Shown: piece after piece, positions 1 through 64,000 of the stretch
How positions within the stretch are numbered: the first letter of the stretch is position 1
Layout: every line of letters begins with the position of its first letter
Assembly (NCBI GenBank): GCA_036560705.1
Contig: DATBQR010000054.1
Span: forward strand, 9,711 to 73,710
Length of the DNA: 64,000 nt
Reading direction: 5' to 3'
Source: Burkholderiales bacterium
Lineage (GTDB): Bacteria; Pseudomonadota; Gammaproteobacteria; Burkholderiales; SG8-39
The notes under the pieces: generated by a model
What the model was told of the DNA's origin: nothing
What the model saw: the letters and a program-made list of their open reading frames with translations, nothing else
Databases searched by the model: none
Made by a program: the position numbers and the translations under genes

Positions 1-1011
1 ACCGAACCCTGGGTGGGCGACGCGCTCGTCGCGCTGGCGAAGCGCTACGGCCACAAGCCGGTGCGCTGCAAGGACACGCCCGGCTTCATCGTCAACCACG
101 CGGGGCGCGGCTACGTGCCGGAAAGCCTGCGCGTGCTGCAGGAAGGCGTCGCCGACTTCGCCACCATCGACCGGATCCTGGTGGACGCGGCGGGATTCCG
201 CATCGGCCCGTTCGGGCTGCTCGATCTGGTCGGCCTGGATATCGCGCACGGCGTGATGAAGTCCATGCATGCGCAGTATTACGGCGAACCGAAATACCAG
301 CCGTCATTCCTGTCCGATCCGCGCGTCGCGGCGGGATTGCTCGGGAGGAAAACAGGCAGGGGTTGGTACAAGTATGGGAAGGATGGGGTTGCGGAGAAGA
401 TTCCTGAAATCCCCGTGCCGGGCGCCAAACCAGCGCCCGTCTGGTGCGTTCCTGAATTGAAGGAATTTGTTTCGAAATTCAATGCAAAGATAGAAGCAAA
501 ACCCTCGACAGACACCATCTGCTTCGTCGCCCCGCTCGGCCACGACGCGACCACGACGGCGCTGCAGCTGCAGATCGATCCGAAAAATACGGTGGCCATC
601 GATCCTCTGTTCGGCTTCAGCAAGCGCCGCACGCTGATGGCGACGCCCGTCACGAAACCGGACGTGCGCGACGCGGCGCACGCGCTGCTTGCGTCCGACG
701 GCGTGCCGGTGTCGGTGATCCGCGACTCGGCGGGATTCGTCGCGCAACGCGTCGTCGCGCACATCGTCAACGTGGGCTGCGACATCGTGCAGCAGCGCAT
801 CGCTTCGCCGGCGGATCTCGATTCAGCGGTGGTGCTCGGCCTCGGCTATCCGCACGGCCCGCTTGCCATGGGCGATGCGGTTGGAGCGAGCAAGGTTTTG
901 AGCATTCTCGATGCGATGCATGCCTTTTACCGGGAACCCCGCTACCGCCCGAGCCCGTGGCTGCGGCGGCGGGCACAATTGGGCGTTTCCCTTCTGACCG
1001 AAGAATCCTGA
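1..1011 (+). CDS. 3-hydroxyacyl-CoA dehydrogenase, C-terminal portion (5' end cut by window edge)
   Basis: Frame is open from nt 1. Translation (KDTPGFIVNHAGRGY, GPFGLLDLVGLDI) resembles the C-terminal domains of 3-hydroxyacyl/3-hydroxybutyryl-CoA dehydrogenases. A thiolase gene follows 29 nt downstream. Confidence 0.8.
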   Translation, partial: TEPWVGDALVALAKRYGHKPVRCKDTPGFIVNHAGRGYVPESLRVLQEGVADFATIDRILVDAAGFRIGPFGLLDLVGLDIAHGVMKSMHAQYYGEPKYQPSFLSDPRVAAGLLGRKTGRGWYKYGKDGVAEKIPEIPVPGAKPAPVWCVPELKEFVSKFNAKIEAKPSTDTICFVAPLGHDATTTALQLQIDPKNTVAIDPLFGFSKRRTLMATPVTKPDVRDAAHALLASDGVPVSVIRDSAGFVAQRVVAHIVNVGCDIVQQRIASPADLDSAVVLGLGYPHGPLAMGDAVGASKVLSILDAMHAFYREPRYRPSPWLRRRAQLGVSLLTEES

Positions 1012-1040
1012 AAACGAATACGTGAAAACCGAGGTTCCAA

Positions 1041-2249
1041 ATGCTTGATGCCTACATCTACGACGGTATTCGCTCCCCCATCGGCCGGCATGCCGGCAAG
1101 CTCGCCGGCCTGCGCCCGGATGATCTCGCCGGCGAAATGATCGCCGAGGTGGTCAAGCGCAACGGCGTCAAGCCCGAGGACATCAGCGACGTGATCCTCG
1201 GCTGCGTCACGCAGGCGGGCGAGGACTGCCGCAACGTGGCGCGCTTCGCCACGCTGATGGCGGGCCTGCCGCCCACCGTGCCCGGCGTCACCGTCAACCG
1301 CCTGTGCGCCTCCGGCCTGCAGGCGGTGACCGACGCGGCGCGCGCCATCACCGCGGGCGAAGGCGACCTCTACATCGCGGGCGGCGTCGAGAGCATGTCG
1401 CGCGCCCCGTTCGTGATGGGCAAGGCGGAATCACCGTATGGACGCGACGTGAAGATGTACGACACCACCATCGGGTCGCGCTTCACCAATCCGCGCTTCA
1501 GAAAAATGTACGGCGACCAGGCGATGCCGGAGACCGGCGACAACGTGGCGAAGGAATTCGGCGTCTCGCGCGAGCAGGCCGACGAGTTCGCGCTCGGCTC
1601 GCAGAAGAAGTACGCCAAGGCCGAAGCGGAAGGGTTTTACAAGGGAGAAATCCTGGAAATAAAAATTCCGAACAAGAAACGCGACGCACCTCCGACGATC
1701 ATCGCGCAAGACGAGCATCCGCGCCGCGACTCGACCATGGAATCGCTGGCGAAGCTGAAACCGCTCTACGAGGGCGGCGTGGTGACCGCGGGCAATGCAT
1801 CGGGCGTCAACGATGGAGCGGCGGCCCTGGTCATCGCGAGCCGGAAATGGGGCGAGAAGAACGGCAAGAAACCCATCGCAAAAATCCTCTCCGCCGCCTC
1901 CGCCGCGGTCGAGCCGCGCATCATGGGCGTCGGCCCGGCCTACGCCATTCCGAAAGCACTCGAACGCGCCAATCTTTCGCTCAAGGACATGGACGTCATC
2001 GAGATCAACGAGGCTTTCGCCAGCCAGGTGCTGGGCTGCCTCGCGCTGATGAAGGTGGACTTCAAGGACCCGCGCGTGAACCCCAACGGCGGCGCCATCG
2101 CCATCGGCCACCCGCTCGGCTGCTCGGGCGCGCGCCTCGCGCTCACCGTGGCGCGGCAACTGCAGGAAACTGGCAGCAAATACGCCGCCGTGTCCCTGTG
2201 CATCGGCGTCGGCCAGGGGCTCGCGGTGATCCTCGAGCGCGCGGTCTGA
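1041..2249 (+). CDS. acetyl-CoA C-acyltransferase / 3-oxoadipyl-CoA-type thiolase
   Basis: 402-aa ORF with thiolase hallmarks: active-site region VNRLCASGLQA, NEAFASQ, and C-terminal GHPLGCSGARL / CIGVGQG. Confidence 0.9.
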   Translation: MLDAYIYDGIRSPIGRHAGKLAGLRPDDLAGEMIAEVVKRNGVKPEDISDVILGCVTQAGEDCRNVARFATLMAGLPPTVPGVTVNRLCASGLQAVTDAARAITAGEGDLYIAGGVESMSRAPFVMGKAESPYGRDVKMYDTTIGSRFTNPRFRKMYGDQAMPETGDNVAKEFGVSREQADEFALGSQKKYAKAEAEGFYKGEILEIKIPNKKRDAPPTIIAQDEHPRRDSTMESLAKLKPLYEGGVVTAGNASGVNDGAAALVIASRKWGEKNGKKPIAKILSAASAAVEPRIMGVGPAYAIPKALERANLSLKDMDVIEINEAFASQVLGCLALMKVDFKDPRVNPNGGAIAIGHPLGCSGARLALTVARQLQETGSKYAAVSLCIGVGQGLAVILERAV

Positions 2250-2262
2250 CAACCGCCGCGCG

Positions 2263-4293
2263 TCACATCTTCAGCAGGTTCGGCAGGAACAGCGACAGCC
2301 CGGGCCAGAAGGTCACGATGCCGAGGAACACGAGCATGGTGACCAGCCAGGGCCAGACCGCGATGGTGAGTTCGGTAATACCCATCTTCGTAATACCGGT
2401 CGCCACATAAAGGTTAAGGCCGACCGGGGGGTGGCACATGCCCACTTCCATGTTCACCGTCATCAGGATGCCGAAGTGGATCGGGTTGATGCCGAGCTTC
2501 ATGGCCACCGGGAACAGGATCGGCGCCATGATCAGGATGATGGAGGACGGCTCCATCAGGTTGCCGGCCACCAGCAGGATGACGTTGACGAGGAGCAGGA
2601 ACGCCACCCAGCCGAATCCGCGCGCCACCATCCAGTCGGCCATCGCCTGCGGGATGTTCTCGTTGGTCATGAGGAATGAAAACAGCACTGCGTTGGTGAT
2701 GATGTAGAGCAGCATCGCGCTGGTGTTGGCCGACGCCAGCAGCACGCGCGGCACGTCGCGCAGCCGCATGTCCTTGTAGACGAACACCGCGATGACGAAG
2801 GCGTAAACGGCGCTCATCGCCGCCGCCTCGGTCGGCGTGAAGATGCCGGTATAGATGCCGCCGATGACGATCACGATCAGCAGCAGCCCCCAGGCCGAGT
2901 CGCGGAACGAAGTCAGCCGCTCGACCGCGCCCGCCACGGGCATGCGGGGGTAATTGTTCTTTTTCGCGCGGTACCAGGTGGTGATGCCGAGCATGGTGGC
3001 GAGCATCAGGCCCGGGACGATGCCGGCGATGAACAGCTTGCCCACCGAGGTGTTGGTCGAGACCGCGAACAGCACCATGGCGATGGAGGGCGGGATGAGG
3101 ATGCCGAGCGCGCCCGAGGTGGTCACGATGCCGGCGCCGAAGCGCGGCGGGAAACCCTGCGCGATCATCGCCGGGATGACCACCGAGCCGATCGCCACCA
3201 CGGTGGCGGGCGAGGAGCCGGAGACCGCCGCGAACAGCGCGCAGCCCATCACCGCGGCGAGCCCGAGGCCGCCGTGGAAGTGCCCGATCAGCGAAGTGGC
3301 GAACTTGATCATGCGGCGCGCCACGCCGCCATGGGTGAGGAAGTTGCCCGCGAGGATGAAGAACGGCACCGCCATGATCTCGAAATTCTCGATGCCGGTG
3401 AACAGCTTCATCGCCACGGAGTCGAGCGGCACCGTGGTGAGCGTGAACAGGAAAGTGAGCACCGTCAGGCCGAGCGCGATGGAAATCGGCATGCCGGTGA
3501 GCATCAGCGAGACCAGCAGCGCGAACACCACCGTCGTGCGCGCCGCTCCGCTTAGCTCGATGACGCCGAATTTCGACGCCAGCCCGGCGGCGAGCAGCAG
3601 CAGCGGCAGCGCGATCAGGATCGGGCTCATGATCGCGCCGCCCGTGCGGCGAGCGACCACCGGCGGCGCTATCGCGGCGGATGACGATTCCGCGACCCCC
3701 TCGACGTGCCCGATGTCGTGGTGCGGCAGCGCACCGCTGCGGAAGAACTGCCAGCCGACCTGCAGGAAGCGGAAGCACATCAGCGAGGAACCGAGCGGGA
3801 TCGCCAGGTAGACGATCCACATCGGCGCCTCCATGTCGTTGGAGACCGTCCCGGCGAGGTAGATGCCGTAGACGAAGCGCGCGCCGAAGGCCGCGATCAT
3901 GCTGGTGAACAGCGCGCCGCAGAACAGCCCGAACAGGATCACCTTCTTCGCGCGCTCGGGCGCCATGCGCGCGACGAACACGTCGACGCCGACGTGGATC
4001 CCGGTGCGCACGCCGTAGGCGGCGCCGAATTTCGCCATCCAGATGAACATGTAGATGCACAGCTCCTGGATCCAGGACAGGTCCCAGGCGCTCAGCCAGT
4101 GGTAGACCGCCCTGAGCGGCGGCGACAGCCAGGGCAGACCGTGCGCCACGGCCCATTTCGCGACGTCGATCGAACTCGAGGTGCCGTAACGGTGCACCAC
4201 GGCGACGAAAACGATCGCGGTGGCGACCGCGATGAGGGTGGCGATCAGCCACTCCTCGAGGCGGTTCAGGAACCGGTTAAGCAGGGCGGCCAC
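2263..4293 (-). CDS. TRAP transporter, fused small (DctQ) and large (DctM) permease
   Basis: 676-aa highly hydrophobic ORF. The N-terminal ~200 aa look like the small subunit and the remainder like a DctM-type large permease. It lies directly downstream of a DctP-family binding protein. Confidence 0.85.
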   Translation of the reverse strand: MAALLNRFLNRLEEWLIATLIAVATAIVFVAVVHRYGTSSSIDVAKWAVAHGLPWLSPPLRAVYHWLSAWDLSWIQELCIYMFIWMAKFGAAYGVRTGIHVGVDVFVARMAPERAKKVILFGLFCGALFTSMIAAFGARFVYGIYLAGTVSNDMEAPMWIVYLAIPLGSSLMCFRFLQVGWQFFRSGALPHHDIGHVEGVAESSSAAIAPPVVARRTGGAIMSPILIALPLLLLAAGLASKFGVIELSGAARTTVVFALLVSLMLTGMPISIALGLTVLTFLFTLTTVPLDSVAMKLFTGIENFEIMAVPFFILAGNFLTHGGVARRMIKFATSLIGHFHGGLGLAAVMGCALFAAVSGSSPATVVAIGSVVIPAMIAQGFPPRFGAGIVTTSGALGILIPPSIAMVLFAVSTNTSVGKLFIAGIVPGLMLATMLGITTWYRAKKNNYPRMPVAGAVERLTSFRDSAWGLLLIVIVIGGIYTGIFTPTEAAAMSAVYAFVIAVFVYKDMRLRDVPRVLLASANTSAMLLYIITNAVLFSFLMTNENIPQAMADWMVARGFGWVAFLLLVNVILLVAGNLMEPSSIILIMAPILFPVAMKLGINPIHFGILMTVNMEVGMCHPPVGLNLYVATGITKMGITELTIAVWPWLVTMLVFLGIVTFWPGLSLFLPNLLKM

Positions 4294-4356
4294 GGAATGC
4301 GGGGCAAGAAAACGCCGCCGGAAGCGGAACGCGCTTCGGGCGGCGTGTGTGCCTGG

Positions 4357-5349
4357 TCAGCCTTTGAAGCCGGCTTCCTTGAGGAGCATTTCAATGACCT
4401 CCTTGCCGACCCGCGGTTCCACCGCCTTGTAGACCGGTCGCAGCGTGTCGATCCAGACCTGGCGCTGCGCGGGCGTCAGTTCGTGGATGGTGGTCTTGCC
4501 CGACGCCCTGATGTTCGCGAGCGCATCCACGTTCTCCTTCAGGGCGACCGAGTTGCTGTAGTCCGTCGCCTCCTTCATCGCCTTGTCCAGCTCGCTGCGG
4601 ATGGCGGGCGGCAGGCCGTCCCAGAACGCGGTCGTGGCGGTCACCGTGTACTGCAGGTGCGCGTGGTTCGAGATGGTGATGTCCTTCTGCACCTCGAAGA
4701 ACTTCTGCGTCCAGTAGTTCGAGGGCGTGTTCTCGCAACCGTCGACGACGCCGGTCTGCAGCGCCTGGTAGACCTCGGAGAACGCCATGATCTGCGGCAG
4801 CGCGCCCATGGCGCGGAAATACGCGTCGCCGACCTTGGATCCGGATATGCGGATCTTCAGCCCCTGGAAATCGCTCGGCTTGATGAGCGGCCGGTTGGCC
4901 GAGGCCATGTAGAAGCCGTTGTCCCAGTAGGCGAGGCCCTTGATGCCCTTGGTTTCGAGTTTTTTCAGCAGGTACTTGCCCACCGGCCCGTTGACGACTT
5001 TCTCGTACGTCGCCTGGTCGGGAAAAATGAACGGCAGGTCGAGCGCTTCGAACTCGCTGATGCCGAGCGGGCGGAACTTGGCCGTCGAGGGCGCGAGCAG
5101 CTGGACCGAGCCGAGCTTGAGCGCATCGAGCTCCTCCTTGTCCTTGTACAGGGTCGAGTTCGGATAGACCTCGACCTTGACCTTGCCGCCGGTGTACTTC
5201 TCGGCGAGTTCCTTGAACTTAAGCGCGCCGATGCCCTTGGGCGTGTCGTTGGTGACGACGTGGCTGAACTTGATGACGATGGGCTGCTGCGCGAAGGCAG
5301 GCTGCGCGAATACAGCTGCGGCCGCTAGGCCGAAGACGAACTTCCTCAT
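4357..5349 (-). CDS. TRAP transporter substrate-binding protein (DctP family)
   Basis: Start chosen at the internal ATG giving MRKFVFGLAAAAVFAQPAFAQQ (signal peptide). The rest is DctP-like (YPNSTLYKDKEE, WDNGF). The upstream extension in the ORF track is Arg/Ser-rich and unlikely to be coding. Confidence 0.85.
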   Translation of the reverse strand: MRKFVFGLAAAAVFAQPAFAQQPIVIKFSHVVTNDTPKGIGALKFKELAEKYTGGKVKVEVYPNSTLYKDKEELDALKLGSVQLLAPSTAKFRPLGISEFEALDLPFIFPDQATYEKVVNGPVGKYLLKKLETKGIKGLAYWDNGFYMASANRPLIKPSDFQGLKIRISGSKVGDAYFRAMGALPQIMAFSEVYQALQTGVVDGCENTPSNYWTQKFFEVQKDITISNHAHLQYTVTATTAFWDGLPPAIRSELDKAMKEATDYSNSVALKENVDALANIRASGKTTIHELTPAQRQVWIDTLRPVYKAVEPRVGKEVIEMLLKEAGFKG

Positions 5350-5491
5350 GACTCCCCTCCTCCTGTTATTCGCGGAACATCGTGGTCCCGCGTAATTCCC
5401 CGACTCCCTGCGGGTAATTCTCTCACATCGGCCGGGACTGCCGGCCACCCCCGGGGGCGATAGAATGGCGGCAGCTTCCGAGGACTGCTCC

Positions 5492-6691
5492 ATGAACGCT
5501 CCCGAAAAAAACAAGGGCAAGACCCGTTTCGCGTGGGACGACCCCCTGCTGCTCGACCAGCAGCTCTCCGAGGACGAGCGCATGGTGCGCGACGCCGCGC
5601 GCGCCTACTGCCAGGACAAGCTGGCGCCGCGCGCGACGGAGGCGTTCCGCCACGAGAAGACCGATCCGGCGATCTTCCGCGAGATGGGCGCGCTCGGCCT
5701 GCTCGGGCCGACGATCCCGGAGGAATACGGCGGGCCGGGCCTGAACTACGTGAGCTACGGCCTGATCGCGCGCGAAGTCGAGCGCGTCGACTCCGGCTAC
5801 CGCTCGATGATGAGCGTGCAGTCTTCGCTGGTCATGGTTCCTATTTTTGTATTTGGTTCTTCTGAAACAAAACAAAAATATTTGCCCAAGCTCGCCTCGG
5901 GGGATTGGATCGGCTGCTTCGGCCTCACCGAGCCGAACCACGGCTCCGACCCCGCGTCGATGGTGACGCGCGCGAAGAAAGTCGCCGGCGGCTACAGCCT
6001 CTCCGGCGCGAAGATGTGGATCTCCAACTCGCCGATCGCCGACGTCTTCGTCGTCTGGGCGAAGGACGACGAGGGGGCTATCCGAGGGTTTGTACTTGAA
6101 AAATCTTTTAAAAATTTAACTACCCCGCCCATTCACGGGAAAGTCGGGCTTCGCACTTCCATCACCGGCGAGATCGTCATGGACGGGGTCTTCTGCCCGG
6201 AAGAGAACGCCTTCCCCGAGGTGCGCGGCCTGAAAGGCCCCTTCACCTGCCTCGACTCGGCGCGCTACGGCATCGCCTGGGGCGCTCTCGGCGCGGCAGA
6301 GGACTGTTGGCACCGTGCCCGCCAATATGTGCTCGACCGCAAGCAGTTCGGCCGGCCGCTCGCCGCCAACCAGCTCATCCAGAAAAAGCTCGCCGACATG
6401 CAGACCGAAATCACGCTCGGCCTGCAGGGCTGCCTGCGCCTCGGACGCATGAAGGACGAGGGCGTCGCCTCTGTCGAAATCACTTCGATCATGAAGCGCA
6501 ATTCCTGCGGCAAGTCGCTCGACATCGCGCGCCTGGCGCGCGACATGATGGGCGGCAACGGCATCTCGGACGAATTCGGCGTCGCGCGCCACCTCGTCAA
6601 CCTCGAGGTGGTGAACACCTACGAAGGCACGCACGACATCCACGCGCTGATCCTCGGCCGGGCGATGACGGGGATCCAGGCGTTCAACTGA
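5492..6691 (+). CDS. gcdH: glutaryl-CoA dehydrogenase
   Basis: Full-length acyl-CoA dehydrogenase with glutaryl-CoA dehydrogenase-type sequence ([41 protein letters not shown]). GAGGA lies 7 nt before ATG 5492. An alternative ATG is at 5465. Confidence 0.9.
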
Positions 6692-6714
6692 AACCTCCGG
6701 GTTCCTGATCCGGC

Positions 6715-8127
6715 GTGAACGAGGAACGGTCGCAGAGGTTCCTGCTGTGGCTGGTGGCGGTCGGCTTCTTCATGCAGACGCTGGACTCCACCATCGTCAA
6801 TACCGCGCTGCCGACCATGGCGCGCGACCTCGGCGAAAGCCCGCTGCGCATGCAATCGGTGGTGATCGCCTACGCGCTGACCATGGCGATGCTGATCCCC
6901 GCCTCCGGCTGGCTCGCCGACCGCTTCGGCACGCGGCGCGCTTTCTTCGGCGCCATCCTGCTGTTCATGAGCGGGTCGCTGCTTTGCGCGCTGTCGCACA
7001 GCGTGACGCAGCTGGTGGTTTCCCGCGTGATCCAGGGCGCGGGCGGCGCCATGCTGCTGCCGGTGGGCCGGCTGTCGGTGCTGCGCTCGGTGCCGCGCCA
7101 GAAGTTCCTGCAGGCGATGGCCTTCGTCTCGGTTCCCGGCATGGTCGGCCCGCTGATCGGCCCGACCCTGGGCGGCTGGCTGGTCGAGGCCGCCTCGTGG
7201 CACTGGATCTTCCTCATCAACATCCCGATCGGCCTCGCCGGCGGCATCGCCACGCTCGCCTGGATGCCGGACAGCCGTCCCGCCGCGGTGCCGCGCTTCG
7301 ACGCCACCGGCTACCTGATGATCGCGATCGGCATGGTGACCGTTTCCCTGTCGCTCGACGGCCTGTCGGAGCTGGGCATGCGCCACGCTTCGGTGCTCGT
7401 GCTGCTGGTTTTCGGCTTCGCCAGCCTGACCGCCTACTGGCTGCACGCGGCGCAGCGGCCCGACCCGCTGTTCCCGCCGCAGTTGTTCGCGGTGCACACC
7501 TTCAGCATCGGCCTGCTCGGCAATCTGTTCGCGCGCATCGGCAGCGGCAGCATGCCGTTCCTGATCCCGCTGCTGCTGCAGGTGAGCCTCGGCTTTTCGC
7601 CCGCGCAGGCCGGGCTGATGATGATCCCGGTCGCCGCCGCGGCGATCCTCTGCAAGTCCCTCGTCACCCCGCTGATCACGCTCGTGGGCTACCGCAGGGT
7701 GCTGGTGACCAACACCATCGTCGTGGGGCTCGCCATCGCCAGCTTCGCGCTGTTCCATCCGGAAAGCCCGCTGTGGCTGCGCATCGTGCAGCTGGCGATC
7801 TTCGGCGCGGCGAACTCCCTGCAGTTCACCGCGATGAACACCATCACGCTGAAGGACCTCGACACCGCCGGCGCGAGCAGCGGCAACAGCCTGCTGTCGA
7901 TGGTGCAGATGCTTTCCATGAGCCTCGGGGTGGCGGTCGCCGGCGCCCTGCTGGCGACGTTCAGCTCGATGTCCGGCGGGGGCTCGCTGGCGCAGGCGCT
8001 GCCCGCCTTCCATGCGACCTTCGTCGCCGTGGGCCTCATCACTTGCGCCTCGGGCTGGATTTTCTGGCAGCTGTCGCCCGACGTCCGCATCGGCAGCCGG
8101 CCGGTCGAACCATCGGAGATCGCCTAG
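6715..8127 (+). CDS. MFS transporter, DHA2/MdtD-like (14-TMS type)
   Basis: 470-aa ORF with a GTG start. MFS motifs include LDSTIVNTALPTM and GWLADRFGTRR. The hydrophobicity pattern fits EmrB/MdtD-type exporters. Confidence 0.85.
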   Translation: MNEERSQRFLLWLVAVGFFMQTLDSTIVNTALPTMARDLGESPLRMQSVVIAYALTMAMLIPASGWLADRFGTRRAFFGAILLFMSGSLLCALSHSVTQLVVSRVIQGAGGAMLLPVGRLSVLRSVPRQKFLQAMAFVSVPGMVGPLIGPTLGGWLVEAASWHWIFLINIPIGLAGGIATLAWMPDSRPAAVPRFDATGYLMIAIGMVTVSLSLDGLSELGMRHASVLVLLVFGFASLTAYWLHAAQRPDPLFPPQLFAVHTFSIGLLGNLFARIGSGSMPFLIPLLLQVSLGFSPAQAGLMMIPVAAAAILCKSLVTPLITLVGYRRVLVTNTIVVGLAIASFALFHPESPLWLRIVQLAIFGAANSLQFTAMNTITLKDLDTAGASSGNSLLSMVQMLSMSLGVAVAGALLATFSSMSGGGSLAQALPAFHATFVAVGLITCASGWIFWQLSPDVRIGSRPVEPSEIA

Positions 8128-8135
8128 CCGTGCCG

Positions 8136-8825
8136 ATGCGCCACGGCGAACGGCACCGCAGCGACCGCATCGGCTGGCTGCGCGCGGCAGTGCTGGGGGC
8201 GAACGACGGCATCGTCTCCACCGCCAGCCTGGTCCTCGGCGTCGCCGCCGCGAGCGCGACGCAGGGTGAAATCCTGATTGCCGGCGTCGCCGGCCTCGTC
8301 GCGGGCGCCATGTCGATGGCCGCCGGCGAATATGTCTCCGTCCACTCGCAGGCCGACACCGAACGGGCCGACCTCGAGCGCGAGCGCGGGGAACTCAAGG
8401 CCGACGACCCGGGCGAACGCCGGGAGCTGGCGGCGATCTATGTTGCCCGCGGCCTCGATGCCGAGCTGGCGAAAAAAGTCGCCGACCAGCTGATGGCGCA
8501 CGACGCCCTCGGCGCGCACGCGCGCGACGAACTGGGCATCACGCCGAGAGCCGCCGCGCGCCCGATCCAGGCGGCGCTCGCCTCGGCCTGCAGCTTCGCC
8601 GTCGGCGCGGCGCTGCCCCTTTCGGTGGCGGCCATCGCGCCAAAGGCGATCCTGCTCCCGGCCGTCTCCGCGACTTCCCTGGTGTTTCTCGCGCTGCTGG
8701 GCGCCCTCGCCGCCCGCGCGGGCGGCGCGAACACGCTCGTGGGCGCGTGGCGCGTCACCTTCTGGGGCGCGCTCGCCATGGCGGTGACCGCCGGCATCGG
8801 CGCCTTGTTCGGCACCGTCGCGTGA
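8136..8825 (+). CDS. VIT1/CCC1-family membrane protein (putative Fe/Mn transporter)
   Basis: This is the C-terminal part of the long track ORF 6747..8825. From ATG 8136 the translation reads GANDGIVSTASLVLGVAAA, GEYVSV, then a charged central loop and C-terminal TM helices, all typical of the VIT family. A GTG alternative is at 8130. Confidence 0.8.
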   Translation: MRHGERHRSDRIGWLRAAVLGANDGIVSTASLVLGVAAASATQGEILIAGVAGLVAGAMSMAAGEYVSVHSQADTERADLERERGELKADDPGERRELAAIYVARGLDAELAKKVADQLMAHDALGAHARDELGITPRAAARPIQAALASACSFAVGAALPLSVAAIAPKAILLPAVSATSLVFLALLGALAARAGGANTLVGAWRVTFWGALAMAVTAGIGALFGTVA

Positions 8826-8869
8826 TCTAGAGTACGGCGGTCCGGCAGCAAAACATCTCGAGGTGCCGC

Positions 8870-9658
8870 ATGAAGATCCGGCTCAACGCAATCATCGCCA
8901 TTTGCTTCTCGGCGTCCCTGCCGCAGGCCGTTGCGCAGACCGTCCAGAGCGTCGTCGACATCCCTACGCGGCCGGACATCACCCAGCGCCTGCTCGTGCT
9001 CACGCCGCCGGCGGCGAAGGCGGCGGTCGTCATGTTTGCCGGCGGCAATGGCGCCGTGCAGATATCCCCCAACGGTTCGATCAAGCGGGACGGCAATTTT
9101 CTCGTGCGCACGCGCCAGCTTTTCGCCGACCAGGGCCTCGTGGTGGCGATCCTCGACGTGCCTTCCGACCGGCAACGCGCTCCCTATCTCGCGGGATTCC
9201 GCCAGACTCCCGAGCATGCGGCGGACGTCAAGGCCGTCATCGCCTGGCTGCGCGGCAAGACGAAGCTGCCGGTGTGGCTGATCGGCACCAGCCGCGGCAC
9301 GCAGTCCGTCGGCTACGTCGCCACCGAGCTTGCCGGCGACGGCGGGCCCGACGGCATCGTCCTGACCTCCACCATCCTGCTCGATCCGCGAGGCCGCCCC
9401 GTCCCGGCCATGCCGCTGGAAAAAATAAGAATTCCGGTCCTCGTCGTGCATCACGAGCAGGATGAATGCAGGGTCACCCCGTTCGGGGAAGTACAGACGC
9501 TCATGGCGAAGCTGGGAAACTCGCCGAGAAAGGAACTGCTCACGTTCAAGGGCGGGCAGAGCACCGGCGATCTCTGCGAGGCCTTCGCGTACCACGGCTA
9601 CAACGGCGTCGAAGCGGAGGTCGTCCAGAAGATTGCGGCATGGGTTATCGCGAAGTAG
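8870..9658 (+). CDS. secreted alpha/beta-fold hydrolase (function unknown)
   Basis: 262-aa ORF with a signal peptide (AICFSASLPQAVAQ). A nucleophile-elbow-like GTSRG and overall length fit an alpha/beta hydrolase. Confidence 0.65.
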   Translation: MKIRLNAIIAICFSASLPQAVAQTVQSVVDIPTRPDITQRLLVLTPPAAKAAVVMFAGGNGAVQISPNGSIKRDGNFLVRTRQLFADQGLVVAILDVPSDRQRAPYLAGFRQTPEHAADVKAVIAWLRGKTKLPVWLIGTSRGTQSVGYVATELAGDGGPDGIVLTSTILLDPRGRPVPAMPLEKIRIPVLVVHHEQDECRVTPFGEVQTLMAKLGNSPRKELLTFKGGQSTGDLCEAFAYHGYNGVEAEVVQKIAAWVIAK

Positions 9659-9735
9659 CGATGTGCGCGCGCAGACGCGGGCAGATCCAGACAGTGGCGT
9701 AACCTAGGGGCCTCGCAACGCCACGGGAGCATCGC

Positions 9736-9876
9736 ATGACCCTCTGCCCGATCGCCATCGCCGCCGGCTGCAAGAAGTGCCCCGCGTTCAAGGTCTGTCC
9801 ACTGAAGAGCGTGATCGGCGACTACAAGCCCGAACAAACGCCGCCGACTTCTGGCAGCGCCGAAAAGAAGCCCTAG
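9736..9876 (+). CDS. small Cys-rich hypothetical protein (46 aa)
   Basis: Not in the ORF track because it is under 60 aa. ATG is preceded by GGGAG. Translation is MTLCPIAIAAGCKKCPAFKVCPLKSVIGDYKPEQTPPTSGSAEKKP, with two CxxC-like pairs. It fills an otherwise unexplained 245-nt gap. Confidence 0.4.
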   Translation: MTLCPIAIAAGCKKCPAFKVCPLKSVIGDYKPEQTPPTSGSAEKKP

Positions 9877-9903
9877 CCTCCGCTTTTCCGACCGTCCACC
9901 AAT

Positions 9904-10494
9904 TTGTCAGTGGCAATCATCGCTGAGGATTGCGGCCAAGGATTTGATCCACCAGTGAACGAGGAAGAATCTCTTCTTGCGGCGATATCTGAGGACATCA
10001 GGCTGCACGCCTACGATTCCGCGTGGCCGGACGAATTCACCGCCGAGCGCGAGCGTCTCATCGCTTTGCTGCCCGGCTCATTCGTCGAAGTCGAGCACAT
10101 CGGTAGCACCGCCGTTCCCGGCCTATCAGCCAAGCCTATCATCGACATCCTCGCCGGAGTCAGGACCCTGGCGCGGGCCGAGTCCCTCTCGGAACGAATC
10201 TGCACTTGCGGCGGCTACACGACGTCAGCTGAGTTCAACGCCACGCTGAACGGGCGTCTGTGGTTCATGCGCTGGGCCAATGGCCACCGCACACATCATC
10301 TCCATGTCGTTGTTCATGGCGGCGAGGTCTGGCGTGAACGCGTGAACTTCCGTGAAGCCCTGCGCTTACGGCCGGAACTCGCTGCCCGGTATGTCGCGCT
10401 AAAGTTTGAGCTGGCCCAAAGGCACGGTACCGACAGGGAGGCGTACACCAATGCAAAGGCCGAATTTGTGCGCTCCGTGCTCGAAAGCGCCTAA
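9904..10494 (+). CDS. GrpB-family protein (nucleotidyltransferase-fold, DUF-like)
   Basis: 196-aa ORF with the GrpB signature region VEHIGSTAVPGLSAKPIIDIL. The start is uncertain (TTG 9904 or downstream). GC is locally lower than in the neighbours. Confidence 0.75.
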   Translation: MSVAIIAEDCGQGFDPPVNEEESLLAAISEDIRLHAYDSAWPDEFTAERERLIALLPGSFVEVEHIGSTAVPGLSAKPIIDILAGVRTLARAESLSERICTCGGYTTSAEFNATLNGRLWFMRWANGHRTHHLHVVVHGGEVWRERVNFREALRLRPELAARYVALKFELAQRHGTDREAYTNAKAEFVRSVLESA

Positions 10495-10515
10495 CCTTTC
10501 CCTCGCAAACGTTAG

Positions 10516-10743
10516 ATGTCATTCGGGGACACCATGGAGCCGATACTCCAGTCGACGATCACCTGTCCGGAGTGCGGTGCCACTGCACAGGAAACAATGC
10601 CGACCGATGCGTGCATGTTTTTCTACGAGTGCAAAGGTTGCCACAAGCGGCTACGACCCTTGCCGGGGGACTGCTGCGTCTTCTGTTCTTACGGGAGCGT
10701 GAAGTGCCCGCCCGTTCAACTGCAAAAAGGTCGCTGTGCGTAA
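10516..10743 (+). CDS. GDCCVxC-domain Cys-rich metal-binding-type protein
   Basis: 75-aa ORF containing CPECG, YECKGC and the literal GDCCVFC motif. The family is known as GDCCVxC domain (seleno)proteins; this copy has Cys only. Confidence 0.75.
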   Translation: MSFGDTMEPILQSTITCPECGATAQETMPTDACMFFYECKGCHKRLRPLPGDCCVFCSYGSVKCPPVQLQKGRCA

Positions 10744-10783
10744 CGAAGAACCAAATATCGTCCGTTAGAACTCTGGTGGAATC

Positions 10784-11374
10784 GTGGCGCGGATTCTGAT
10801 CGCTTTGCTGCTCGGACTGGCGGGAATCACCGCGCAGGCCCAGCAAACACAGCCCGCCAACGGGCTGTTCCTGATCGCGAAGCCTTCGCTGATCGATCCG
10901 AATTTCCAGAAGACGGTGGTCCTTGTCACGCAGACCGAGGACGCGAGCACGGTGGGGGTGGTCATCAACCGGCCGAGCGCGCTGAAGCTGTCGGAGATCC
11001 TGTCGCCCGAGATACCGACGCAGAACTACAAGCAGCCGGTGTTTGTCGGCGGGCCGGTGCTGCAGCAGATCATCATCGCGGTGTACCGGTCGGACGCGGT
11101 TCCGGCGGCGCCGGCGTTCCACGTGCTCAAGGATGTCTACCTGACGATGCACCCGGACAACCTGCAGAAGCTGCTTGCCGATCCGAAGGCGCGCTACCGC
11201 CTGTATGCGGGATTTTCCGGCTGGGCGCCGCGCCAGCTCGAGAGCGAATTCATGCGCGACGGCTGGTACGTCCTGCCCGCCGACGACGCGACGCTGTTCC
11301 GCGACAGCACTGAAGGATTGTGGGAAGAGCTGGTGGAGCGAGCGATGCGGCGCGACCCCAAAGGCCGCAGTTGA
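10784..11374 (+). CDS. YqgE/AlgH-family protein with N-terminal signal peptide
   Basis: 196 aa. It begins MARILIALLLGLAGITAQAQQ, followed by the UPF0301 core (DPNFQKTVVLVTQ, GVVINRPS, GGPV, GFSGWAPRQLE). Confidence 0.8.
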   Translation: MARILIALLLGLAGITAQAQQTQPANGLFLIAKPSLIDPNFQKTVVLVTQTEDASTVGVVINRPSALKLSEILSPEIPTQNYKQPVFVGGPVLQQIIIAVYRSDAVPAAPAFHVLKDVYLTMHPDNLQKLLADPKARYRLYAGFSGWAPRQLESEFMRDGWYVLPADDATLFRDSTEGLWEELVERAMRRDPKGRS

Positions 11375-12050
11375 CGCGCTACAATAATTGCAAGATGGCT
11401 CGCGTCGCGCGACTGCTGGTCGCTCTCGTTCCCCTTCTGGTCCTGCTGATATCGGCGCCCTGGCCGGCCACGGCCCTGGCGCAGGACGAAGACGCGGTGC
11501 TGCTGGTGGCGAGCCCGGGGCTGCAGGACCTCGATTACCGGCAGACCGTGGTGCTCGCGGCGCCCGGACCCAGCGGCGGCCACATCGGCGTCATCCTCAA
11601 CCGCCCGACGCGCCGTTCGCTCGCCAGCCTGTTCCCCGAGCACGAACCCTCCAAGAAGGTGATCGACCCGGTGTACTACGGCGGGCCGATCTCGCGCGGC
11701 GCGCTGGTGGCGGTGGTGAAGGCCGACGCCGCGCCGGGCGCCGGCACGGTTCAGCTGATGAAGAATCTCTACATGGCGTTCCGCGTCAACACCATCGACC
11801 TGGTGATCGAAACCCATCCGAACGACGCTCGCTACTACGTCGGCTACGTGGGCTGGCTGCCGGGCGAGCTGCAGGACGAGATCGAGCGCGGCATCTGGAC
11901 GGTGCTGAACGCCGACGCCGACGTCGTCTTCCGCAAGGACATGGACAGCCTGTGGGAAGAGATGCTGCAGCGGACGAAGAGCATCCGGGCGGAAATGGGT
12001 CCCCGCACCCCGATAGATTCATTCGGGGCCAGGTTCCACGGGGGCGACAA

Positions 12051-14648
<2,598 letters not shown>

Positions 14649-14681
14649 AGGGCTGTTCCCAATAGTCTTTTACCCCGCGGC

Positions 14682-14709
14682 AGATGGGGGCATTTTGACC
14701 TGAATCAAG
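14682..14709 (-). promoter_or_regulatory. sigma32 (RpoH)-type heat-shock promoter of clpB
   Basis: The minus strand reads CTTGATT, then 13 nt, then CCCCATCT. The consensus is CTTGAAA, 13-15 nt, CCCCATNT. The -10 element lies about 33 nt upstream of the clpB ATG. Confidence 0.6.
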
Positions 14710-14749
14710 CGCGTATAGTCGCGTAAGGCGCGCCCTTCGGAGGAGACCA

Positions 14750-16030
14750 ATGGCGATGCGACCCGACACCCGACCGAGACAGCACCGCAGTCCCGCAGCC
14801 CGCTACCCGGGCGTGCGGGCCGCCACCGAACGGCTCATCCAGGGCTTGAGCGCTGAGGACTGCGCGATCCAGTCCATGCCGGACGCGAGCCCCGTCAAGT
14901 GGCACCTCGCGCACACGACCTGGTTTTTCGAGACTTTCGTGCTTGAGCCGAATCTGCGGGGTTACCGTGCCTTCGACCCGGCCTACCGCGTGCTGTTCAA
15001 TTCCTACTACAACGCGGTCGGCGACAGGCACCCGCGCCCCGAACGCGGCATGCTGTCGCGCCCGTCCCTCGTCGACGTGCTCGCCTACCGCCGCCACGTC
15101 GACGAGGCGATGCACGAGCTGCTGGCCGGGGCACCGCTGCCTGCGCCGCTGTCGGCCCTGGTCGACCTGGGCACGCACCATGAGCAGCAGCATCAGGAGC
15201 TGGTCCTGACGGATCTCAAGCACCTGCTGTCGCGCAGTCCGCTGAAGCCGGCCTACCAGAGACCCTGGCCGCTGACGCAGGTCCGCGCGCGGGTGCGCGG
15301 CTGGATCGACTACGCCGGCGGCCCCCACGACGTCGGCTACGACGGCAAAGGATTCTTCTTCGACAACGAAACCCCGCGCCACCGGACCTGGGCCGCACCC
15401 TTCCGGATCGCGACGCATCCCGTCACGCACGGCGATTTCATCGAATTCGTCGAGGACGGCGGCTACCGGCGGCCGGAACTCTGGCTTTCCGCCGGGTGGG
15501 ATACCGTCAACGCGCAGGGCTGGCAGGCGCCGGGCTACTGGGAACGCCGCGACGGCGGCTGGCATACCTTCACGCTGCACGGCATGGCGCCGGTGGATCC
15601 GCACACGCCGGTCTGCCATGTCAGCTTCTACGAGGCCGAGGCATTCGCGCGCTGGGCGGGCGAACGGTTGCCCACCGAGTCCGAGTGGGAAATCGCCGCG
15701 CGCCACGCGCCGGTCGAGGGCAATTTCGTCGAAAGCGGCGCGCTGCATCCTCTCGCGTTGCGCGAATCCTCGGTGGACGGCACGCCGGCGCAGATCTTCG
15801 GCGACGTCTGGGAGTGGACGCGCAGCGACTACGGCCCCTACCCCGGGTTTCGCGCCGCCGAGGGCGCGGTCGGCGAATACAACGGCAAGTTCATGTCGGG
15901 GCAATACGTGCTGCGCGGCGGTTCCTGCGCCACGCCCGCCGACCACGTGCGCGCGAGCTACCGCAACTTCTTCCCGCCGGACGCACGCTGGCAATTCAGC
16001 GGTTTGCGCCTCGCGCGGGATTCGAGCTGA
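14750..16030 (+). CDS. egtB: EgtB-type sulfoxide synthase (DinB_2 + FGE-sulfatase domains; ergothioneine pathway type)
   Basis: 426 aa. The N-terminal DinB-like region (VKWHLAHTTWFFETF, HHEQQHQEL) and the C-terminal FGE-sulfatase region (YEAEAFARWAG, RGGSCATP) match EgtB. AGGAGA RBS is present. Confidence 0.8.
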   Translation: MAMRPDTRPRQHRSPAARYPGVRAATERLIQGLSAEDCAIQSMPDASPVKWHLAHTTWFFETFVLEPNLRGYRAFDPAYRVLFNSYYNAVGDRHPRPERGMLSRPSLVDVLAYRRHVDEAMHELLAGAPLPAPLSALVDLGTHHEQQHQELVLTDLKHLLSRSPLKPAYQRPWPLTQVRARVRGWIDYAGGPHDVGYDGKGFFFDNETPRHRTWAAPFRIATHPVTHGDFIEFVEDGGYRRPELWLSAGWDTVNAQGWQAPGYWERRDGGWHTFTLHGMAPVDPHTPVCHVSFYEAEAFARWAGERLPTESEWEIAARHAPVEGNFVESGALHPLALRESSVDGTPAQIFGDVWEWTRSDYGPYPGFRAAEGAVGEYNGKFMSGQYVLRGGSCATPADHVRASYRNFFPPDARWQFSGLRLARDSS

Positions 16031-16043
16031 GCACCGGCTGAAC

Positions 16044-16433
16044 CTACGCGGTCGCGCGGACGAGGTGCAGCGCGCCCATCAGCGCTGCGATCGACAGCAC
16101 CACCGAGGCGACCATGTAAGCGGCGGCTGGCCCCCAATCGCCGCGCTCCATCAGCACGTAGGCGTCCAGCGAAAACGTCGAGAAGGTAGTAAACCCTCCG
16201 CAAATGCCGACCGTGAGAAACACTCGCGCCGCCTGGGGCAGATTCAGCTTGAGGGCGAACATTTCCACGAAAACGCCGATCAGGAAGGATCCGGCGATGT
16301 TGATGATCAGGGTTCCCCAGGGAAACGCGAGGCCGAAGAGCTTCGTCGCGCCGATGCCGGCCAGGTAGCGCGCCACGGAGCCGAGGGCGCCGCCGGCGGC
16401 GACGGCAAGGATGAGTTGAAGGTTCATCATCAT
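16044..16433 (-). CDS. crcB: fluoride channel CrcB/FluC
   Basis: 129-aa four-TM ORF with GALGSVARY and GFCGGFTTFSTF-type motifs. The ATG overlaps the moaE stop (ATGA). Confidence 0.9.
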   Translation of the reverse strand: MMMNLQLILAVAAGGALGSVARYLAGIGATKLFGLAFPWGTLIINIAGSFLIGVFVEMFALKLNLPQAARVFLTVGICGGFTTFSTFSLDAYVLMERGDWGPAAAYMVASVVLSIAALMGALHLVRATA

Positions 16434-16855
16434 TTCCAGCGCTCCGCCGCCTGGTCGTCCGTCGTCTTCGCTTCCACCCAGCGCGCACCGTCCGGCGTCT
16501 GTTCCTTCTTCCAGAACGGCGCCTGCGTCTTCAGGTAGTCCATGATGAATTCGCAGGCGGCGAAGGCGTCGCCGCGATGGCCGCTCGCCACCGCCACCAT
16601 GACGATCTGGTCGTTGGGCTTGAGCGCGCCGTAGCGGTGGATCACCGTGCAGTCGATCACCTGCCAGCGCGATTTCGCCTCGTCGACGATCTTCCCGATC
16701 GCCCGTTCGGTCATGCCGGGGTAGTGCTCGAGTGTCATGGCGACGTCGCGCACCAGGCCGCTGAAAGTGGCGACGGCGCCGATTTTGGGATTTGCGGAAA
16801 TGGCTTTCACTTCCGCACCCAGATCGAAATCCTCCTGCTGCACCGAGATCTTCAT
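16430..16855 (-). CDS. moaE: molybdopterin synthase catalytic subunit MoaE
   Basis: 141 aa with a MoaE-type sequence (GAVATFSGLVRD, HRGDAFAACEFIMDYLK, PFWKKE). Confidence 0.9.
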   Translation of the reverse strand: MKISVQQEDFDLGAEVKAISANPKIGAVATFSGLVRDVAMTLEHYPGMTERAIGKIVDEAKSRWQVIDCTVIHRYGALKPNDQIVMVAVASGHRGDAFAACEFIMDYLKTQAPFWKKEQTPDGARWVEAKTTDDQAAERWK

Positions 16856-17109
16856 CCGCCGGTCACCGGGGGAAAAAACGCCACTTCGTCGCCTGCCTTC
16901 ACCGCGGCCGTGGGCTGGACCATGTCCTGATTGACGGCCACTCTGAGGAGAATTTTTTCCGAAAAAGAACTTTCAAAAACGCCGCCCCGGCCTCTCAGGT
17001 GGCTGCGCAGCGCAGCGACCGTAGCCACGCCCGCCGGCAGGTCGAGCTCCTCGGCATCCCGGCCCAGTTTTTCGCGCAGGCTCGCAAAGAAGAGAACTTT
17101 CACTTTCAA
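16852..17109 (-). CDS. moaD: molybdopterin synthase sulfur-carrier subunit MoaD
   Basis: 85-aa ubiquitin-like ORF ending in the diagnostic C-terminal Gly-Gly (PPVTGG). It overlaps moaE by 4 nt. Confidence 0.9.
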   Translation of the reverse strand: MKVKVLFFASLREKLGRDAEELDLPAGVATVAALRSHLRGRGGVFESSFSEKILLRVAVNQDMVQPTAAVKAGDEVAFFPPVTGG

Positions 17110-18311
17110 CGGTAGAGCTCCGAATAAGGCAGGAAGCGGACGCGGTCTCCGGTGCGGACCGGCCGGCCGGCCGGATTATCCACCAGCCCGTCGGCCCAGA
17201 CCGTCGAGGTCAGCACCGCGGAATCCTGCGTCGGGTACAGGTCCAGGCCGCCCTCGGCGTTCCATTTCACGCGGAGGAATTCGCGCCGCGGATCGGGCTC
17301 GGGCCAGTCGAAATCGGCGCGCGCGTGGACGACGCGCGGCGCGACGTCGGCGACGCCCTGCGTCTTCAGGAGAAAGGGCCGCACGAAAATGAGGAACGTG
17401 ACGAAGCTCGACACGGGATTCCCCGGAAGGCCGATGAAGGACGCGTTCCCCACCCTGCCGAACGCCAGCGGCCTGCCGGGCTTCATCGCGATCTTCCACA
17501 TCAGCAGCGAGCCTTCTGCTTCCACCGCGGGCTTGACGTGATCCTCGTCCCCCACCGACACGCCGCCGGAAGTGACGATGATGTCGTTCTCGCCCGCGGC
17601 GCGGCGCAGCACTTCGCGCGTCGCCTCCAGTTTGTCCGGCACGATGCCATAGTCGCGCACCTCACAGCCGAACGCGGCAGCGAGGCCGTTCAGCGTGAAG
17701 CGGTTCGAGTTGTAGATGCGGCCCGGCGCGAGCGGCTCGCCCGGCATCACCAGCTCGTCGCCGGTGAAAAACAGGCCCAGCCGCACCTTGCGGTACACCG
17801 GCAGCGTCTTGATGCCGACCGACGCCGCCAGCCCCGTGTCTTGCGGCAGCAGGCGCCTGCCGGCGGCCAGCACCTGGCCGCCCTTGCGGATGTCGCTGCC
17901 GAGGCGACGAATCCATTCGCCGGGCTCGGGCCGCGTCTTTATTTTCACCGCGCCGTCTTCCACTTCGGTGAATTCCTGCATGACGATGGCGTCGGCGCCG
18001 GGCGGCACGGGCGCCCCGGTGAATATGCGCGCCGCCGTGCCCGGCTCCAGCGGCGTGCCCACCGACCCCGCGGGGATACGCTGGGCAATTCTCAATTTCG
18101 CGCTCGAAGCGGAAACATCCGAGCGCCGTATCGCATAGCCGTCCATGGCGCTGTTGTCCATCGGCGGCACGTCCATGGTGGAGGATTGCGCGCGCGCGAG
18201 GACCCGGTTCACCGCCTCGATGGCCGGCACCTGCTCGATCTCCGCGACCGGGCGCGCGCCCGCGAGCAGCGTCTCGAGCGCTTCGTCCACCGAGAGCAGC
18301 CCCTTGTTCAT
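17106..18311 (-). CDS. moeA: molybdopterin molybdenum/tungsten transferase MoeA (paralogue 1)
   Basis: 401 aa with MoeA motifs (DNSAMDGYA, GGVSVGDEDH, PGNPVS). Confidence 0.9.
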   Translation of the reverse strand: MNKGLLSVDEALETLLAGARPVAEIEQVPAIEAVNRVLARAQSSTMDVPPMDNSAMDGYAIRRSDVSASSAKLRIAQRIPAGSVGTPLEPGTAARIFTGAPVPPGADAIVMQEFTEVEDGAVKIKTRPEPGEWIRRLGSDIRKGGQVLAAGRRLLPQDTGLAASVGIKTLPVYRKVRLGLFFTGDELVMPGEPLAPGRIYNSNRFTLNGLAAAFGCEVRDYGIVPDKLEATREVLRRAAGENDIIVTSGGVSVGDEDHVKPAVEAEGSLLMWKIAMKPGRPLAFGRVGNASFIGLPGNPVSSFVTFLIFVRPFLLKTQGVADVAPRVVHARADFDWPEPDPRREFLRVKWNAEGGLDLYPTQDSAVLTSTVWADGLVDNPAGRPVRTGDRVRFLPYSELYR

Positions 18312-18802
18312 GCGAGCCCCAGGTGGCCGAGGATGAAATCGGCGATGGCCTGGTGCGCATTCAGGTCGAGTTGCAGCAGCTTCGTCTCCACGGGGGCGTC
18401 GGTCGCGATGGCGACGATATGCGGATCCTTCGGATGCAGCAAGCCCTCCCCCGTCGCGGCGCGCCAGACCTCGAGCTTCGGAATAGGGGCGAACTTGAAG
18501 CCTTCGACGATCAGCAGGTCGCAGGGGGAGAAATGCCTGATCTGCTCCTCGAAGGCCGGTTCCCGCACGCCGCGCAGTTCGTTCATCAGCACCCAGCGCC
18601 GCGACGAGGTCACCATCACCTCGCTGGCGCCGGCGTGGCGGTGGCGGTACGAATCCTTGCCCGGCACGTCGACGTCGAAACTGTGATGCGCGTGCTTGAT
18701 GAGGGAAACGCGCAGGCCCCGCTTCACGAACAGCGGAATCAGCTTTTCGATGAGCGTCGTCTTGCCGCTGCCGGACCAGCCCGCAAAACCGAAGGTTTTC
18801 AT
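18308..18802 (-). CDS. mobB: molybdopterin-guanine dinucleotide biosynthesis adaptor MobB
   Basis: The internal ATG gives [17 protein letters not shown] (P-loop), then HHSFDVDVPGKDS. The start lies 4 nt after the upstream arsS stop. Confidence 0.85.
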   Translation of the reverse strand: MKTFGFAGWSGSGKTTLIEKLIPLFVKRGLRVSLIKHAHHSFDVDVPGKDSYRHRHAGASEVMVTSSRRWVLMNELRGVREPAFEEQIRHFSPCDLLIVEGFKFAPIPKLEVWRAATGEGLLHPKDPHIVAIATDAPVETKLLQLDLNAHQAIADFILGHLGLA

Positions 18803-18806
18803 TTTT

Positions 18807-19829
18807 CTAGGCGGTGGCGCCGCCGCAGGAACTGCCCGCACCCGCGGTGCAGCCCAGGCAGTGGTCGCCGAATTGTATCGGGCGCCGCAGGGTCCTGCCG
18901 AAATCGAAGTCGAATATCGTCAGCCTCTTGCGCTTCGCGTCCACCGCGTCCATCTCCAGCATCTGGTTGAAGTCGCAGTCGTAGATGCGGCCGTCGTGGC
19001 CGACGCTGATCAGGCTGCGGCACATCACGCCCGCAGCCGCGGCCGGGTTGAAGGCGGCGAGCAGCTTCTCCATGTACGACTCCAGCTGCCCGGTCTTGTC
19101 CAGGTGCAGCTTGAAGCGGTTGATCGGCATGTTGGTGATCGTATACAGGCTGTTGAACGCCAGGCCGAACTTGTCCTTCAGCTCGCGCCTGTAGTCCGCT
19201 TCCAGCCCGGCCTGCGCCGCGGGCAGGTACGGCCCCACCGGGTTGTAGACGAGGTTCAGCAGCAAGCCGCTGCCTTCGACGCCGTAGCCCTCGGCGTTCA
19301 GCCGCCGCATCGCTTCCATGCTCTTCCTGAAAACCCCGGAGCCGCGCTGCGCGTCGGTGAAGTATTCCTGGTAGTACGGCAGCGAGGAAACCACCTCGAC
19401 GCGGTTCCTCGCGAAGAACCGCGGCAGGTATTCCTTGCTTTCCTTCGTGACCGGATGGCCGTCCAGCTGCACCGTCAGGTTGTGGCGCACCATCACGTGC
19501 TTGCCGAGCGCGACGGCCTTCTCGACGAAACCGTCGAAGCCGGGATGCAGCTCGGGCGCGCCGCCGGTGATGTCGAGCCTGGCGATCTGCGGATGCCACT
19601 CGAGGATCTCCAGGCACTTGGCGACGCCCTCGGGCGAGAGCATTTCCCTGCGCTGCGGCCCCGCATCCACGTGGCAGTGGCGGCAGACCTGGTTGCACAG
19701 CTTGGTGACGTTGACCTGCAGCGTGTCGATGGACAGCGGCGGCAGCTCGATGCCGTTGCGGCGCAACTGGTCCTCGAAATCGAATTTGGATTTTTCCTGA
19801 AAAACCCTGATGGGAAGGAGCGCGCTCAC
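18807..19829 (-). CDS. arsS: radical SAM/Cys-rich protein of the arsenosugar-biosynthesis ArsS type
   Basis: This is the C-terminal 340 codons of track ORF 18807..20660. It carries a CNQVCRHC radical-SAM cluster motif and a Cys-rich C-terminus (HCLGCTAGAGSSCGG) typical of the ArsS (seleno)protein family. The GTG start overlaps the stop of the upstream AhpD-like gene (GTGA). Confidence 0.75.
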   Translation of the reverse strand: MSALLPIRVFQEKSKFDFEDQLRRNGIELPPLSIDTLQVNVTKLCNQVCRHCHVDAGPQRREMLSPEGVAKCLEILEWHPQIARLDITGGAPELHPGFDGFVEKAVALGKHVMVRHNLTVQLDGHPVTKESKEYLPRFFARNRVEVVSSLPYYQEYFTDAQRGSGVFRKSMEAMRRLNAEGYGVEGSGLLLNLVYNPVGPYLPAAQAGLEADYRRELKDKFGLAFNSLYTITNMPINRFKLHLDKTGQLESYMEKLLAAFNPAAAAGVMCRSLISVGHDGRIYDCDFNQMLEMDAVDAKRKRLTIFDFDFGRTLRRPIQFGDHCLGCTAGAGSSCGGATA

Positions 19830-20161
19830 AAAACCATTTTCTTGAGGTGATTCTGCATCTGCACCGAATGCACCAGCGTAATCCCGGCCTGCATGACCGC
19901 CGCGACGTGCACCGCCTCCATCATCTGCTCGGGATTGGAGCCGGCCTCCAGGCATTGCGTCGTGTACGCGTCGATGCAGTAGGGGCACTTCTGCGCGTGC
20001 GACACCGCCAGGGCGATGAGCGCCTTCTCGCGTTTGGTCAGCGCGCCGTCGGAGCCCACGACGTCGCCGTAGTACTTGAAGAAATCGTCCGCCAGCTTTT
20101 TCGCGTGCTGGCCGATGTCGCCGAATTTCTTCAGGTCCCCGGACTCGTAGTAATTGCTCAT
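19826..20161 (-). CDS. AhpD/carboxymuconolactone-decarboxylase-like 'peroxidase-like' partner of ArsS
   Basis: 111 aa with an AhpD-fold CxxC (KCPYCIDAY). This family is characteristically adjacent to ArsS-type radical SAM genes. Confidence 0.75.
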   Translation of the reverse strand: MSNYYESGDLKKFGDIGQHAKKLADDFFKYYGDVVGSDGALTKREKALIALAVSHAQKCPYCIDAYTTQCLEAGSNPEQMMEAVHVAAVMQAGITLVHSVQMQNHLKKMVL

Positions 20162-20233
20162 GGATATCCTCGCGCAGGCGGTGGAAAATCAATTGCCCAA
20201 GGATACCTCGTCCCGTGCCCTGCGCGAATTCCG

Positions 20234-20902
20234 CTAGCCCTCCGGCGATCGGGACGGGATCAGCCAGCCGAAGACGGCAACGACGACAAGCGTTGCCGCC
20301 GTTTGAGCTGCGAGGAACCCGACAACGTCTTCCTGCCGGATACCTGCAAAGGTATTGGTAAATTCCCGCGCCATCGTTACCGCCGGATTCGCGAACGACG
20401 TGGAGGCGGTAAACCAATAGGCGCCGGTGATGTACGCGGCAACAGCGTAAGGAATTGCGTCGGAGCGGAAACGAACTCCCGCAAGGATTACTGCAAGCAG
20501 GCCGAATGTGGCGACAAACTCGGCCCAGATCAGGCTCGTTCCCGTTCGAGCCTTGATCGAAAATTCGATCAGCGGCAGTCCGAACATCGCATGCGCCGCC
20601 ACTACCCCCAGGATGGCGCCAACCACCTGAACGATGGAATAGCCAAGAACGTCTTTCCACGCGAGAGCGCCTCGTGCCGCCAGCGCAACGCTCACCGCGG
20701 GATTGAAATGCGCTCCCGAGATAGGGCCGAATGTCAGAATCAACGCGACAAGCGCGGTCCCGGTTGCCAGGGAATTGGCGAGCAGAGTGATCGCCTCATT
20801 CCCGCCGGCCAGACGCTCCCCCATGATTCCCGAACCGACCACGGCCACGAGCAAAAACGCCGTGCCCAGAAATTCGGCAGCGAGACGGCGTGCCAGCGTC
20901 AT
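20234..20902 (-). CDS. aqpS: MIP-family aquaglyceroporin (AqpS-type arsenite channel by context)
   Basis: 222 aa with two NPA boxes (HFNPAVS, FANPAVT) and six TM segments. It sits in an ars operon in place of arsB/acr3. Confidence 0.8.
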   Translation of the reverse strand: MTLARRLAAEFLGTAFLLVAVVGSGIMGERLAGGNEAITLLANSLATGTALVALILTFGPISGAHFNPAVSVALAARGALAWKDVLGYSIVQVVGAILGVVAAHAMFGLPLIEFSIKARTGTSLIWAEFVATFGLLAVILAGVRFRSDAIPYAVAAYITGAYWFTASTSFANPAVTMAREFTNTFAGIRQEDVVGFLAAQTAATLVVVAVFGWLIPSRSPEG

Positions 20903-21399
20903 TTCTCGGCGACGTCCCGCACTTTATTTTGAAGCGAGATGCGATCGAGCCTGTCCAACGGCAGGCTGGCCAAAAGTTCGATGCGGCGGCGGAGCATCAT
21001 GGCAGTGTCGGAAAAGGCCTTGCGGATTTCGTCGTCGGTGCCCTCCGCAGCCGCCGGGTCGGGCATGCCCCAATGCGCCGTCATCGGCTGCCCCGGCCAG
21101 AACGGGCATTGCTCTCCTGCCGCCTGATCGCAGACGGTGACGACAAAATCCATCACCGGCGCGCCGGGTCTGGAGAATTCATCCCAACTCTTGCTGCGTA
21201 GATTTTCGGTCGGAAGATAAGCCTGTCCGAGCAACTCCAACGCAAATGGATTGGGAGACCCCTTGGGGTGGCTCCCGGCGCTGTAGCCGCGGAATCTCCC
21301 TCGCGCAACGGCGAGGCTATTGGTAAGCGCCTCCGCGATGATCGAGCGGGCCGAATTTCCCGTGCAGAGGAACAGTATGTTGAACACCTTCTCCGGCAC
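20899..21399 (-). CDS. arsC: arsenate reductase, low-molecular-weight phosphatase type
   Basis: 166 aa with the LMW-PTP P-loop LCTGNSARS plus downstream Cys residues. The stop overlaps the aqpS start. Confidence 0.85.
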   Translation of the reverse strand: MPEKVFNILFLCTGNSARSIIAEALTNSLAVARGRFRGYSAGSHPKGSPNPFALELLGQAYLPTENLRSKSWDEFSRPGAPVMDFVVTVCDQAAGEQCPFWPGQPMTAHWGMPDPAAAEGTDDEIRKAFSDTAMMLRRRIELLASLPLDRLDRISLQNKVRDVAEK

Positions 21400-21408
21400 G
21401 TCGCCTCC

Positions 21409-21759
21409 TCAGCGTGTCCTGGCTTTTTTGCGGGTCTTCACCCGCGGCACCTCGCAGACAGGCGCGCACGCCGCGCCGCTGCCGCAGCAGTTGTCGGTGA
21501 GAAAACCGACCAGAGTGTTCATTGCGTCGAAGTCGGCAGAGTAAATGAGAGAAGTCCCCTCCCGGCGGCGGACCACGAGCCCGGCGTGCTTGAGCTGCGA
21601 CAAATGGAATGAAAGCGTCGGGGCCGGGAATTTCATTTCCCTACCGATCCGGCCGGCGGACAAACCCTCAGGGCCGGCCTGAACGAGAAGACGGAAGATC
21701 CCGAGCCTCGATTCCTGGGCCATGACTCCCAGGATGGCCACGGCATGCTTAGATTCCAT
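21409..21759 (-). CDS. arsR: ArsR/SmtB-family metalloregulator
   Basis: Winged HTH (ESRLGIFRLL, PTLSFHLSQLKHAGLV) with a Cys-rich C-terminus (NCCGSGAACAPVC). The start is set at the internal ATG (MESKHAV); the track start at 21795 is the alternative. Confidence 0.8.
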   Translation of the reverse strand: MESKHAVAILGVMAQESRLGIFRLLVQAGPEGLSAGRIGREMKFPAPTLSFHLSQLKHAGLVVRRREGTSLIYSADFDAMNTLVGFLTDNCCGSGAACAPVCEVPRVKTRKKARTR

Positions 21760-21779
21760 ATTTCCAATGTTATGGAAAT
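21760..21779. promoter_or_regulatory. perfect 7-6-7 palindrome ATTTCCA-N6-TGGAAAT, candidate ArsR operator
   Basis: An AT-rich perfect inverted repeat immediately 5' of the preferred arsR ATG, in GC-rich surroundings. ArsR-family repressors autoregulate through such dyads. Confidence 0.35.
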
Positions 21780-21979
21780 AGTCGCCGGCGGTCAATGCCT
21801 ATGGCGGAGCCGGGCTCGTTTCGCGCCTGGGGTAGAGTGGCGGGCCTCTGCGTTCCAAAAAGCGCGATATGGCCCTGCGATTTCTTCTACTTGTGTTGCC
21901 GGGCATCTGCTGCTCGGCGCCCGCCGTTGCCCAGCACCATGCCCCCCCTACGCCGGGAAGAATCACGGCGGCTAAGCCG

Positions 21980-22792
21980 CTACTTCTTCGCGTTTGGAAA
22001 AAAGAGTTGCTCGCCGCCGATCTTGTACTCGGCGATCGTTTTCTGGCCCTCCGGCGAGATCACCCAGTCGACGAAAGCCTGGCCCATCTCCTTCTTCACC
22101 AGCGGATGCTTGGCCGGATTCACCAGCATCACGCCGTACTGGTTGAACAGGCGCTGGTCGCCCTCCACTGAAATCACCAGGTCGGCGCGGTTCTTGAACG
22201 ACAGCCATGTGCCGCGGTCGGACAGGATGTAGGCGTTCATGCCGGCTGCGCTGTTCAACGCCGGCCCCATGCCCTGGCCGGTGTCGCGGTACCACGGCCC
22301 CCCGTCTTTCGCGATGTCGATGCCGGCGAGTTTCCACAATTCGAGTTCGGCGAAGTGGGTGCCGCTCTTGTCGCCGCGCGACACGAACGGCGCCTGCGCC
22401 GCCTTGATCTTCTGGAACGCCGCGACGATATCCCGGGTGCCGGCGACCTTGGCCGGATCGGATTTCGGCCCGACCAGCACGAAGTCGTTGTACATCACGT
22501 CGAAGCGCTGCACGCCGAAGCCTTCAGCGAGGAACTTCTCCTCGAGCGGCTTGGCGTGCACGAACACTACGTCCGCGTCGCCGCGCCGGCCGATGTCGAG
22601 CGCCTGGCCGGTGCCCACCGCGACCACGTGCACCTTGATCCCCGTCTTCGCCTCGAACACCGGCAGCAGGTGCTTGAACAGCCCCGACTGCTCGGTCGAC
22701 GTCGTGGAAGCCACGGTGATGAAGCGCTCCTGCGCGCCAATCGAAAAGGAAAAACACAGGCAAAGCGCCAGAAGAAGTCTCGTCAAACCCAC
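21980..22792 (-). CDS. tupA: tungstate ABC transporter substrate-binding protein TupA-type
   Basis: 270 aa with a signal peptide and the TupA-type anion-binding motif region VASTTSTEQSGL, plus SRGDKSGTH. Confidence 0.8.
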   Translation of the reverse strand: MGLTRLLLALCLCFSFSIGAQERFITVASTTSTEQSGLFKHLLPVFEAKTGIKVHVVAVGTGQALDIGRRGDADVVFVHAKPLEEKFLAEGFGVQRFDVMYNDFVLVGPKSDPAKVAGTRDIVAAFQKIKAAQAPFVSRGDKSGTHFAELELWKLAGIDIAKDGGPWYRDTGQGMGPALNSAAGMNAYILSDRGTWLSFKNRADLVISVEGDQRLFNQYGVMLVNPAKHPLVKKEMGQAFVDWVISPEGQKTIAEYKIGGEQLFFPNAKK

Positions 22793-23496
22793 GGCAGTTC
22801 TCCTTTGATGAAGGCCGCGGCTTCCGCCGTGGCCGGCTGCTTGAAGAATTCGTCGACGGGCGCGCGTTCCAGCACGCGTCCCTGGTGCAGGTAGATTACC
22901 TCGTCCCCCAGGCGCCGCGCCTGCCCGAGGTTGTGCGTCGCCATGACGATCTTGGTGCCGGAGGCGTCGAAGGCCTTGATCACGGTCTCGATCTCCCGCG
23001 TGGCGCTCGGGTCCAGGCTCGCCGTCGGTTCATCGAGGAACAATACCTCGGGATGCAGCGCCCAGGCGCGCGCCAGCGCGAGGCGCTGCTGCTCTCCCCC
23101 GGAAAGCACCCTGGCGGGCCGCTCCGCCAGATGCGACAGGCCCACTTCCCGCAGAGCTTCGTCGGCGCGGCGCTCGCGCTCTTTCCCGGCCACTCCGACC
23201 GCCTGCAGCGCGAAGATCACGTTGGCACGCGCCGAGCGGCGCAGCATCACCGGGCGCTGGAAAACCATCGCCTGCTGCCTGCGCACGCGCCCCCGGTCGC
23301 CGTCGTTCCATGCGACAAGTCCCGCCGTGGGCGCAAGCAGGCCGTGCATCAGACGCATCAGCACGCTTTTGCCGGCGCCGTTCGCCCCCAGGATCACCGT
23401 GTTCGGACCGGCGCCGATCTCTAGCGACAACGGCGCGACGATCTCGCGGCCGCCCGCGGCGAACGACACCCGATCCAGCCTGAGCGGAAGAATCAC
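22783..23496 (-). CDS. tupC: ABC transporter ATP-binding protein (TupC-type)
   Basis: Walker A GANGAGKS, signature LSGGEQQR and Walker B LFLDEP. The GTG start overlaps the tupB stop (GTGA). The upstream part of track ORF 22783..24240 is off-frame tupB sequence. Confidence 0.8.
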   Translation of the reverse strand: MILPLRLDRVSFAAGGREIVAPLSLEIGAGPNTVILGANGAGKSVLMRLMHGLLAPTAGLVAWNDGDRGRVRRQQAMVFQRPVMLRRSARANVIFALQAVGVAGKERERRADEALREVGLSHLAERPARVLSGGEQQRLALARAWALHPEVLFLDEPTASLDPSATREIETVIKAFDASGTKIVMATHNLGQARRLGDEVIYLHQGRVLERAPVDEFFKQPATAEAAAFIKGELPWV

Positions 23497-24176
23497 CCGT
23501 ACCTCCGCTGCGCCGCTTGCTTCACCACGTCCGCCGCCGCATTGAGCGCCAGCACGAGCACGATCAGCACGATGCCGAGGCCGAGCGCGAGCGGCAGGTC
23601 GCCTTTCGACGTTTCCAGCGCGATGGTGGTCGTCATCACGCGCGTGACGCCGTCGATGTTGCCGCCGACGATCATCACAGCGCCGACCTCCGCGGAGGCG
23701 CGTCCCAATCCCGCGAGAACCGCGGTGAACAGCGAAAAGCGGATGTCCCAGACCAGAGTCAACGCCGCGGCCATGCCGTCCACGCCGAGCGAGCGCAGCT
23801 GCTCCCCGTATTCGCGCCAGGCGTCTTCCACCGCCTGGCGGCAAAGCGCGGCGATGATCGGCAGGATGAGAATCGTCTGCGCGATCACCATCGCGCCCGG
23901 CGTGAACAGCAGCCCGAGCTTGCCCAACGGCCCGGCGCGCGACAGGAGGAGATAGACCACGAGGCCGACCACCACCGGTGGCAACCCCATCAGTGCGTTC
24001 AGCAGCACGACGAGCGCGTGCCGGCCCGGAAAGCGCGCCACCGCCAGCGCCGCGCCCAGCGGCAGCGCGAGCAGCGTGGCGAGGAACACCGCGCTCAGAC
24101 TCACCTCGAGGCTGAGCGCGACGATATCGAGCAGCTTGCCGTCGAGCGATCCGATCAGAGCGAATGCGCCACGCAA
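23493..24176 (-). CDS. tupB: ABC transporter permease (TupB-type)
   Basis: 227-aa hydrophobic ORF of the binding-protein-dependent permease type. TTG start. Confidence 0.8.
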   Translation of the reverse strand: MRGAFALIGSLDGKLLDIVALSLEVSLSAVFLATLLALPLGAALAVARFPGRHALVVLLNALMGLPPVVVGLVVYLLLSRAGPLGKLGLLFTPGAMVIAQTILILPIIAALCRQAVEDAWREYGEQLRSLGVDGMAAALTLVWDIRFSLFTAVLAGLGRASAEVGAVMIVGGNIDGVTRVMTTTIALETSKGDLPLALGLGIVLIVLVLALNAAADVVKQAAQRRYG

Positions 24177-24230
24177 GGCTTCCGTGATGGCGTTCAGGAT
24201 TCCCTCCTGGAATGTGCCGCCTCATAATAT

Positions 24231-24617
24231 ATGAAGCCAATCCAGGATTTATCCGTCCAGACCATGCGCTACGGCAACAAAACCCTCGGTCCGCGCTTGC
24301 GCCTCACGCTGCGCAAGGGCGTTGCTTTCGGCCCCGGCAAAGCGGATCTGCTGGAAGGCATCCGCGACACGGGGTCGATCGCCGCCGCCGGCCGGCACAT
24401 GAAGATGAGCTACACGCGCGCCTGGGGCCTGGTGAGCGAAATGAACGCGGAATTCCGCGCGCCGCTGGTCGAATCCACCAAGGGCGGGGCCGTGCGCGGG
24501 GGCGCCACCCTGACGCCGCTCGGCGAGGACGTGCTGAAGAGGTACCGGCGCATGGAACGCGGGGCGGCGCGTGCCGTCGCCGTCGATCTCGCCGCGCTGA
24601 AGGAAAAGCTGGCCTAG
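24231..24617 (+). CDS. ModE-like N-terminal HTH regulator (no Mop/TOBE domains)
   Basis: 128 aa with the ModE N-domain pattern (GPGKADLLEGIRDTGSIAAAGRHMKMSYTRAW). It ends before any molybdate-binding di-Mop domain. Confidence 0.7.
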   Translation: MKPIQDLSVQTMRYGNKTLGPRLRLTLRKGVAFGPGKADLLEGIRDTGSIAAAGRHMKMSYTRAWGLVSEMNAEFRAPLVESTKGGAVRGGATLTPLGEDVLKRYRRMERGAARAVAVDLAALKEKLA

Positions 24618-24645
24618 AAAGCGGGTTGCCGCCAGCGCGGTTGTT

Positions 24646-24669
24646 CGATATAGTTAATTGAATATATCG
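24646..24669. promoter_or_regulatory. candidate ModE-type operator upstream of modA
   Basis: CGATATA-N10-TATATCG inverted repeat in an AT-rich patch about 25 nt upstream of the modA ATG. It resembles the TATAT-containing dyads bound by ModE. Confidence 0.5.
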
Positions 24670-24692
24670 GAAATCGAGAGGGTTTCACACCG

Positions 24693-25457
24693 ATGAACGC
24701 CCGCAATTTCTTGGTCGCAACCAGCCTCTTAACTGCAACGTTGTCGGTGACCGGAACAGCGGCAGCGGACGAGGCGCAGATTGCCGTCGCGGCCAACTTC
24801 GCCGCGCCGGTGAAGCAGATCGCCGAAAAATTTTTCCAATCGACGGCACACAAAGTGTTGATCAGCATCGGTTCGACGGGGAAGTTCTATTCCCAGATCA
24901 GCAACGGCGCGCCTTTCGACGTGTTTCTGTCGGCAGATGACGAAACACCGCTGCGCATGGAACGGGAAAAGCTCGCGATAACGGGCACCCGATTCACCTA
25001 TGCCATCGGGAAGCTCGTGTTGTGGAGTCCAGCGGCGAACTTCGTGGACGGCAACGGCGACGTCCTTAGAAAAGAACCCTTCAAACGCCTCGCCATCGCC
25101 AACCCGAAGCTCGCCCCTTACGGCGCAGCCGCGCAGCAAACGCTGGAAAAGATGGGCATCTGGTCTGCATTGCAGGGCAAACTGGTCCTTGGCGAGAACA
25201 TCGCCCAGACGCTGCAGTTCGTCGCCAGCAGCAACGCGGAACTGGGCTTCGTCGCCTTCTCCCAGATCCAGGAAGGCGGGAAGACACCCGCCGGATCCCA
25301 CTGGCTGGTGCCCCAGTCGCTCTATGATCCCATCCGCCAGGACGCGGCGCTGCTCGCCCACGGCAACAGCAATCAAGCGGCGCGCCTGTTCCTCGAATTC
25401 CTTCGCAGCCCTCAAGCCCGGGAGATTATCCGCACGTACGGTTACGACTTGCCGTAA
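24693..25457 (+). CDS. modA: molybdate ABC transporter substrate-binding protein
   Basis: 254 aa with a signal peptide and ModA-like sequence ([26 protein letters not shown]). Confidence 0.9.
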
Positions 25458-25467
25458 CCTTCCGGTC

Positions 25468-26148
25468 ATGGTCCTCGGCGCGCATGACGTTGCCGCCATC
25501 TGGTTGACGCTGCGGCTCGCCACGACGGCTACCGCGCTGCTGCTCCTCTTCGGCACGCCGCTGGCGTGGTGGCTGGCGCGAACGCGCTCGTGGTTGAGAG
25601 GCCCCGTCGGCGCTCTCGTGGCGCTCCCCATCGTGCTGCCCCCGACGGTGCTCGGGTTCTATCTTCTCGTAATGCTGGGACCGGCCGGTCCGGTTGGCGC
25701 GACCATGCGGGCGCTCGGGCTTGACCTGCTGCCGTTTACCTTCGCCGGCCTCGTCATCGCCTCGGTGCTTTATTCAATACCGTTCGTCGTGCAGCCTCTG
25801 CAGTCGGCGTTCGAAGCGATCGGCGACCGTCCGATGGAGGCTGCCGCCACGCTGCGCGCTAGCCCCCTGGATCGTTTCTTCACCGTGGTCCTGCCGCTCG
25901 CGCGGCCGGGAATTCTCAGCGCCATCATCCTCGGCTTCGCGCATACCCTGGGCGAGTTCGGCGTCGTCCTGATGATCGGCGGAAACATTCCGGGCCAGAC
26001 AAAGGTCCTCTCGGTCGCACTGTACGATCATGTCGAGGCTCTGGAGTACGCGCCGGCGCACTGGATTGCCGGCGGCATGCTGCTGTTCTCCTTCGCGGTG
26101 CTCCTGCTCGTGTACGGCTGGGGCCGCGGCCCGCGGGTGGAGCTATGA
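25468..26148 (+). CDS. modB: molybdate ABC transporter permease
   Basis: The internal ATG gives a 226-aa permease ([30 protein letters not shown]). Confidence 0.9.
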
Positions 26149-27215
26149 GCGGTTTGCTTGCCCGGCTGAGGTTGCCGCGCAAGGAATTCACGCTCGACGT
26201 GGACCAGCAGATGCCCGGCCAGGGGATTACGGCTCTGTTCGGCGCTTCGGGATCCGGCAAGACAACCCTGCTTCGATGCATTGCGGGCCTCGAACGGGCT
26301 TCGCAAGGCGTCGTTTCGTTCGACGACGAACGCTGGCAGGACGAGTCGGCGCGCATCTTCGTGCCGCCGCACCGGCGTGCCTGTGGCTACGTTTTCCAGG
26401 AGGCGAGCCTCTTTCCGCACCTGTCGGTTCGTCGCAATCTGGAGTACGGAGAGAAGCGCGTACCTGCCGGGCAAAAGCGCCAAGCTTTCGAGCAGACAGT
26501 TGAACTGCTCGGCATTGCGCCACTGCTTGCCCGGCGTACCGAAAACCTGTCTGGCGGTGAGCGGCAACGCGTTGCGATTGCGCGTGCCTTGCTTACCAGT
26601 CCACGTTTGTTGCTGATGGATGAACCGCTGGCGTCCGTCGACGTGAATCGCAAGGGAGAAATCCTGTACTACATCGAACGGCTGCGAGACGAGCTTCGCC
26701 TGCCGATTGTCTACGTAAGCCATGCGATCGACGAAGTCGTGCGCCTCGCGAACAGAGTAATCGTGCTCGCAAACGGTCGCGTAACCGCCGCAGGCTCAGT
26801 GCAGGACACGATCGGACGGGACCACGGCGGCGCCGTGATCGAAGCGACGGTCGCTGCGCAGGACCTGAAAACGGGCCTCGCGCGCCTCTCCTTCACTGGC
26901 GGCGAACTGCTGGTGGCCGATGTGGATAGCCCAGTGGGCAAAACGCTGCGCGTGCGGCTGCGCGCGCGCGACGTGTCGATCGCGCTGGAACAGCCGCGCA
27001 ACGTCAGCGTGCTCAACTGCCTGGCCGGGCGCATCGTCCAGATCAGCGCCGAACCCGGCTCCAGCGTCGACGTGCGCCTGGATGTCTCCGGCACGCCGGT
27101 CATCGCTCGCATCACGCGCCATTCCGCCGAACGGCTCGGTCTTACGGTCGGCAAGGAGGTCTGGGCGATGGTGAAGGCGGTCTCGCTCGACCGCCACAGC
27201 GTCGGCTATGCTTGA
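26145..27215 (+). CDS. modC: molybdate ABC transporter ATP-binding protein with C-terminal TOBE/Mop domain
   Basis: 356 aa with Walker [18 protein letters not shown] and LLMDEP, plus a C-terminal roughly 120-aa TOBE-like domain. The ATGA overlaps modB. Confidence 0.9.
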
Positions 27216-27234
27216 CCAATTCCGAGGAGAAACC

Positions 27235-27522
27235 ATGCCCGCCTACGTGATCGCCGAAGTGAACGTGACCGACCCGCAGCTCTACGACGAATACAAGAAG
27301 CTCGTGCCCGCAACCGTGGAGAAGTACGGCGGCCGCTTCGCGGTGCGCGGCGGCACGGTCGAATCCAAGGAAGGCGGCTGGAAGCCCGCGCGCATGGTGG
27401 TGCTGGAATTCCCCTCGATGGAAAAGGCGCGCGCCTGGTACCACTCGCCCGAATACGCGCCGGTACTCGCCATGCGCCTCAAGGCCGGCAGCGCGAAACT
27501 GATCCTCGTCGAAGGCGCCTAG
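27235..27522 (+). CDS. DUF1330-family protein
   Basis: [22 protein letters not shown] and the following sequence are typical of DUF1330. Start is at the internal ATG behind GAGGAGA. Confidence 0.75.
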
Positions 27523-27608
27523 GCTCTTGTTTTTGCAGGTTTAGCGGCCATCTTCCCGGCAGAGGGAGGGGTCTTTCGCGCGCCCCCTCCTGTATCATCG
27601 CTAAACCC

Positions 27609-28694
<1,086 letters not shown>

Positions 28695-28701
28695 GGCAAA
28701 G

Positions 28702-29532
28702 ATGCGCCGCCCGCTGCTGACGAACGCCGCCCGGCCCGCCACTTTCGAAGTCGAGGCCACCAACGAGCGCGGCGAAATGGTGCCGACCTCGATCGCCGGC
28801 GAGCATCCGCTCACGCTTTACCTCGACAAGCGGGAGCTCGTCACGCTGATGACGCTCGGCCACGCGCCCGAGGCGCTCGCCATCGGCTTCCTGCGCAACC
28901 AGCGCCTCGTCGCCGGGATCGAGGACATCGATGCCGTGCAGGTGGACTGGGAGACGGACTCCGTCGCCGTCACCACCAACAAGAAATCCGATATCGAAAA
29001 AAAGACCGGCAAGAAAACCGTCACCACCGGCTGCGGCCAGGGCACGGTGTACGGCGATCTCATGGAAGAGATCGACAGCGTCAGGCTGCGCGACGACGTG
29101 GCGCTCGAGGACGCGCAGCTTTTCGTGCTGCTGGAGAAGGTGCGCAGGCACGAAACCATCTACAAGCAGGCCGGCGCGGTGCACGGCTGCGCCCTCGCCA
29201 CGCGCGGGGGCGAGATCCTGATGTTCGTCGAGGATGTCGGCCGGCACAACGCGGTGGACGCCATCGCCGGCTTCATGTGGCTGGACGACATCGACGGTTC
29301 CGACAAGGTCTTCTACACCACCGGCAGGCTCACCTCGGAAATGGTGATCAAATGCGCGCAGATGCGCATCCCGTTCCTGGTGTCGCGCTCGGGGCTGACG
29401 AACATGGGGCACCAGATCGCCGGGCGGGTCGGATTGACGATGATCGGGCGTGCCAGCGGCAGGCATTACCTGGCGTTCACCGGCAAGCAGCGGCTGAAGC
29501 TCACGGCGCCGCAACCGACGGCAATTGTCTAG
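28702..29532 (+). CDS. fdhD: formate dehydrogenase accessory sulfurtransferase FdhD
   Basis: FdhD motifs are present (TTGCGQG, GAVHGCALA, DVGRHNAVD). ATG lies behind GAGG. The track TTG at 28684 is the alternative start. Confidence 0.85.
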   Translation: MRRPLLTNAARPATFEVEATNERGEMVPTSIAGEHPLTLYLDKRELVTLMTLGHAPEALAIGFLRNQRLVAGIEDIDAVQVDWETDSVAVTTNKKSDIEKKTGKKTVTTGCGQGTVYGDLMEEIDSVRLRDDVALEDAQLFVLLEKVRRHETIYKQAGAVHGCALATRGGEILMFVEDVGRHNAVDAIAGFMWLDDIDGSDKVFYTTGRLTSEMVIKCAQMRIPFLVSRSGLTNMGHQIAGRVGLTMIGRASGRHYLAFTGKQRLKLTAPQPTAIV

Positions 29533-29567
29533 GGTAATTTCTCGTATTTTCGAACAGAGGAAACAAG

Positions 29568-30671
29568 ATGGATAGACGCTCATTTCTGCAAACAAGCGCG
29601 GCCGCCGCCGCGCTGCCCGTACTTTCCGCAATGCCGCGCATTTCGTTCGCGCAGCAGCTGCCGTTCAATCCGGTCATCGGCGAGTGGCGCACGTTCGAGG
29701 TCACCACGCGGGTGGAAATCCTCTTTCCCGCGGGCGTGAGCCGCGCCTGGGTACCCGTGCCCTCGGTCGACAGGAACTACCAGAAGCTGCTCGGCAACAG
29801 CTGGTCCGGCAACGCCGCCGCCCGGCTCGCCAGCGACGGCAAGTACGGCGCCCTGATGGTCGCCGCCGAATGGAGCCCGGCCGAGAAAACGCCGGTGCTC
29901 GAAGTCACCAGCAGGTTCGCCACCGTGAACCGCGCGGTCGATTTCACCAGCCACGATCCGGCGCTGCAGCTGGACGCGGCCGGCGTGCGCTTCCATACCG
30001 CGGCCACCGAGCTGATCCCGACCGACGGAATCGTGCGCGACACCGCGCGCAAGATCGTCAAGGGGAAGAAAACCGAGCTGGAGAAGGCGCGCGCCATCTA
30101 CGAATGGGTCGTCGACAACACCGCCCGCGATCCGCAAGTTCGCGGCTGCGGCACCGGCGACATCAAGACGATGCTGGAGACGGGCAACCTCGGCGGCAAG
30201 TGCGCCGATCTCAACGCCCTCTACGTCGGGCTCGCCCGCTCGGCAGGGCTGCCCGCGCGCGACGTCTACGGCATCCGCGTGGTGAGGAGCGCGTTCGGCT
30301 ACCGCAGCCTGGGCGCCGGCAGCGCCAGCATCACGCGCGCGCAGCACTGCCGAGCCGAGGTGTTCCTCACCGGCTACGGCTGGGTGCCGGTCGATCCCGC
30401 GGACGTGCGCAAGGTCGTTCTCGAGGAAAAGCAGAGCCCGATCACGCTCGCCGACCCGGTGGTGCCGCCGGTGCGCGCGAAACTCTTCGGCGCCTGGGAA
30501 ATGAACTGGCTCGCCTACAACGAGGCGGCCGACGTGAAGCTGCCCGGCTCGAGCGGCGCGCCGGTCGGGTTCCTGATGTACCCGCAGGCCGAGAGCGACG
30601 GCAAGCGGCTGGACAGCCTCGACCCGGAAAATTTCAAGTACACCATCACCGCGCGCGAGATCAAGGCCTAG
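29568..30671 (+). CDS. Tat-exported transglutaminase-like protein
   Basis: Twin-arginine signal MDRRSFLQTSAAAAA, with a transglutaminase core containing Cys (GGKCADLNALY), His (AQHCRAEV) and Asp (WVPVDPAD). Confidence 0.75.
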   Translation: MDRRSFLQTSAAAAALPVLSAMPRISFAQQLPFNPVIGEWRTFEVTTRVEILFPAGVSRAWVPVPSVDRNYQKLLGNSWSGNAAARLASDGKYGALMVAAEWSPAEKTPVLEVTSRFATVNRAVDFTSHDPALQLDAAGVRFHTAATELIPTDGIVRDTARKIVKGKKTELEKARAIYEWVVDNTARDPQVRGCGTGDIKTMLETGNLGGKCADLNALYVGLARSAGLPARDVYGIRVVRSAFGYRSLGAGSASITRAQHCRAEVFLTGYGWVPVDPADVRKVVLEEKQSPITLADPVVPPVRAKLFGAWEMNWLAYNEAADVKLPGSSGAPVGFLMYPQAESDGKRLDSLDPENFKYTITAREIKA

Positions 30672-30684
30672 GAAACAGCCCCGC

Positions 30685-31614
30685 GTGCTGCCGCAGCTGT
30701 CCGCCTCGCAGGCCGCCGCCGCGCCCTGCGAGAGCGTGGCGGACTGGTGGCCGCGCCACCGCGCCATCGCCGCCGGGAACGCCGATCCCATTCACCAGGC
30801 CGTCATCGGCGGCTTCGTCGCCGACCGTGCCGGCTGGGCCTTCGCCTCGGGCTACCAGGCGGCGCTGCGCGCTCTTTTCCCGGACGCCCCCGCCGACCGC
30901 ATCTGCGCGCTCTGCGTCACCGAAGCGGATGGCAATGCGCCGAAGGCCATCAAGAGCTCCTTGAAAAAGGCCGGCGGCGGGTGGCTGTTGAACGGATCCA
31001 AGCGCTGGACCACGCTCGGACCGGACGGCGCGCTTTTTTTCGTCGCGGCGCGCGACGAGGCCGCCTCCGCGCAGAGGCCGGCGATCAGGATCGTGCGGGT
31101 TTCATCCGGCGCTCCCGGATTGAAAATCCAGGTCATGCCGCAGACGAATTTCGTGCCCGAGGTCCCGCACGCGCAGCTGGAGTTCAAAAACCTGGGAATC
31201 GAAGAAACGGAAATTCTTCCCGGCGACGGCTACGACCAGTATGTGAAGCCGTTCCGCACCGTGGAAGACATCCACGTCCAGGCCGCCCTGCTCTCCTACC
31301 TCATGCGCGAGGGGCAGCGCCTGTCGTGGCCGCAGGGCTGGCTGGAGCGCCTGTCCGCGCTGCTGGCCGCGATGGGAAAACTCGCCGACATGCCCCCTGC
31401 GCACGCCGAGACGCACATCGCGCTCGCCGGCGCGCTGGCGATCAGCGGCGGGTTGATCGCTGAAACGGAGCCTTTCTGGGAAGCCGCGGCCGGCGATCCT
31501 GCCGCGGCACGCTGGAAACGCGACCGTGAACTGCTGAAGGTGGCGGGCAGCGCGCGCGAGCAGCGTACCCGGCGCGCCTGGGAAAACCTCAGGCGGCCTG
31601 CGCCTGCCGGTTAG
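30685..31614 (+). CDS. acyl-CoA dehydrogenase-fold protein (middle/C-terminal domains only)
   Basis: 309 aa with a GTG start. The segment WLLNGSKRWTTLG resembles the ACAD middle-domain motif. No clear N-terminal ACAD domain is present. Confidence 0.5.
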   Translation: MLPQLSASQAAAAPCESVADWWPRHRAIAAGNADPIHQAVIGGFVADRAGWAFASGYQAALRALFPDAPADRICALCVTEADGNAPKAIKSSLKKAGGGWLLNGSKRWTTLGPDGALFFVAARDEAASAQRPAIRIVRVSSGAPGLKIQVMPQTNFVPEVPHAQLEFKNLGIEETEILPGDGYDQYVKPFRTVEDIHVQAALLSYLMREGQRLSWPQGWLERLSALLAAMGKLADMPPAHAETHIALAGALAISGGLIAETEPFWEAAAGDPAAARWKRDRELLKVAGSAREQRTRRAWENLRRPAPAG

Positions 31615-32806
31615 AGAGTTCTTCCCTGTGCGCGGCCAGCTCGGCGCTCGACGGGAAGAACCAGGAAGCGACGAACACGCCGCCGGCGAGCGCCGCCAGC
31701 ACCAGGAAAACGTTGCTGAAGCCGCCTTCGGTCCGGTGCAGCGTGGCGATCATGGGCGCGGCGACCGAGGCGACCCCGAGCGAGACGACGTAGCGCACGC
31801 CGAGCACGCGCGCGCGGTACTCGTCGGCCACGTACTTGCCGACGATGGCGTCGTTCAGCGGGATCTGGCCGAATACCGCCAGCATCATCAGCAGCGCCGC
31901 GCCGAGCATCGCCCAGCCCTGCAGGTTCGCCGCGAAGTAGAGCATCGGGATCTGCACCAGGCCGACGGCGATCATCAGGCGGCGCAGTTCGAAGCGGTCG
32001 ATGAGCGCGCCCATCAGCACCTGGGCGAACGCGGCCATCGTGTACACGCCCGCCACCAGCAGCCCGATGCCGAAGTTGGTCTGCGTCAGCGCCGAGAGCC
32101 GCTCGTCGAACAATTTCGGCATCGAGATGGTGGTCGAGTTGAAGATGATGCCGCCGCAGGCGGTCGCGATCAGCATGATGGCGAAGATGCGCGACATCAT
32201 GCGCGCATCGACGTGCAAGCCCAGCGACTTGGCCGTCTTTTTCACTTTTCCGGGGTCTTTTACAAGAATTAAAAATAAAATCCCTGCAAAAACACACACC
32301 GCACCCGGCACGAAGAAGGCCGCGCGCCAGCCGGCCACGTCCGCCAGCGCCCCGGTGAGCAGCGCGGCCGTCGCCAGGCCGAGATTCCCCCAGAGGCCGT
32401 TCCAGCCCAGCGCGCTCCCCATTTTCTCGCTGCTCGTCACCAGCATCGCGATGCCGACCGGATGGTAGATCGCGGCGAACATGCCGGTGACGATCAGGCC
32501 GGCCGCGATCTGCAGGGAATTCTGCGCAAAGCCGGTGACAAAAAGGGAAATGCCCATGCCGAAGAAATACAGCGCCAGGACCTTGTAGCGGCCCCAGCGA
32601 TCGGCCAGCCAGCCGGCCGGAATGGCGAATCCGCCGAACGCGACCGCGCCCCAGAAGGTCAGCTTGATGACATCCGAATAGTCCTGGTTCCAGTCCCGCA
32701 CGAGCAGCACGGCCGCCGTCGGAAAGACCAGCATCGCCAGGTGGTCGAGCAGGTGCCCGAGGTTGAGAAAGGGGACCAGCCAGCGGTTCTTCATGAGCCG
32801 CAACAT
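31589..32806 (-). CDS. MFS transporter
   Basis: A 12-TM pattern with GWLADRWGRYK. Start is at an internal ATG (32806 or 32794). The upstream track extension is Arg/Pro-rich non-coding. Confidence 0.8.
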   Translation of the reverse strand: MLRLMKNRWLVPFLNLGHLLDHLAMLVFPTAAVLLVRDWNQDYSDVIKLTFWGAVAFGGFAIPAGWLADRWGRYKVLALYFFGMGISLFVTGFAQNSLQIAAGLIVTGMFAAIYHPVGIAMLVTSSEKMGSALGWNGLWGNLGLATAALLTGALADVAGWRAAFFVPGAVCVFAGILFLILVKDPGKVKKTAKSLGLHVDARMMSRIFAIMLIATACGGIIFNSTTISMPKLFDERLSALTQTNFGIGLLVAGVYTMAAFAQVLMGALIDRFELRRLMIAVGLVQIPMLYFAANLQGWAMLGAALLMMLAVFGQIPLNDAIVGKYVADEYRARVLGVRYVVSLGVASVAAPMIATLHRTEGGFSNVFLVLAALAGGVFVASWFFPSSAELAAHREELSNRQAQAA

Positions 32807-32858
32807 ACTCCTTTTCGCACGGCCGGGCTTTTGCTGTTTCGCAAGTAAAATCAGCGGC

Positions 32859-33464
32859 ATGCTTGAGACCAGCGCACTCGCCTGCGAGCGCGGCGGGCAA
32901 CGCCTGTTTTCCGACCTCGGCTTCGCCCTGGCGCCGGGCGGCCTGCTGCGCGTGCACGGCGCCAACGGCGCCGGCAAAACGACGCTGCTGCGGATTCTCT
33001 CCGGGCTGACGCGCCCCGCGGCCGGCAGCGTGCGCTGGCACGGCAAGGAAGTCGACGACGACTATCGGGCGGAGATGCTGTTCCTTGGACATGCCCCCGC
33101 GCTGAAAGCCGAATTGACCGTGATTGAAAACCTGGAATTCTCGGCGCAGCTCTCGGGCTTGAAAAATTCCGACTGCGGGAAAGCCCTTCAACAGCTCGGC
33201 ATCGAACGGCTCGCCGGCCTGCCGGCCTCCTATCTCTCGCAAGGCCAGCAACGGCGGGCCGCCCTCGCCCGGCTCGCGCTTGCCGCGCACGTTCCGCTGT
33301 GGCTGCTCGACGAGCCGTTCGCGGCGCTGGACGACGGGGCGATCGGGCGGGTGAGCGCGCTTTGCGCCGCCCATCTCGCTGCCGGCGGCATGCTGGTGCT
33401 GACTTCGCACCAGGATGTGCCCGTCGCGGCGCCAACAACGCAGACCGTCGAACTCGAGGGCTGA
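32859..33464 (+). CDS. ccmA: heme exporter ATP-binding protein CcmA
   Basis: 201 aa with GANGAGKTTLLR, LSQGQQRR and WLLDEP. It is the first gene of the ccm operon. Confidence 0.9.
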   Translation: MLETSALACERGGQRLFSDLGFALAPGGLLRVHGANGAGKTTLLRILSGLTRPAAGSVRWHGKEVDDDYRAEMLFLGHAPALKAELTVIENLEFSAQLSGLKNSDCGKALQQLGIERLAGLPASYLSQGQQRRAALARLALAAHVPLWLLDEPFAALDDGAIGRVSALCAAHLAAGGMLVLTSHQDVPVAAPTTQTVELEG

Positions 33465-33469
33465 GCGCC

Positions 33470-34135
33470 GTGCACGGATTCGCTTTGATCGTCCGCCGCG
33501 ACCTGCGCCTCGCGCTGCGCCGCAAGGGCGACGTGCTGAACGTGCTGGTGTTCTTCCTCGTCGTCGCCAGCCTGTTCCCGCTCGGTGTCGGCCCCGAGCC
33601 GGACCAGCTGCGCGCCATGGCGGCGGGCGTGGCGTGGGTCGCCGCGCTGCTCGCCGCGGTGATTTCGCTGCCGCGCCTCTTCGCCGCCGACCTCGCCGAC
33701 GGCACGCTGGAGCAACTGCTGCTCTCGCCGCAGCCCCTGGCGGTCGTCGTGCTGGCGAAAATCGCGGCGCACTGGCTGTGCACCGGGCTGCCGCTCGCGC
33801 TGGTCGCGCCGCTGATCGGCCTGCAATACGGGCTGCCCGCGGACGCGCTGGCCATCCTGCTCGCTTCGCTGCTGCTCGGCACGCCGGTGCTCAGCCTGCT
33901 CGGCGCCGCCGGCGCGGCGCTCACCCTGGGCGTGCGCGGCGCCGGCGCGCTGGCCGGCCTGCTGCTCCTGCCGCTGTACGTGCCCGCTCTGGTTTTCGGC
34001 GCGGGCGCGGTGACGGCAGCGATGAGCGGTCTCGATCCCTCGGCGTACCTGGCGCTGCTCGGCGCGCTTCTTGCGGTATCCTCGCTGGTCGGCCCCTGGG
34101 CCGCGTGCGCCGCGCTTCGGATCGCACTCGATTGA
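33470..34135 (+). CDS. ccmB: heme exporter permease CcmB
   Basis: GTG start, 221-aa hydrophobic ORF (ADLADGTLEQLLLSP). Confidence 0.9.
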   Translation: MHGFALIVRRDLRLALRRKGDVLNVLVFFLVVASLFPLGVGPEPDQLRAMAAGVAWVAALLAAVISLPRLFAADLADGTLEQLLLSPQPLAVVVLAKIAAHWLCTGLPLALVAPLIGLQYGLPADALAILLASLLLGTPVLSLLGAAGAALTLGVRGAGALAGLLLLPLYVPALVFGAGAVTAAMSGLDPSAYLALLGALLAVSSLVGPWAACAALRIALD

Positions 34136-34148
34136 TGAATTCCGGCAG

Positions 34149-34886
34149 ATGAAACCCGACTTGTTCCGCTACGCCGCCCCGCAGGCATTTTTTCCCGTCG
34201 CCGGGAAACTGATCCCGTGGTTTTCGGTCCTAGCTGGCGTGCTCGCGCTCATCGGTCTTTACATTGCGTTTTTCGTCGCGCCCACCGACTTCCAGCAGGG
34301 CGAGGCGTACCGCATCATCTTCATCCACGTGCCCGCCGCCTGGATGTCCATGTTCATCTACCTGGTGATGGCGGGCTGGGCCGGCATGGGCCTCGCGCTG
34401 AACACGCGGCTCTCGGGCATGATGGCCTCGGCGCTGGCGCCCACCGGCGCGATGTTCACCTTCATCGCTCTGTGGAGCGGCGCGCTGTGGGGAAAGCCCA
34501 CCTGGGGCACCTACTGGGTGTGGGATGCGCGGCTCACCTCGGAGCTGATCCTGCTGTTCCTCTACCTCGGCTTCATCGCGCTCAAGGGCGCGATCGCCGA
34601 TCCGGTGCGCGCCGACCGCGCCGGAGCGGTGCTGGCGCTGCTCGGCGCGGTGAACGTGCCGATCATCTACTTCTCGGTACAGTGGTGGAACACGCTGCAC
34701 CAGGGATCGTCGATCAACCTGATGGCCGCGCCGACGATGGCGGCGACCATGCTCGCCGGCATGCTGGTGATGGCGCTGGCGGCATGGATGTACGGCGTCG
34801 CCGCCACGCTCGCGCGCCTGCGCAACATCATCCTCGAGCGCGAGCGCGACGCCGACTGGGTTCGGCTGCAGAGGTCGGCGGCGTGA
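34149..34886 (+). CDS. ccmC: heme exporter/heme lyase component CcmC
   Basis: 245 aa with the WWD motif region ([12 protein letters not shown]) and conserved His residues. Confidence 0.92.
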
Positions 34887-35017
34887 ACTGGGGCGGCGTG
34901 AACGAGTTCCTCGCGATGGGAGGCTACGGCTTCTATGTTTGGGGTTCGTACGGGGTCGCCGCCCTGTGTATTTTTCTGGAAATTTTCTTTCTGAGAAGCA
35001 AAAGACAAAAATCATGA
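34883..35017 (+). CDS. ccmD: heme exporter small subunit CcmD
   Basis: 44-aa single-TM ORF. The sequence [19 protein letters not shown] matches the CcmD core. GTGA overlaps ccmC and ATGA overlaps ccmE. Confidence 0.7.
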
Positions 35018-35481
35018 AGCCCCGTCACCAACGCATGGTCGCCATCGGCGCGGGCGTCGCGCTGGTGGCGATCGCCACCGGGCTGGTGCTGTACGCGTTC
35101 CAGGGCAACGTGGTGTTCTTCTTCAGCCCGAGCCAGGTGGCGGCGAAGGAAGCGCCGCTGGACCGCACTTTCCGCGTCGGCGGCATGGTCGAAAAAGGCA
35201 GCCTTAGGCGCAGCGCCGACGGCCTCACGGTCCAGTTCATCGTCACCGACACCGCCAAGAGCATCCCGGTCGTCTACACCGGCATCCTGCCGGACCTGTT
35301 CAAGGAGGGCAAAGGCGTCGTCGCCCAGGGCAAGCTCGGGACGGACGGCGCGTTCCATGCCGGCGAAGTGCTCGCCAAGCACGACGAGAACTACATGCCG
35401 CCGGAAGCCGCGCACGCGCTGTCGAAGGCGGAAGCGGAGAGAACGGCCCGCAGCGTCGTGCCCTCCGGAGGAATGCGATGA
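35014..35481 (+). CDS. ccmE: heme chaperone CcmE
   Basis: 155 aa with a membrane anchor, an OB fold and the heme-binding His motif ([12 protein letters not shown]). Confidence 0.92.
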
Positions 35482-37445
35482 TTCCCGAGCTCGGCCACTT
35501 CGCCCTCATCGTCGCGCTGGCGATCGCGCTGACGCAGGCCGTGCTGTCGCTGACCGGCGCGGCCCGCGGGATCCCGGGCTTCATCGCGGTGGCGCGCCCG
35601 GGCGCGCAGGGCCAGTTCGTCTTCGTGGCCATCGCCTTCGGCTGCCTCGCCTGGTCCTTCTACAGCAACGACTTCTCGGTGCTCAACGTGGCGAGCAACT
35701 CCAATTCCAGCCTGCCCGCCCATTACCGCATCGCGGCGACCTGGGGCAGCCACGAAGGCTCGCTGCTGCTGTGGGTGCTGATGCTCTCCGTGTGGATGGT
35801 GGCGGTGTCGGTCTTCAGCCGCAGCCTGCCCGACGACATGGTGGCGCGCGTCCTCGGCGTGATGGGCCTGATCGCCGTGGGCTTCCTGTCCTTCATGCTG
35901 TTCACTTCCAACCCGTTCGAGCGCCTGCTGCCCGCCGCCGCCGACGGCCGCGACCTGAATCCGCTGCTGCAGGACCCCGCGATGGTGATCCATCCGCCGA
36001 TGCTCTACATGGGCTACGTCGGCTTCTCGGTCGCTTTTTCGTTCGCCATCGCGGCGCTGCTCGACGGGCGCCTCGATGCGGCCTGGGCGCGCTGGTCGCG
36101 GCCCTGGACCACCGCGGCGTGGATGTTCCTCACCGTCGGCATCATGCTCGGCAGCTTTTGGGCCTACTACGAACTCGGCTGGGGCGGCTGGTGGTTCTGG
36201 GACCCGGTGGAAAACGCCTCCTTCATGCCCTGGCTGATCGGCACCGCGCTGATCCACTCGCTCGCCGTGACCGAGAAGCGCGGCGCCTTCAAATCCTGGA
36301 CGGTGCTGCTGGCGATCTTCGCGTTCTCGCTCAGCCTGCTGGGGACCTTCCTGGTGCGCTCCGGCGTGCTGACCTCGGTGCACGCTTTCGCCACCGATCC
36401 CAAGCGCGGCGTTTTCATCCTCTGCTTCCTCGCGCTGGTGATCGGCGGCTCGCTCGCGCTGTACGCCTGGCGTGCGCCGCGCGCGGCGCCGGGCGGACGC
36501 TTCGAGCTGCTGTCGCGCGAATCCATGCTGCTCGCCAACAGCGTGCTGATGCTGGTCGCCTGCGCGGCAGTGCTGCTCGGCACGCTCTATCCGCTGTTTC
36601 TGGACGCGCTCGGCCTCGGCAAGATTTCCGTCGGCCCGCCCTACTTCGAATCGGTGTTCGCGCCGCTGATGGCGCCGGCGATCCTGCTCGCCGGCATCGG
36701 CCCGCTGGTCGCCTGGCGCAGCGGCGACGCCGCGCAGCTCGCGCGGCGGCTGCGCTGGGCGGCGATCGCCGCGCTGCTGGGCGCCCTCTTCGTGCCGCTG
36801 CTGTTCGGCCGCTGGGCGCTGCTCACCAGCGGCGGCCTGCTGCTCGCGCTCTGGATTCTCGGCGGCGCTCTGACAGCTTTAGTTCTGAAAATAAAATCAA
36901 ATGCGAAAATCACCCGCGCTTTCGCCGGCATGCTGCTCGCCCACGCGGGCATCGGCGTGTTCATCCTCGGCGTGACGCTGGTGAAGAGCTACGAATCCGA
37001 GCGCGACCTGCGCATGGCGCCGGGCGACACCGTCATGCTCGGCGGCTACGCGTTCCGCTTCGACGGCGTGAAGGAAGTCGCCGGCCCGAACTATGCGGCG
37101 GTGCGCGGCGCCATCAACGTGCAGCGCGACGGCCGGCAGGTCGCCGATCTCGCGCCGGAAAAGCGCATCTACCGCGTGCAGCGCAACCCGATGACCGAAG
37201 CCGCGATCAACGGCGGCGTCACGCGCGACCTGTACGTGTCCCTGGGCGAGGCCGCGGGCCCGGAGGGAACCGCCTGGACCGTGCGCATCCACGTCAAGCC
37301 CTTCGTTAAATGGATCTGGAGCGGCTGCCTGCTGATGGCGCTGGGCGGCCTGCTGGCGGCGAGCGACCGGCGCTACCGCGCTTCCTCGCGCCGGCGCGAG
37401 GAAGCGCCGGTCGGCGATGAAACGGTCGTCCGCAGTACCGCATGA
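35478..37445 (+). CDS. ccmF: cytochrome c heme lyase subunit CcmF
   Basis: 655-aa polytopic ORF with a WWD domain ([15 protein letters not shown]). Confidence 0.95.
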
Positions 37446-37966
37446 AGCGTTTCCTCTGGCCGCTGGGCATCTTCATCCTGCTGGTCGGCTTTCTCGCCGC
37501 AGGGCTGACGCTCGACCCGCGCGAAGTGCCCTCGCCGCTCATCGGCAAGGCGGCGCCCGCCTTCGACCTGCCGGTGCTGCAGCAGCCGGACAAGCATTTC
37601 ATTCCCTCCGACATGCGCGGCAAGGTGTGGCTGCTCAACGTCTGGGCCTCCTGGTGCGTGTCCTGCCGCGACGAACATCCGGTGCTGGTGGAGCTGTCGA
37701 AGAAGGGCGTGCTGCCGATCCTCGGCCTGAATTACAAGGATAAGAGCGAGGACGCGCAGCGCTGGCTGGCGCAGTTCGGCAACCCGTACCAGGTCTCCGT
37801 GATGGACGCCGACGGTCGCACCGGCATCGACTACGGCGTCTACGGCGTGCCGGAGACCTACGTGATCGACGCCGAAGGGGTGATCCGCTACAAGCAGATC
37901 GGCCCGGTCACGCCGGCGATCCTGGAACAGAAAATCCTGCCGCTCGCGATGGCGCTGAAAAAATGA
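37442..37966 (+). CDS. ccmG: periplasmic thiol:disulfide oxidoreductase CcmG/DsbE
   Basis: 174 aa with a thioredoxin-fold WCVSC active site and GVYGVPET. Confidence 0.9.
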   Translation: MKRFLWPLGIFILLVGFLAAGLTLDPREVPSPLIGKAAPAFDLPVLQQPDKHFIPSDMRGKVWLLNVWASWCVSCRDEHPVLVELSKKGVLPILGLNYKDKSEDAQRWLAQFGNPYQVSVMDADGRTGIDYGVYGVPETYVIDAEGVIRYKQIGPVTPAILEQKILPLAMALKK

Positions 37967-38403
37967 GAAGTCTGCTCCTGGCCGTGCTTTTTCTCGTTGC
38001 GGGTCTTTCCATTGCGGAAAATCCGGAAACGGAAAACCGCATCCGCAGCCTGGAAGGAAAACTCCGCTGCCTGGTGTGCCAGAACCAGTCGCTCGCCGAT
38101 TCGAACGCCGAGCTGGCGCAGGACCTGCGCCGGCAGCTGCGCGAACAGGTGGCGGCCGGGCGCAGCGACGCCGAGATCACGGACTACCTGGTGCAGCGCT
38201 ACGGCGATTTCGTGCTCTACGAGCCGCCCTTCAAGGCCAGCACCGCGCTGCTCTGGATCGGGCCTTTCGCCCTGCTCGCCGGCGCGCTGGCCGCGCTTGT
38301 CGCAATCCTCCGGCGCCGGCGGCGCGCGCCCCAGGAGGCGGCGCTCGGCCCGGAAGAACGGCGCCTGGTCGAGCGCGTGCTCGGGCCCGGGGACCAGGCA
38401 TGA
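37963..38403 (+). CDS. ccmH: cytochrome c-type biogenesis protein CcmH
   Basis: 146 aa with a signal peptide and the LRCLVCQNQSLADSNA motif. Confidence 0.9.
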   Translation: MRSLLLAVLFLVAGLSIAENPETENRIRSLEGKLRCLVCQNQSLADSNAELAQDLRRQLREQVAAGRSDAEITDYLVQRYGDFVLYEPPFKASTALLWIGPFALLAGALAALVAILRRRRRAPQEAALGPEERRLVERVLGPGDQA

Positions 38404-39500
38404 TCCTGTTCTGGTCGATCGCCGCGGCCTTCACCGCGGCGGCCCTGCTGTTCCTGCTGCCGCCGCTGCTGCGCAGCCGCACCACGGCGCCGGACGCGCA
38501 TGTGGCGGCGAATGCCGCGATCTACCGCGAGCAGCTCGCGGAACTCGCGGCCGACCTGCAGCGCGGCGCCGTCACGCGCGAAGAGTTCGAACGCTCCGGC
38601 CGCGAGATCGAGCACCGCATCGTCTCGGAGCATGGCCTGCCGGCCGCCCCGCAACCCGCAGGGTGGCGGCCAAACACGGCGGTGGCGGTGCTGGTCGGCC
38701 TGCTGCTCCCGCTCGCCGTGGTGCTCGGCTACCGGCAGCTCGGCGAGCCGCGCGCGCTGGACCCCGAATCGGCGCAGGCCTCCGCGCAGCAGATGGACGC
38801 GCTGGTGCAACGCCTGTCCGCCCACCTGCAGCAGACACCCCAGGACGCCGATGGCTGGACCTTGCTCGCGCGCGCACTGTCTTCGCTGGGCAGGTACGAC
38901 CCCGCGTCGCGGGCCTATGCCCGGGCGCTGCAGCTGCTGCCGGACAACCGCGACCTGCTGGTGGAGTTCATCAAGGCGCTCGCGCTCGCGGGGAGCGCGG
39001 AATTCGACGGCAAGAACTACGCCGGCGCGATCGGCTACTGGGAGCGCATCCTGCCGTTCGCGCCGCCGCAATCCGAGTTCGCGCGCACCGTGTCGGCAAG
39101 CATCGCCGAGGCGAGGCAGCTGGGCGGCATCGCCACCCCTGCCGGCGCCTCGCTGCAGGGTATCGTCAGCCTTGCTCCCTCCCTGAAGGGCAAGGTTTCT
39201 CCCGGCGATACCGTCTTCGTGCTTGCCCGGTCGACGGGAGGAAAACCCGGCGGTTCGAAAATGCCGCTGGCGGTGGTGCGGATCACCGCAGACAAACTGC
39301 CTTACTCGTTCGCGCTCGACGACAGCATGGCGATGGCGCCCGACGCGAAGCTCTCCGGCCAGGCCAGGGTCACCGTGGTCGCGCGCATCTCGAAATCCGG
39401 CAACGCGCTGCCGCAGAAAGGCGACATCGAGGGCGCGAGCGCGCCCGTGGCGCCCGGCGCCTCCGGCGTGAAGGTCGTCATTTCGAAAATCGTGAACTGA
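38400..39500 (+). CDS. ccmI: cytochrome c-type biogenesis protein CcmI (TPR)
   Basis: ATGA overlap with ccmH. It has an N-terminal TM pair followed by TPR-like repeats. The upstream part of the track ORF is off-frame. Confidence 0.8.
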   Translation: MILFWSIAAAFTAAALLFLLPPLLRSRTTAPDAHVAANAAIYREQLAELAADLQRGAVTREEFERSGREIEHRIVSEHGLPAAPQPAGWRPNTAVAVLVGLLLPLAVVLGYRQLGEPRALDPESAQASAQQMDALVQRLSAHLQQTPQDADGWTLLARALSSLGRYDPASRAYARALQLLPDNRDLLVEFIKALALAGSAEFDGKNYAGAIGYWERILPFAPPQSEFARTVSASIAEARQLGGIATPAGASLQGIVSLAPSLKGKVSPGDTVFVLARSTGGKPGGSKMPLAVVRITADKLPYSFALDDSMAMAPDAKLSGQARVTVVARISKSGNALPQKGDIEGASAPVAPGASGVKVVISKIVN

Positions 39501-39544
39501 CGCGGGAGGGGAAGACAGGGCTCCTCCCCGTCTACAATCCGTAC

Positions 39545-40108
39545 ATGACCGACGTCACGGGAATCGTGCTCGCCGGCGGCCAGGGGCGCCGCATGGGCGG
39601 CGTGGACAAGGGCCTGCAGCTGCTGCACGGCAAGCCGATGGTGGCGCAGGTGCTCGCGCGCCTCGCGCCCCAGGTCTCCGAGATCGTCATCAACGCCAAC
39701 CAGAACCTCGACGTCTACGCCGGCTTCGGCCATCGCGTGGTGCCCGACGCCATCGGCGGCTTCGCCGGCCCGCTCGCCGGGTTGCACGCGGGGCTCGGCG
39801 CAGCGCACCACCCTCTCGTGCTCACGGCGCCCTGCGATTCGCCCTTTCTGCCGCACGATCTTTTCGCCCGCTTGAGAAGCAAGCTCGGCGAGAACGAGCT
39901 GGCGGTGGCGAAAACGGGAGATCAAGCGCATCCGGTTTTTGCCCTCGTCAGGACTTCGGTGAAGAAAAATCTTGAAAACTTCCTGTCCGGCGGCGGCCGG
40001 AAAATCGACGCCTGGTATTCATCGCTCAAGGTCGTCGAAGTGTCGTTCGACGACGAAGCCGACGCCTTCCGCAACATCAACACGCGCGAAGAACTGAAAG
40101 AGGCATGA
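39545..40108 (+). CDS. mobA: molybdenum cofactor guanylyltransferase MobA
   Basis: 187 aa with LAGGQGRRMGGVDKG and the PCDSPF motif. Confidence 0.9.
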   Translation: MTDVTGIVLAGGQGRRMGGVDKGLQLLHGKPMVAQVLARLAPQVSEIVINANQNLDVYAGFGHRVVPDAIGGFAGPLAGLHAGLGAAHHPLVLTAPCDSPFLPHDLFARLRSKLGENELAVAKTGDQAHPVFALVRTSVKKNLENFLSGGGRKIDAWYSSLKVVEVSFDDEADAFRNINTREELKEA

Positions 40109-41367
40109 GCAGCATCGCGCAGGTGGTGAGTTGCCTGGACGGCTACGATCCGGAGGCGCTGCGCGTGGACAAGGCCGGCGAGGCGATCCGCGCCTGCCTG
40201 ACGCCGGTCGCAGAAACCGAAACCGTCCCGCTGCGCGAAGCGCTCGGCCGCGTGCTGGCGCAGGAAATCGTGCCGCAGATCGACGTTCCCGGCCACGACA
40301 ATTCGGCAATGGATGGCTGGGCCGTCAGAAGCAGGGATCTTTCCTTCGAAAAGGAAATTCAACTTCTGGAAATCGGTAAGGCACTTGCCGGTAAGCCCTT
40401 CCACAACCCGGTCGGTGCCGGAGAATGCGTGCGCGTGATGACCGGGGCGGTGATGCCGGACGGCGCGGACACGGTGGTGGTGCAGGAAATCTGCCGCGCC
40501 GAAAACGGCCGCGTCGCGGTGCCGCCCGGCCAGAAGGCGGGCCAGAACGTGCGCGCCGCCGGCGAGGACCTGAAGGCGGGCGTGCCGGTGCTGCACGCCG
40601 GGCAGCCGGTGCGCGCCGCCGAACTCGGCCTGATCGCCTCGCTCGGCATCGGCGAAGTGCGCGTCCGGCGCCGGTTGCGGGTGGCGTTCTTCTCCACCGG
40701 CGACGAACTGACCTCGATCGGCACGCCGCTCAAGGAAGGCCAGGTCTACGATTCCAACCGCTACACCCTGCACGGCATGCTGCGCGGCCTCGGCGTGGAG
40801 ATCATCGACATGGGCGTGGTGCGCGACGATCCCGCCCTGCTGGAAGCCGCCTTCAGGAAGGCGGCTGCCGGCGCCGACGCCATCATCACCACCGGCGGCG
40901 TGTCGGTCGGCGAGGCCGATTTCGTCAAGCAGCTGATGGCGCAGCTGGGCGAGGTGCTGTTCTGGAAAATCGCCATGCGCCCCGGCCGGCCGATGGCCTT
41001 CGGCAAGATAGGCAAGGCATTTCTGTTCGGCCTGCCGGGAAATCCGGTCGCCGTGATGGTGACGTTCCATCAGTTCGTCCGCGATGCCCTGCTTTTCCTC
41101 GGCGGCAGGACGGATTCCTTTGAAATTCCGCTGTTGAAAGCAGTCAGCGAAACCGCCGTCCGGAAAGTCCCCGGCCGCACCGAGTACCAGCGCGGCGTCG
41201 TCTACCGCGACGGCAGCGAGTGGAAAGTGCGCACCACCGGCCAGCAGGGTTCGGGCGTGCTGCGTTCGATGTCGGAGGCGAATTGCTTCATCGTGCTCGA
41301 ACACGAGCGCGGCAAGGTTGCGGCGGGCGAACGGGTGCAGGTCCAGCTGTTTGAGGGCTTACTGTGA
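40105..41367 (+). CDS. moeA: molybdopterin molybdenum/tungsten transferase MoeA (paralogue 2)
   Basis: 420 aa with DNSAMDGWA, GGVSVGEADF and PGNPVA. ATGA overlaps mobA. Confidence 0.9.
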   Translation: MSSIAQVVSCLDGYDPEALRVDKAGEAIRACLTPVAETETVPLREALGRVLAQEIVPQIDVPGHDNSAMDGWAVRSRDLSFEKEIQLLEIGKALAGKPFHNPVGAGECVRVMTGAVMPDGADTVVVQEICRAENGRVAVPPGQKAGQNVRAAGEDLKAGVPVLHAGQPVRAAELGLIASLGIGEVRVRRRLRVAFFSTGDELTSIGTPLKEGQVYDSNRYTLHGMLRGLGVEIIDMGVVRDDPALLEAAFRKAAAGADAIITTGGVSVGEADFVKQLMAQLGEVLFWKIAMRPGRPMAFGKIGKAFLFGLPGNPVAVMVTFHQFVRDALLFLGGRTDSFEIPLLKAVSETAVRKVPGRTEYQRGVVYRDGSEWKVRTTGQQGSGVLRSMSEANCFIVLEHERGKVAAGERVQVQLFEGLL

Positions 41368-41401
41368 AGCAGGGCCTGCTGTGAAGCCCCGCGCCGAGGC
41401 G

Positions 41402-41926
41402 ATGAGCCGCATCCATCCCGATCTCGCGCCGCTCGCGCGCGTCGCCAAGACCTTCAGCAAGGCATTTCGCACCACGGGCAAGGTGAACGAGCCCGGCCTG
41501 GCCGCCGCGCTGCGCGGGGCCGTGGCGGGGAACACCGGCTGGCTAAGGCGCGAACACCGCGTCGGCGACCCCGCGCGCTTCATGCGCCACCTGCTCTATG
41601 TAGACCCCGACGACGACTTCGTCATCACCGCGATCACCTGGCTGCCGGGCCAGCAAAGCCCGGTGCACGGCCACTACGTATGGTGCGCCTACGGCGTCGC
41701 CGAGGGCGAGCTGACCGAGGAAATGTTCCGCGCGCCGGGCGCCCTGCTCGAAACGATCGGCACGAAAGCGATCCGCGCCGGCGAGCTCGCCGACATCGAC
41801 CTCGGCGGCCCGCTGTACCACCGCGTCTCCAACCGCACGCAGCGGCCGCTGGTGACGCTGCATGTCTACGGCGTGGCCTCCGGCAGCCTCACCACCGGCA
41901 TCAACCGGCTCTACGGCGAGGAATGA
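41402..41926 (+). CDS. cysteine dioxygenase-like cupin
   Basis: 174 aa. The sequence WLPGQQSPVHGH fits the bacterial CDO/3-mercaptopropionate dioxygenase cupin motif. The stop overlaps the ctaA start. Confidence 0.65.
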   Translation: MSRIHPDLAPLARVAKTFSKAFRTTGKVNEPGLAAALRGAVAGNTGWLRREHRVGDPARFMRHLLYVDPDDDFVITAITWLPGQQSPVHGHYVWCAYGVAEGELTEEMFRAPGALLETIGTKAIRAGELADIDLGGPLYHRVSNRTQRPLVTLHVYGVASGSLTTGINRLYGEE

Positions 41927-42933
41927 ACGCGAGCGATCGCCGGGCTGCCAGGGACGGCCGCGCCGTGGCGGCGTGGCTGCTCGTCTGCGCGGCGTTCACC
42001 TTCGCGATGGTGGTGGTGGGCGGCATCACGCGCCTCACCGAATCCGGCCTGTCCATCGTCGAGTGGCAGCCGCTCGTGGGCGCCCTGCCGCCGATGTCGC
42101 AGGCGGACTGGGAAGCATTGTTCGCCAGGTACCGCGAGACGCCGCAATACGCCCAGGTGTTTTCCGCGATCGGCCTGGAGGGTTTCAAGAGCATCTTCTG
42201 GTGGGAGTACAGCCACCGCCTGCTCGGGCGCGCGATCGGGCTGGTGTTCCTCTTGCCGTTTTTGTTCTTTTATTTCAAGAACAGATTGTCTGGAACCCTG
42301 ACGTGGAAACTCGCCGGCATCTTCGTCCTCGGCGGCCTGCAGGGCGCGCTGGGCTGGTACATGGTGCAGAGCGGCCTGGTGGACGATCCGCGCGTCAGCC
42401 ATTTCCGCCTTACCGCGCACCTCGGCCTGGCGCTGCTGATTTTCTCGGCGGAGCTTTGGCTTGCCCTTGATTTATTGATTCAATCACACGACAAAAAGCG
42501 CAGCCCGCTTTCCCTGGTGGTCCTTGGCACGGTCTTCGTGATGGCGCTCGCCGGCGGCTTCGTCGCCGGCCTGCGCGCGGGACACGCCTACAACACCTTC
42601 CCGCTGATGAACGGCCACCTCGTTCCGCCCGAGACCTTCATGCTCGATCCCTGGTGGCGCAACTTCCTCTGGAACGTCGCCACCGTGCAGCTCGTGCACC
42701 GAACCATCTTCTGGCTGCTGCTGATCCTCATCCCGGCGCTGTGGTGGCAGGCGCGGCGCACGCCGGCGAAGATCGCCGCGCACCACCTGCTCGGCATGTT
42801 CCTCATCCAGGCCGCGCTGGGAATTTCCACCCTGTTGCTCGCGGTGCCGATTCCGCTTGCGGCTGCACACCAGGCCGGGGCCGTTCTATTGCTGGCCACT
42901 GCGCTCTGGACCGCGCAAAGCTTTCGCTCCTGA
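41923..42933 (+). CDS. ctaA: heme A synthase COX15/CtaA
   Basis: 336-aa polytopic ORF (GGITRLTESGLSIVEWQP, EYSHRLLGR, conserved His pairs). Confidence 0.88.
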   Translation: MNASDRRAARDGRAVAAWLLVCAAFTFAMVVVGGITRLTESGLSIVEWQPLVGALPPMSQADWEALFARYRETPQYAQVFSAIGLEGFKSIFWWEYSHRLLGRAIGLVFLLPFLFFYFKNRLSGTLTWKLAGIFVLGGLQGALGWYMVQSGLVDDPRVSHFRLTAHLGLALLIFSAELWLALDLLIQSHDKKRSPLSLVVLGTVFVMALAGGFVAGLRAGHAYNTFPLMNGHLVPPETFMLDPWWRNFLWNVATVQLVHRTIFWLLLILIPALWWQARRTPAKIAAHHLLGMFLIQAALGISTLLLAVPIPLAAAHQAGAVLLLATALWTAQSFRS

Positions 42934-43391
42934 AGGCGGCGGGGCTTTATGCCCTGTCCCTGCTGTTTCTCGCAGCAGTGGTGATGTTCTGCTTCAAGAT
43001 GTGGGAAGACCATGCCAGCGGCGCGTGGCCCCGCGCACCGGGAACGGTTGTCAGGAGCTACACCGATCACCTGTGCCCGGGAAGAAACCAGCGCTGGGCG
43101 GTCAGGATCGTCTACCGCTACACCGTTGACGGGCAAGCGCGCGAGGCCAAGAGAGTCGGGAACAGCGACCCCGTCTATTGCGATGTGGAGCGCGAGAAGG
43201 CTGCCGGCTGGCTACTCGAACACTACCCCGCGGGGAAACCGGTCGAGGTTTCCTACAACCCCTCGGATCCTGGCGCGGCGTTCCTCCAGCCCGGGCAGGT
43301 CTCCTACGCCGACATCGCAGAGACGCTCGTCCTGCTTATGTTCACGATTGCCGCTTTCCGCGGTGCATCGACGGTCCGATCGCGCATGTGA
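42930..43391 (+). CDS. DUF3592-like membrane protein
   Basis: An N-terminal TM helix is followed by a WPRAPGTVV...RIVYRYTVDG...EVSYNPSDP core and a C-terminal TM helix. The start is ambiguous (CTG 42930, GTG 42978/42981 or ATG 42984). Confidence 0.5.
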   Translation: MKAAGLYALSLLFLAAVVMFCFKMWEDHASGAWPRAPGTVVRSYTDHLCPGRNQRWAVRIVYRYTVDGQAREAKRVGNSDPVYCDVEREKAAGWLLEHYPAGKPVEVSYNPSDPGAAFLQPGQVSYADIAETLVLLMFTIAAFRGASTVRSRM

Positions 43392-43394
43392 GAC

Positions 43395-44495
43395 TCAACC
43401 GCCGGGCTTGCGCTCCTCCGGCAGCCGGACGACGTTGGCGGACGAAATAGCGGGTCCGGGCGCGGGCGCTTCGAGCTCGGCCGATTCGATTTTCTGGAAC
43501 TGCTGGGAGATTTTCCGGCTGGAGGTCTGCACGTCCTCTGCATCCTGGTGCGCCTGCCGGATGTGGTCGGCGAGCTTCTTCATGCGCTCGTCAAACCTGC
43601 GGAAGTCGCCGCCCAGCCTGCCCAGCGCGTCCTTGATGACGTGGATCTGCTTGCGCGTCTCGACGTCTTTCAGCACCGCGCGCGCGGTGTTCAGCACCGC
43701 CATCAGGGTAGTCGGCGAGACGATCCAGACGCGCTTCGCCTGGGCGTAGTCCACCACCTCGGCGTGATAGGCGTGGATCTCGGCGAACACCGCCTCCGCC
43801 GGGACGAACATCACCGCGCCGTCGGAGGTCTCGTTCTCGATGATGTATTTCGAGGCGATCGCGTCCACGTGCTTGCGCAGGTCGCTGCGGAACATCTTCT
43901 GCGCCGCCGCGCGCTCCGCATCGCCGCCCTCGAACATGCGGTTGTAGTTCTCCAGCGGGAATTTCGAATCCACGCACACCAGGCCGGTCGGATCGGGCAT
44001 CCGCAGCGCGCAGTCGACCCGCGTGCCGTTGGACAGGGTGTACTGCATCTCGAAGGCGTTCGGCGGCATGACGTTGCGCACCAGGGCTTCGAGCTGGACT
44101 TCGCCGAAGGCGCCGCGCGATTTCTTGTCGCCGAGCAGCTCCTGCAGGCTCACCACACTGCCTGTGAGCGAATCGATTTTCTTCTGCGCCTCGTCGATCA
44201 CCGCGAGGCGCTGCATCACGCTGAGGAAAGTCTCGTTGGTCTTCTTGAAACCCTCGTCCAGCCGCTCGCTGACCCTGCCGGAGATCTGGTCGAGGCGTTG
44301 CTCGAGCTTGGCCGCCAGGCCTTCGCGCAGTTCGCCGAGCTGGCCGCCGATCCGATCACCCTGCTTCGTCAGGCCGTCATGCAGATCGCCGAGCATCTGG
44401 CGGTGCTTTTCTTCCAGCGTTTTCTGAACCTTGAATACCAGAAAGACCGCGACGACCAGAACGGCAGCGGCAATCAGGAGCGCGATCTCGGACAT
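43395..44495 (-). CDS. rmuC: DNA recombination protein RmuC
   Basis: 366 aa with an N-terminal TM/coiled coil and a C-terminal RmuC nuclease-like domain (VDCALRMPD, VMFVPAE). Confidence 0.88.
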   Translation of the reverse strand: MSEIALLIAAAVLVVAVFLVFKVQKTLEEKHRQMLGDLHDGLTKQGDRIGGQLGELREGLAAKLEQRLDQISGRVSERLDEGFKKTNETFLSVMQRLAVIDEAQKKIDSLTGSVVSLQELLGDKKSRGAFGEVQLEALVRNVMPPNAFEMQYTLSNGTRVDCALRMPDPTGLVCVDSKFPLENYNRMFEGGDAERAAAQKMFRSDLRKHVDAIASKYIIENETSDGAVMFVPAEAVFAEIHAYHAEVVDYAQAKRVWIVSPTTLMAVLNTARAVLKDVETRKQIHVIKDALGRLGGDFRRFDERMKKLADHIRQAHQDAEDVQTSSRKISQQFQKIESAELEAPAPGPAISSANVVRLPEERKPGG

Positions 44496-44581
44496 CGTCC
44501 GATTCTAATCCCTCGCGCCGGCCGCGGTCATCCCGGAATGGCAAGGCTCGGCTAAGATGACCGCCGGAAGGGAGGTTGGTC

Positions 44582-46207
44582 ATGCGTATCTGGCTCGCCG
44601 TAGCTGCAATCCTCGCGTGCGCCTGCGCGCTGGCGCAGTCCGACAAACCGCAGGCGCTCGAGGGCGGCAACGGCTTCGTCGTGGTTCGCGTCGTCACGCA
44701 CGCGGCCGTGCCGCATCCCCTGATGGGCTACAACACCCGGTGGCGCAACCTCGTGCTCCAGTCGCCCGGCGGCGCGCAGGTCCAGCTTTCCTCCGCGCCC
44801 GACGCCGGACGGCGCTCCACGCAGATCTTCGCCGAGCAGCTGGCCGAAGGCCGCTACAGGGTGGCTGCGCTGCGGAGCGGCGGCGCTTCGATCTCGCTCG
44901 CGCCCAGCGGACTCGATTTCGAAGTGAAGCGCGGCCGGATCACCAACCTCGGCACGCTGATCGTCCAGCCGGTGGGCAACAGCGAGTACACCGTGCTGCC
45001 GTTCCCCGGGATCGACGACGTGCGCGAATACCTGGCGCGCGAGCAGCCGACGATCGCCGCCGCTGCTGGAGCCGAGACACTCGGTTGGAGCGGCGGCAAG
45101 AGCGCAGACGGGGCTGCCTCGGGTCCACGCTGGCTTGCCGTCAGCAATACGGCGGCGGGCGGGATCATCGGCACGATCACGATGAACCTCATCCAGGCCA
45201 AGATCGATGCCGACGCGAAGACGGTACCCGTCGCGGCGTGGAAAGAAACCACCGGCGACGCCGACCGCCTACGCCTGGCGAAGCGGCAGACATACTCGTT
45301 GAACGCCCTTCAGCGCCTCCCCGACGGGCGGATCGCCGCCGGCACGAACCTCGGCCAGGTGCTGCTGCGCCATCCCGAGACGGGCTGGCAGCGCTTCGAC
45401 CTCGAGGACCCACGCGAAATCACCGCGCTTTACGCACCGGACGGCGAACACATCGTCGCCGGCGGCGAGGAAGGCCTTCTAGTCTCCACGCAGGACGGCG
45501 GGAGGACATGGGTCCGGCACCGCCCCCCCGTCGCGGGCGGCCTGATCGTCCACATCGCGGAATACGAAGGCCAGGTCCTCGTGCTGAGCGTCCTAAACGA
45601 CGACTTCCGGCTGCACTCGACGCGCGACCTCGGCTCGGGAGAATGGCGCGAGCTCAAGCAGGAAAAGATGGATTTCCTCGGGCTGCGCCTCCACCCGCAC
45701 ATGCAGGGCATGGGCGCGCTGCACGAAGGCCGCTACTACATGGCGGTGCCCGGCAAGCCGATCCACGTCCTCGACCTAGCGGCGGGAACCTGGACCTCCG
45801 CGAAGCCGGATGGCCCATTCCGCTTCATGGGCGCCGTAAAAGGAGGTTTCGCCTACGCAACCGGCGCCATCAACCGCGTTGCACCTTACCTGAGCCGCGA
45901 CGGCGGCGCGACCTGGACGAAACTGGAGAACAGTTGCACGGCCACATTCTCCGGCGTGCTGTCGGTCGCCTTCCTGTCGCCGGGCGATGCCTACCTGCTC
46001 TGCTACGACGTCGGCATGTGGAGCAACGCGTACGCCATCAAACGCACCAAGGACGGCGGTGCCACGTGGACCAACGTGCTTGCGGAGATACCCGGCCGCC
46101 CGTACCAGATGTACGCCACGCCAGAAGTCCTGCTGTATGTGGATGTGACGGGCCAGGTGCACGCCAGCCTCGATGCTGGGATAACCTGGACGGTGGACGC
46201 GCGCTGA
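44582..46207 (+). CDS. secreted BNR/Asp-box repeat beta-propeller protein with an unassigned N-terminal domain
   Basis: GGGAGG RBS and signal peptide (AILACACALAQS). Four Asp-boxes are present (STQDGGRTW, SRDGGATW, TKDGGATW, SLDAGITW). Confidence 0.65.
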   Translation: MRIWLAVAAILACACALAQSDKPQALEGGNGFVVVRVVTHAAVPHPLMGYNTRWRNLVLQSPGGAQVQLSSAPDAGRRSTQIFAEQLAEGRYRVAALRSGGASISLAPSGLDFEVKRGRITNLGTLIVQPVGNSEYTVLPFPGIDDVREYLAREQPTIAAAAGAETLGWSGGKSADGAASGPRWLAVSNTAAGGIIGTITMNLIQAKIDADAKTVPVAAWKETTGDADRLRLAKRQTYSLNALQRLPDGRIAAGTNLGQVLLRHPETGWQRFDLEDPREITALYAPDGEHIVAGGEEGLLVSTQDGGRTWVRHRPPVAGGLIVHIAEYEGQVLVLSVLNDDFRLHSTRDLGSGEWRELKQEKMDFLGLRLHPHMQGMGALHEGRYYMAVPGKPIHVLDLAAGTWTSAKPDGPFRFMGAVKGGFAYATGAINRVAPYLSRDGGATWTKLENSCTATFSGVLSVAFLSPGDAYLLCYDVGMWSNAYAIKRTKDGGATWTNVLAEIPGRPYQMYATPEVLLYVDVTGQVHASLDAGITWTVDAR

Positions 46208-46220
46208 GGCACGGGCGGGG

Positions 46221-48710
46221 CTAGACCGAGTCCCTCAGCGTCAGCGCCGGCGAGGCGGACAGCACCTTGTGCGCCGACAGCCACGCGTTCAGCGAGAGCA
46301 GCAGCACGCCCGAAAGCGGCCCCGCGATCCACAACCCCGGGCTGGGCGGCAGGTCGAGCTCGAAGATGCGCCGCGCCAGCAGCTGGCCGATGGCCGCGGC
46401 GCCGGCGGTGGCGAGAACTCCGGCGAGCAGGCCCATGGCGAGGAATTCGACGCGCTGGCTGCCGGTGACCTGGGCGCGCGAGGCGCCGTAGACGCGCATC
46501 ACCGCGGCTTCGCGCCGGCGCTCGTCCTCGGTGGCGACCAGCGCCGAATAGAGCACCAGGAGTCCCGCGCCCAGCGCGAACAGGAAGACCACCTGCACGG
46601 CCGAGATCACCTGGTCGACGATGCCCTGCGCCTGGCGCACCGCCGCGCCGACGTCGACCAGGGTGAGGTTGGGAAAGCGCGCGGTGAGTTCGTTCATCTG
46701 CGCTTCCCTGCCCGGCTCGATGCGAAAAGCCGAGATGTAGCTCGCCGGGAAGCGCCCGATCAGGCTCTCCGGGCCGATGACGAAGAAATTCACCTTCATC
46801 GAATCCCAGCGCAGCTTGCGCAGCGAGCTCACGCGCGCGGTGAAGGATTCGCCGCCGACCGTGAAAGTCAGTTCGTCGCCCAATTTCCAGCCCAGCGTCT
46901 TGGCGATGCCCACCTCCACCGAAAGCTCCTGGGAGCCCGGCGCGAACCAGCGGCCTTCGCTCACGACGTTGTGCGCCGGCGGCCAGATGGCGAACGACAG
47001 GTTGAATTCGCGCTCCACCAGGCGCCGTGCGCGCTCCTCGGTGAAATCGGCCTCCGAGACCTTTTTGCCGTTCACGGCCGTGAGACGGCCGCGCACCATG
47101 GGGTCGAGCTCCGGGACCGGGATGCCGTGGCTGGTGAAAAATGCCTTCACCTCGGCGAGCTGGTCCGGCTGCACGCCGAGCAGGAAGCGGTTGGGCGCAT
47201 CCGGCGGCGAGCTGCGGCGCCAGGCATCCACCAGGTCGTTGCGGGTGAAGGTCAGCAAGAGGACCGCCGTGAGTCCCAGTGCGAGGCTCGCCACCTGCAC
47301 CGCGTTGCCGCGCGCGTGCCGGCGCAGGTTCGCCAGGCCGTAGCGCAGGGAAATGTTCTGTTTGCCGATTTTTCTGGAGAAAAAACTTCCCGACAAAAAG
47401 CGCAAACCCGACCAGGCAATCACCGCGAACAGCGCCACCGCGACGGCGAAACCGCCCACCACGGTGACGCCCATCTGCAGGTCTCCCGCCTGCCAGATGA
47501 GCAAGCCGGAGAGCGCGCCCACGCCCGCCGCATAGACTGCGATGGTGCCGCCCCGGGTCGCCCCCGCCTCGCGGCGGATGACGCGCGCCGCCGGCACGTT
47601 CTTCAGCTGCACCAGCGGCGGCAGCGCGAAGCCGAGCAGCAGCACCAATCCGACCAGGAAGCCCTGCAGCGCGGGCAGCAGCGACGCCGCCGGCAGGTCG
47701 GCACGCAGCAGCCCGTTGAGGATTTCCGCGATGAAGGACTGCGCCACGAAACCGATGGCCGCGCCCGCCGCGCAGGAAAATATCCCCAGCAGGACGAATT
47801 CCAGGCCGAACAGCGCCAGCAGCTTCCCCTGCGTCGCGCCGTAGCAGCGCATCACCGCGCAGCCGTCGAGATGCCGCTCGACGAAGCGGCGCGTGCCGAG
47901 CGCGATGGCGACGCCGGCGAGGATGGCCGCCAGCAGCGCGGTGAGCCCGAGGAAGCGCTGCGCGCGCTCGATGGCGCCGCGCACCTCCGGCCGTCCGCTC
48001 TCCAGATCGTCCACGCGCTGGCCGCGCCCGACCTGCCCTTTCGCCCAGGCCTCGAGCGCGGCGACCGGCTTGCGCGCGCCGGCCGCGTAGAGGTGGTACG
48101 AGACGCGGCTGCCGGTCTGCACCAGCCCGGTCGCGGCCACGTCGGCGACGTTCATGAACAGCCGCGGCGCGATGTTGAAGAAATTGGCGCCGCGCTCCGG
48201 CTCCAGCGTGATGATCGCGGCCACTTTCAGGGTCGCGTTGCCGAGCTTCAGCGTCGAGCCGACCGGCGCGGCGAGCGCGGACACCAGCCGCTCCTCGATC
48301 CACACCGTGCCGCGCGCCGGGCCCGCCTGCGCCGGCGCATCGGGTTCATTCGGCGCCGGCGCGATGCGCAGGCGGCCGCGCAGCGGGTAGTTCCCGGTGA
48401 CCGCCTTGATGCCGGCCAACTGCGAATTTTCCCCCTTGATCGCCATGCTGATGAAGGTGGTCGCCCGCGCGAGCTCGAGGCCGCGGCGGGAAATCTCCTC
48501 CGCGACACCCGCCTGCCAGGGATGGTCCGACACCAGCACCAGGTCCGCTCCCAGCAGCTGGTGCGCGTCCCTCACCAGCGCGCGGCTCACGCGGTCGGCG
48601 AAGAAGCCCACGCTGGTGATGCTGGCGACGGCGACCACCAGCGCCATCGCCAATACGCCCAGTTCCCCGGCCCGCCAGTCCCGCAACAGCATGTTGAGGG
48701 ACTGCTTCAT
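46221..48710 (-). CDS. ybbP: FtsX-family ABC transporter permease (YbbP-type, duplicated)
   Basis: 829-aa ORF with two FtsX-like 4-TM modules, downstream of ybbA. Confidence 0.85.
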   Translation of the reverse strand: MKQSLNMLLRDWRAGELGVLAMALVVAVASITSVGFFADRVSRALVRDAHQLLGADLVLVSDHPWQAGVAEEISRRGLELARATTFISMAIKGENSQLAGIKAVTGNYPLRGRLRIAPAPNEPDAPAQAGPARGTVWIEERLVSALAAPVGSTLKLGNATLKVAAIITLEPERGANFFNIAPRLFMNVADVAATGLVQTGSRVSYHLYAAGARKPVAALEAWAKGQVGRGQRVDDLESGRPEVRGAIERAQRFLGLTALLAAILAGVAIALGTRRFVERHLDGCAVMRCYGATQGKLLALFGLEFVLLGIFSCAAGAAIGFVAQSFIAEILNGLLRADLPAASLLPALQGFLVGLVLLLGFALPPLVQLKNVPAARVIRREAGATRGGTIAVYAAGVGALSGLLIWQAGDLQMGVTVVGGFAVAVALFAVIAWSGLRFLSGSFFSRKIGKQNISLRYGLANLRRHARGNAVQVASLALGLTAVLLLTFTRNDLVDAWRRSSPPDAPNRFLLGVQPDQLAEVKAFFTSHGIPVPELDPMVRGRLTAVNGKKVSEADFTEERARRLVEREFNLSFAIWPPAHNVVSEGRWFAPGSQELSVEVGIAKTLGWKLGDELTFTVGGESFTARVSSLRKLRWDSMKVNFFVIGPESLIGRFPASYISAFRIEPGREAQMNELTARFPNLTLVDVGAAVRQAQGIVDQVISAVQVVFLFALGAGLLVLYSALVATEDERRREAAVMRVYGASRAQVTGSQRVEFLAMGLLAGVLATAGAAAIGQLLARRIFELDLPPSPGLWIAGPLSGVLLLSLNAWLSAHKVLSASPALTLRDSV

Positions 48711-49402
48711 CAGGCGGCGATCCTGCCCGCCACCAGGCGGATCACCCGGCCGCAGCTCTGCGCGAGGTGCTCGTCGTGCGTCACCATCACCAGCGTGGTG
48801 CCGGCCTCGCGGTTGAGCTGGAACAGCAGCGCGATCACCGCCACGCCCGATTCCGCGTCCAGGCTGCCGGTCGGCTCGTCGGCGAACAGGATCTTCGGCC
48901 GCACCGAGAATGCCCGGGCCAGCGCCACGCGCTGCTGTTCGCCCCCGGAAAGATGCTTCGGGTAGTGGCCGAGCCGGTCGGCGAGGCCGACGCGCTGCAG
49001 GACCTCCCGTGCCTTCGCTTCCGCCTGCGGGTCCTTCGCCAGCTCCAGCGGCAGCATCACGTTCTCGAGCGCGGTCAGGGAGGGCAGCAGCTGGAACGAC
49101 TGGAACACGAAGCCGATCGAGCGGCCGCGCAGCTCGGCGCGCGCGTCCTCGTCCAGGCCGAACAGGTCGGCGCCGTCCACCTGGACCGTGCCGGCGCTCG
49201 GCGTATCGAGGCCGGCGAGGATGGCGAGCAGCGTCGATTTGCCGGAGCCCGAGGCGCCGACGATGGCGAGCGCGTCGCCCGCCGTGACGCTCAGGTCGAT
49301 TTCGCGCAGAATGACGAGGTCACTGGAGCCGCTCTTGACCGTCTTGCCGATGCCGCGCGCGCTGAGAATCGTTTTTTTCGGGCTGCTGTCGCTCATCGGC
49401 AT
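48710..49402 (-). CDS. ybbA: ABC transporter ATP-binding protein (YbbA-type)
   Basis: 230 aa with GASGSGKST, LSGGEQQRV and LFADEPTG. It is divergent from tesA, the classical arrangement. Confidence 0.88.
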   Translation of the reverse strand: MPMSDSSPKKTILSARGIGKTVKSGSSDLVILREIDLSVTAGDALAIVGASGSGKSTLLAILAGLDTPSAGTVQVDGADLFGLDEDARAELRGRSIGFVFQSFQLLPSLTALENVMLPLELAKDPQAEAKAREVLQRVGLADRLGHYPKHLSGGEQQRVALARAFSVRPKILFADEPTGSLDAESGVAVIALLFQLNREAGTTLVMVTHDEHLAQSCGRVIRLVAGRIAA

Positions 49403-49979
49403 GGCATCGGCGGCAACCGCCGCTTCCGGAAAAACGCTGCTCGTCTACGGGGACAGCCTGTCGGCGGCTTACGGCATGCCGGAGCGGCGCGGCTGGGTGG
49501 CGCTGCTCGAAGATCGGTTGAAGCGCGAACATCCCGATTATAGCGTCGCCAACGCGAGCATCTCGGGGGAAACCTCGGCGGGCGGCCTGGCGCGCATCGG
49601 CAAGGTCATCGAGCGCCAGAAACCGGCGATCGTCATCCTCGAACTGGGCGCCAACGACGGCCTGCGCGGCCTGCCCGTCGCGGCGATGACGAAAAACCTC
49701 GCCGCCATCATCGAACAGTCACAAAAAGCGGGGGCGAAAGTGCTGCTGGTGGGCATGCGCCTGCCGCCCAACTACGGCGATCCCTATACCCGGGCTTTCG
49801 AGCGCGCCTTCGCCGACCTGGCGAAGAGCCACCACGCCGCGCTGCTGCCGTTCATGATGGAAGGCTTCGCCGACCGGGCCGAGCTGTTCCAGCCCGACCG
49901 GCTCCACCCGACGGAGGCGGCGCAGCCCGCGGTGCTGAAGAACGTCTGGGCAGTACTCGCCCCGCTGCTGAAGAAATAG
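49350..49979 (+). CDS. tesA: SGNH/GDSL arylesterase-thioesterase TesA-type
   Basis: Signal peptide, then the GDSL block (LLVYGDSLSAAYG), GANDGLRG and C-terminal DRLHPT. The start is uncertain; ATG 49350 overlaps the ybbA 5' end by 53 nt. Confidence 0.78.
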   Translation: MPRALRIVFFGLLSLIGMASAATAASGKTLLVYGDSLSAAYGMPERRGWVALLEDRLKREHPDYSVANASISGETSAGGLARIGKVIERQKPAIVILELGANDGLRGLPVAAMTKNLAAIIEQSQKAGAKVLLVGMRLPPNYGDPYTRAFERAFADLAKSHHAALLPFMMEGFADRAELFQPDRLHPTEAAQPAVLKNVWAVLAPLLKK

Positions 49980-49988
49980 CCCTCGAAC

Positions 49989-50252
49989 CTACTTGCAGCG
50001 CAGATTGGCGCCGTCGAAGGTAAACGAACTGCCGCAATCCTGTTCGGAAACCCTGCGGTTCGGGTCCGGCCGCAAGGCGCGGAATTCGGCGTAGTAATCA
50101 TCGACCGTCACCAGCTCCACCGGGTGGGTGCCGTAGTACTGGTCGGCCGTGACGATGTCGTTCGAGTTGTAGCTGAGGGGCCCGCTTGCGCAGGATGCCG
50201 TGCCCGCGGCGAGCAGGATCACGGCGCTGGTTTTCAGGTAGTTCATCGGCAA
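49989..50252 (-). CDS. small putative lipoprotein
   Basis: 87 aa with an N-terminal hydrophobic segment ending in the lipobox-like AAGTASC. No recognisable family. Confidence 0.45.
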   Translation of the reverse strand: MPMNYLKTSAVILLAAGTASCASGPLSYNSNDIVTADQYYGTHPVELVTVDDYYAEFRALRPDPNRRVSEQDCGSSFTFDGANLRCK

Positions 50253-50267
50253 TCTCCCATGTTGCGT

Positions 50268-50789
50268 TCAGGCCCGGCCGGCGGGCTTGCCGCGGCCCAT
50301 GCCGCGCTCGAACCCGCCGTGACGGCCGCCATGCGGTGCGAGCACCACGTCGGCAACCTGCTTCTGCTCGGGGCTCAGCGCGGCGTAGAGCGGCTTCTCG
50401 ACCGCGAGCCGGCCGTTGATGCGCGCGATCGCGGCAGCGTGCATCTGCTGCGCCCGCTCCATGCGCTCGATCGCCGACGGGCGGCGATGCTCGTGCCTGC
50501 CCTGCGCCATCTCCTTGCGCATCTGCATCATCTTCTCGTGCCGCTCGTGCATCTTCTTGTCGCGCTCGGACGCCTCCGCCCGCAACCTGTCGGCGTAGGC
50601 GTTCCACTGCGGCTGCTGCGCGTCGGTGATCTTCAGCGCCGTGCGGATGTAGGCGAGGCGCGCTTCGACCTGGTCGGTGGGCCGGCTGAACGGGCGCGGC
50701 TGGCGCTCGTCATGGCCTTGCGCGACGGCAGAAACGGACGCGGCCGCCAGCGCGGCCGAAAACAGGGTGGCTCCAATCAGGCGGTTCAT
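50268..50789 (-). CDS. periplasmic Spy/CpxP-family (LTxxQ-type) protein
   Basis: The internal ATG behind GGAGGAAG gives signal peptide MNRLIGATLFSAALAAASVSAVAQ. The mature part is helical and His/Arg/Met-rich, with ITDAQQPQW and LSPEQKQ motifs. Confidence 0.65.
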   Translation of the reverse strand: MNRLIGATLFSAALAAASVSAVAQGHDERQPRPFSRPTDQVEARLAYIRTALKITDAQQPQWNAYADRLRAEASERDKKMHERHEKMMQMRKEMAQGRHEHRRPSAIERMERAQQMHAAAIARINGRLAVEKPLYAALSPEQKQVADVVLAPHGGRHGGFERGMGRGKPAGRA

Positions 50790-50892
50790 CACTTCCTCCG
50801 GGTAGCGGGACCTGCCTATCTTTCGCCCTCCGCCGCCGGGACGCAACGCAATATTTGCAACCAATTGCAACAGCCCCCAGGCTGGCCCGGGC

Positions 50893-51942
50893 TCAGGAGA
50901 AGGCCAGCCGCGCCGCCCCCGCACCCAGCCGCCCTATGCGCCGGGCCTGCGCGAACCCGCGCGCGGCAAATTCGGCCAGCACGGCCTGCTCCGCGTCGGG
51001 CGCACAGGCCACCAGCAGCCCGCCGCTGGTCTGCGGATCGGTGACCAGCTTGCGCTGCCATTCCGGCGCCCCGCCGGGCAGCGACACGTCCTTGCCGTAG
51101 CCCTGCCAGTTGCGGTCCGAGGCGCCCGTGGCGACGCCCTGCCTGGCCCACTCCAGGGCCTCGGGAATGACCGGCAGGTCGTCCAGACTGACGCTGGCCG
51201 AGAGCTGCGAGCCCCGGCAGATTTCCAGCAGGTGCCCGGCCAGCCCGAAGCCGGTAACGTCGGTCAGCGCGTGCACGCCGGGCATCTCCGAGAGCGCCAT
51301 CCCCGGCGTGTTGAGCTTGGTGGTGGACTCGATCATCGCCGCGTAGCCCGCGTCCGACAGCTTGCCCTTTTTCAGAGCGGCCGAAAGGATGCCGACGCCG
51401 AGCGGCTTGCCGAGGATGAGGACGTCGCCGGCTTTCGCAGTGGAATTTTTCTTGATTTTGTCGGGATGCACGATGCCGAGCGCGACCAGTCCGTAGATCG
51501 GCTCCAGCACGTCGATCGAGTGGCCGCCGGCGATCGGGATGCCGGCCTCGGCGCACACCGATTCGCCGCCCGCGAGGATTTTCCCGATCACTTGCAGCGG
51601 CAGCTTGTCCAGCGGCATGCCGACCAGCGCCAGCGCGAAGATCGGCCTGGCGCCCATGGCGTAGATGTCGGAGATGGCGTTGGTGGCGGCGATGCGCCCG
51701 AAATCGTACGGATCGTCGACGATGGGCGTGAAGAAATCAGTGGTGGCGACCAGCGCCTGCGTATCGTTCAGCTTGTACACCGCCGCATCGTCGGACGTGT
51801 CGGTGCCGACCAGCAATTCCTTGGGCAGCCCGCGGATCGGCGTCGCGGCGAGCAGCTCGGACAATACCGCAGGCGCGATCTTGCAGCCGCAGCCGCCGCC
51901 GTGGCTGAAGGCGGTGAGGCGGATTTTTTCGGGAGCATTCAT
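50893..51942 (-). CDS. selD: selenide, water dikinase (selenophosphate synthetase); SenC role by context
   Basis: 349 aa. The N-terminal motif SHGGGCGCKI carries Cys rather than Sec at the catalytic position. PurM-like domains are present (DDAAVY, TTDFF, GGHSID). Confidence 0.93.
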   Translation of the reverse strand: MNAPEKIRLTAFSHGGGCGCKIAPAVLSELLAATPIRGLPKELLVGTDTSDDAAVYKLNDTQALVATTDFFTPIVDDPYDFGRIAATNAISDIYAMGARPIFALALVGMPLDKLPLQVIGKILAGGESVCAEAGIPIAGGHSIDVLEPIYGLVALGIVHPDKIKKNSTAKAGDVLILGKPLGVGILSAALKKGKLSDAGYAAMIESTTKLNTPGMALSEMPGVHALTDVTGFGLAGHLLEICRGSQLSASVSLDDLPVIPEALEWARQGVATGASDRNWQGYGKDVSLPGGAPEWQRKLVTDPQTSGGLLVACAPDAEQAVLAEFAARGFAQARRIGRLGAGAARLAFS

Positions 51943-51951
51943 GCGGGCATT

Positions 51952-53019
51952 CTAGTCGAGAGTGCAGGTGCGGAAGCCGCAGAACACGTCGCCGCGGTCC
52001 GGCGTGTAGAAATTGCGGAAAGTCGGCCGCAGCAGGCGCGCCGGGGCCGCGAAACTGCCGCCGCGCAGCACCTTGTGCGTGCCGAACCAGGGTTCCGAAT
52101 ACTCCTGGTACGGATCGCGCACGAAGCCCGGATAGGGATTGAACGTGCTCGCGGTCCATTCCCAGACCTGGCCATGGTCCAGGCGGGAACGGGCGCACTC
52201 CCATTCGGCCTCGGTCGGCAGGCGCCGTTTCGCCCAGGCGCAATAGCCCTGCGCCTCGTTCCAGCTGACGTGGCGCGTCGCCTCGCCCGGAGCAAGCGGC
52301 AGCCAGCGCTCGAAGCGCCGCTGCAGCCAGGCGCCACCCTCTTTTTTCCAGTAGCGCGGCGCCGCGCCGCCGGATTCGACGTAAGCAAGGTATTGCGCGT
52401 TGGTAACCACGGAGCGGGAAATGCGGAACGGCGCGATCTCGATTTCATGCGCCCACTTCTCGTTGTCGAACACGAAACCGCTGTCCGGCCTTGCGCCGAG
52501 AATAAATGTTTGGCCTTCTATTTCCAGATCTCCATCTGAAGAAGCGGAAAGCGAAGAATCCACCCCTTCATAACCCAATGTCTGTCTGGTGTAGTGAAAG
52601 GCCTCGGCATGCATGTCTTCGTGAAAGGTCGCCAGGCGCACGAAATACTGTAGAGCTTCGTTTTCCGGCTCCCGCGCCAGCCGCTCGCGGACCAGTTCCA
52701 GCACTTTTTCGCCATAGGAGCGCGTCGCCTTCAGGCCGGGCAGCGGCAGGTCCCAGCGCGTGTCGTGCGCCACCGCGGAGGAATCGTAGAGCGCATCCGC
52801 CCCCGGCAGGATCGAATCGGCGAGCGAGCCATCGGCGCGCTGGCGCAGGCACCAGCGTTCCTGGAACCAGGCGACGTGGCCGATCTCCCAGAGCGGCGGG
52901 TTGACGATCGCCAGCTTCGGCCCGAGCAGCCGCTCGCCGTCGAGATCCCCGGTGACGTGCATCGCCCGCGCGCGGCTGTCGACGAGATCCCGTTCCAGCG
53001 CGGCGGCGTCGGCTAACAT
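51952..53019 (-). CDS. senA: EgtB-family DinB/FGE-sulfatase protein, SenA (selenoneine synthase)-like by sequence type and context
   Basis: 355 aa. The N-terminal DinB-like region (PPLWEIGHVAWFQERW) and the C-terminal FGE-sulfatase region (WNEAQGYCAWAKRRLPTEAEWE, LRGGSFA) are present. The stop lies 9 nt before the selD start, and the gene is divergent from the SenB-type gene. Confidence 0.7.
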   Translation of the reverse strand: MLADAAALERDLVDSRARAMHVTGDLDGERLLGPKLAIVNPPLWEIGHVAWFQERWCLRQRADGSLADSILPGADALYDSSAVAHDTRWDLPLPGLKATRSYGEKVLELVRERLAREPENEALQYFVRLATFHEDMHAEAFHYTRQTLGYEGVDSSLSASSDGDLEIEGQTFILGARPDSGFVFDNEKWAHEIEIAPFRISRSVVTNAQYLAYVESGGAAPRYWKKEGGAWLQRRFERWLPLAPGEATRHVSWNEAQGYCAWAKRRLPTEAEWECARSRLDHGQVWEWTASTFNPYPGFVRDPYQEYSEPWFGTHKVLRGGSFAAPARLLRPTFRNFYTPDRGDVFCGFRTCTLD

Positions 53020-53036
53020 GCCTGCGAGTCTAGCCC

Positions 53037-54029
53037 ATGGCCCGCATCGCGATCGTCACCCCCGCAGGCGCAGGTTCACGCAATGGCAACCGCCATACCG
53101 CCCAGCGCTGGGCCGGCTTCCTGCGCGCCGCAGGCCACCGCGTGTCGGTCGATACGGAATGGAACGGCAAGCCCTGCGACCTGCTGCTGGCACTGCACGC
53201 GCGCCGCAGCCATCCCTCCGTCCTGAAGTACCGAAAACGATTTCCCGCCGGTCCTCTCGTTGTCGCGCTCACCGGCACCGACCTGTACCGCGACCTGCCC
53301 GCTTCGCGCGAAGCGCAACATTCCCTCCGGCTGGCGGACAGAGTCATCGTCCTGCAGGAAGACGCCCTTCGCTTTTTGAGTCCCGGCATCCGAAAGAAGG
53401 CGCGCGTCGTGTACCAATCCGCCGCGCCGTCCGTGCGCCATGCGCCGCTAACGGGCCGGTTCCGCGTCGCGGTCGTGGGCCATCTGCGAAAGGAAAAGGA
53501 TCCCTTTCGCGCCGCGCTCGCGCTGTCCCATGTGAAGCAGGACGTGGAAGTCGTGCAAATCGGCGACGCGCTTTCCCCGGAAATGAAGACGGAAGCGCTG
53601 AGACTGATGAAACGCGAGCCCCGCTACCACTGGCTGGGGGGCAGGACGCACCGCCAGGCGCTCGGCTGGATCGCACGCAGCCACCTGCTCGTCGTCAGTT
53701 CCGTCATGGAGGGCGGCGCCAACGTCATCAGCGAAGCGGCGCGCATCGGCACGCCGGTGCTGGCGTCGCGCGTATCGGGAAACGTCGGCATGCTGGGCCG
53801 GAACTACCCCGGCTACTTTCCGCTGTTCGACGGCCGCAGACTCGCAAGTCTGATCGAACGCGCGGCTGCCGGTCCGGAGTTCTATCGAAAAATTCGGCGT
53901 GCGATGGCAGCGAGACGGCCGTTGTTTTCGCCGACGGCGGAGAGCCAGGCGCTGCGCAACGCGCTGCGCGGCCCACTCGATGTTGCGGCCCGCAGGACGA
54001 ACAGATCGCCGTTCACTGCCAGCGGATAA
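53037..54029 (+). CDS. senB: selD-associated glycosyltransferase, SenB (selenosugar synthase)-like
   Basis: 330 aa. The N-terminus IAIVTPAGAGSRNGNRHTAQRWAGFL and the C-terminal GT-B-like EGGANVISEA match the family characteristically encoded beside selD and senA. Confidence 0.7.
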   Translation: MARIAIVTPAGAGSRNGNRHTAQRWAGFLRAAGHRVSVDTEWNGKPCDLLLALHARRSHPSVLKYRKRFPAGPLVVALTGTDLYRDLPASREAQHSLRLADRVIVLQEDALRFLSPGIRKKARVVYQSAAPSVRHAPLTGRFRVAVVGHLRKEKDPFRAALALSHVKQDVEVVQIGDALSPEMKTEALRLMKREPRYHWLGGRTHRQALGWIARSHLLVVSSVMEGGANVISEAARIGTPVLASRVSGNVGMLGRNYPGYFPLFDGRRLASLIERAAAGPEFYRKIRRAMAARRPLFSPTAESQALRNALRGPLDVAARRTNRSPFTASG

Positions 54030-54531
54030 GCAGGCCGGCGCTGCCGCCGAGAGACCGTTCGTCTCTCCTGCTGCCAAGCCCGAAACCATAGCTCGGTTCG
54101 ACATACCAGCCGATATTCCTGGCCGGCCAAAACATGAAATCGAGGACGCACTCCGCTCCGAGAGTGGTGCCGCGTTCCTGGCCATCGAGTTTTCGCGTCA
54201 CCTGGGGACCGCAACCGACCATGAGTTCGGCCGATTGAGAGAGCGTGAACGGTTTCTTGAATAGGAAACCGATCTCCGTTTCTCTTCGTCCGGCCGCATT
54301 CAACCGCGTAACGCCGGCTTCGACTTCGAGCCACTCGTCGATCAGCGTCTTCTCGATCGATAGCGCCGCACCGGAACTGGCCGATTTGCTCCTGAGATCC
54401 CGTTCGAACGCCGGCCCCACGGAAATTCGGTAGCCGTCATCATCGGCGGGCCGCGCCTGGCCGATCGCATGGCCGCACGCAAACATCTGCATGCCGGCCG
54501 CCAGCAGGCCGAACCATCTGAGGGTACTCAT
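54013..54531 (-). CDS. hypothetical secreted protein (possible small beta-barrel)
   Basis: 172 aa with a signal peptide (WFGLLAAGMQMFACGHAIGQA). It shows alternating-hydrophobic strands and an aromatic-rich C-terminus (LLIRWQ). No family recognised. Confidence 0.45.
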   Translation of the reverse strand: MSTLRWFGLLAAGMQMFACGHAIGQARPADDDGYRISVGPAFERDLRSKSASSGAALSIEKTLIDEWLEVEAGVTRLNAAGRRETEIGFLFKKPFTLSQSAELMVGCGPQVTRKLDGQERGTTLGAECVLDFMFWPARNIGWYVEPSYGFGLGSRRDERSLGGSAGLLIRWQ

Positions 54532-54581
54532 CGGTCCACAAGCTTATCAAGCTCCTGCCGGCGGCGCGTAGAATCCCGCCC

Positions 54582-55640
54582 ATGAAACCGGTACCGCGCC
54601 TCAGCCTGCCAGCCGAAGGCGCGACCTTCGCGGGATTCGAAACCATCATCGACACGCGCTCGCCCGCCGAGTTCGCCGAAGACCACGTCCCGGGCGCGGT
54701 GTCCTGCCCCGTTCTCGACAACGAGGAGCGCGCGCGCGTCGGCACGATCTACAAGCAGGTCTCGCCCTTCGAGGCGAAGAAGCTCGGCGCGGCGCTGGTG
54801 GCGAAGAACATTGCTTTTCATATTGAAAAAATCTTTATGGAAAAACCGAGGGCCTGGAAACCCCTCGTCTATTGCTGGCGCGGCGGCAAGCGCTCGGGCG
54901 CCATGGCGCACGTGCTGCGCGAGATCGGCTGGGAAGCGAGGACGCTCGAAGGCGGCTACAAAGCGTACCGGCACTACGTCGTCGATTCGCTCGCCGCGCT
55001 GCCGGCAAAACTGACCTTCAGGGTGATCCACGGCGTCACCGGCAGCGGCAAGAGCCGCCTGCTGCGGGCGCTGCACGCGGCGGGCGCGCAGGTGCTGGAC
55101 CTCGAGGATCTCGCCGCGCACCGCGGCTCGGTGCTCGGCACCCTGCCCGGCCGGCCGCAGCCGTCGCAAAAGATGCTCGAAAGCCTGCTCCTGCAGAAAA
55201 TTCTTTCCTTCGACATCGGAAAAGAAATTTATGTGGAAGGCGAATCAAAAAAAATCGGCCAGCTGCAGGTCCCCGATGCGCTGATCGCGCGCATGCGCGC
55301 GAGCGAGTGCGTGCTGCTGGAGACCGGCATCGAGACGCGCGTCGCGCTGCTGCTGGACGAATACCGCCATTTCTTCACCGATCCGGCCGCGCTCGGCGCG
55401 CAGCTGGATTGCCTCGTCAGCATGCACGGCCGCGAGAAAATCAGCGAATGGAAGGCGCTCGCCGCCGCCGGCGAATGGCCGGCGCTGGTGGCGCGGTTGC
55501 TGGAAGACCACTACGACGCGGCCTACCGGCGCTCCGCGGCGCATAATTTTCCGCGCCTCGACGCGGCGAAGATCCTGCACCTCGATTCAGCAAATAATGC
55601 GGCCTTCGCGCAGCTCGCCGGGCAGCTAGCCGGAGCCTGA
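54582..55640 (+). CDS. selU: tRNA 2-selenouridine synthase (SelU/MnmH)
   Basis: 352 aa with a rhodanese domain carrying the catalytic CWRGGKRS and a P-loop GVTGSGKS. Confidence 0.9.
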   Translation: MKPVPRLSLPAEGATFAGFETIIDTRSPAEFAEDHVPGAVSCPVLDNEERARVGTIYKQVSPFEAKKLGAALVAKNIAFHIEKIFMEKPRAWKPLVYCWRGGKRSGAMAHVLREIGWEARTLEGGYKAYRHYVVDSLAALPAKLTFRVIHGVTGSGKSRLLRALHAAGAQVLDLEDLAAHRGSVLGTLPGRPQPSQKMLESLLLQKILSFDIGKEIYVEGESKKIGQLQVPDALIARMRASECVLLETGIETRVALLLDEYRHFFTDPAALGAQLDCLVSMHGREKISEWKALAAAGEWPALVARLLEDHYDAAYRRSAAHNFPRLDAAKILHLDSANNAAFAQLAGQLAGA

Positions 55641-55652
55641 AGCGCCATGCTG

Positions 55653-55683
55653 CCGTCGTCCCCGCGCAGGCGGGGACCATTTA
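55653..55683 (+). repeat. REP-like hairpin repeat (copy 1)
   Basis: CGTCGTCCCCGCGCAGGCGGGGACCATTT contains an 8-bp stem with a 4-nt loop (GTCCCCGC-GCAG-GCGGGGAC). It lies between the convergent selU and DUF1801 genes, so it could also act as a bidirectional terminator. Confidence 0.5.
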
Positions 55684-56091
55684 GGACTTCGTTTTCTTCG
55701 AAGCTTTCGACTTGTTGAGGTCGATCGCCTGGCGAATGAGCGCCTTGAAGGCGGTCGCGTCGACGTCCTCTGCCTCGCGGATGTCGATCGCGCGGCGCAC
55801 GTTGCCTTCGAGACTCGAATTGAAGAGACGGCCCGGATCCTTCAGCGACGCGCCCTTGGCGAAGGTGAGCTTCACCTTGTCCTTGTAGGACTCGCCGGTG
55901 CAAATGATGCCGTCGTGCGACCAGACGGGCGTGCCCATCCACTTCCACTCCTCGACGACCTCCGGGTCCGCTTCCTTGATGAGCTTGCGCATCCTGCCAA
56001 GCGTTTTCCCGCGCCAGTCCCCGAGTTCGGCGATTCTTTTCGAGATCAGCTCCGCTGCTGCCTGGCCCTGGCTCACGCCTGGCTTTTTCAT
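55681..56091 (-). CDS. DUF1801 (YdhG-like) domain protein
   Basis: The internal ATG gives 136 aa (EWKWMGTPVWSHDGIICTGESYKDKVKLTFAKGASL), typical of DUF1801. Confidence 0.72.
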   Translation of the reverse strand: MKKPGVSQGQAAAELISKRIAELGDWRGKTLGRMRKLIKEADPEVVEEWKWMGTPVWSHDGIICTGESYKDKVKLTFAKGASLKDPGRLFNSSLEGNVRRAIDIREAEDVDATAFKALIRQAIDLNKSKASKKTKS

Positions 56092-56113
56092 GCTCTCATC
56101 CCGGAAGCGAACG

Positions 56114-56356
56114 TTACTTGATGTCCTCGAGCTTGACGCCGCGACCCGCGCGGAAGCTCGCGCGAGCCTGCTCCACGCGTTGTATGAATCGTGGGTCGTT
56201 CTCGAGCCGGTAGTCGAACCAGTCGTCCTCCGACTTGAATCCGATAAGCACGCCGGCCGGTTTGCCATGGCGCGTGATGACCACATCCTGGGTCTCCGCT
56301 TCCCGGAGAAAGCGGGACAAGTCGTCCTTGACCTCGGAAAGGGGCACTGTCTTCAC
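56114..56356 (-). CDS. Phd/YefM-family type II antitoxin
   Basis: KTVPLSEVKDDLSRFLREAETQDVVITRHGKPAGVLIG is a canonical Phd/YefM N-domain. The preferred GTG start at 56356 forms a GTGA overlap with the toxin stop. The track ATG at 56383 would overlap the toxin by 31 nt. Confidence 0.8.
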   Translation of the reverse strand: MKTVPLSEVKDDLSRFLREAETQDVVITRHGKPAGVLIGFKSEDDWFDYRLENDPRFIQRVEQARASFRAGRGVKLEDIK

Positions 56357-56655
56357 TTTGGATTTCCGTACCGCGTCAGCCATGACCCAGCCTCCGGTTT
56401 AGGCACGATCGCCAATACCTCGACGAGCGAACCCGAGACATCGTAGAACACACGAACCTCTTCAACCCGGAGCCTGTACTGCGGTCGCGCCATGCCGCGC
56501 AAACGCTTGATTCGGCTACGGCTCGTCCCGGTTGGTTCGTGCCTCAAATGAGTTTCGAGGGCTGCCTTTACCGCCGTCCGTTCGCCGGCCTTCAATCTTC
56601 GCAGGTCTTCGACGGCCTCGGGAGCCAGAAGTATCTCGAACCGCATTCTGGCCAT
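56353..56655 (-). CDS. RelE/ParE-family type II toxin
   Basis: 100 aa. The motif pattern YRLRVEEVRVFYDVSGSLVEVLAIVPK is typical of the RelE/ParE fold. Confidence 0.78.
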   Translation of the reverse strand: MARMRFEILLAPEAVEDLRRLKAGERTAVKAALETHLRHEPTGTSRSRIKRLRGMARPQYRLRVEEVRVFYDVSGSLVEVLAIVPKPEAGSWLTRYGNPK

Positions 56656-56716
56656 ATTATAGCCAGAATAGTTTCTGCCGGACAGTGCATTCCAACTTGA
56701 ATTGGAACGCGACCGA

Positions 56717-56745
56717 AAATGGGTCCCGCCTTCGCGGGGGCGACG
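56717..56745 (-). repeat. REP-like hairpin repeat (copy 2, inverted)
   Basis: The reverse complement CGTCGCCCCCGCGAAGGCGGGACCCATTTT matches copy 1 at about 26 of 30 positions. It lies between the monooxygenase stop and the toxin gene. Confidence 0.5.
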
Positions 56746-56754
56746 TAGTTCTCG

Positions 56755-58323
56755 CTAGCTCGCGATCCCCAGCCGCGCGGAGAAGTGGCGTTCGACGGCG
56801 CCTGCTTCCAATTTCGTCCCGGCGAGGCCGATGTGGCCGTCGGGGCGCACGAGGTAGAACGAAGTTTTGGGAATCTCCGCGCGCGCCAGTTCGACGTTAT
56901 TGGCGGGATCGTCGGGGATTCCGTGAATCTGCAGGAGGCTTTCCGGGATCGTCAGCGCAGGAACCGGTTGACCGGCGACGAACAGGTGGAAGCGCAGGTC
57001 GTCGAACTTGCGGAACAGGTCTTCGACCGGCCCGTTTTCCGCCAACTTCAATTGCAGCCAGGGGAAGCGGTCGCCCGCGCGCGGCGTGCCTTCAGGGAGC
57101 GCCGCCGTTGATTGCGATAACGCACTTGAGCGATAGTGGATGCCGATCTGGGAGACGGTACGGAACGCGAACCGTTGCACCGCTTCGAGGCCCATGGCGA
57201 ACGCGGCGACGCGGGCCAGCACCTGCGTGCGCAGCAGGCCGGCGAGCCAGTTGTCGGCGACGACCAGCCTGAACGCGCGGTCGGTGGTTTCCAGCAGGCG
57301 CCGCGCGACGGGGATGCGCTCTTCCTCGTAGGAATCGAGCAGGCGCGGGTGCGCACGGCCGCCGATCACCAGCGCGAGCTTCCAGCCTAGGTTGTAGGCG
57401 TCCTGCAGCCCGGTGTTCATGCCCTGCGCGCCGACCGGGCTGTGGATGTGCGCCGCGTCGCCGAGCAGGAAGCAGCGCCGGTCGCGGAAGCGCGCCGCGC
57501 TTCGATGATGGATCTTGTAGGTGGAGAACCAGCTGCAGCCGCGGAAGGACAGTCCAGCGCCCGCCTCGCCGCGCACCGAGGGAATCACATCATCGAAGCC
57601 GACATCTTTTGGGCCATTGAGCGCCGGCGGCAGGATGCCGACGATGCGCCAGTGGTCCCTGCCGCGCATCGGGAAGAACAGGTGAAATCCCTTGCGCCAG
57701 AGGTAGACGTTGACTTCGTCCGGCACCATGCTGCCGGTGACTTCGACGTCGGCGACGAAGAACACGTGCTCGTAGGGCGCGCCGGGAAAGCCGATGCCGC
57801 TCAGCTCGCGCACCGCGCTGTGCGCGCCGTCGCAGCCGGCGACCCACGCGGCATTGACCACGCGCATCGTGCCGTCGCTCTGGCGCAGCGTCGCCGCGAC
57901 ATGACCCGGCGACTGCGCAAGGCCGGCCAGTTCGGTGTTCCACTGCACGGCCGCGCCCCAGTCGCGCAGCCGCTCGCCCATCAGGCGCTCGTTGTCGTCC
58001 TGGCCGAGAATCAGGATGTACGGGTACGGCGTCGCGCCGCGGCCGGCCTCGCCCAGCGGCACGCGCGCCATCTTGCGGCCCTCCGCCCAGATGTTCGCGC
58101 CGGTGCCCCGCTTGCCGAGTTCCAGCGCACGCTCCACGATGCCGAGCTGCGCGTAGATTTCCAGCGTTCGAGCCTGCACGCCGAGCGCCCGCGTCTGCAG
58201 TGACGGCCCGGCGTGCCGGTCGATGATCGTGGAACGCACGCCGCGCCGCGCGAGCTGGTTGGCGAGCATCAGCCCGGTCGGGCCGGCGCCGACGATCAGC
58301 ACGTCCGCATCCAGTGAACTCAC
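56755..58323 (-). CDS. FAD-dependent aromatic-ring monooxygenase (PheA/TfdB-like)
   Basis: Motifs DVLIVGAGPTGL, CDGAHSAVR and GDAAHIHSPVGAQGMNTGLQDAYNLGWK are present, plus a thioredoxin-like C-terminal domain. GTG start at 58323; an in-frame TTG at 58350 would form a TTGA overlap with the upstream stop. Confidence 0.8.
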   Translation of the reverse strand: MSSLDADVLIVGAGPTGLMLANQLARRGVRSTIIDRHAGPSLQTRALGVQARTLEIYAQLGIVERALELGKRGTGANIWAEGRKMARVPLGEAGRGATPYPYILILGQDDNERLMGERLRDWGAAVQWNTELAGLAQSPGHVAATLRQSDGTMRVVNAAWVAGCDGAHSAVRELSGIGFPGAPYEHVFFVADVEVTGSMVPDEVNVYLWRKGFHLFFPMRGRDHWRIVGILPPALNGPKDVGFDDVIPSVRGEAGAGLSFRGCSWFSTYKIHHRSAARFRDRRCFLLGDAAHIHSPVGAQGMNTGLQDAYNLGWKLALVIGGRAHPRLLDSYEEERIPVARRLLETTDRAFRLVVADNWLAGLLRTQVLARVAAFAMGLEAVQRFAFRTVSQIGIHYRSSALSQSTAALPEGTPRAGDRFPWLQLKLAENGPVEDLFRKFDDLRFHLFVAGQPVPALTIPESLLQIHGIPDDPANNVELARAEIPKTSFYLVRPDGHIGLAGTKLEAGAVERHFSARLGIAS

Positions 58324-58346
58324 TGCGGCTGGATACAGGCTTCCCG

Positions 58347-59288
58347 TCAATTCAACCCGGCCAGCACCCGGACGTGCTGCACCACGCTCCTGCCGAGCGC
58401 GGAGAGCGCGTAGCCGCCTTCGAGCATCGAGACGATGCGGCCCCTGGAATGACGGTCGGCGATCGCCTTCACCTGCTCGGTGACCCAGCGGTAGTCGGCG
58501 TCCTTCAACTGCAGCATCGCCATCTCGTCTTCGACGTGGGCGTCGAAGCCCGCCGAGAAAATCACCAGCTCGGGGCGGAACTCGTCGAGCGCGGGCAGCC
58601 AGTGCTCGGTCACCGCCGCGTGGAATTGCTTCGAGCCCGCGCCTGCCGGCAGCGGCACGTTGACCATGTTCGAGGCGGGCATTTCGGTGCCGCTGTAGGG
58701 ATAGAACGGATGCTGGAAGGTGGAAGCCATCAGCACCTGCGGATCGTCCTCGAAAATCTCCTCGGTGCCGTTGCCATGGTGCACGTCGAAATCGATGATG
58801 GCGACGCGCTCCAGGCCGTGCGCCTGCAGCGCGTGGCGCGCCGCCACCGCGACGTTGTTGAAGATGCAGAAACCCATCGGCCGCGCGCGCAGCGCGTGGT
58901 GGCCCGGCGGCCGCACGCTGCAAAATGCATTCTGGACCTTGTTTTCGAAAACCAGGTCGACCGCCAGGACGGCCGCGCCCGCGCCGCGCAGCGCGGCGTT
59001 CAGGCTGTGCGGGTTCATCGCCGTGTCCGGGTCGAGATGGATCATGCCCGTCTGCGGCGCGGCCTCGCGGATGGCGCGCACGTATTCGATCGGATGTACG
59101 CGCGCGAGCTGGGCGTCGGTTGCGAGCGGCGCCTCGTATCTCTGCAGATGATCGGCGACGCCGGAGGCGATCAGCTGGTCCTCGATCGCGGTAAGCCGCG
59201 CCGGCTGCTCCGGATGGCCGGCGCCCATGTCGTGCTTCAGGCAGTCCGGGTGCGTGATGAACGCGGTAGACATAAGGCTATGAATCAT
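58347..59288 (-). CDS. histone deacetylase-family amidohydrolase
   Basis: 313 aa with RPPGHHA, DFDVHHGNGT and EGGY motifs of the arginase/HDAC superfamily. Confidence 0.88.
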   Translation of the reverse strand: MIHSLMSTAFITHPDCLKHDMGAGHPEQPARLTAIEDQLIASGVADHLQRYEAPLATDAQLARVHPIEYVRAIREAAPQTGMIHLDPDTAMNPHSLNAALRGAGAAVLAVDLVFENKVQNAFCSVRPPGHHALRARPMGFCIFNNVAVAARHALQAHGLERVAIIDFDVHHGNGTEEIFEDDPQVLMASTFQHPFYPYSGTEMPASNMVNVPLPAGAGSKQFHAAVTEHWLPALDEFRPELVIFSAGFDAHVEDEMAMLQLKDADYRWVTEQVKAIADRHSRGRIVSMLEGGYALSALGRSVVQHVRVLAGLN

Positions 59289-59311
59289 AACGTATCAAGT
59301 ACAATGCGACG

Positions 59312-60253
<942 letters not shown>

Positions 60254-60289
60254 AAAATCGGGGTCAGAGCCCGATTTCCCCGGCCTTTC

Positions 60290-60529
60290 TCAATGGTTCG
60301 GCGCGATCACCTGGATGTGGTCGCGGCTGACGTTGAGGAACGGCGCCGACATCAGCTGGCGGCCGCCCACCTCCAGCTCCCACACCTCCGCATCCGTGAC
60401 CGCGATGAACTGCTTGGCCTCGGCCATGTAGTCCGTGACCCGCGCGCCGGGGATCAGGTCGATATAGCCCTTGATGCGGTATGCGCCGGTGAAAATCGTC
60501 ACTTTGGTTCTCATCTCTTCGGCTGGCAT
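60290..60529 (-). CDS. hypothetical small protein (79 aa)
   Basis: A clean ORF in a tight co-directional gene string. The pattern VTIFTGAYRIKGYIDLIPGARVTDYM recalls small beta-rich conserved hypotheticals, but no assignable family. Confidence 0.45.
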   Translation of the reverse strand: MPAEEMRTKVTIFTGAYRIKGYIDLIPGARVTDYMAEAKQFIAVTDAEVWELEVGGRQLMSAPFLNVSRDHIQVIAPNH

Positions 60530-60556
60530 CGTCTGCTCCCGGATTGAGTGATTCGA

Positions 60557-60883
60557 CTAGGCAAGAAGAGCTTTGCACGTGCCCTGCCCGATGCCGGGCA
60601 CGACCCAGGAACCGCTGCCGTCGGCTCCGATGTGAAGCGAGACCTGCACCTTTCGCGTGACCTGGAACGCAAACGTATAGCCGTCCGTTCTCGAGGCAAC
60701 CGTCGCCGAGAATTTCGCGTTCCTTTGCCGGCGGACGAATGACGCCAGCTCGGAAATATTCGGCAGCGGCAGGCTCATGAGAACGACTTCGCGCTGGCCC
60801 AGCGTGGAAAGCGGGTCGGCACCTGCTGCTACAAGGTAGCCGACATCCGTTTCGCCGGAATCCCGCAGCACGATGGTGGGCAT
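60557..60883 (-). CDS. hypothetical protein (108 aa)
   Basis: Internal ATG start. GC is somewhat lower than in the flanks. No recognisable motif. Confidence 0.4.
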   Translation of the reverse strand: MPTIVLRDSGETDVGYLVAAGADPLSTLGQREVVLMSLPLPNISELASFVRRQRNAKFSATVASRTDGYTFAFQVTRKVQVSLHIGADGSGSWVVPGIGQGTCKALLA

Positions 60884-60930
60884 GGCGAGAAGCCTAACAC
60901 TCGAGATGCCCGAGGTCGTGGACGAGAACT

Positions 60931-61317
60931 TCAGCTCCCGGCATGGTGCGCCACCGCGATGACGACAGGAAGAACCAGTTCCGGGATGAGGTAGCCCAGC
61001 CACACCGCCGCCGGTTTGGGGAGACCGACCTTGCCGATGGACACCAGCCTCCCGACGCCGGCGAGAAAAACACCCATGGCCAGCAGGTAGACCAGGAAGC
61101 CCTGCTGGCGGATAGTGAGCGCAGCCCAAAAACTGATGACGCCCGTGGAGAAGTACACGCCGGCCATGAAACGATGGACATTATCCAGGCGTGGGGAAGT
61201 GTCGGGCTGGCCCAGGTACATCTGCAGCGCGCCGCCGAACATTGCGATGGCCGCGACCATGAACAGGCAGACCTGTACGACGACCTGGCTCGCGAGCAGC
61301 GGTGTTTCAGGAATCAC
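60931..61317 (-). CDS. small four-TM membrane protein (DUF4345-like)
   Basis: GTG start preceded by AAGGAG. 128 aa with four hydrophobic helices. This is the tail of track ORF 60931..62820. Confidence 0.55.
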   Translation of the reverse strand: MIPETPLLASQVVVQVCLFMVAAIAMFGGALQMYLGQPDTSPRLDNVHRFMAGVYFSTGVISFWAALTIRQQGFLVYLLAMGVFLAGVGRLVSIGKVGLPKPAAVWLGYLIPELVLPVVIAVAHHAGS

Positions 61318-61340
61318 GACTTGTCTCCTTGACGGCTCGA

Positions 61341-62569
61341 CTAGATGATCAGTCCCACGGTCGCGGCCGTCAGGCAGGTCGCCAGCGTTCCCGCGACGAT
61401 GGATTTCATTCCCAGCGAGACGATCTCGGCGCGCCGCTCGGGGCACATGGTGCTCATGCCGCCGATCATGATGCCAAGGCTGCCGAAGTTGGCGAAGCCG
61501 CACAGCGCGTAGGTCATCAGCAGCCGGCTGCGCTCGGAGAGGGACGGCATGTTGGCCATGTCGATGTAGGCGACCAGTTCGTTGAGGACGGTCTTGGTGC
61601 CGAGGAGCATGCCGCCCACGTGCGCCTCGGCCCAGGGCACGCCGGCGAGCCAGGCAAGCGGCGCGAGCGCCCAGCCGAGGATTCCCTGCAGGGTGTAGGG
61701 AGCGCCGCCCCCGTGGGGCAGCCACGCGAGCGCCAGGTTGACGAGCGTCACCAGCGCGACGAACACCACGAGCATGGCGACGATGTTGATGAGCAGTTGC
61801 GCGCCGCCGAGCGTGCCTTGCGTCAGCGCGTCCATGCTGCTGGTGGCGTCCGATTTCAAATCCAGATCGCCGCCGGTCGCCGCGCCCGCTGGCGGCACCA
61901 TGACGAAAGCGACCACCAGCGCCGCGGGCGCCGAGACGATGGAGGCGATCAGCAGGTGCGCCACCGCGTCCGGAATGATCCTGCCGAGGATGCTGGCGTA
62001 GAGGAACAGCACGGTGCCGGCGATCGAAGCCATGCCGCCCACCATGATGGCGAACAGCTCGCCGCGCGAGACGCGCCCGAGATAAGGCCGTACGAACAGC
62101 GGCGCCTCGACCATGCCGACGAAAACATTGGCCGCCGTGGACAGGCCGACCACGCCGCCGACGCGCATGACGCGCTCCAGCAGCCAGGAGATGATCCGCA
62201 CCACCCGCTGCAGCACGCCCCAGTGGAACAGCAGCGCCGACAGCGCGCTGATCACCAGTACGATCGGCAGCGCGCGGAAGGCGAGGATGAAAGTCGCATT
62301 CGCGTCGGTGACGGCGAAGGGCGCCGCGCCGCCGCCCAGGTAGCCGAACACCAGCGCGGTGCCCGCCTGGGTGGCCTTCTCTATGGAAGACAGCAATTCG
62401 TTGAGATAGAAAAACGCGTCCTTGGCGAACGGCAGCTTGAGCAGCAGCAGCGCGAGCAGGAACTGCAGCAGCAGGCCCGCCCAGATGGCGCGCCAGGGAA
62501 CCTCTTTGCGCTTTTCGCTGAAAACCCAGGCCAGCAGCAGGAGTCCGGCAATTCCTGCCAGACCCTGAA

Positions 62570-62573
<4 letters not shown>
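61341..62573 (-). CDS. nupC: NupC/CNT-family nucleoside transporter
   Basis: 410 aa. VFGYLGGG, AANVFVGMVEAPL and GFANFGSLGI are concentrative nucleoside transporter motifs. The GTG start overlaps the pyrF stop (GTGA). Confidence 0.82.
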
Positions 62574-63890
<1,317 letters not shown>

Positions 63891-63904
63891 AAACCCCTCC
63901 AAGC

Positions 63905-64000
63905 CTGCGCCTGCTGCAATTGGCTGCCTCGGCCGCTTTGCTCTCGCTGATTGCCCTGTGCCTGGCGTGGGAGCTATGGCTCGCGCCGCTGCGGCCGGGC
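63905..64000 (+). CDS. 5' fragment of a membrane protein (DUF2069-like), runs off window
   Basis: The open frame reads LRLLQLAASAALLSLIALCLAWELWLAPLRPG. The start codon is unclear (no in-frame ATG/GTG after the stop at 63863). A small membrane protein often follows wrbA. Confidence 0.3.
   Translation, partial: MRLLQLAASAALLSLIALCLAWELWLAPLRPG

Follow-up and report, generated by a model that had tools for sequence, protein, structure and literature searches.

The locus analysed here raises the question of what a radical SAM enzyme of the arsenosugar type does in a stretch of DNA that carries no arsM gene. The original prediction, made for the window (the whole stretch of 64,000 nucleotides that was analysed), had described an ars operon carrying ArsS together with an AhpD-like partner. 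As outlined in Table 1, the five minus-strand genes concerned (arsR, arsC, aqpS, the AhpD-like gene and the radical SAM gene) were all found where it had placed them, and several of its further readings were borne out as well, whereas its view of the locus as a single arsenic operon and its doubts about the substrate were not.

Table 1 Coordinates of the features discussed (positions within the window).
Feature	Coordinates	Strand	Description
crcB	16044-16433	minus	4-nt overlap with preceding gene; part of same transcription unit
moaE	16430-16855	minus	4-nt overlap with preceding gene
moaD	16852-17109	minus	4-nt overlap with preceding gene
moeA	17106-18311	minus	4-nt overlap with preceding gene
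mobB	18308-18802	minus	ATG 4 nt past arsS stop
arsS	18807-19829	minus	Radical SAM/DUF3641 enzyme, 340 aa; TIGR04167, Radical_SAM and DUF3641 domains
AhpD-like gene	19826-20161	minus	CMD fold, CPYC motif; TIGR04169 (arsenosugar biosynthesis-associated peroxidase-like protein)
aqpS	20234-20902	minus	Aquaglyceroporin, Pfam MIP, two NPA motifs; 4-nt overlap with arsC stop
arsC	20899-21399	minus	LMW-PTP arsenate reductase; Pfam LMWPc; P-loop CTGNSARS
arsR	21409-21795	minus	ArsR/SmtB repressor; HTH_20/ArsR family (Pfam); C-terminal CCx5C motif
Inserted segment (arsR-arsC-aqpS)	20211-21983		Blastn junctions, GC3 contrast
tupA-like tungstate-binding protein gene	21980-22792	minus	Upstream border of conserved synteny
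selD/senC	50893-51942		Selenoneine cluster
senA	51952-53019		Selenoneine cluster
senB	53037-54029		Selenoneine cluster
mnmH	54582-55640		Beside selenoneine genes

The radical SAM protein scored 399.9 bits against TIGR04167 (NCBIfam; curated equivalog cut-off 300), aligned over positions 6-302 of the 303 in the profile, and its DUF3641 domain reached 175.5 bits (Pfam); no ArsL-family match was obtained for it in the NCBIfam profile search. Both of the motifs that had been read in its sequence, CNQVCRHC and the C-terminal CLGCTAGAGSSCGG, are present. C45, C49 and C52 make up a CX3CX2C motif and are, together with C270, C285, C324 and C327, invariant in 50 diverse members, while the cysteine of the GSSC motif is C335. 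The 340-residue product was likewise obtained when genes were called independently on 5 metagenome contigs that carry the whole gene; on 3 shorter contigs arsS is truncated by the contig end. A placement outside the ArsS clade, which the original prediction had allowed for, is contradicted by both the HMM score and a neighbour-joining tree of 170 sequences (a distance tree without bootstrap), in which the clade of the window protein is nested inside ArsS beside ArsM-adjacent members; in the four nearest outgroups of this clade (62-70% identity) arsM directly adjoins. The branch is an ordinary one (root-to-tip distance 0.362, median 0.368), and the columns conserved to at least 90% are kept at 50 of 50 positions in an alignment of 50 sequences and at 102 of 103 in one of 170. 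With neither the conserved nor the candidate specificity positions diverged, the doubt that had been raised about the substrate of this particular copy is not supported. For the AlphaFold model (pLDDT 95) the nearest solved folds were SPASM/twitch radical SAM enzymes, with SkfB, SuiB, EpeE, BlsE and DesII as the top Foldseek matches (E 3e-12 to 1e-8, TM ~0.5). According to the model these enzymes would share a Cys-rich C-terminal extension with ArsS, but sequence identity is just 11-17% and they act on peptides or sugars, not on arsenicals. A search for a solved ArsS structure found none.

The AhpD-like protein reached 167.8 bits against TIGR04169 (cut-off 120), so that both original family calls are correct, and its CPYC motif is found in 65 of 67 members of the AhpD-like family. 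As predicted, the GTG start of arsS overlaps the ahpD stop as GTGA, the 4-nt overlap that is typical of this pair in the NCBIfam arsenosugar set. Of 160 diverse ArsS loci, 122 have an AhpD-like gene immediately upstream of arsS in the same orientation, and the pairing is far above chance; between the presence of the AhpD-like gene and that of an adjoining ArsM there is a mild negative association (odds ratio 0.23, p = 0.03, no correction for phylogeny). Judged by their sequences, the two genes are a genuine ArsS pair, ordinary within the known family.

The predicted lack of arsM was confirmed: an ArsM HMM run across the 64-kb window and 10 kb past its right end (74 kb) returned a best E of 1.1-1.6, i.e. 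noise, and no methyltransferase appeared in the Pfam scans and gene lists, which covered most of the called genes. An arsM just outside the window, as the original prediction had also considered, was not found in the 10-kb right flank. Neither were there matches to the TIGR04282 and TIGR04283 glycosyltransferases or to PNP in the window or this flank, and two of the five components of the NCBIfam arsenosugar set (TIGR04167, TIGR04169, TIGR04282, TIGR04283 and NF038099 AsSugarArsM) are present in the window. The family survey comprised the 160 diverse ArsS loci, of which 76 had flanks of 3 kb or more and 47 had 8 kb or more on each side. Among the latter the AhpD partner was observed in 35 and arsM in 11, while TIGR04282, TIGR04283 and PNP occurred in 19, 16 and 6, respectively. 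ArsM, glycosyltransferase and PNP were all missing nearby in 27 of the 76 loci, and the bare AhpD+ArsS pair was the commonest layout (27/76). Conversely, ArsM adjoins ArsS in 33 of the 160 loci, in 7 of 10 long family members ArsS is fused, N- or C-terminally, to a Methyltransf_31 domain of the ArsM type, and the NCBIfam-validated ArsS neighbours include ArsM, AsSugarArsM, the TIGR04282 and TIGR04283 arsenosugar glycosyltransferases and PNP. Between ArsM-linked (n = 33) and unlinked (n = 60) ArsS proteins the residue frequencies differed by 0.30 at most in any alignment column; on this comparison the same ArsS chemistry would be expected with or without a linked arsM. The missing arsM, which had been taken as an oddity clouding the substrate, is the normal state of the family in cis and not peculiar to this locus.

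The description as an ars operon carrying ArsS did not withstand comparison with the relatives. All nine closest ones (ArsS 77-91% identical) show the order tupBA-(slot)-ahpD-arsS-mobB-moeA-moaD-moaE without any ars genes; their slot contains TauE, a metallo-beta-lactamase-fold gene or nothing, and arsR-arsC-aqpS occurs in the window lineage only. The insert of 1.77 kb is the sole part of the region from 15.9 to 24.4 kb without DNA homology to the close relatives (blastn), its GC3 is 0.68-0.74 compared with 0.86-0.91 in the neighbouring genes, and 49 nt of ancestral sequence were retained upstream of ahpD. Since the ars genes are restricted to this lineage, bounded by homology break-points and low in GC3, they are not an ancestral ars operon; arsR-arsC-aqpS is shown to be a recent insertion into a variable slot.

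The inserted genes resemble the arsR-arsC-aqpS-arsH operon of a Sinorhizobium meliloti plasmid in their collinear order and in protein identity (42, 56 and 54% to the plasmid copy). ArsR, whose start in other contigs is an ATG at 21759 (116 aa), aligns with its plasmid counterpart in the CC...C motif, and its C-terminus NCCGSGAAC has the cysteine spacing n, n+1, n+7, which makes it a candidate for the type-2 As(III) site as defined in AfArsR (PMC11868830). ArsC, for which the counterpart is an annotated ArsC, stayed under the cut-off of TIGR02691. AqpS, a type of channel whose function has been reviewed (PMC6205960), is 54-58% identical to the MIP channels inside rhizobial operons of this type. 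In contrast to the S. meliloti operon, where arsH follows aqpS, the place behind aqpS is taken here by the resident ahpD-arsS-mobB unit, and arsH was absent from the part of the window's genes scanned against Pfam and NCBIfam; a further difference is that the copy in the window was inserted into a Burkholderiales chromosome and has a low GC3.

Downstream, the original prediction had overlooked that mobB begins 4 nt after arsS and that Moco genes follow. The order arsS-mobB is kept in every close relative whose contig extends downstream of arsS, with mobB starting 4-16 nt after it, and tupABC, modE, modABC, moaA and fdhD lie within the surrounding 14 kb. A terminator-like hairpin follows the tupA stop (21980-21968), and no terminator-like sites were predicted from arsR through crcB. 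These data show ahpD-arsS to be a conserved core unit of the lineage, co-oriented with mobB-moeA-moaD-moaE in an island of Mo/W uptake and cofactor genes. The conserved context of the window clade consists of Moco and tungstate genes only and not of arsenic genes. The adjacency of the ars genes, confined to a single lineage, could be coincidence.

ArsS is known to adenosylate DMAs(III) to DDMAA, an activity described for the cyanobacterial enzyme only (PMC13598754; bioRxiv 10.64898/2026.04.29.721666). SsArsS of Synechocystis sp. PCC 6803 shares with the window protein the TIGR04167 equivalog, the Radical_SAM and DUF3641 domains, the CX3CX2C motif, the C-terminal cysteines and GSSC. In Synechocystis, however, arsS and arsM are co-transcribed (bioRxiv 10.1101/2022.09.23.509062), whereas here arsM is absent over 74 kb and TIGR04282, TIGR04283 and PNP are missing nearby, the gene belongs to an uncultured, heterotrophic member of the Burkholderiales and Moco biosynthesis genes follow arsS. 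Taken as a whole, the locus is probably best explained by an ArsS/AhpD pair that adenosylates a trivalent, likely methylated arsenical and that has newly acquired an ars cassette upstream. By orthology ArsS would cleave SAM reductively at a [4Fe-4S] cluster bound by CX3CX2C, and the resulting 5'-deoxyadenosyl radical would add to the lone pair of an arsenical in the trivalent and most likely methylated form, giving a C-As bond, in analogy to the cyanobacterial conversion of DMAs(III) to DDMAA. In the DUF3641 domain, which is twitch/SPASM-like, the four invariant cysteines are likely to bind an auxiliary cluster; the cysteine of GSSC, for which rare relatives have Sec, is likely to be the one that handles the arsenical. 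For the AhpD-fold CPYC protein the most likely role is that of a dithiol maintaining or supplying the arsenical in the trivalent, thiol-bound state. The rhizobial-type cassette would contribute arsenate reduction and a channel conducting As(III) and methylarsenite, and with just 72 nt between aqpS and ahpD and no predicted terminator it probably reads through into ahpD-arsS. The methylated substrate may be supplied by an arsM that is not linked to the locus, or methylarsenicals of neighbours may enter via AqpS.

It is possible, albeit on the doubtful side, that the juxtaposition is incidental, i.e. that a self-contained arsenate-resistance cassette sits in a permissive slot and ahpD-arsS-mobB-moeA-moaDE is expressed independently of arsenic. 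The varied or empty slot of the relatives, the restriction of the insertion to one lineage, the remaining 49 nt upstream of ahpD and the general rarity of ars genes beside ArsS (an LMW-PTP ArsC homologue in just 2 of 160 other loci) point in this direction; the short gap to ahpD, in which no terminator is predicted, does not, and as the documented chemistry of the family is that of arsenic, a landing site beside ArsS is at least suggestive. Only the read-through and the functional link are contested in this way. The identity and chemistry of ArsS are left alone, and the likelihood of an incidental juxtaposition is therefore not exclusive of that of the ArsS/AhpD pair acting on a trivalent arsenical. 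It is unlikely that ArsS works without any ArsM in an arsM-free genome and adenosylates As(III) or MAs(III) directly to a 5'-deoxy-5'-arsenoadenosine-type product. Such a route is feasible chemically, as radical C-As bonding on inorganic As(III) is established for ArsL (PMC8552651). ArsL (arsinothricin, with ArsM) is likewise a radical SAM enzyme from ars clusters whose reaction creates a C-As bond at trivalent arsenic, but it belongs to a family unrelated to ArsS. The absence of arsM over 74 kb, and in cis from about three quarters of the well-flanked family loci, fits an ArsM-free route too, as does an adjoining cassette that makes and channels inorganic As(III). Against this, ArsM fusions and adjacency recur throughout the tree, the immediate outgroups included, and no sequence signature separates linked from unlinked enzymes. 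Since arsM is widespread among soil bacteria, an unlinked copy is also the simpler account.

A service of the pair in Mo/W cofactor metabolism of this clade, for example by protecting or processing the dithiolene cofactor or Mo/W species, is suggested by the order tupBA-ahpD-arsS-mobB-moeA-moaD-moaE in nine of nine close relatives, the tight spacing of mobB and the further Mo/W genes around it. We consider it very unlikely. The association does not reach beyond relatives in which ArsS is 77% or more identical and the other proteins likewise show 70-90% identity, and it can thus be plain inherited synteny; Moco genes occur near ArsS in none of the other ~150 loci, the pair of the sister clade follows groESL-rpsT or adjoins arsM, and the window ArsS keeps all family-conserved residues. 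Selenium or another metalloid as the substrate, tied to the selenoneine (senABC) genes, is most improbable of all. The selenosugar pathway expected about 30 kb away was indeed found as a selenoneine cluster at ~31 kb, with senA, senB, selD and mnmH inside the window, and '(seleno)protein' forms part of the family name. That name, however, alludes to enzyme variants with Sec, which are rare (PMC13188914), and the cysteine of this copy, which had been thought informative, is shared by all 162 assessable members sampled. Moreover, senB is present at no other ArsS locus and selD at 3 of 160, and the two clusters are ~31 kb apart, with unrelated genes such as those for ccm, an ABC transporter and MFS between them. 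The selenoneine cluster is real but unlinked to ArsS.

If the pair acts on a trivalent arsenical as preferred here, the locus contributes little that is new, as the NCBI annotation rules already name both proteins and Burkholderiales metagenome bins are rich in close homologues (80% identity or more). A further-reaching version is distinctly unlikely: the bare AhpD+ArsS pair, without a cognate ArsM, would adenosylate methylarsenicals of neighbours imported by AqpS or As(III) derived from ArsC, and its co-transcription with mobB-moeA-moaDE in this clade would reflect a shielding of dithiolene-cofactor synthesis from thiol-reactive trivalent arsenic. If the pair were ArsM-independent, adenosyl- or ribosyl-arsenicals would have an unrecognised source in the heterotrophic Burkholderiales of soil and water. 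The question of the missing arsM is that of the whole family, and because arsM is mostly absent in cis and the only ArsS characterised so far is that of a cyanobacterium that co-transcribes arsM, the substrate of pair-only loci is a fair question for arsenic biogeochemistry. The window lineage, in which a resident ahpD-arsS unit has newly gained an ArsR-controlled arsC-aqpS cassette upstream, is a natural experiment that can be used for asking whether ArsS activity is arsenic-induced.

The window locus belongs to the known ArsS family; its surroundings are slightly unusual and were assembled recently. As outlined in the table below, the pair lies in a co-oriented, closely packed run of minus-strand genes at window 16.0-21.8 kb. 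The AhpD-like and radical SAM genes are translationally coupled, the GTG start of the latter overlapping the TGA of the former; 4 nt lie between the radical SAM stop codon and the mobB start, successive genes from mobB to crcB overlap by 4 nt, and no terminator-like sites were found from arsR to crcB. Co-transcription of the pair with the Moco genes is likely. Independent gene calls on five metagenome contigs from this population, each carrying the complete radical SAM gene, gave both products of the pair again; three shorter contigs cut through that gene.

Coordinates of the features discussed (window positions unless another ArsS locus is named)
Feature	Position	Strand	Remark
EgtB-type sulfoxide synthase	14750-16030	+	
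crcB	16044-16433	-	
Mo/W island	16430-29532		mobB-moeA-moaD-moaE, tupA, ABC ATPase ORF, tupB onward
moaE	16430-16855	-	
moaD	16852-17109	-	
moeA	17106-18311	-	
mobB	18308-18802	-	
Radical SAM protein (ArsS)	18807-19829	-	340 aa
AhpD-fold protein	19826-20161	-	111 aa
Slot	20211-21983		
Slot, L009	8897-9643		
Slot, L092	8379-9581		
Slot, L095	2013-2148		
MIP channel (aqpS)	20234-20902	-	
LMW-PTP arsC	20899-21399	-	
arsR	21409-21795	-	
ModE-like regulator	24231-24617		
modA	24693-25457		
Putative modB/modC	to 27215		two ORFs after modA, read from translations
DUF1330			between putative modB/modC and moaA
moaA	27609-28694		
fdhD	28684-29532		
ccm operon	33299-39500		ccmB, ccmC, ccmE, ccmF by scan; ccmG/ccmH putative; then CycH-like gene
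Second moeA paralogue	40105-41367		
selD/senC	50893-51942	-	
senA	51952-53019	-	454 bits, cut-off 420
senB	53037-54029	+	399 bits, cut-off 300
mnmH	54582-55640	+	tRNA 2-selenouridine synthase
Sister-clade pair with its neighbourhood, L013	6738-10987		after groES-groEL/rpsT-like ORFs
Sister-clade pair with its neighbourhood, L014	3157-7139		after groES-groEL/rpsT-like ORFs

The radical SAM protein scored 399.9 bits (cut-off 300) with TIGR04167, named 'arsenosugar biosynthesis radical SAM (seleno)protein ArsS' in NCBIfam, and the AhpD-fold protein 167.8 bits (cut-off 120) with TIGR04169, the 'arsenosugar biosynthesis-associated peroxidase-like protein' (NCBIfam); Pfam assigned Radical_SAM and DUF3641 to the former and CMD to the latter. 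When 50 diverse members with 35-58% identity were aligned, C45/C49/C52, C270, C285, C324 and C327 proved invariant, and the window ArsS carries the consensus residue in 50 of the 50 columns conserved to at least 90%. A fold search with its AlphaFold model (pLDDT 95.3) returned SPASM/twitch radical SAM enzymes as the closest solved folds (TM ~0.5); a search by sequence for a solved ArsS structure yielded none, only a weak match to a radical SAM core. The closest relative in the species-representative genome set is only 70-73% identical. Membership of the ArsS family is established, and the gene observations of the original prediction were borne out in every detail. Its interpretation held in part: the family assignments, the coupling and the lack of arsM in the window stood, whereas an ars operon, a peculiar absence of arsM and a selenium connection did not.

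The three ars genes are collinear with the arsR-arsC-aqpS-arsH operon of an S. meliloti plasmid (42%, 56% and 54% identity for arsR, arsC and the MIP gene), except that the window cassette is without arsH; the MIP protein also shares 58% identity with the one encoded by an ars operon on a Microvirga plasmid. ArsR ends in CCGSGAAC, whose cysteine spacing n, n+1, n+7 is that of the type-2 As(III) site of AfArsR (PMC11868830), and AqpS is described as the channel releasing As(III) made by ArsC (PMC6205960). DNA homology to the relatives ends where tupA stops, at window 21984, and restarts at 20210, so that the non-homologous 1.77 kb comprise exactly arsR-arsC-aqpS. The GC3 of the cassette is 0.68-0.74 versus 0.86-0.91 for tupA, ahpD, arsS and mobB. 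The stretch separating tupA from ahpD is a variable slot: in relatives it contains TauE-family permease genes, in some cases with a regulator, or the gene of a secreted metallo-beta-lactamase-fold protein, or no more than 136 bp. From the break-points, the GC3 contrast and the variable slot content we conclude that the cassette is a recent horizontal insertion beside a resident ahpD-arsS unit. The proposed reading as an ars operon carrying ArsS is not supported; none of the nine close relatives (L009-L011, L092-L096, L102) has ars genes. When the sequences preceding ahpD in the relatives were aligned, no conserved promoter or operator could be recognised.

A methyltransferase was sought with an HMM for ArsM, derived from the methyltransferase portions of proteins in which ArsS and ArsM are fused, which replaced a regular expression for class-I methyltransferase motif I (no match in six frames or gene calls). 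In the window and its accessible flanks the HMM found nothing (best match E = 1.1-1.6), and neither scanning most of the genes in the window against Pfam and NCBIfam nor the 10 kb beyond the right end of the window gave a methyltransferase, in line with the earlier statement that no arsM is visible. This absence is, however, the majority state of the family. In a census of 160 diverse ArsS loci, whose neighbours were scored by HMMs with seeds confirmed by NCBIfam (ArsM/AsSugarArsM, the 'arsenosugar biosynthesis glycosyltransferases' TIGR04282 and TIGR04283, and PNP), 47 loci had flanks of 8 kb or more on either side; ArsM occurred in 11 of them, the AhpD partner in 35, TIGR04282 in 19, TIGR04283 in 16 and PNP in six. 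Among the 76 loci with flanks of at least 3 kb, 27 showed a bare AhpD+ArsS pair. The family (473 representatives at 50% identity, E <= 1e-30) is tied overall to arsenic methylation, since an ArsM-type domain is fused to ArsS in seven of its ten long members. These natural fusions of 630-707 aa (P0139, P0153, P0167, P0173, P0188, P0208, P0266) occur in both domain orders and are a Rosetta-stone link between both enzymes; the other three (P0145, P0158, P0218) have N-terminal extensions of 340-420 aa. A putative PiT/PHO4-type phosphate transporter gene, judged from sequence, stands beside ArsS/ArsM at ~9 loci, directly downstream of ArsS in, for example, L020, L037, L120 and L147; if correctly judged, it would be a possible entry route for arsenate into the pathway.

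One may ask whether an ArsS with only its AhpD-like partner has acquired a new function. Loci with adjacent ArsM are scattered across the whole ArsS tree, arsM stands beside arsS in the nearest outgroups of the window clade (L015, L097, L098, L099), and the branch length of the window ArsS is typical. In no column of the alignment do ArsM-linked and unlinked ArsS differ in residue frequency by more than 0.30, and neofunctionalisation of pair-only ArsS was therefore rejected. The AhpD-like partner was negatively associated with an adjacent ArsM (odds ratio 0.23, Fisher p = 0.03, n = 76, uncorrected for phylogeny); it may stand in for something that ArsM supplies.

A Moco-related function of the pair is another alternative. 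The order tupB-tupA-[slot]-ahpD-arsS-mobB-moeA-moaD-moaE is common, within contig reach, to the nine relatives (77-91% identical ArsS), followed in longer contigs by crcB, egtB and clpB, and around the resident unit a Mo/W island continues at 22-29.5 kb with tupABC, a modE-like gene, modABC (modB and modC being putative), moaA and fdhD. This function has a low probability, however, as the association is restricted to one shallow clade; in the sister group the pair follows groESL-rpsT-like genes or stands beside arsM. Because of this confinement we read the association as inherited synteny. The sister-clade pair (~72% identical ArsS) after groES-groEL- and rpsT-like ORFs is bare, in what appears to be a housekeeping setting without arsenic or Moco genes. 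An ordinary cytochrome c maturation operon lies between the island and the remainder of the window.

The selenoneine cluster at window 50893-55640 is complete, with mnmH adjoining. A role of selenium in ArsS, raised earlier from the family name and a selenosugar pathway 30 kb away, was rejected: senB occurs in no other ArsS locus, selD in only three of 160, and the GSSC position is Cys, without a TGA codon, in all 162 assessable sequences. The '(seleno)protein' of the name alludes to rare variants with Sec, among them a Geobacter protein (PMC13188914). A second EgtB-type sulfoxide synthase, encoded divergently from crcB where the arsS-Moco unit ends, scored 586 bits as EgtB (cut-off 360) and 375 as SenA, below the cut-off of 420; together with senA, ergothioneine-type and selenoneine-type synthases thus lie within 40 kb in one genome.

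Cyanobacterial ArsS converts DMAs(III) to DDMAA by addition of the 5'-deoxyadenosyl radical (PMC13598754; bioRxiv 10.64898/2026.04.29.721666), and the window enzyme would do likewise with a trivalent methylarsenical. An auxiliary cluster would be held by the four invariant cysteines of the C-terminal part, as suggested by the resemblance of the modelled fold to twitch/SPASM domains. The CPYC partner would be a dithiol that carries or reduces the arsenical, a role supported by the existence of ArsM-AhpD fusion selenoproteins (NCBIfam NF041537). The methylarsenical would be made by an unlinked ArsM or enter the cell via AqpS, and the ars promoter would now read into ahpD-arsS. The substrate of pair-only ArsS and the role of its AhpD-like partner are a question for the whole family and not one specific to the window locus.

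Follow-up and report, generated by a model that had tools for sequence, protein, structure and literature searches.

The DNA between positions 50893 and 55640 of a 64-kb window (the whole stretch analysed, from an uncultured soil-type Burkholderiales bacterium) most probably carries a canonical senABC selenoneine biosynthetic cluster adjoining a tRNA selenouridine synthase gene, a reading to which a probability of about 0.86 was assigned. Its basis is family membership, active-site conservation, and gene order together with the conservation of that order. The proteins pass the SenA, SenB, SelD, and MnmH equivalog models and fail those for EgtB and OvoA, while an EgtB paralogue in the same window gives the reciprocal result. 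Among proteins of solved structure, the best relatives are the biochemically characterized SenA and SenB of Variovorax paradoxus, and the published SenA residues and the key SenB residues are conserved. A selenoneine-type pathway had been proposed in a sequence-only reading of this DNA, and hidden Markov models, active-site residues, and a composite motif all agree with it. The locus is already known in kind: it is an ordinary, annotated copy of the senABC cluster published in 2022 from V. paradoxus DSM 30034 (Kayrouz, Huang, Hauser & Seyedsayamdost 2022; preprint 10.1101/2022.04.13.486033). The names given in GenBank to these exact proteins (HEY8068388-392) are SenA, SenB, SelD, and MnmH, which adds to the case for the senABC assignment.

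The selD, senA, senB, and selU open reading frames are all present, with the coordinates, strands, and spacings given in the sequence-only reading. On the minus strand, selD (equivalent to senC; 50893..51942; a selenide,water dikinase of the Cys type, GenBank HEY8068388.1) starts 9 nt after the stop codon of senA (51952..53019, minus strand; a selenoneine synthase in a short, 355-aa form, GenBank HEY8068389.1), and the two are probably co-transcribed. The senB gene (53037..54029, plus strand; a selenosugar synthase of 330 aa, GenBank HEY8068390.1) diverges from senA, with 17 bp between the start codons (53020..53036); senA, senB, and selD are thus clustered within 3.2 kb. The senA/senB spacer leaves no room for two conventional promoters and their leaders, and a promoter scan found nothing. 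Tight spacing of these genes is also seen in relatives, including 16 bp in locus L001, and the arrangement is part of the support for the senABC reading. The selU gene (mnmH; 54582..55640, plus strand; a tRNA 2-selenouridine(34) synthase, GenBank HEY8068392.1) begins 552 bp beyond the end of senB. Its placement within 0.6 kb of senB had been recognized, but an opposite-strand gene between the two, orf172 (54013..54531, minus strand), was overlooked. This gene encodes a conserved hypothetical protein of 172 aa, is convergent with senB (overlapping its 3' end by 17 bp), and is divergent from selU across a 50-bp gap; with the convergent gene separating it from senB, selU is its own transcription unit. 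The N-terminus of the ORF172 protein resembles a signal peptide. The protein had no match in Pfam or NCBIfam, and its 357 homologues are all named hypothetical. It was not found in the senB-selU gap of other members of the short-SenA clade described below, and distant family members occur in TonB/ExbBD or unrelated gene contexts. Probably, orf172 is a passenger gene outside the pathway.

Structures of SenA and SenB were reported in 2023-24, and NCBI equivalog models exist for both. Membership of the SenA family required that the whole-protein score reach the curated equivalog cutoff and exceed those for sister models. The 355-aa protein, which has DinB_2 and FGE-sulfatase domains, scored 454 bits with the SenA equivalog NF041186 (NCBIfam; cutoff 420), 34 bits clear, and fell below the cutoffs of the EgtB model (230 bits; cutoff 360) and the OvoA model (70 bits; cutoff 400). 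This was the comparison that the sequence-only reading had proposed for its SenA assignment, and the assignment was borne out. Solved V. paradoxus structures include SenA (8K5I/8RYZ) and SenB (8JJQ/8FBX/8RZ3), and the best solved relative of the 355-aa protein was this SenA (8ryz/8k5i, 283 bits). The functional residues of SenA comprise a three-His iron triad, a catalytic Tyr, a hercynine-binding Asn, and a selenosugar-binding Asn/Glu/Arg set (PMC11237966). Each catalytic or substrate-binding residue published for SenA is conserved here: the V. paradoxus iron triad H71/H167/H171 corresponds to H48/H133/H137, the catalytic Y363 to Y304, the hercynine-binding N395 to N336, and the selenosugar-binding N63/E68/R120 to N40/E45/R88. 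Also conserved is the SenA-specific His85, which occupies the position of the EgtB thiol-binding Arg (R87 in M. thermoresistibile EgtB). The composite motif NEH--HRHMHYYNFYR (N40 E45 H48 / H85 R88 / H133 M136 H137 / Y304 Y307 N336 F337 Y338 R350) is that published for SenA, xNEH--HRHxHYYN(F/Y)(F/Y)R (PMC11030361), and not that of OvsA, EgtB-I, or EgtB-II. No YY insertion was found in the protein. It does not have the N-terminal extension (~23 aa) of V. paradoxus SenA or the ~20 aa after G218 that are present in EgtB, long SenA, and V. paradoxus SenA; its AlphaFold model (pLDDT 52.6) was too poor for a fold check. Together, model scores, residues, and motif support its assignment as SenA, the selenoneine synthase and a predicted non-haem iron selenoxide synthase.

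The divergently transcribed glycosyltransferase scored 399.4 bits with the SenB model TIGR04348 (cutoff 300), a check suggested with the original SenB-type assignment and one that it passed; the next-best family reached 94.6 against a cutoff of 400. Its score with V. paradoxus SenB (8jjq/8fbx) was 214 bits. The sites described for the V. paradoxus enzyme are the catalytic Lys158, a sugar triad (N20/T23/E231), and a selenophosphate pocket formed by H58/R61/T83/T85/R155 (PMC10891094). These correspond here to K154, N18/T21/E225, and H54/R57/T79/T81/R151, respectively, and are invariant or nearly so among 66 relatives; D82, Q127, and E233 are conserved as well. The IAIVTPA (4-10) and GSRNGNR (13-19) motifs were confirmed. 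The sugar-donor motif EGGAHV reads EGGANV (225-230), a His-to-Asn change that is the majority state, found in 63 of the 66 relatives and in 14/14 clade members; the literal EGGAHV is thus a peculiarity of V. paradoxus and its close relatives. Accordingly, the enzyme is not "divergent," as it had been called, but typical, with its differences from V. paradoxus SenB representing the majority state among those relatives. These features support its identification as SenB, a predicted GT-B Se-glycosyltransferase using selenophosphate and a UDP-sugar.

Two other identities were considered for the 355-aa protein. One holds that it is a sulfur-specific EgtB or OvoA, that the glycosyltransferase is an unrelated cell-envelope enzyme, and that adjacency to selD is coincidental. 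Generic annotation would allow this: Pfam reports only DinB_2, FGE-sulfatase, and Glycos_transf_1 domains for the two proteins, and relatives are annotated at JGI either as "iron(II)-dependent oxidoreductase" or as "hercynylcysteine S-oxide synthase." It is nevertheless scarcely credible, given the wide margins by which the EgtB and OvoA cutoffs were missed while those of SenA and SenB were passed, the replacement of the thiol-binding Arg by His85, and senB-senA pairing in most of 80 related loci. The sulfur paralogue of SenA is encoded elsewhere in the window by a type II egtB (14750..16030, plus strand), and the 355-aa protein had rightly been described as its shorter paralogue. This protein is a genuine EgtB, scoring 586 bits with TIGR03440 (cutoff 360) and 375 with the SenA model, short of the 420 required there. 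Its identity to the 355-aa SenA is 29%, and it contains the EgtB-II motif elements SPVKWHLAH, NSYYN, HHEQQH, and YRNFF. Type II EgtB (represented by Chloracidobacterium thermophilum EgtB, 6O6L) belongs with SenA to the family of DinB_2 plus FGE-like folds; both bind hercynine and have a catalytic Tyr and an iron site of three His residues. However, EgtB has a thiol-binding Arg pair and a YY insertion and forms a C-S bond from cysteine, whereas SenA has His85 and N40/E45/R88 without the insertion and would form a C-Se bond from a selenosugar. An EgtB/OvoA identity is refuted by the model scores, the reciprocal result for the paralogue, the residues, and the motif. Just as hard to sustain is the proposal of an ovoselenol (ovs) cluster, with the 355-aa NHISS enzyme as an OvsA that targets C5 of histidine. 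The ovs cluster (OvsA, SenB/SenC homologues, OvsM; PMC11030361) likewise combines senB and selD homologues with a SenA-like NHISS enzyme, and OvsA structures were second among the solved relatives (228 bits). Yet the M, Q, and A that define OvsA, whose action on histidine C5 is followed by N-methylation by OvsM, are Y307, N336, and F337 here, the hercynine-binding SenA state, and no OvsM-type methyltransferase was found among neighboring genes. The motif (HYYNFYR versus ...HYMQAYR in OvsA) refutes this identity.

The remaining two enzymes also passed their equivalog models. SelD gave 527.6 bits with NF002098 (cutoff 299) and 432.5 bits with TIGR00476, and 330 bits with E. coli SelD (3u0o), with the GCGCK loop aligned and Cys18, Cys20, and Lys21 conserved. 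SelU gave 492 bits with NF008752 (cutoff 266) and 361 bits with TIGR03167, and is the second selenophosphate consumer of the block. The motifs read earlier in both proteins were verified: SHGGGCGCKI at residues 13-22 of SelD, and, in SelU, the rhodanese CWRGG at 98-102 (CWRGGKRS, 98-105) and the Walker A GSGKS at 154-158.

Homology to the V. paradoxus enzymes suggests the following chemistry. SelD (SenC) would convert selenide and ATP to selenophosphate. SenB would then transfer a UDP-sugar, probably UDP-GlcNAc, onto selenophosphate, with Se-P hydrolysis involving Lys154 giving a 1-seleno-sugar. SenA, using non-haem iron and O2, would couple the selenosugar to hercynine at C2, and elimination of the sugar from the selenoxide would yield selenoneine. 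SelU/MnmH, encoded 0.55 kb away, would draw on this selenophosphate pool as well, turning 2-thiouridine of tRNA into 2-selenouridine. Like the V. paradoxus system, the locus has the same three enzyme families with the same published catalytic and substrate residues, linked senA, senB, and selD genes, and EgtB in the same genome. It differs in sequence identity (about 50% for SenA and 45% for SenB), in the shortened SenA, and in that no egtD or selenate transporter was seen here.

The supply of hercynine bears on whether selenoneine is the end product. The egtB gene is unlinked to the sen block, 36 kb away with clpB, crcB, moaE, and moaD as neighbors; egtD was found neither adjacent to egtB nor among the scanned genes of the 64-kb window (PF10017/EgtD), so the supply is inferred rather than seen. 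The presence of a type II EgtB, indicative of an ergothioneine pathway, implies that hercynine, the co-substrate of SenA, is made in this organism, in which case EgtD would be encoded elsewhere in the genome; this too weighs in favor of the senABC reading. It is quite unlikely that the cluster is present but makes no selenoneine, with the short SenA being inactive or using another acceptor or donor, or hercynine being unavailable, such that a selenosugar or other selenometabolite is the end product. The missing egtD fits such an outcome, as do the ~20-aa clade-specific deletion in SenA relative to all characterized homologues, its score only 34 bits over the cutoff, and a SenA literature in which no characterized short-form enzyme was found. 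Against it, each of the 13 specified composite-motif positions is intact and shows no variation within the clade; among them is the Y/N/F trio for hercynine binding, which separates SenA from the histidine-using OvsA. The short form is also abundant and well conserved: hundreds of homologues have identities of 68-84%, a pattern that points to purifying selection. In addition, the EgtB-II in the window itself needs hercynine.

Within the window, the selenocysteine-decoding trait is absent, a statement that holds for these 64 kb. ARAGORN found no tRNA, including tRNA-Sec, in the window; an Rfam search of it gave no match at gathering thresholds; and neither SelA, SelB, nor EgtD was detected with Pfam or NCBIfam among the likely genes scanned, which covered most such genes and every open reading frame of EgtD, SelA, or SelB size, leaving out a few small ones. 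A scan of the window for in-frame TGA read-through returned antisense shadow frames and gene junctions only. This four-way check upholds the earlier statement that selA, selB, and in-frame TGA/SECIS candidates are absent from the window. A single selD was found in the 64 kb, and, extrapolating from these, it is plausible that this is the sole copy in the genome and feeds both the tRNA and selenoneine branches. That selD instead serves just one branch, either the senA-selD operon or selU, with a second selD elsewhere supplying other uses, is unlikely, if a little less so than a cluster making no selenoneine. The visible part of the genome is 64 kb, and selU lies in a separate transcription unit behind a convergent gene, both of which leave room for a dedicated copy. 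On the other hand, selenophosphate is small and diffusible, and any SelD therefore supplies all consumers in the cell. The clade, moreover, shows two distinct gene arrangements with a single selD next to both selU and senAB, for which one SelD per genome is the simplest explanation.

The comparison with relatives placed the locus in a clade of uncultured Burkholderiales with short SenA. There, selU was linked to senAB in 16/16 informative loci, versus 0/59 other senAB loci, and all four genes (selU, senB, senA, and selD) were linked in the same proportion, which further supports the senABC reading. As in the selD-selU (ybbB/mnmH) pairing that belongs to the selenouridine trait of proteobacteria, no more than 3 kb separates selD from selU, and SelU has the rhodanese Cys and P-loop; unlike in that pairing, senA and senB lie between or alongside the two genes, here and across the clade, placing one selD beside two different selenophosphate consumers. 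The value of the analysis is largely confirmatory, in that the cluster was correctly recognized from sequence alone. The clade-specific, conserved selU-senB-senA-selD linkage and the shortened SenA are a modest addition that may help in mapping selenium-utilization traits: the linkage marks genomes in which a single SelD probably serves tRNA and small-molecule pathways, and it also marks the short, uncharacterized SenA variant. A tentative proposal, somewhat less likely to be right than wrong, is that in this clade a housekeeping selD-selU pair and senAB were merged into one conserved selenium locus, where one SelD hub divides its selenophosphate between modification of the tRNA wobble position and selenoneine, and that these organisms might have no selenoproteins and a truncated SenA that is still active. 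If true, the clade would offer a compact natural setting in which to study the partitioning of selenium flux.

Enzyme identities at the selenium locus were judged against NCBIfam equivalog models and their cutoffs. The 355-aa protein (51952..53019, minus strand) scored 454 bits on the SenA model NF041186 (cutoff 420), compared with 230 bits on the EgtB model (cutoff 360) and 70 bits on the OvoA N-terminal model (cutoff 400). The 330-aa glycosyltransferase (53037..54029, plus strand) scored 399 bits on the SenB model TIGR04348 (cutoff 300), with the next-best family far under cutoff. SelD (349 aa; 50893..51942, minus strand) reached 528 bits (cutoff 299), and the 352-aa product of selU/mnmH (54582..55640, plus strand) reached 492 bits on the MnmH/SelU model (cutoff 266). 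The window's own EgtB paralogue (14750..16030, plus strand) shares 29% identity with the window SenA and showed the reciprocal pattern, scoring 586 bits on EgtB (cutoff 360) and 375 bits on SenA, which is under the SenA cutoff. A sequence-only reading had interpreted the locus as a selenoneine-type cluster and had proposed this comparison of SenA and SenB models with EgtB and OvoA models; the outcome favors selenoneine. The coordinates and strands it assigned to these four ORFs were reproduced in an ORF listing of the window, as were the spacings (9 nt from the senA stop to the selD start, and a 17-bp interval separating the start codons of senA and senB, which diverge). The quoted peptide motifs were all present in the translated ORFs, and the 552 bp from the senB stop to the selU start agrees with the reported distance of within 0.6 kb. 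Its list of four ORFs stands, but omitted a 172-aa ORF (orf172; 54013..54531, minus strand), a conserved hypothetical gene between senB and selU.

The closest solved relatives of both enzymes are biochemically characterized proteins from V. paradoxus, SenA (8RYZ/8K5I; 283 bits) and SenB (8JJQ/8FBX; 214 bits). Published functional residues (PMC11237966, PMC10891094) were transferred through alignments to these structures. In the window SenA, conservation extends to H48, H133, and H137 of the iron triad, Y304 as the catalytic Tyr, N336 as the Asn that binds hercynine, and N40, E45, and R88 for selenosugar binding; H85, the SenA-specific His, stands where EgtB has its thiol-binding Arg. The NHISS subfamilies can be told apart by composite motifs given in work on ovoselenol (PMC11030361). 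The window protein carries NEH--HRHMHYYNFYR, which is the SenA motif; the OvsA motif (…YMQAYR) is unlike it, and those of EgtB-I and EgtB-II also differ. The paralogue at 14750 instead has the EgtB-II elements SHH, HQH, and YNFF together with the YY insertion. An EgtB identity for the 355-aa protein is ruled out by the HMM cutoff and the composite motif, and the same two lines of evidence exclude OvsA. An AlphaFold2 model of the window SenA (mean pLDDT 52.6, pTM 0.44) was built on a 12-sequence alignment of near-identical homologues, and its quality was too low to support a fold search.

The window SenB has kept K154 as the catalytic Lys, N18, T21, and E225 as the sugar triad, H54, R57, T79, T81, and R151 as the selenophosphate pocket, and E233 as the ribose-binding Glu. 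It differs from V. paradoxus SenB by R22H, V157E, T214A, and H235N, the last of which yields EGGANV. The suggestion of a divergent SenB was rejected, given that each of the four variant residues is the one most common in 66 SenB relatives, inside the close clade and outside it alike; V. paradoxus is the outlier at these positions. Collectively, these results support the interpretation of the locus as a selenoneine cluster, with small corrections.

SenA homologues number in the thousands, and the closest are 84% identical and also 355 aa long. A scan of GTDB representative genomes provided 80 senA loci, against which all window proteins were searched by tblastn. The SenA motif was found in 80/80 loci, two or three of which vary slightly at two positions. 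In a neighbor-joining tree of the SenA homologues rooted on the window EgtB, the window SenA fell within a contiguous clade comprising 21 loci of uncultured Betaproteobacteria/Burkholderiales, whose SenA proteins are short (about 340-375 aa). selU lies beside senAB in all 16 informative clade loci, the other five being too short or cut on the relevant side, and selD occurs in 16 of the 18 loci informative for it. The genes are arranged in two ways, selU-…-senB<>senA-selD, as in the window, and senB<>senA-selU<>selD. The 59 loci outside the clade mostly encode long SenA (about 420-440 aa), and many have full 10-kb flanks; none (0/59) has selU near senAB and only one has a close selD. Most of the long-SenA senB<>senA pairs (related loci L022-L071, outside the clade) lack selD within 10 kb, so what is called a "three-gene" sen cluster is in many cases a senA-senB pair alone, and selD is located elsewhere. 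This scarcity of selD fits the discovery paper, where 827 of 2,353 senB genes had senA and selD within 5 kb (Kayrouz et al. 2022, 10.1101/2022.04.13.486033). In one related locus (L008, 12537..13563), the selD match is split into two adjoining pieces in different frames, so that either the gene is a frameshifted pseudogene or the long-read assembly is in error.

The window SenA was also compared with those of loci L025, L030, and L035 and with V. paradoxus SenA. Following VE·GG (window G218), ~20 aa ('Y·R·ELWSEAGW·W…') are missing from the short clade but retained in EgtB, long SenA, and the crystallized V. paradoxus SenA. A second segment, ~40 aa in length and preceding VWEWT, is missing from the short clade and from V. 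paradoxus SenA as well. Neither missing segment touches any motif residue.

Because the gap between them is only 9 nt, senA and selD very likely form one operon, with senB transcribed divergently. selU forms a separate transcription unit, since orf172, on the opposite strand, sits between it and senB. The 17-bp spacer between the senA and senB start codons (53020..53036) is comparably tight in relatives (16 bp in the related locus L001) and leaves no room for two conventional promoters with leaders, so the mRNAs would be leaderless or start inside the opposite gene. A candidate -10 element (TAGACT, minus strand), 7 nt ahead of the ATG of senA, was read by eye and had no match in a consensus scan. 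No sigma-70-like promoter was found in a scan of 50000..56500, and terminator-like sites in the same interval were at or below shuffle expectation, making that scan uninformative on transcription units.

The orf172 reading frame shares 17 bp with the 3' end of senB, and its start is 50 bp away from that of selU. Called in independent assemblies and with 357 homologues, orf172 is a real gene; family members are about 170 aa with a signal-peptide-like N-terminus, and orf172 matched no Pfam or NCBIfam model. A role as a new selenium-pathway component was rejected on its absence from the senB-selU interval elsewhere in the clade, this position being taken in L001 by a CDF-like membrane protein and in another related locus (L017) by a transglutaminase-like protein and a TlpA-like protein. 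An 80%-identical relative also adjoins selU in L085. More distant relatives occur in unrelated contexts: in L086 one follows TonB-ExbB-ExbD and a TonB-dependent receptor, and in L087 the surrounding genes are unknown. The product is probably a cell-envelope protein. Directly after selU (55681..56655, minus strand) are genes for a DUF1801 protein and a Phd/YefM-family antitoxin (56114..56383) with an overlapping 100-aa partner (56353..56655); the partner had no family match, and the two probably form a type II toxin-antitoxin pair. The selD-side flank (46221..49979) encodes a tesA-like GDSL esterase (49188..49979, plus strand), a ybbA-like ABC ATPase (48710..49402, minus strand), and a ybbP-like FtsX permease (46221..48710, minus strand). 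This arrangement may be an old synteny, since tesA-ybbA-ybbP also lie close to ybbB (selU) in E. coli.

As in the reconstituted V. paradoxus pathway, to which these enzymes are homologous, SelD would make selenophosphate, SenB would convert a UDP-sugar and selenophosphate to a 1-seleno-sugar, and SenA would couple this product oxidatively to C2 of hercynine, with collapse of the selenoxide giving selenoneine. SelU would also use this selenophosphate pool, to form 2-selenouridine in tRNA. That one selD would serve both branches makes chemical sense and agrees with the linkage across the clade. No egtD was identified among the window's likely genes searched with Pfam and NCBIfam, and PF10017 had no match in 30 further likely genes scanned with Pfam. 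The presence of EgtB-II in the window points to a hercynine supply, hercynine being its only known co-substrate.

The sequence-only reading had noted no selA, selB, or in-frame TGA/SECIS candidate in the window, and the searches agreed. Pfam and NCBIfam searches of the likely genes revealed no selA, selB, or other selenium genes, and a read-through scan gave six matches, none a credible in-frame TGA gene and all antisense shadow frames or gene junctions (for example, an LTXXQ gene whose stop precedes an independent, same-frame lipoprotein ORF). There were no tRNA genes or Rfam matches within the window. The missing Sec machinery applies to these 64 kb, and Sec may be used elsewhere in the genome. 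egtB is neighbored by clpB, crcB, moaE, moaD, and moeA, and the window contains a large, dense molybdenum-cofactor set (moaE, moaD, two copies of moeA, mobB, moaA, a modB/modC-like transporter, and fdhD) at 16430..18841, 25000..29532, and 40105..41367. No molybdoenzyme or formate dehydrogenase gene was found in the window. Formate dehydrogenase is often a selenoprotein, and one encoded elsewhere in the genome could be of this type.

An arsenic-related gene row occupies 18807..21795 (minus strand). It encodes an ArsR-family regulator (21409..21795), an ArsC-like LMW phosphatase (20899..21399; model score under cutoff), a MIP/aquaporin-like channel (20234..20902), an arsenosugar biosynthesis-associated peroxidase-like protein (19826..20161; TIGR04169, 168 bits, cutoff 120), and the radical SAM enzyme ArsS (true gene at about 18807..19740; TIGR04167, 397 bits, cutoff 300), whose C-terminus (CTAGAGSSCGG) is the Cys rather than the Sec form. 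ArsM was not seen in the window. These arsenosugar-type genes indicate that the window encodes a second metalloid-sugar pathway. Elsewhere are two adjoining, slightly overlapping AlgH-like (DUF179) ORFs (10784..11374 and 11320..12105, plus strand), the second with a signal-peptide-like extension.

The selenoneine pathway was published in 2022 (Kayrouz et al.), and structures followed in 2023-24. Exact-sequence matches in GenBank, from a 99,161-bp contig of a Burkholderiales MAG, are named 'selenide, water dikinase SelD' (HEY8068388.1), 'selenoneine synthase SenA' (HEY8068389.1), 'selenoneine biosynthesis selenosugar synthase SenB' (HEY8068390.1), and 'tRNA 2-selenouridine(34) synthase MnmH' (HEY8068392.1), so the locus is already known and annotated; three JGI metagenome contigs carry the same gene order. 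In the literature searched, there was no description of the clade-restricted selU-senAB linkage or the short SenA form, and these features represent minor comparative observations.
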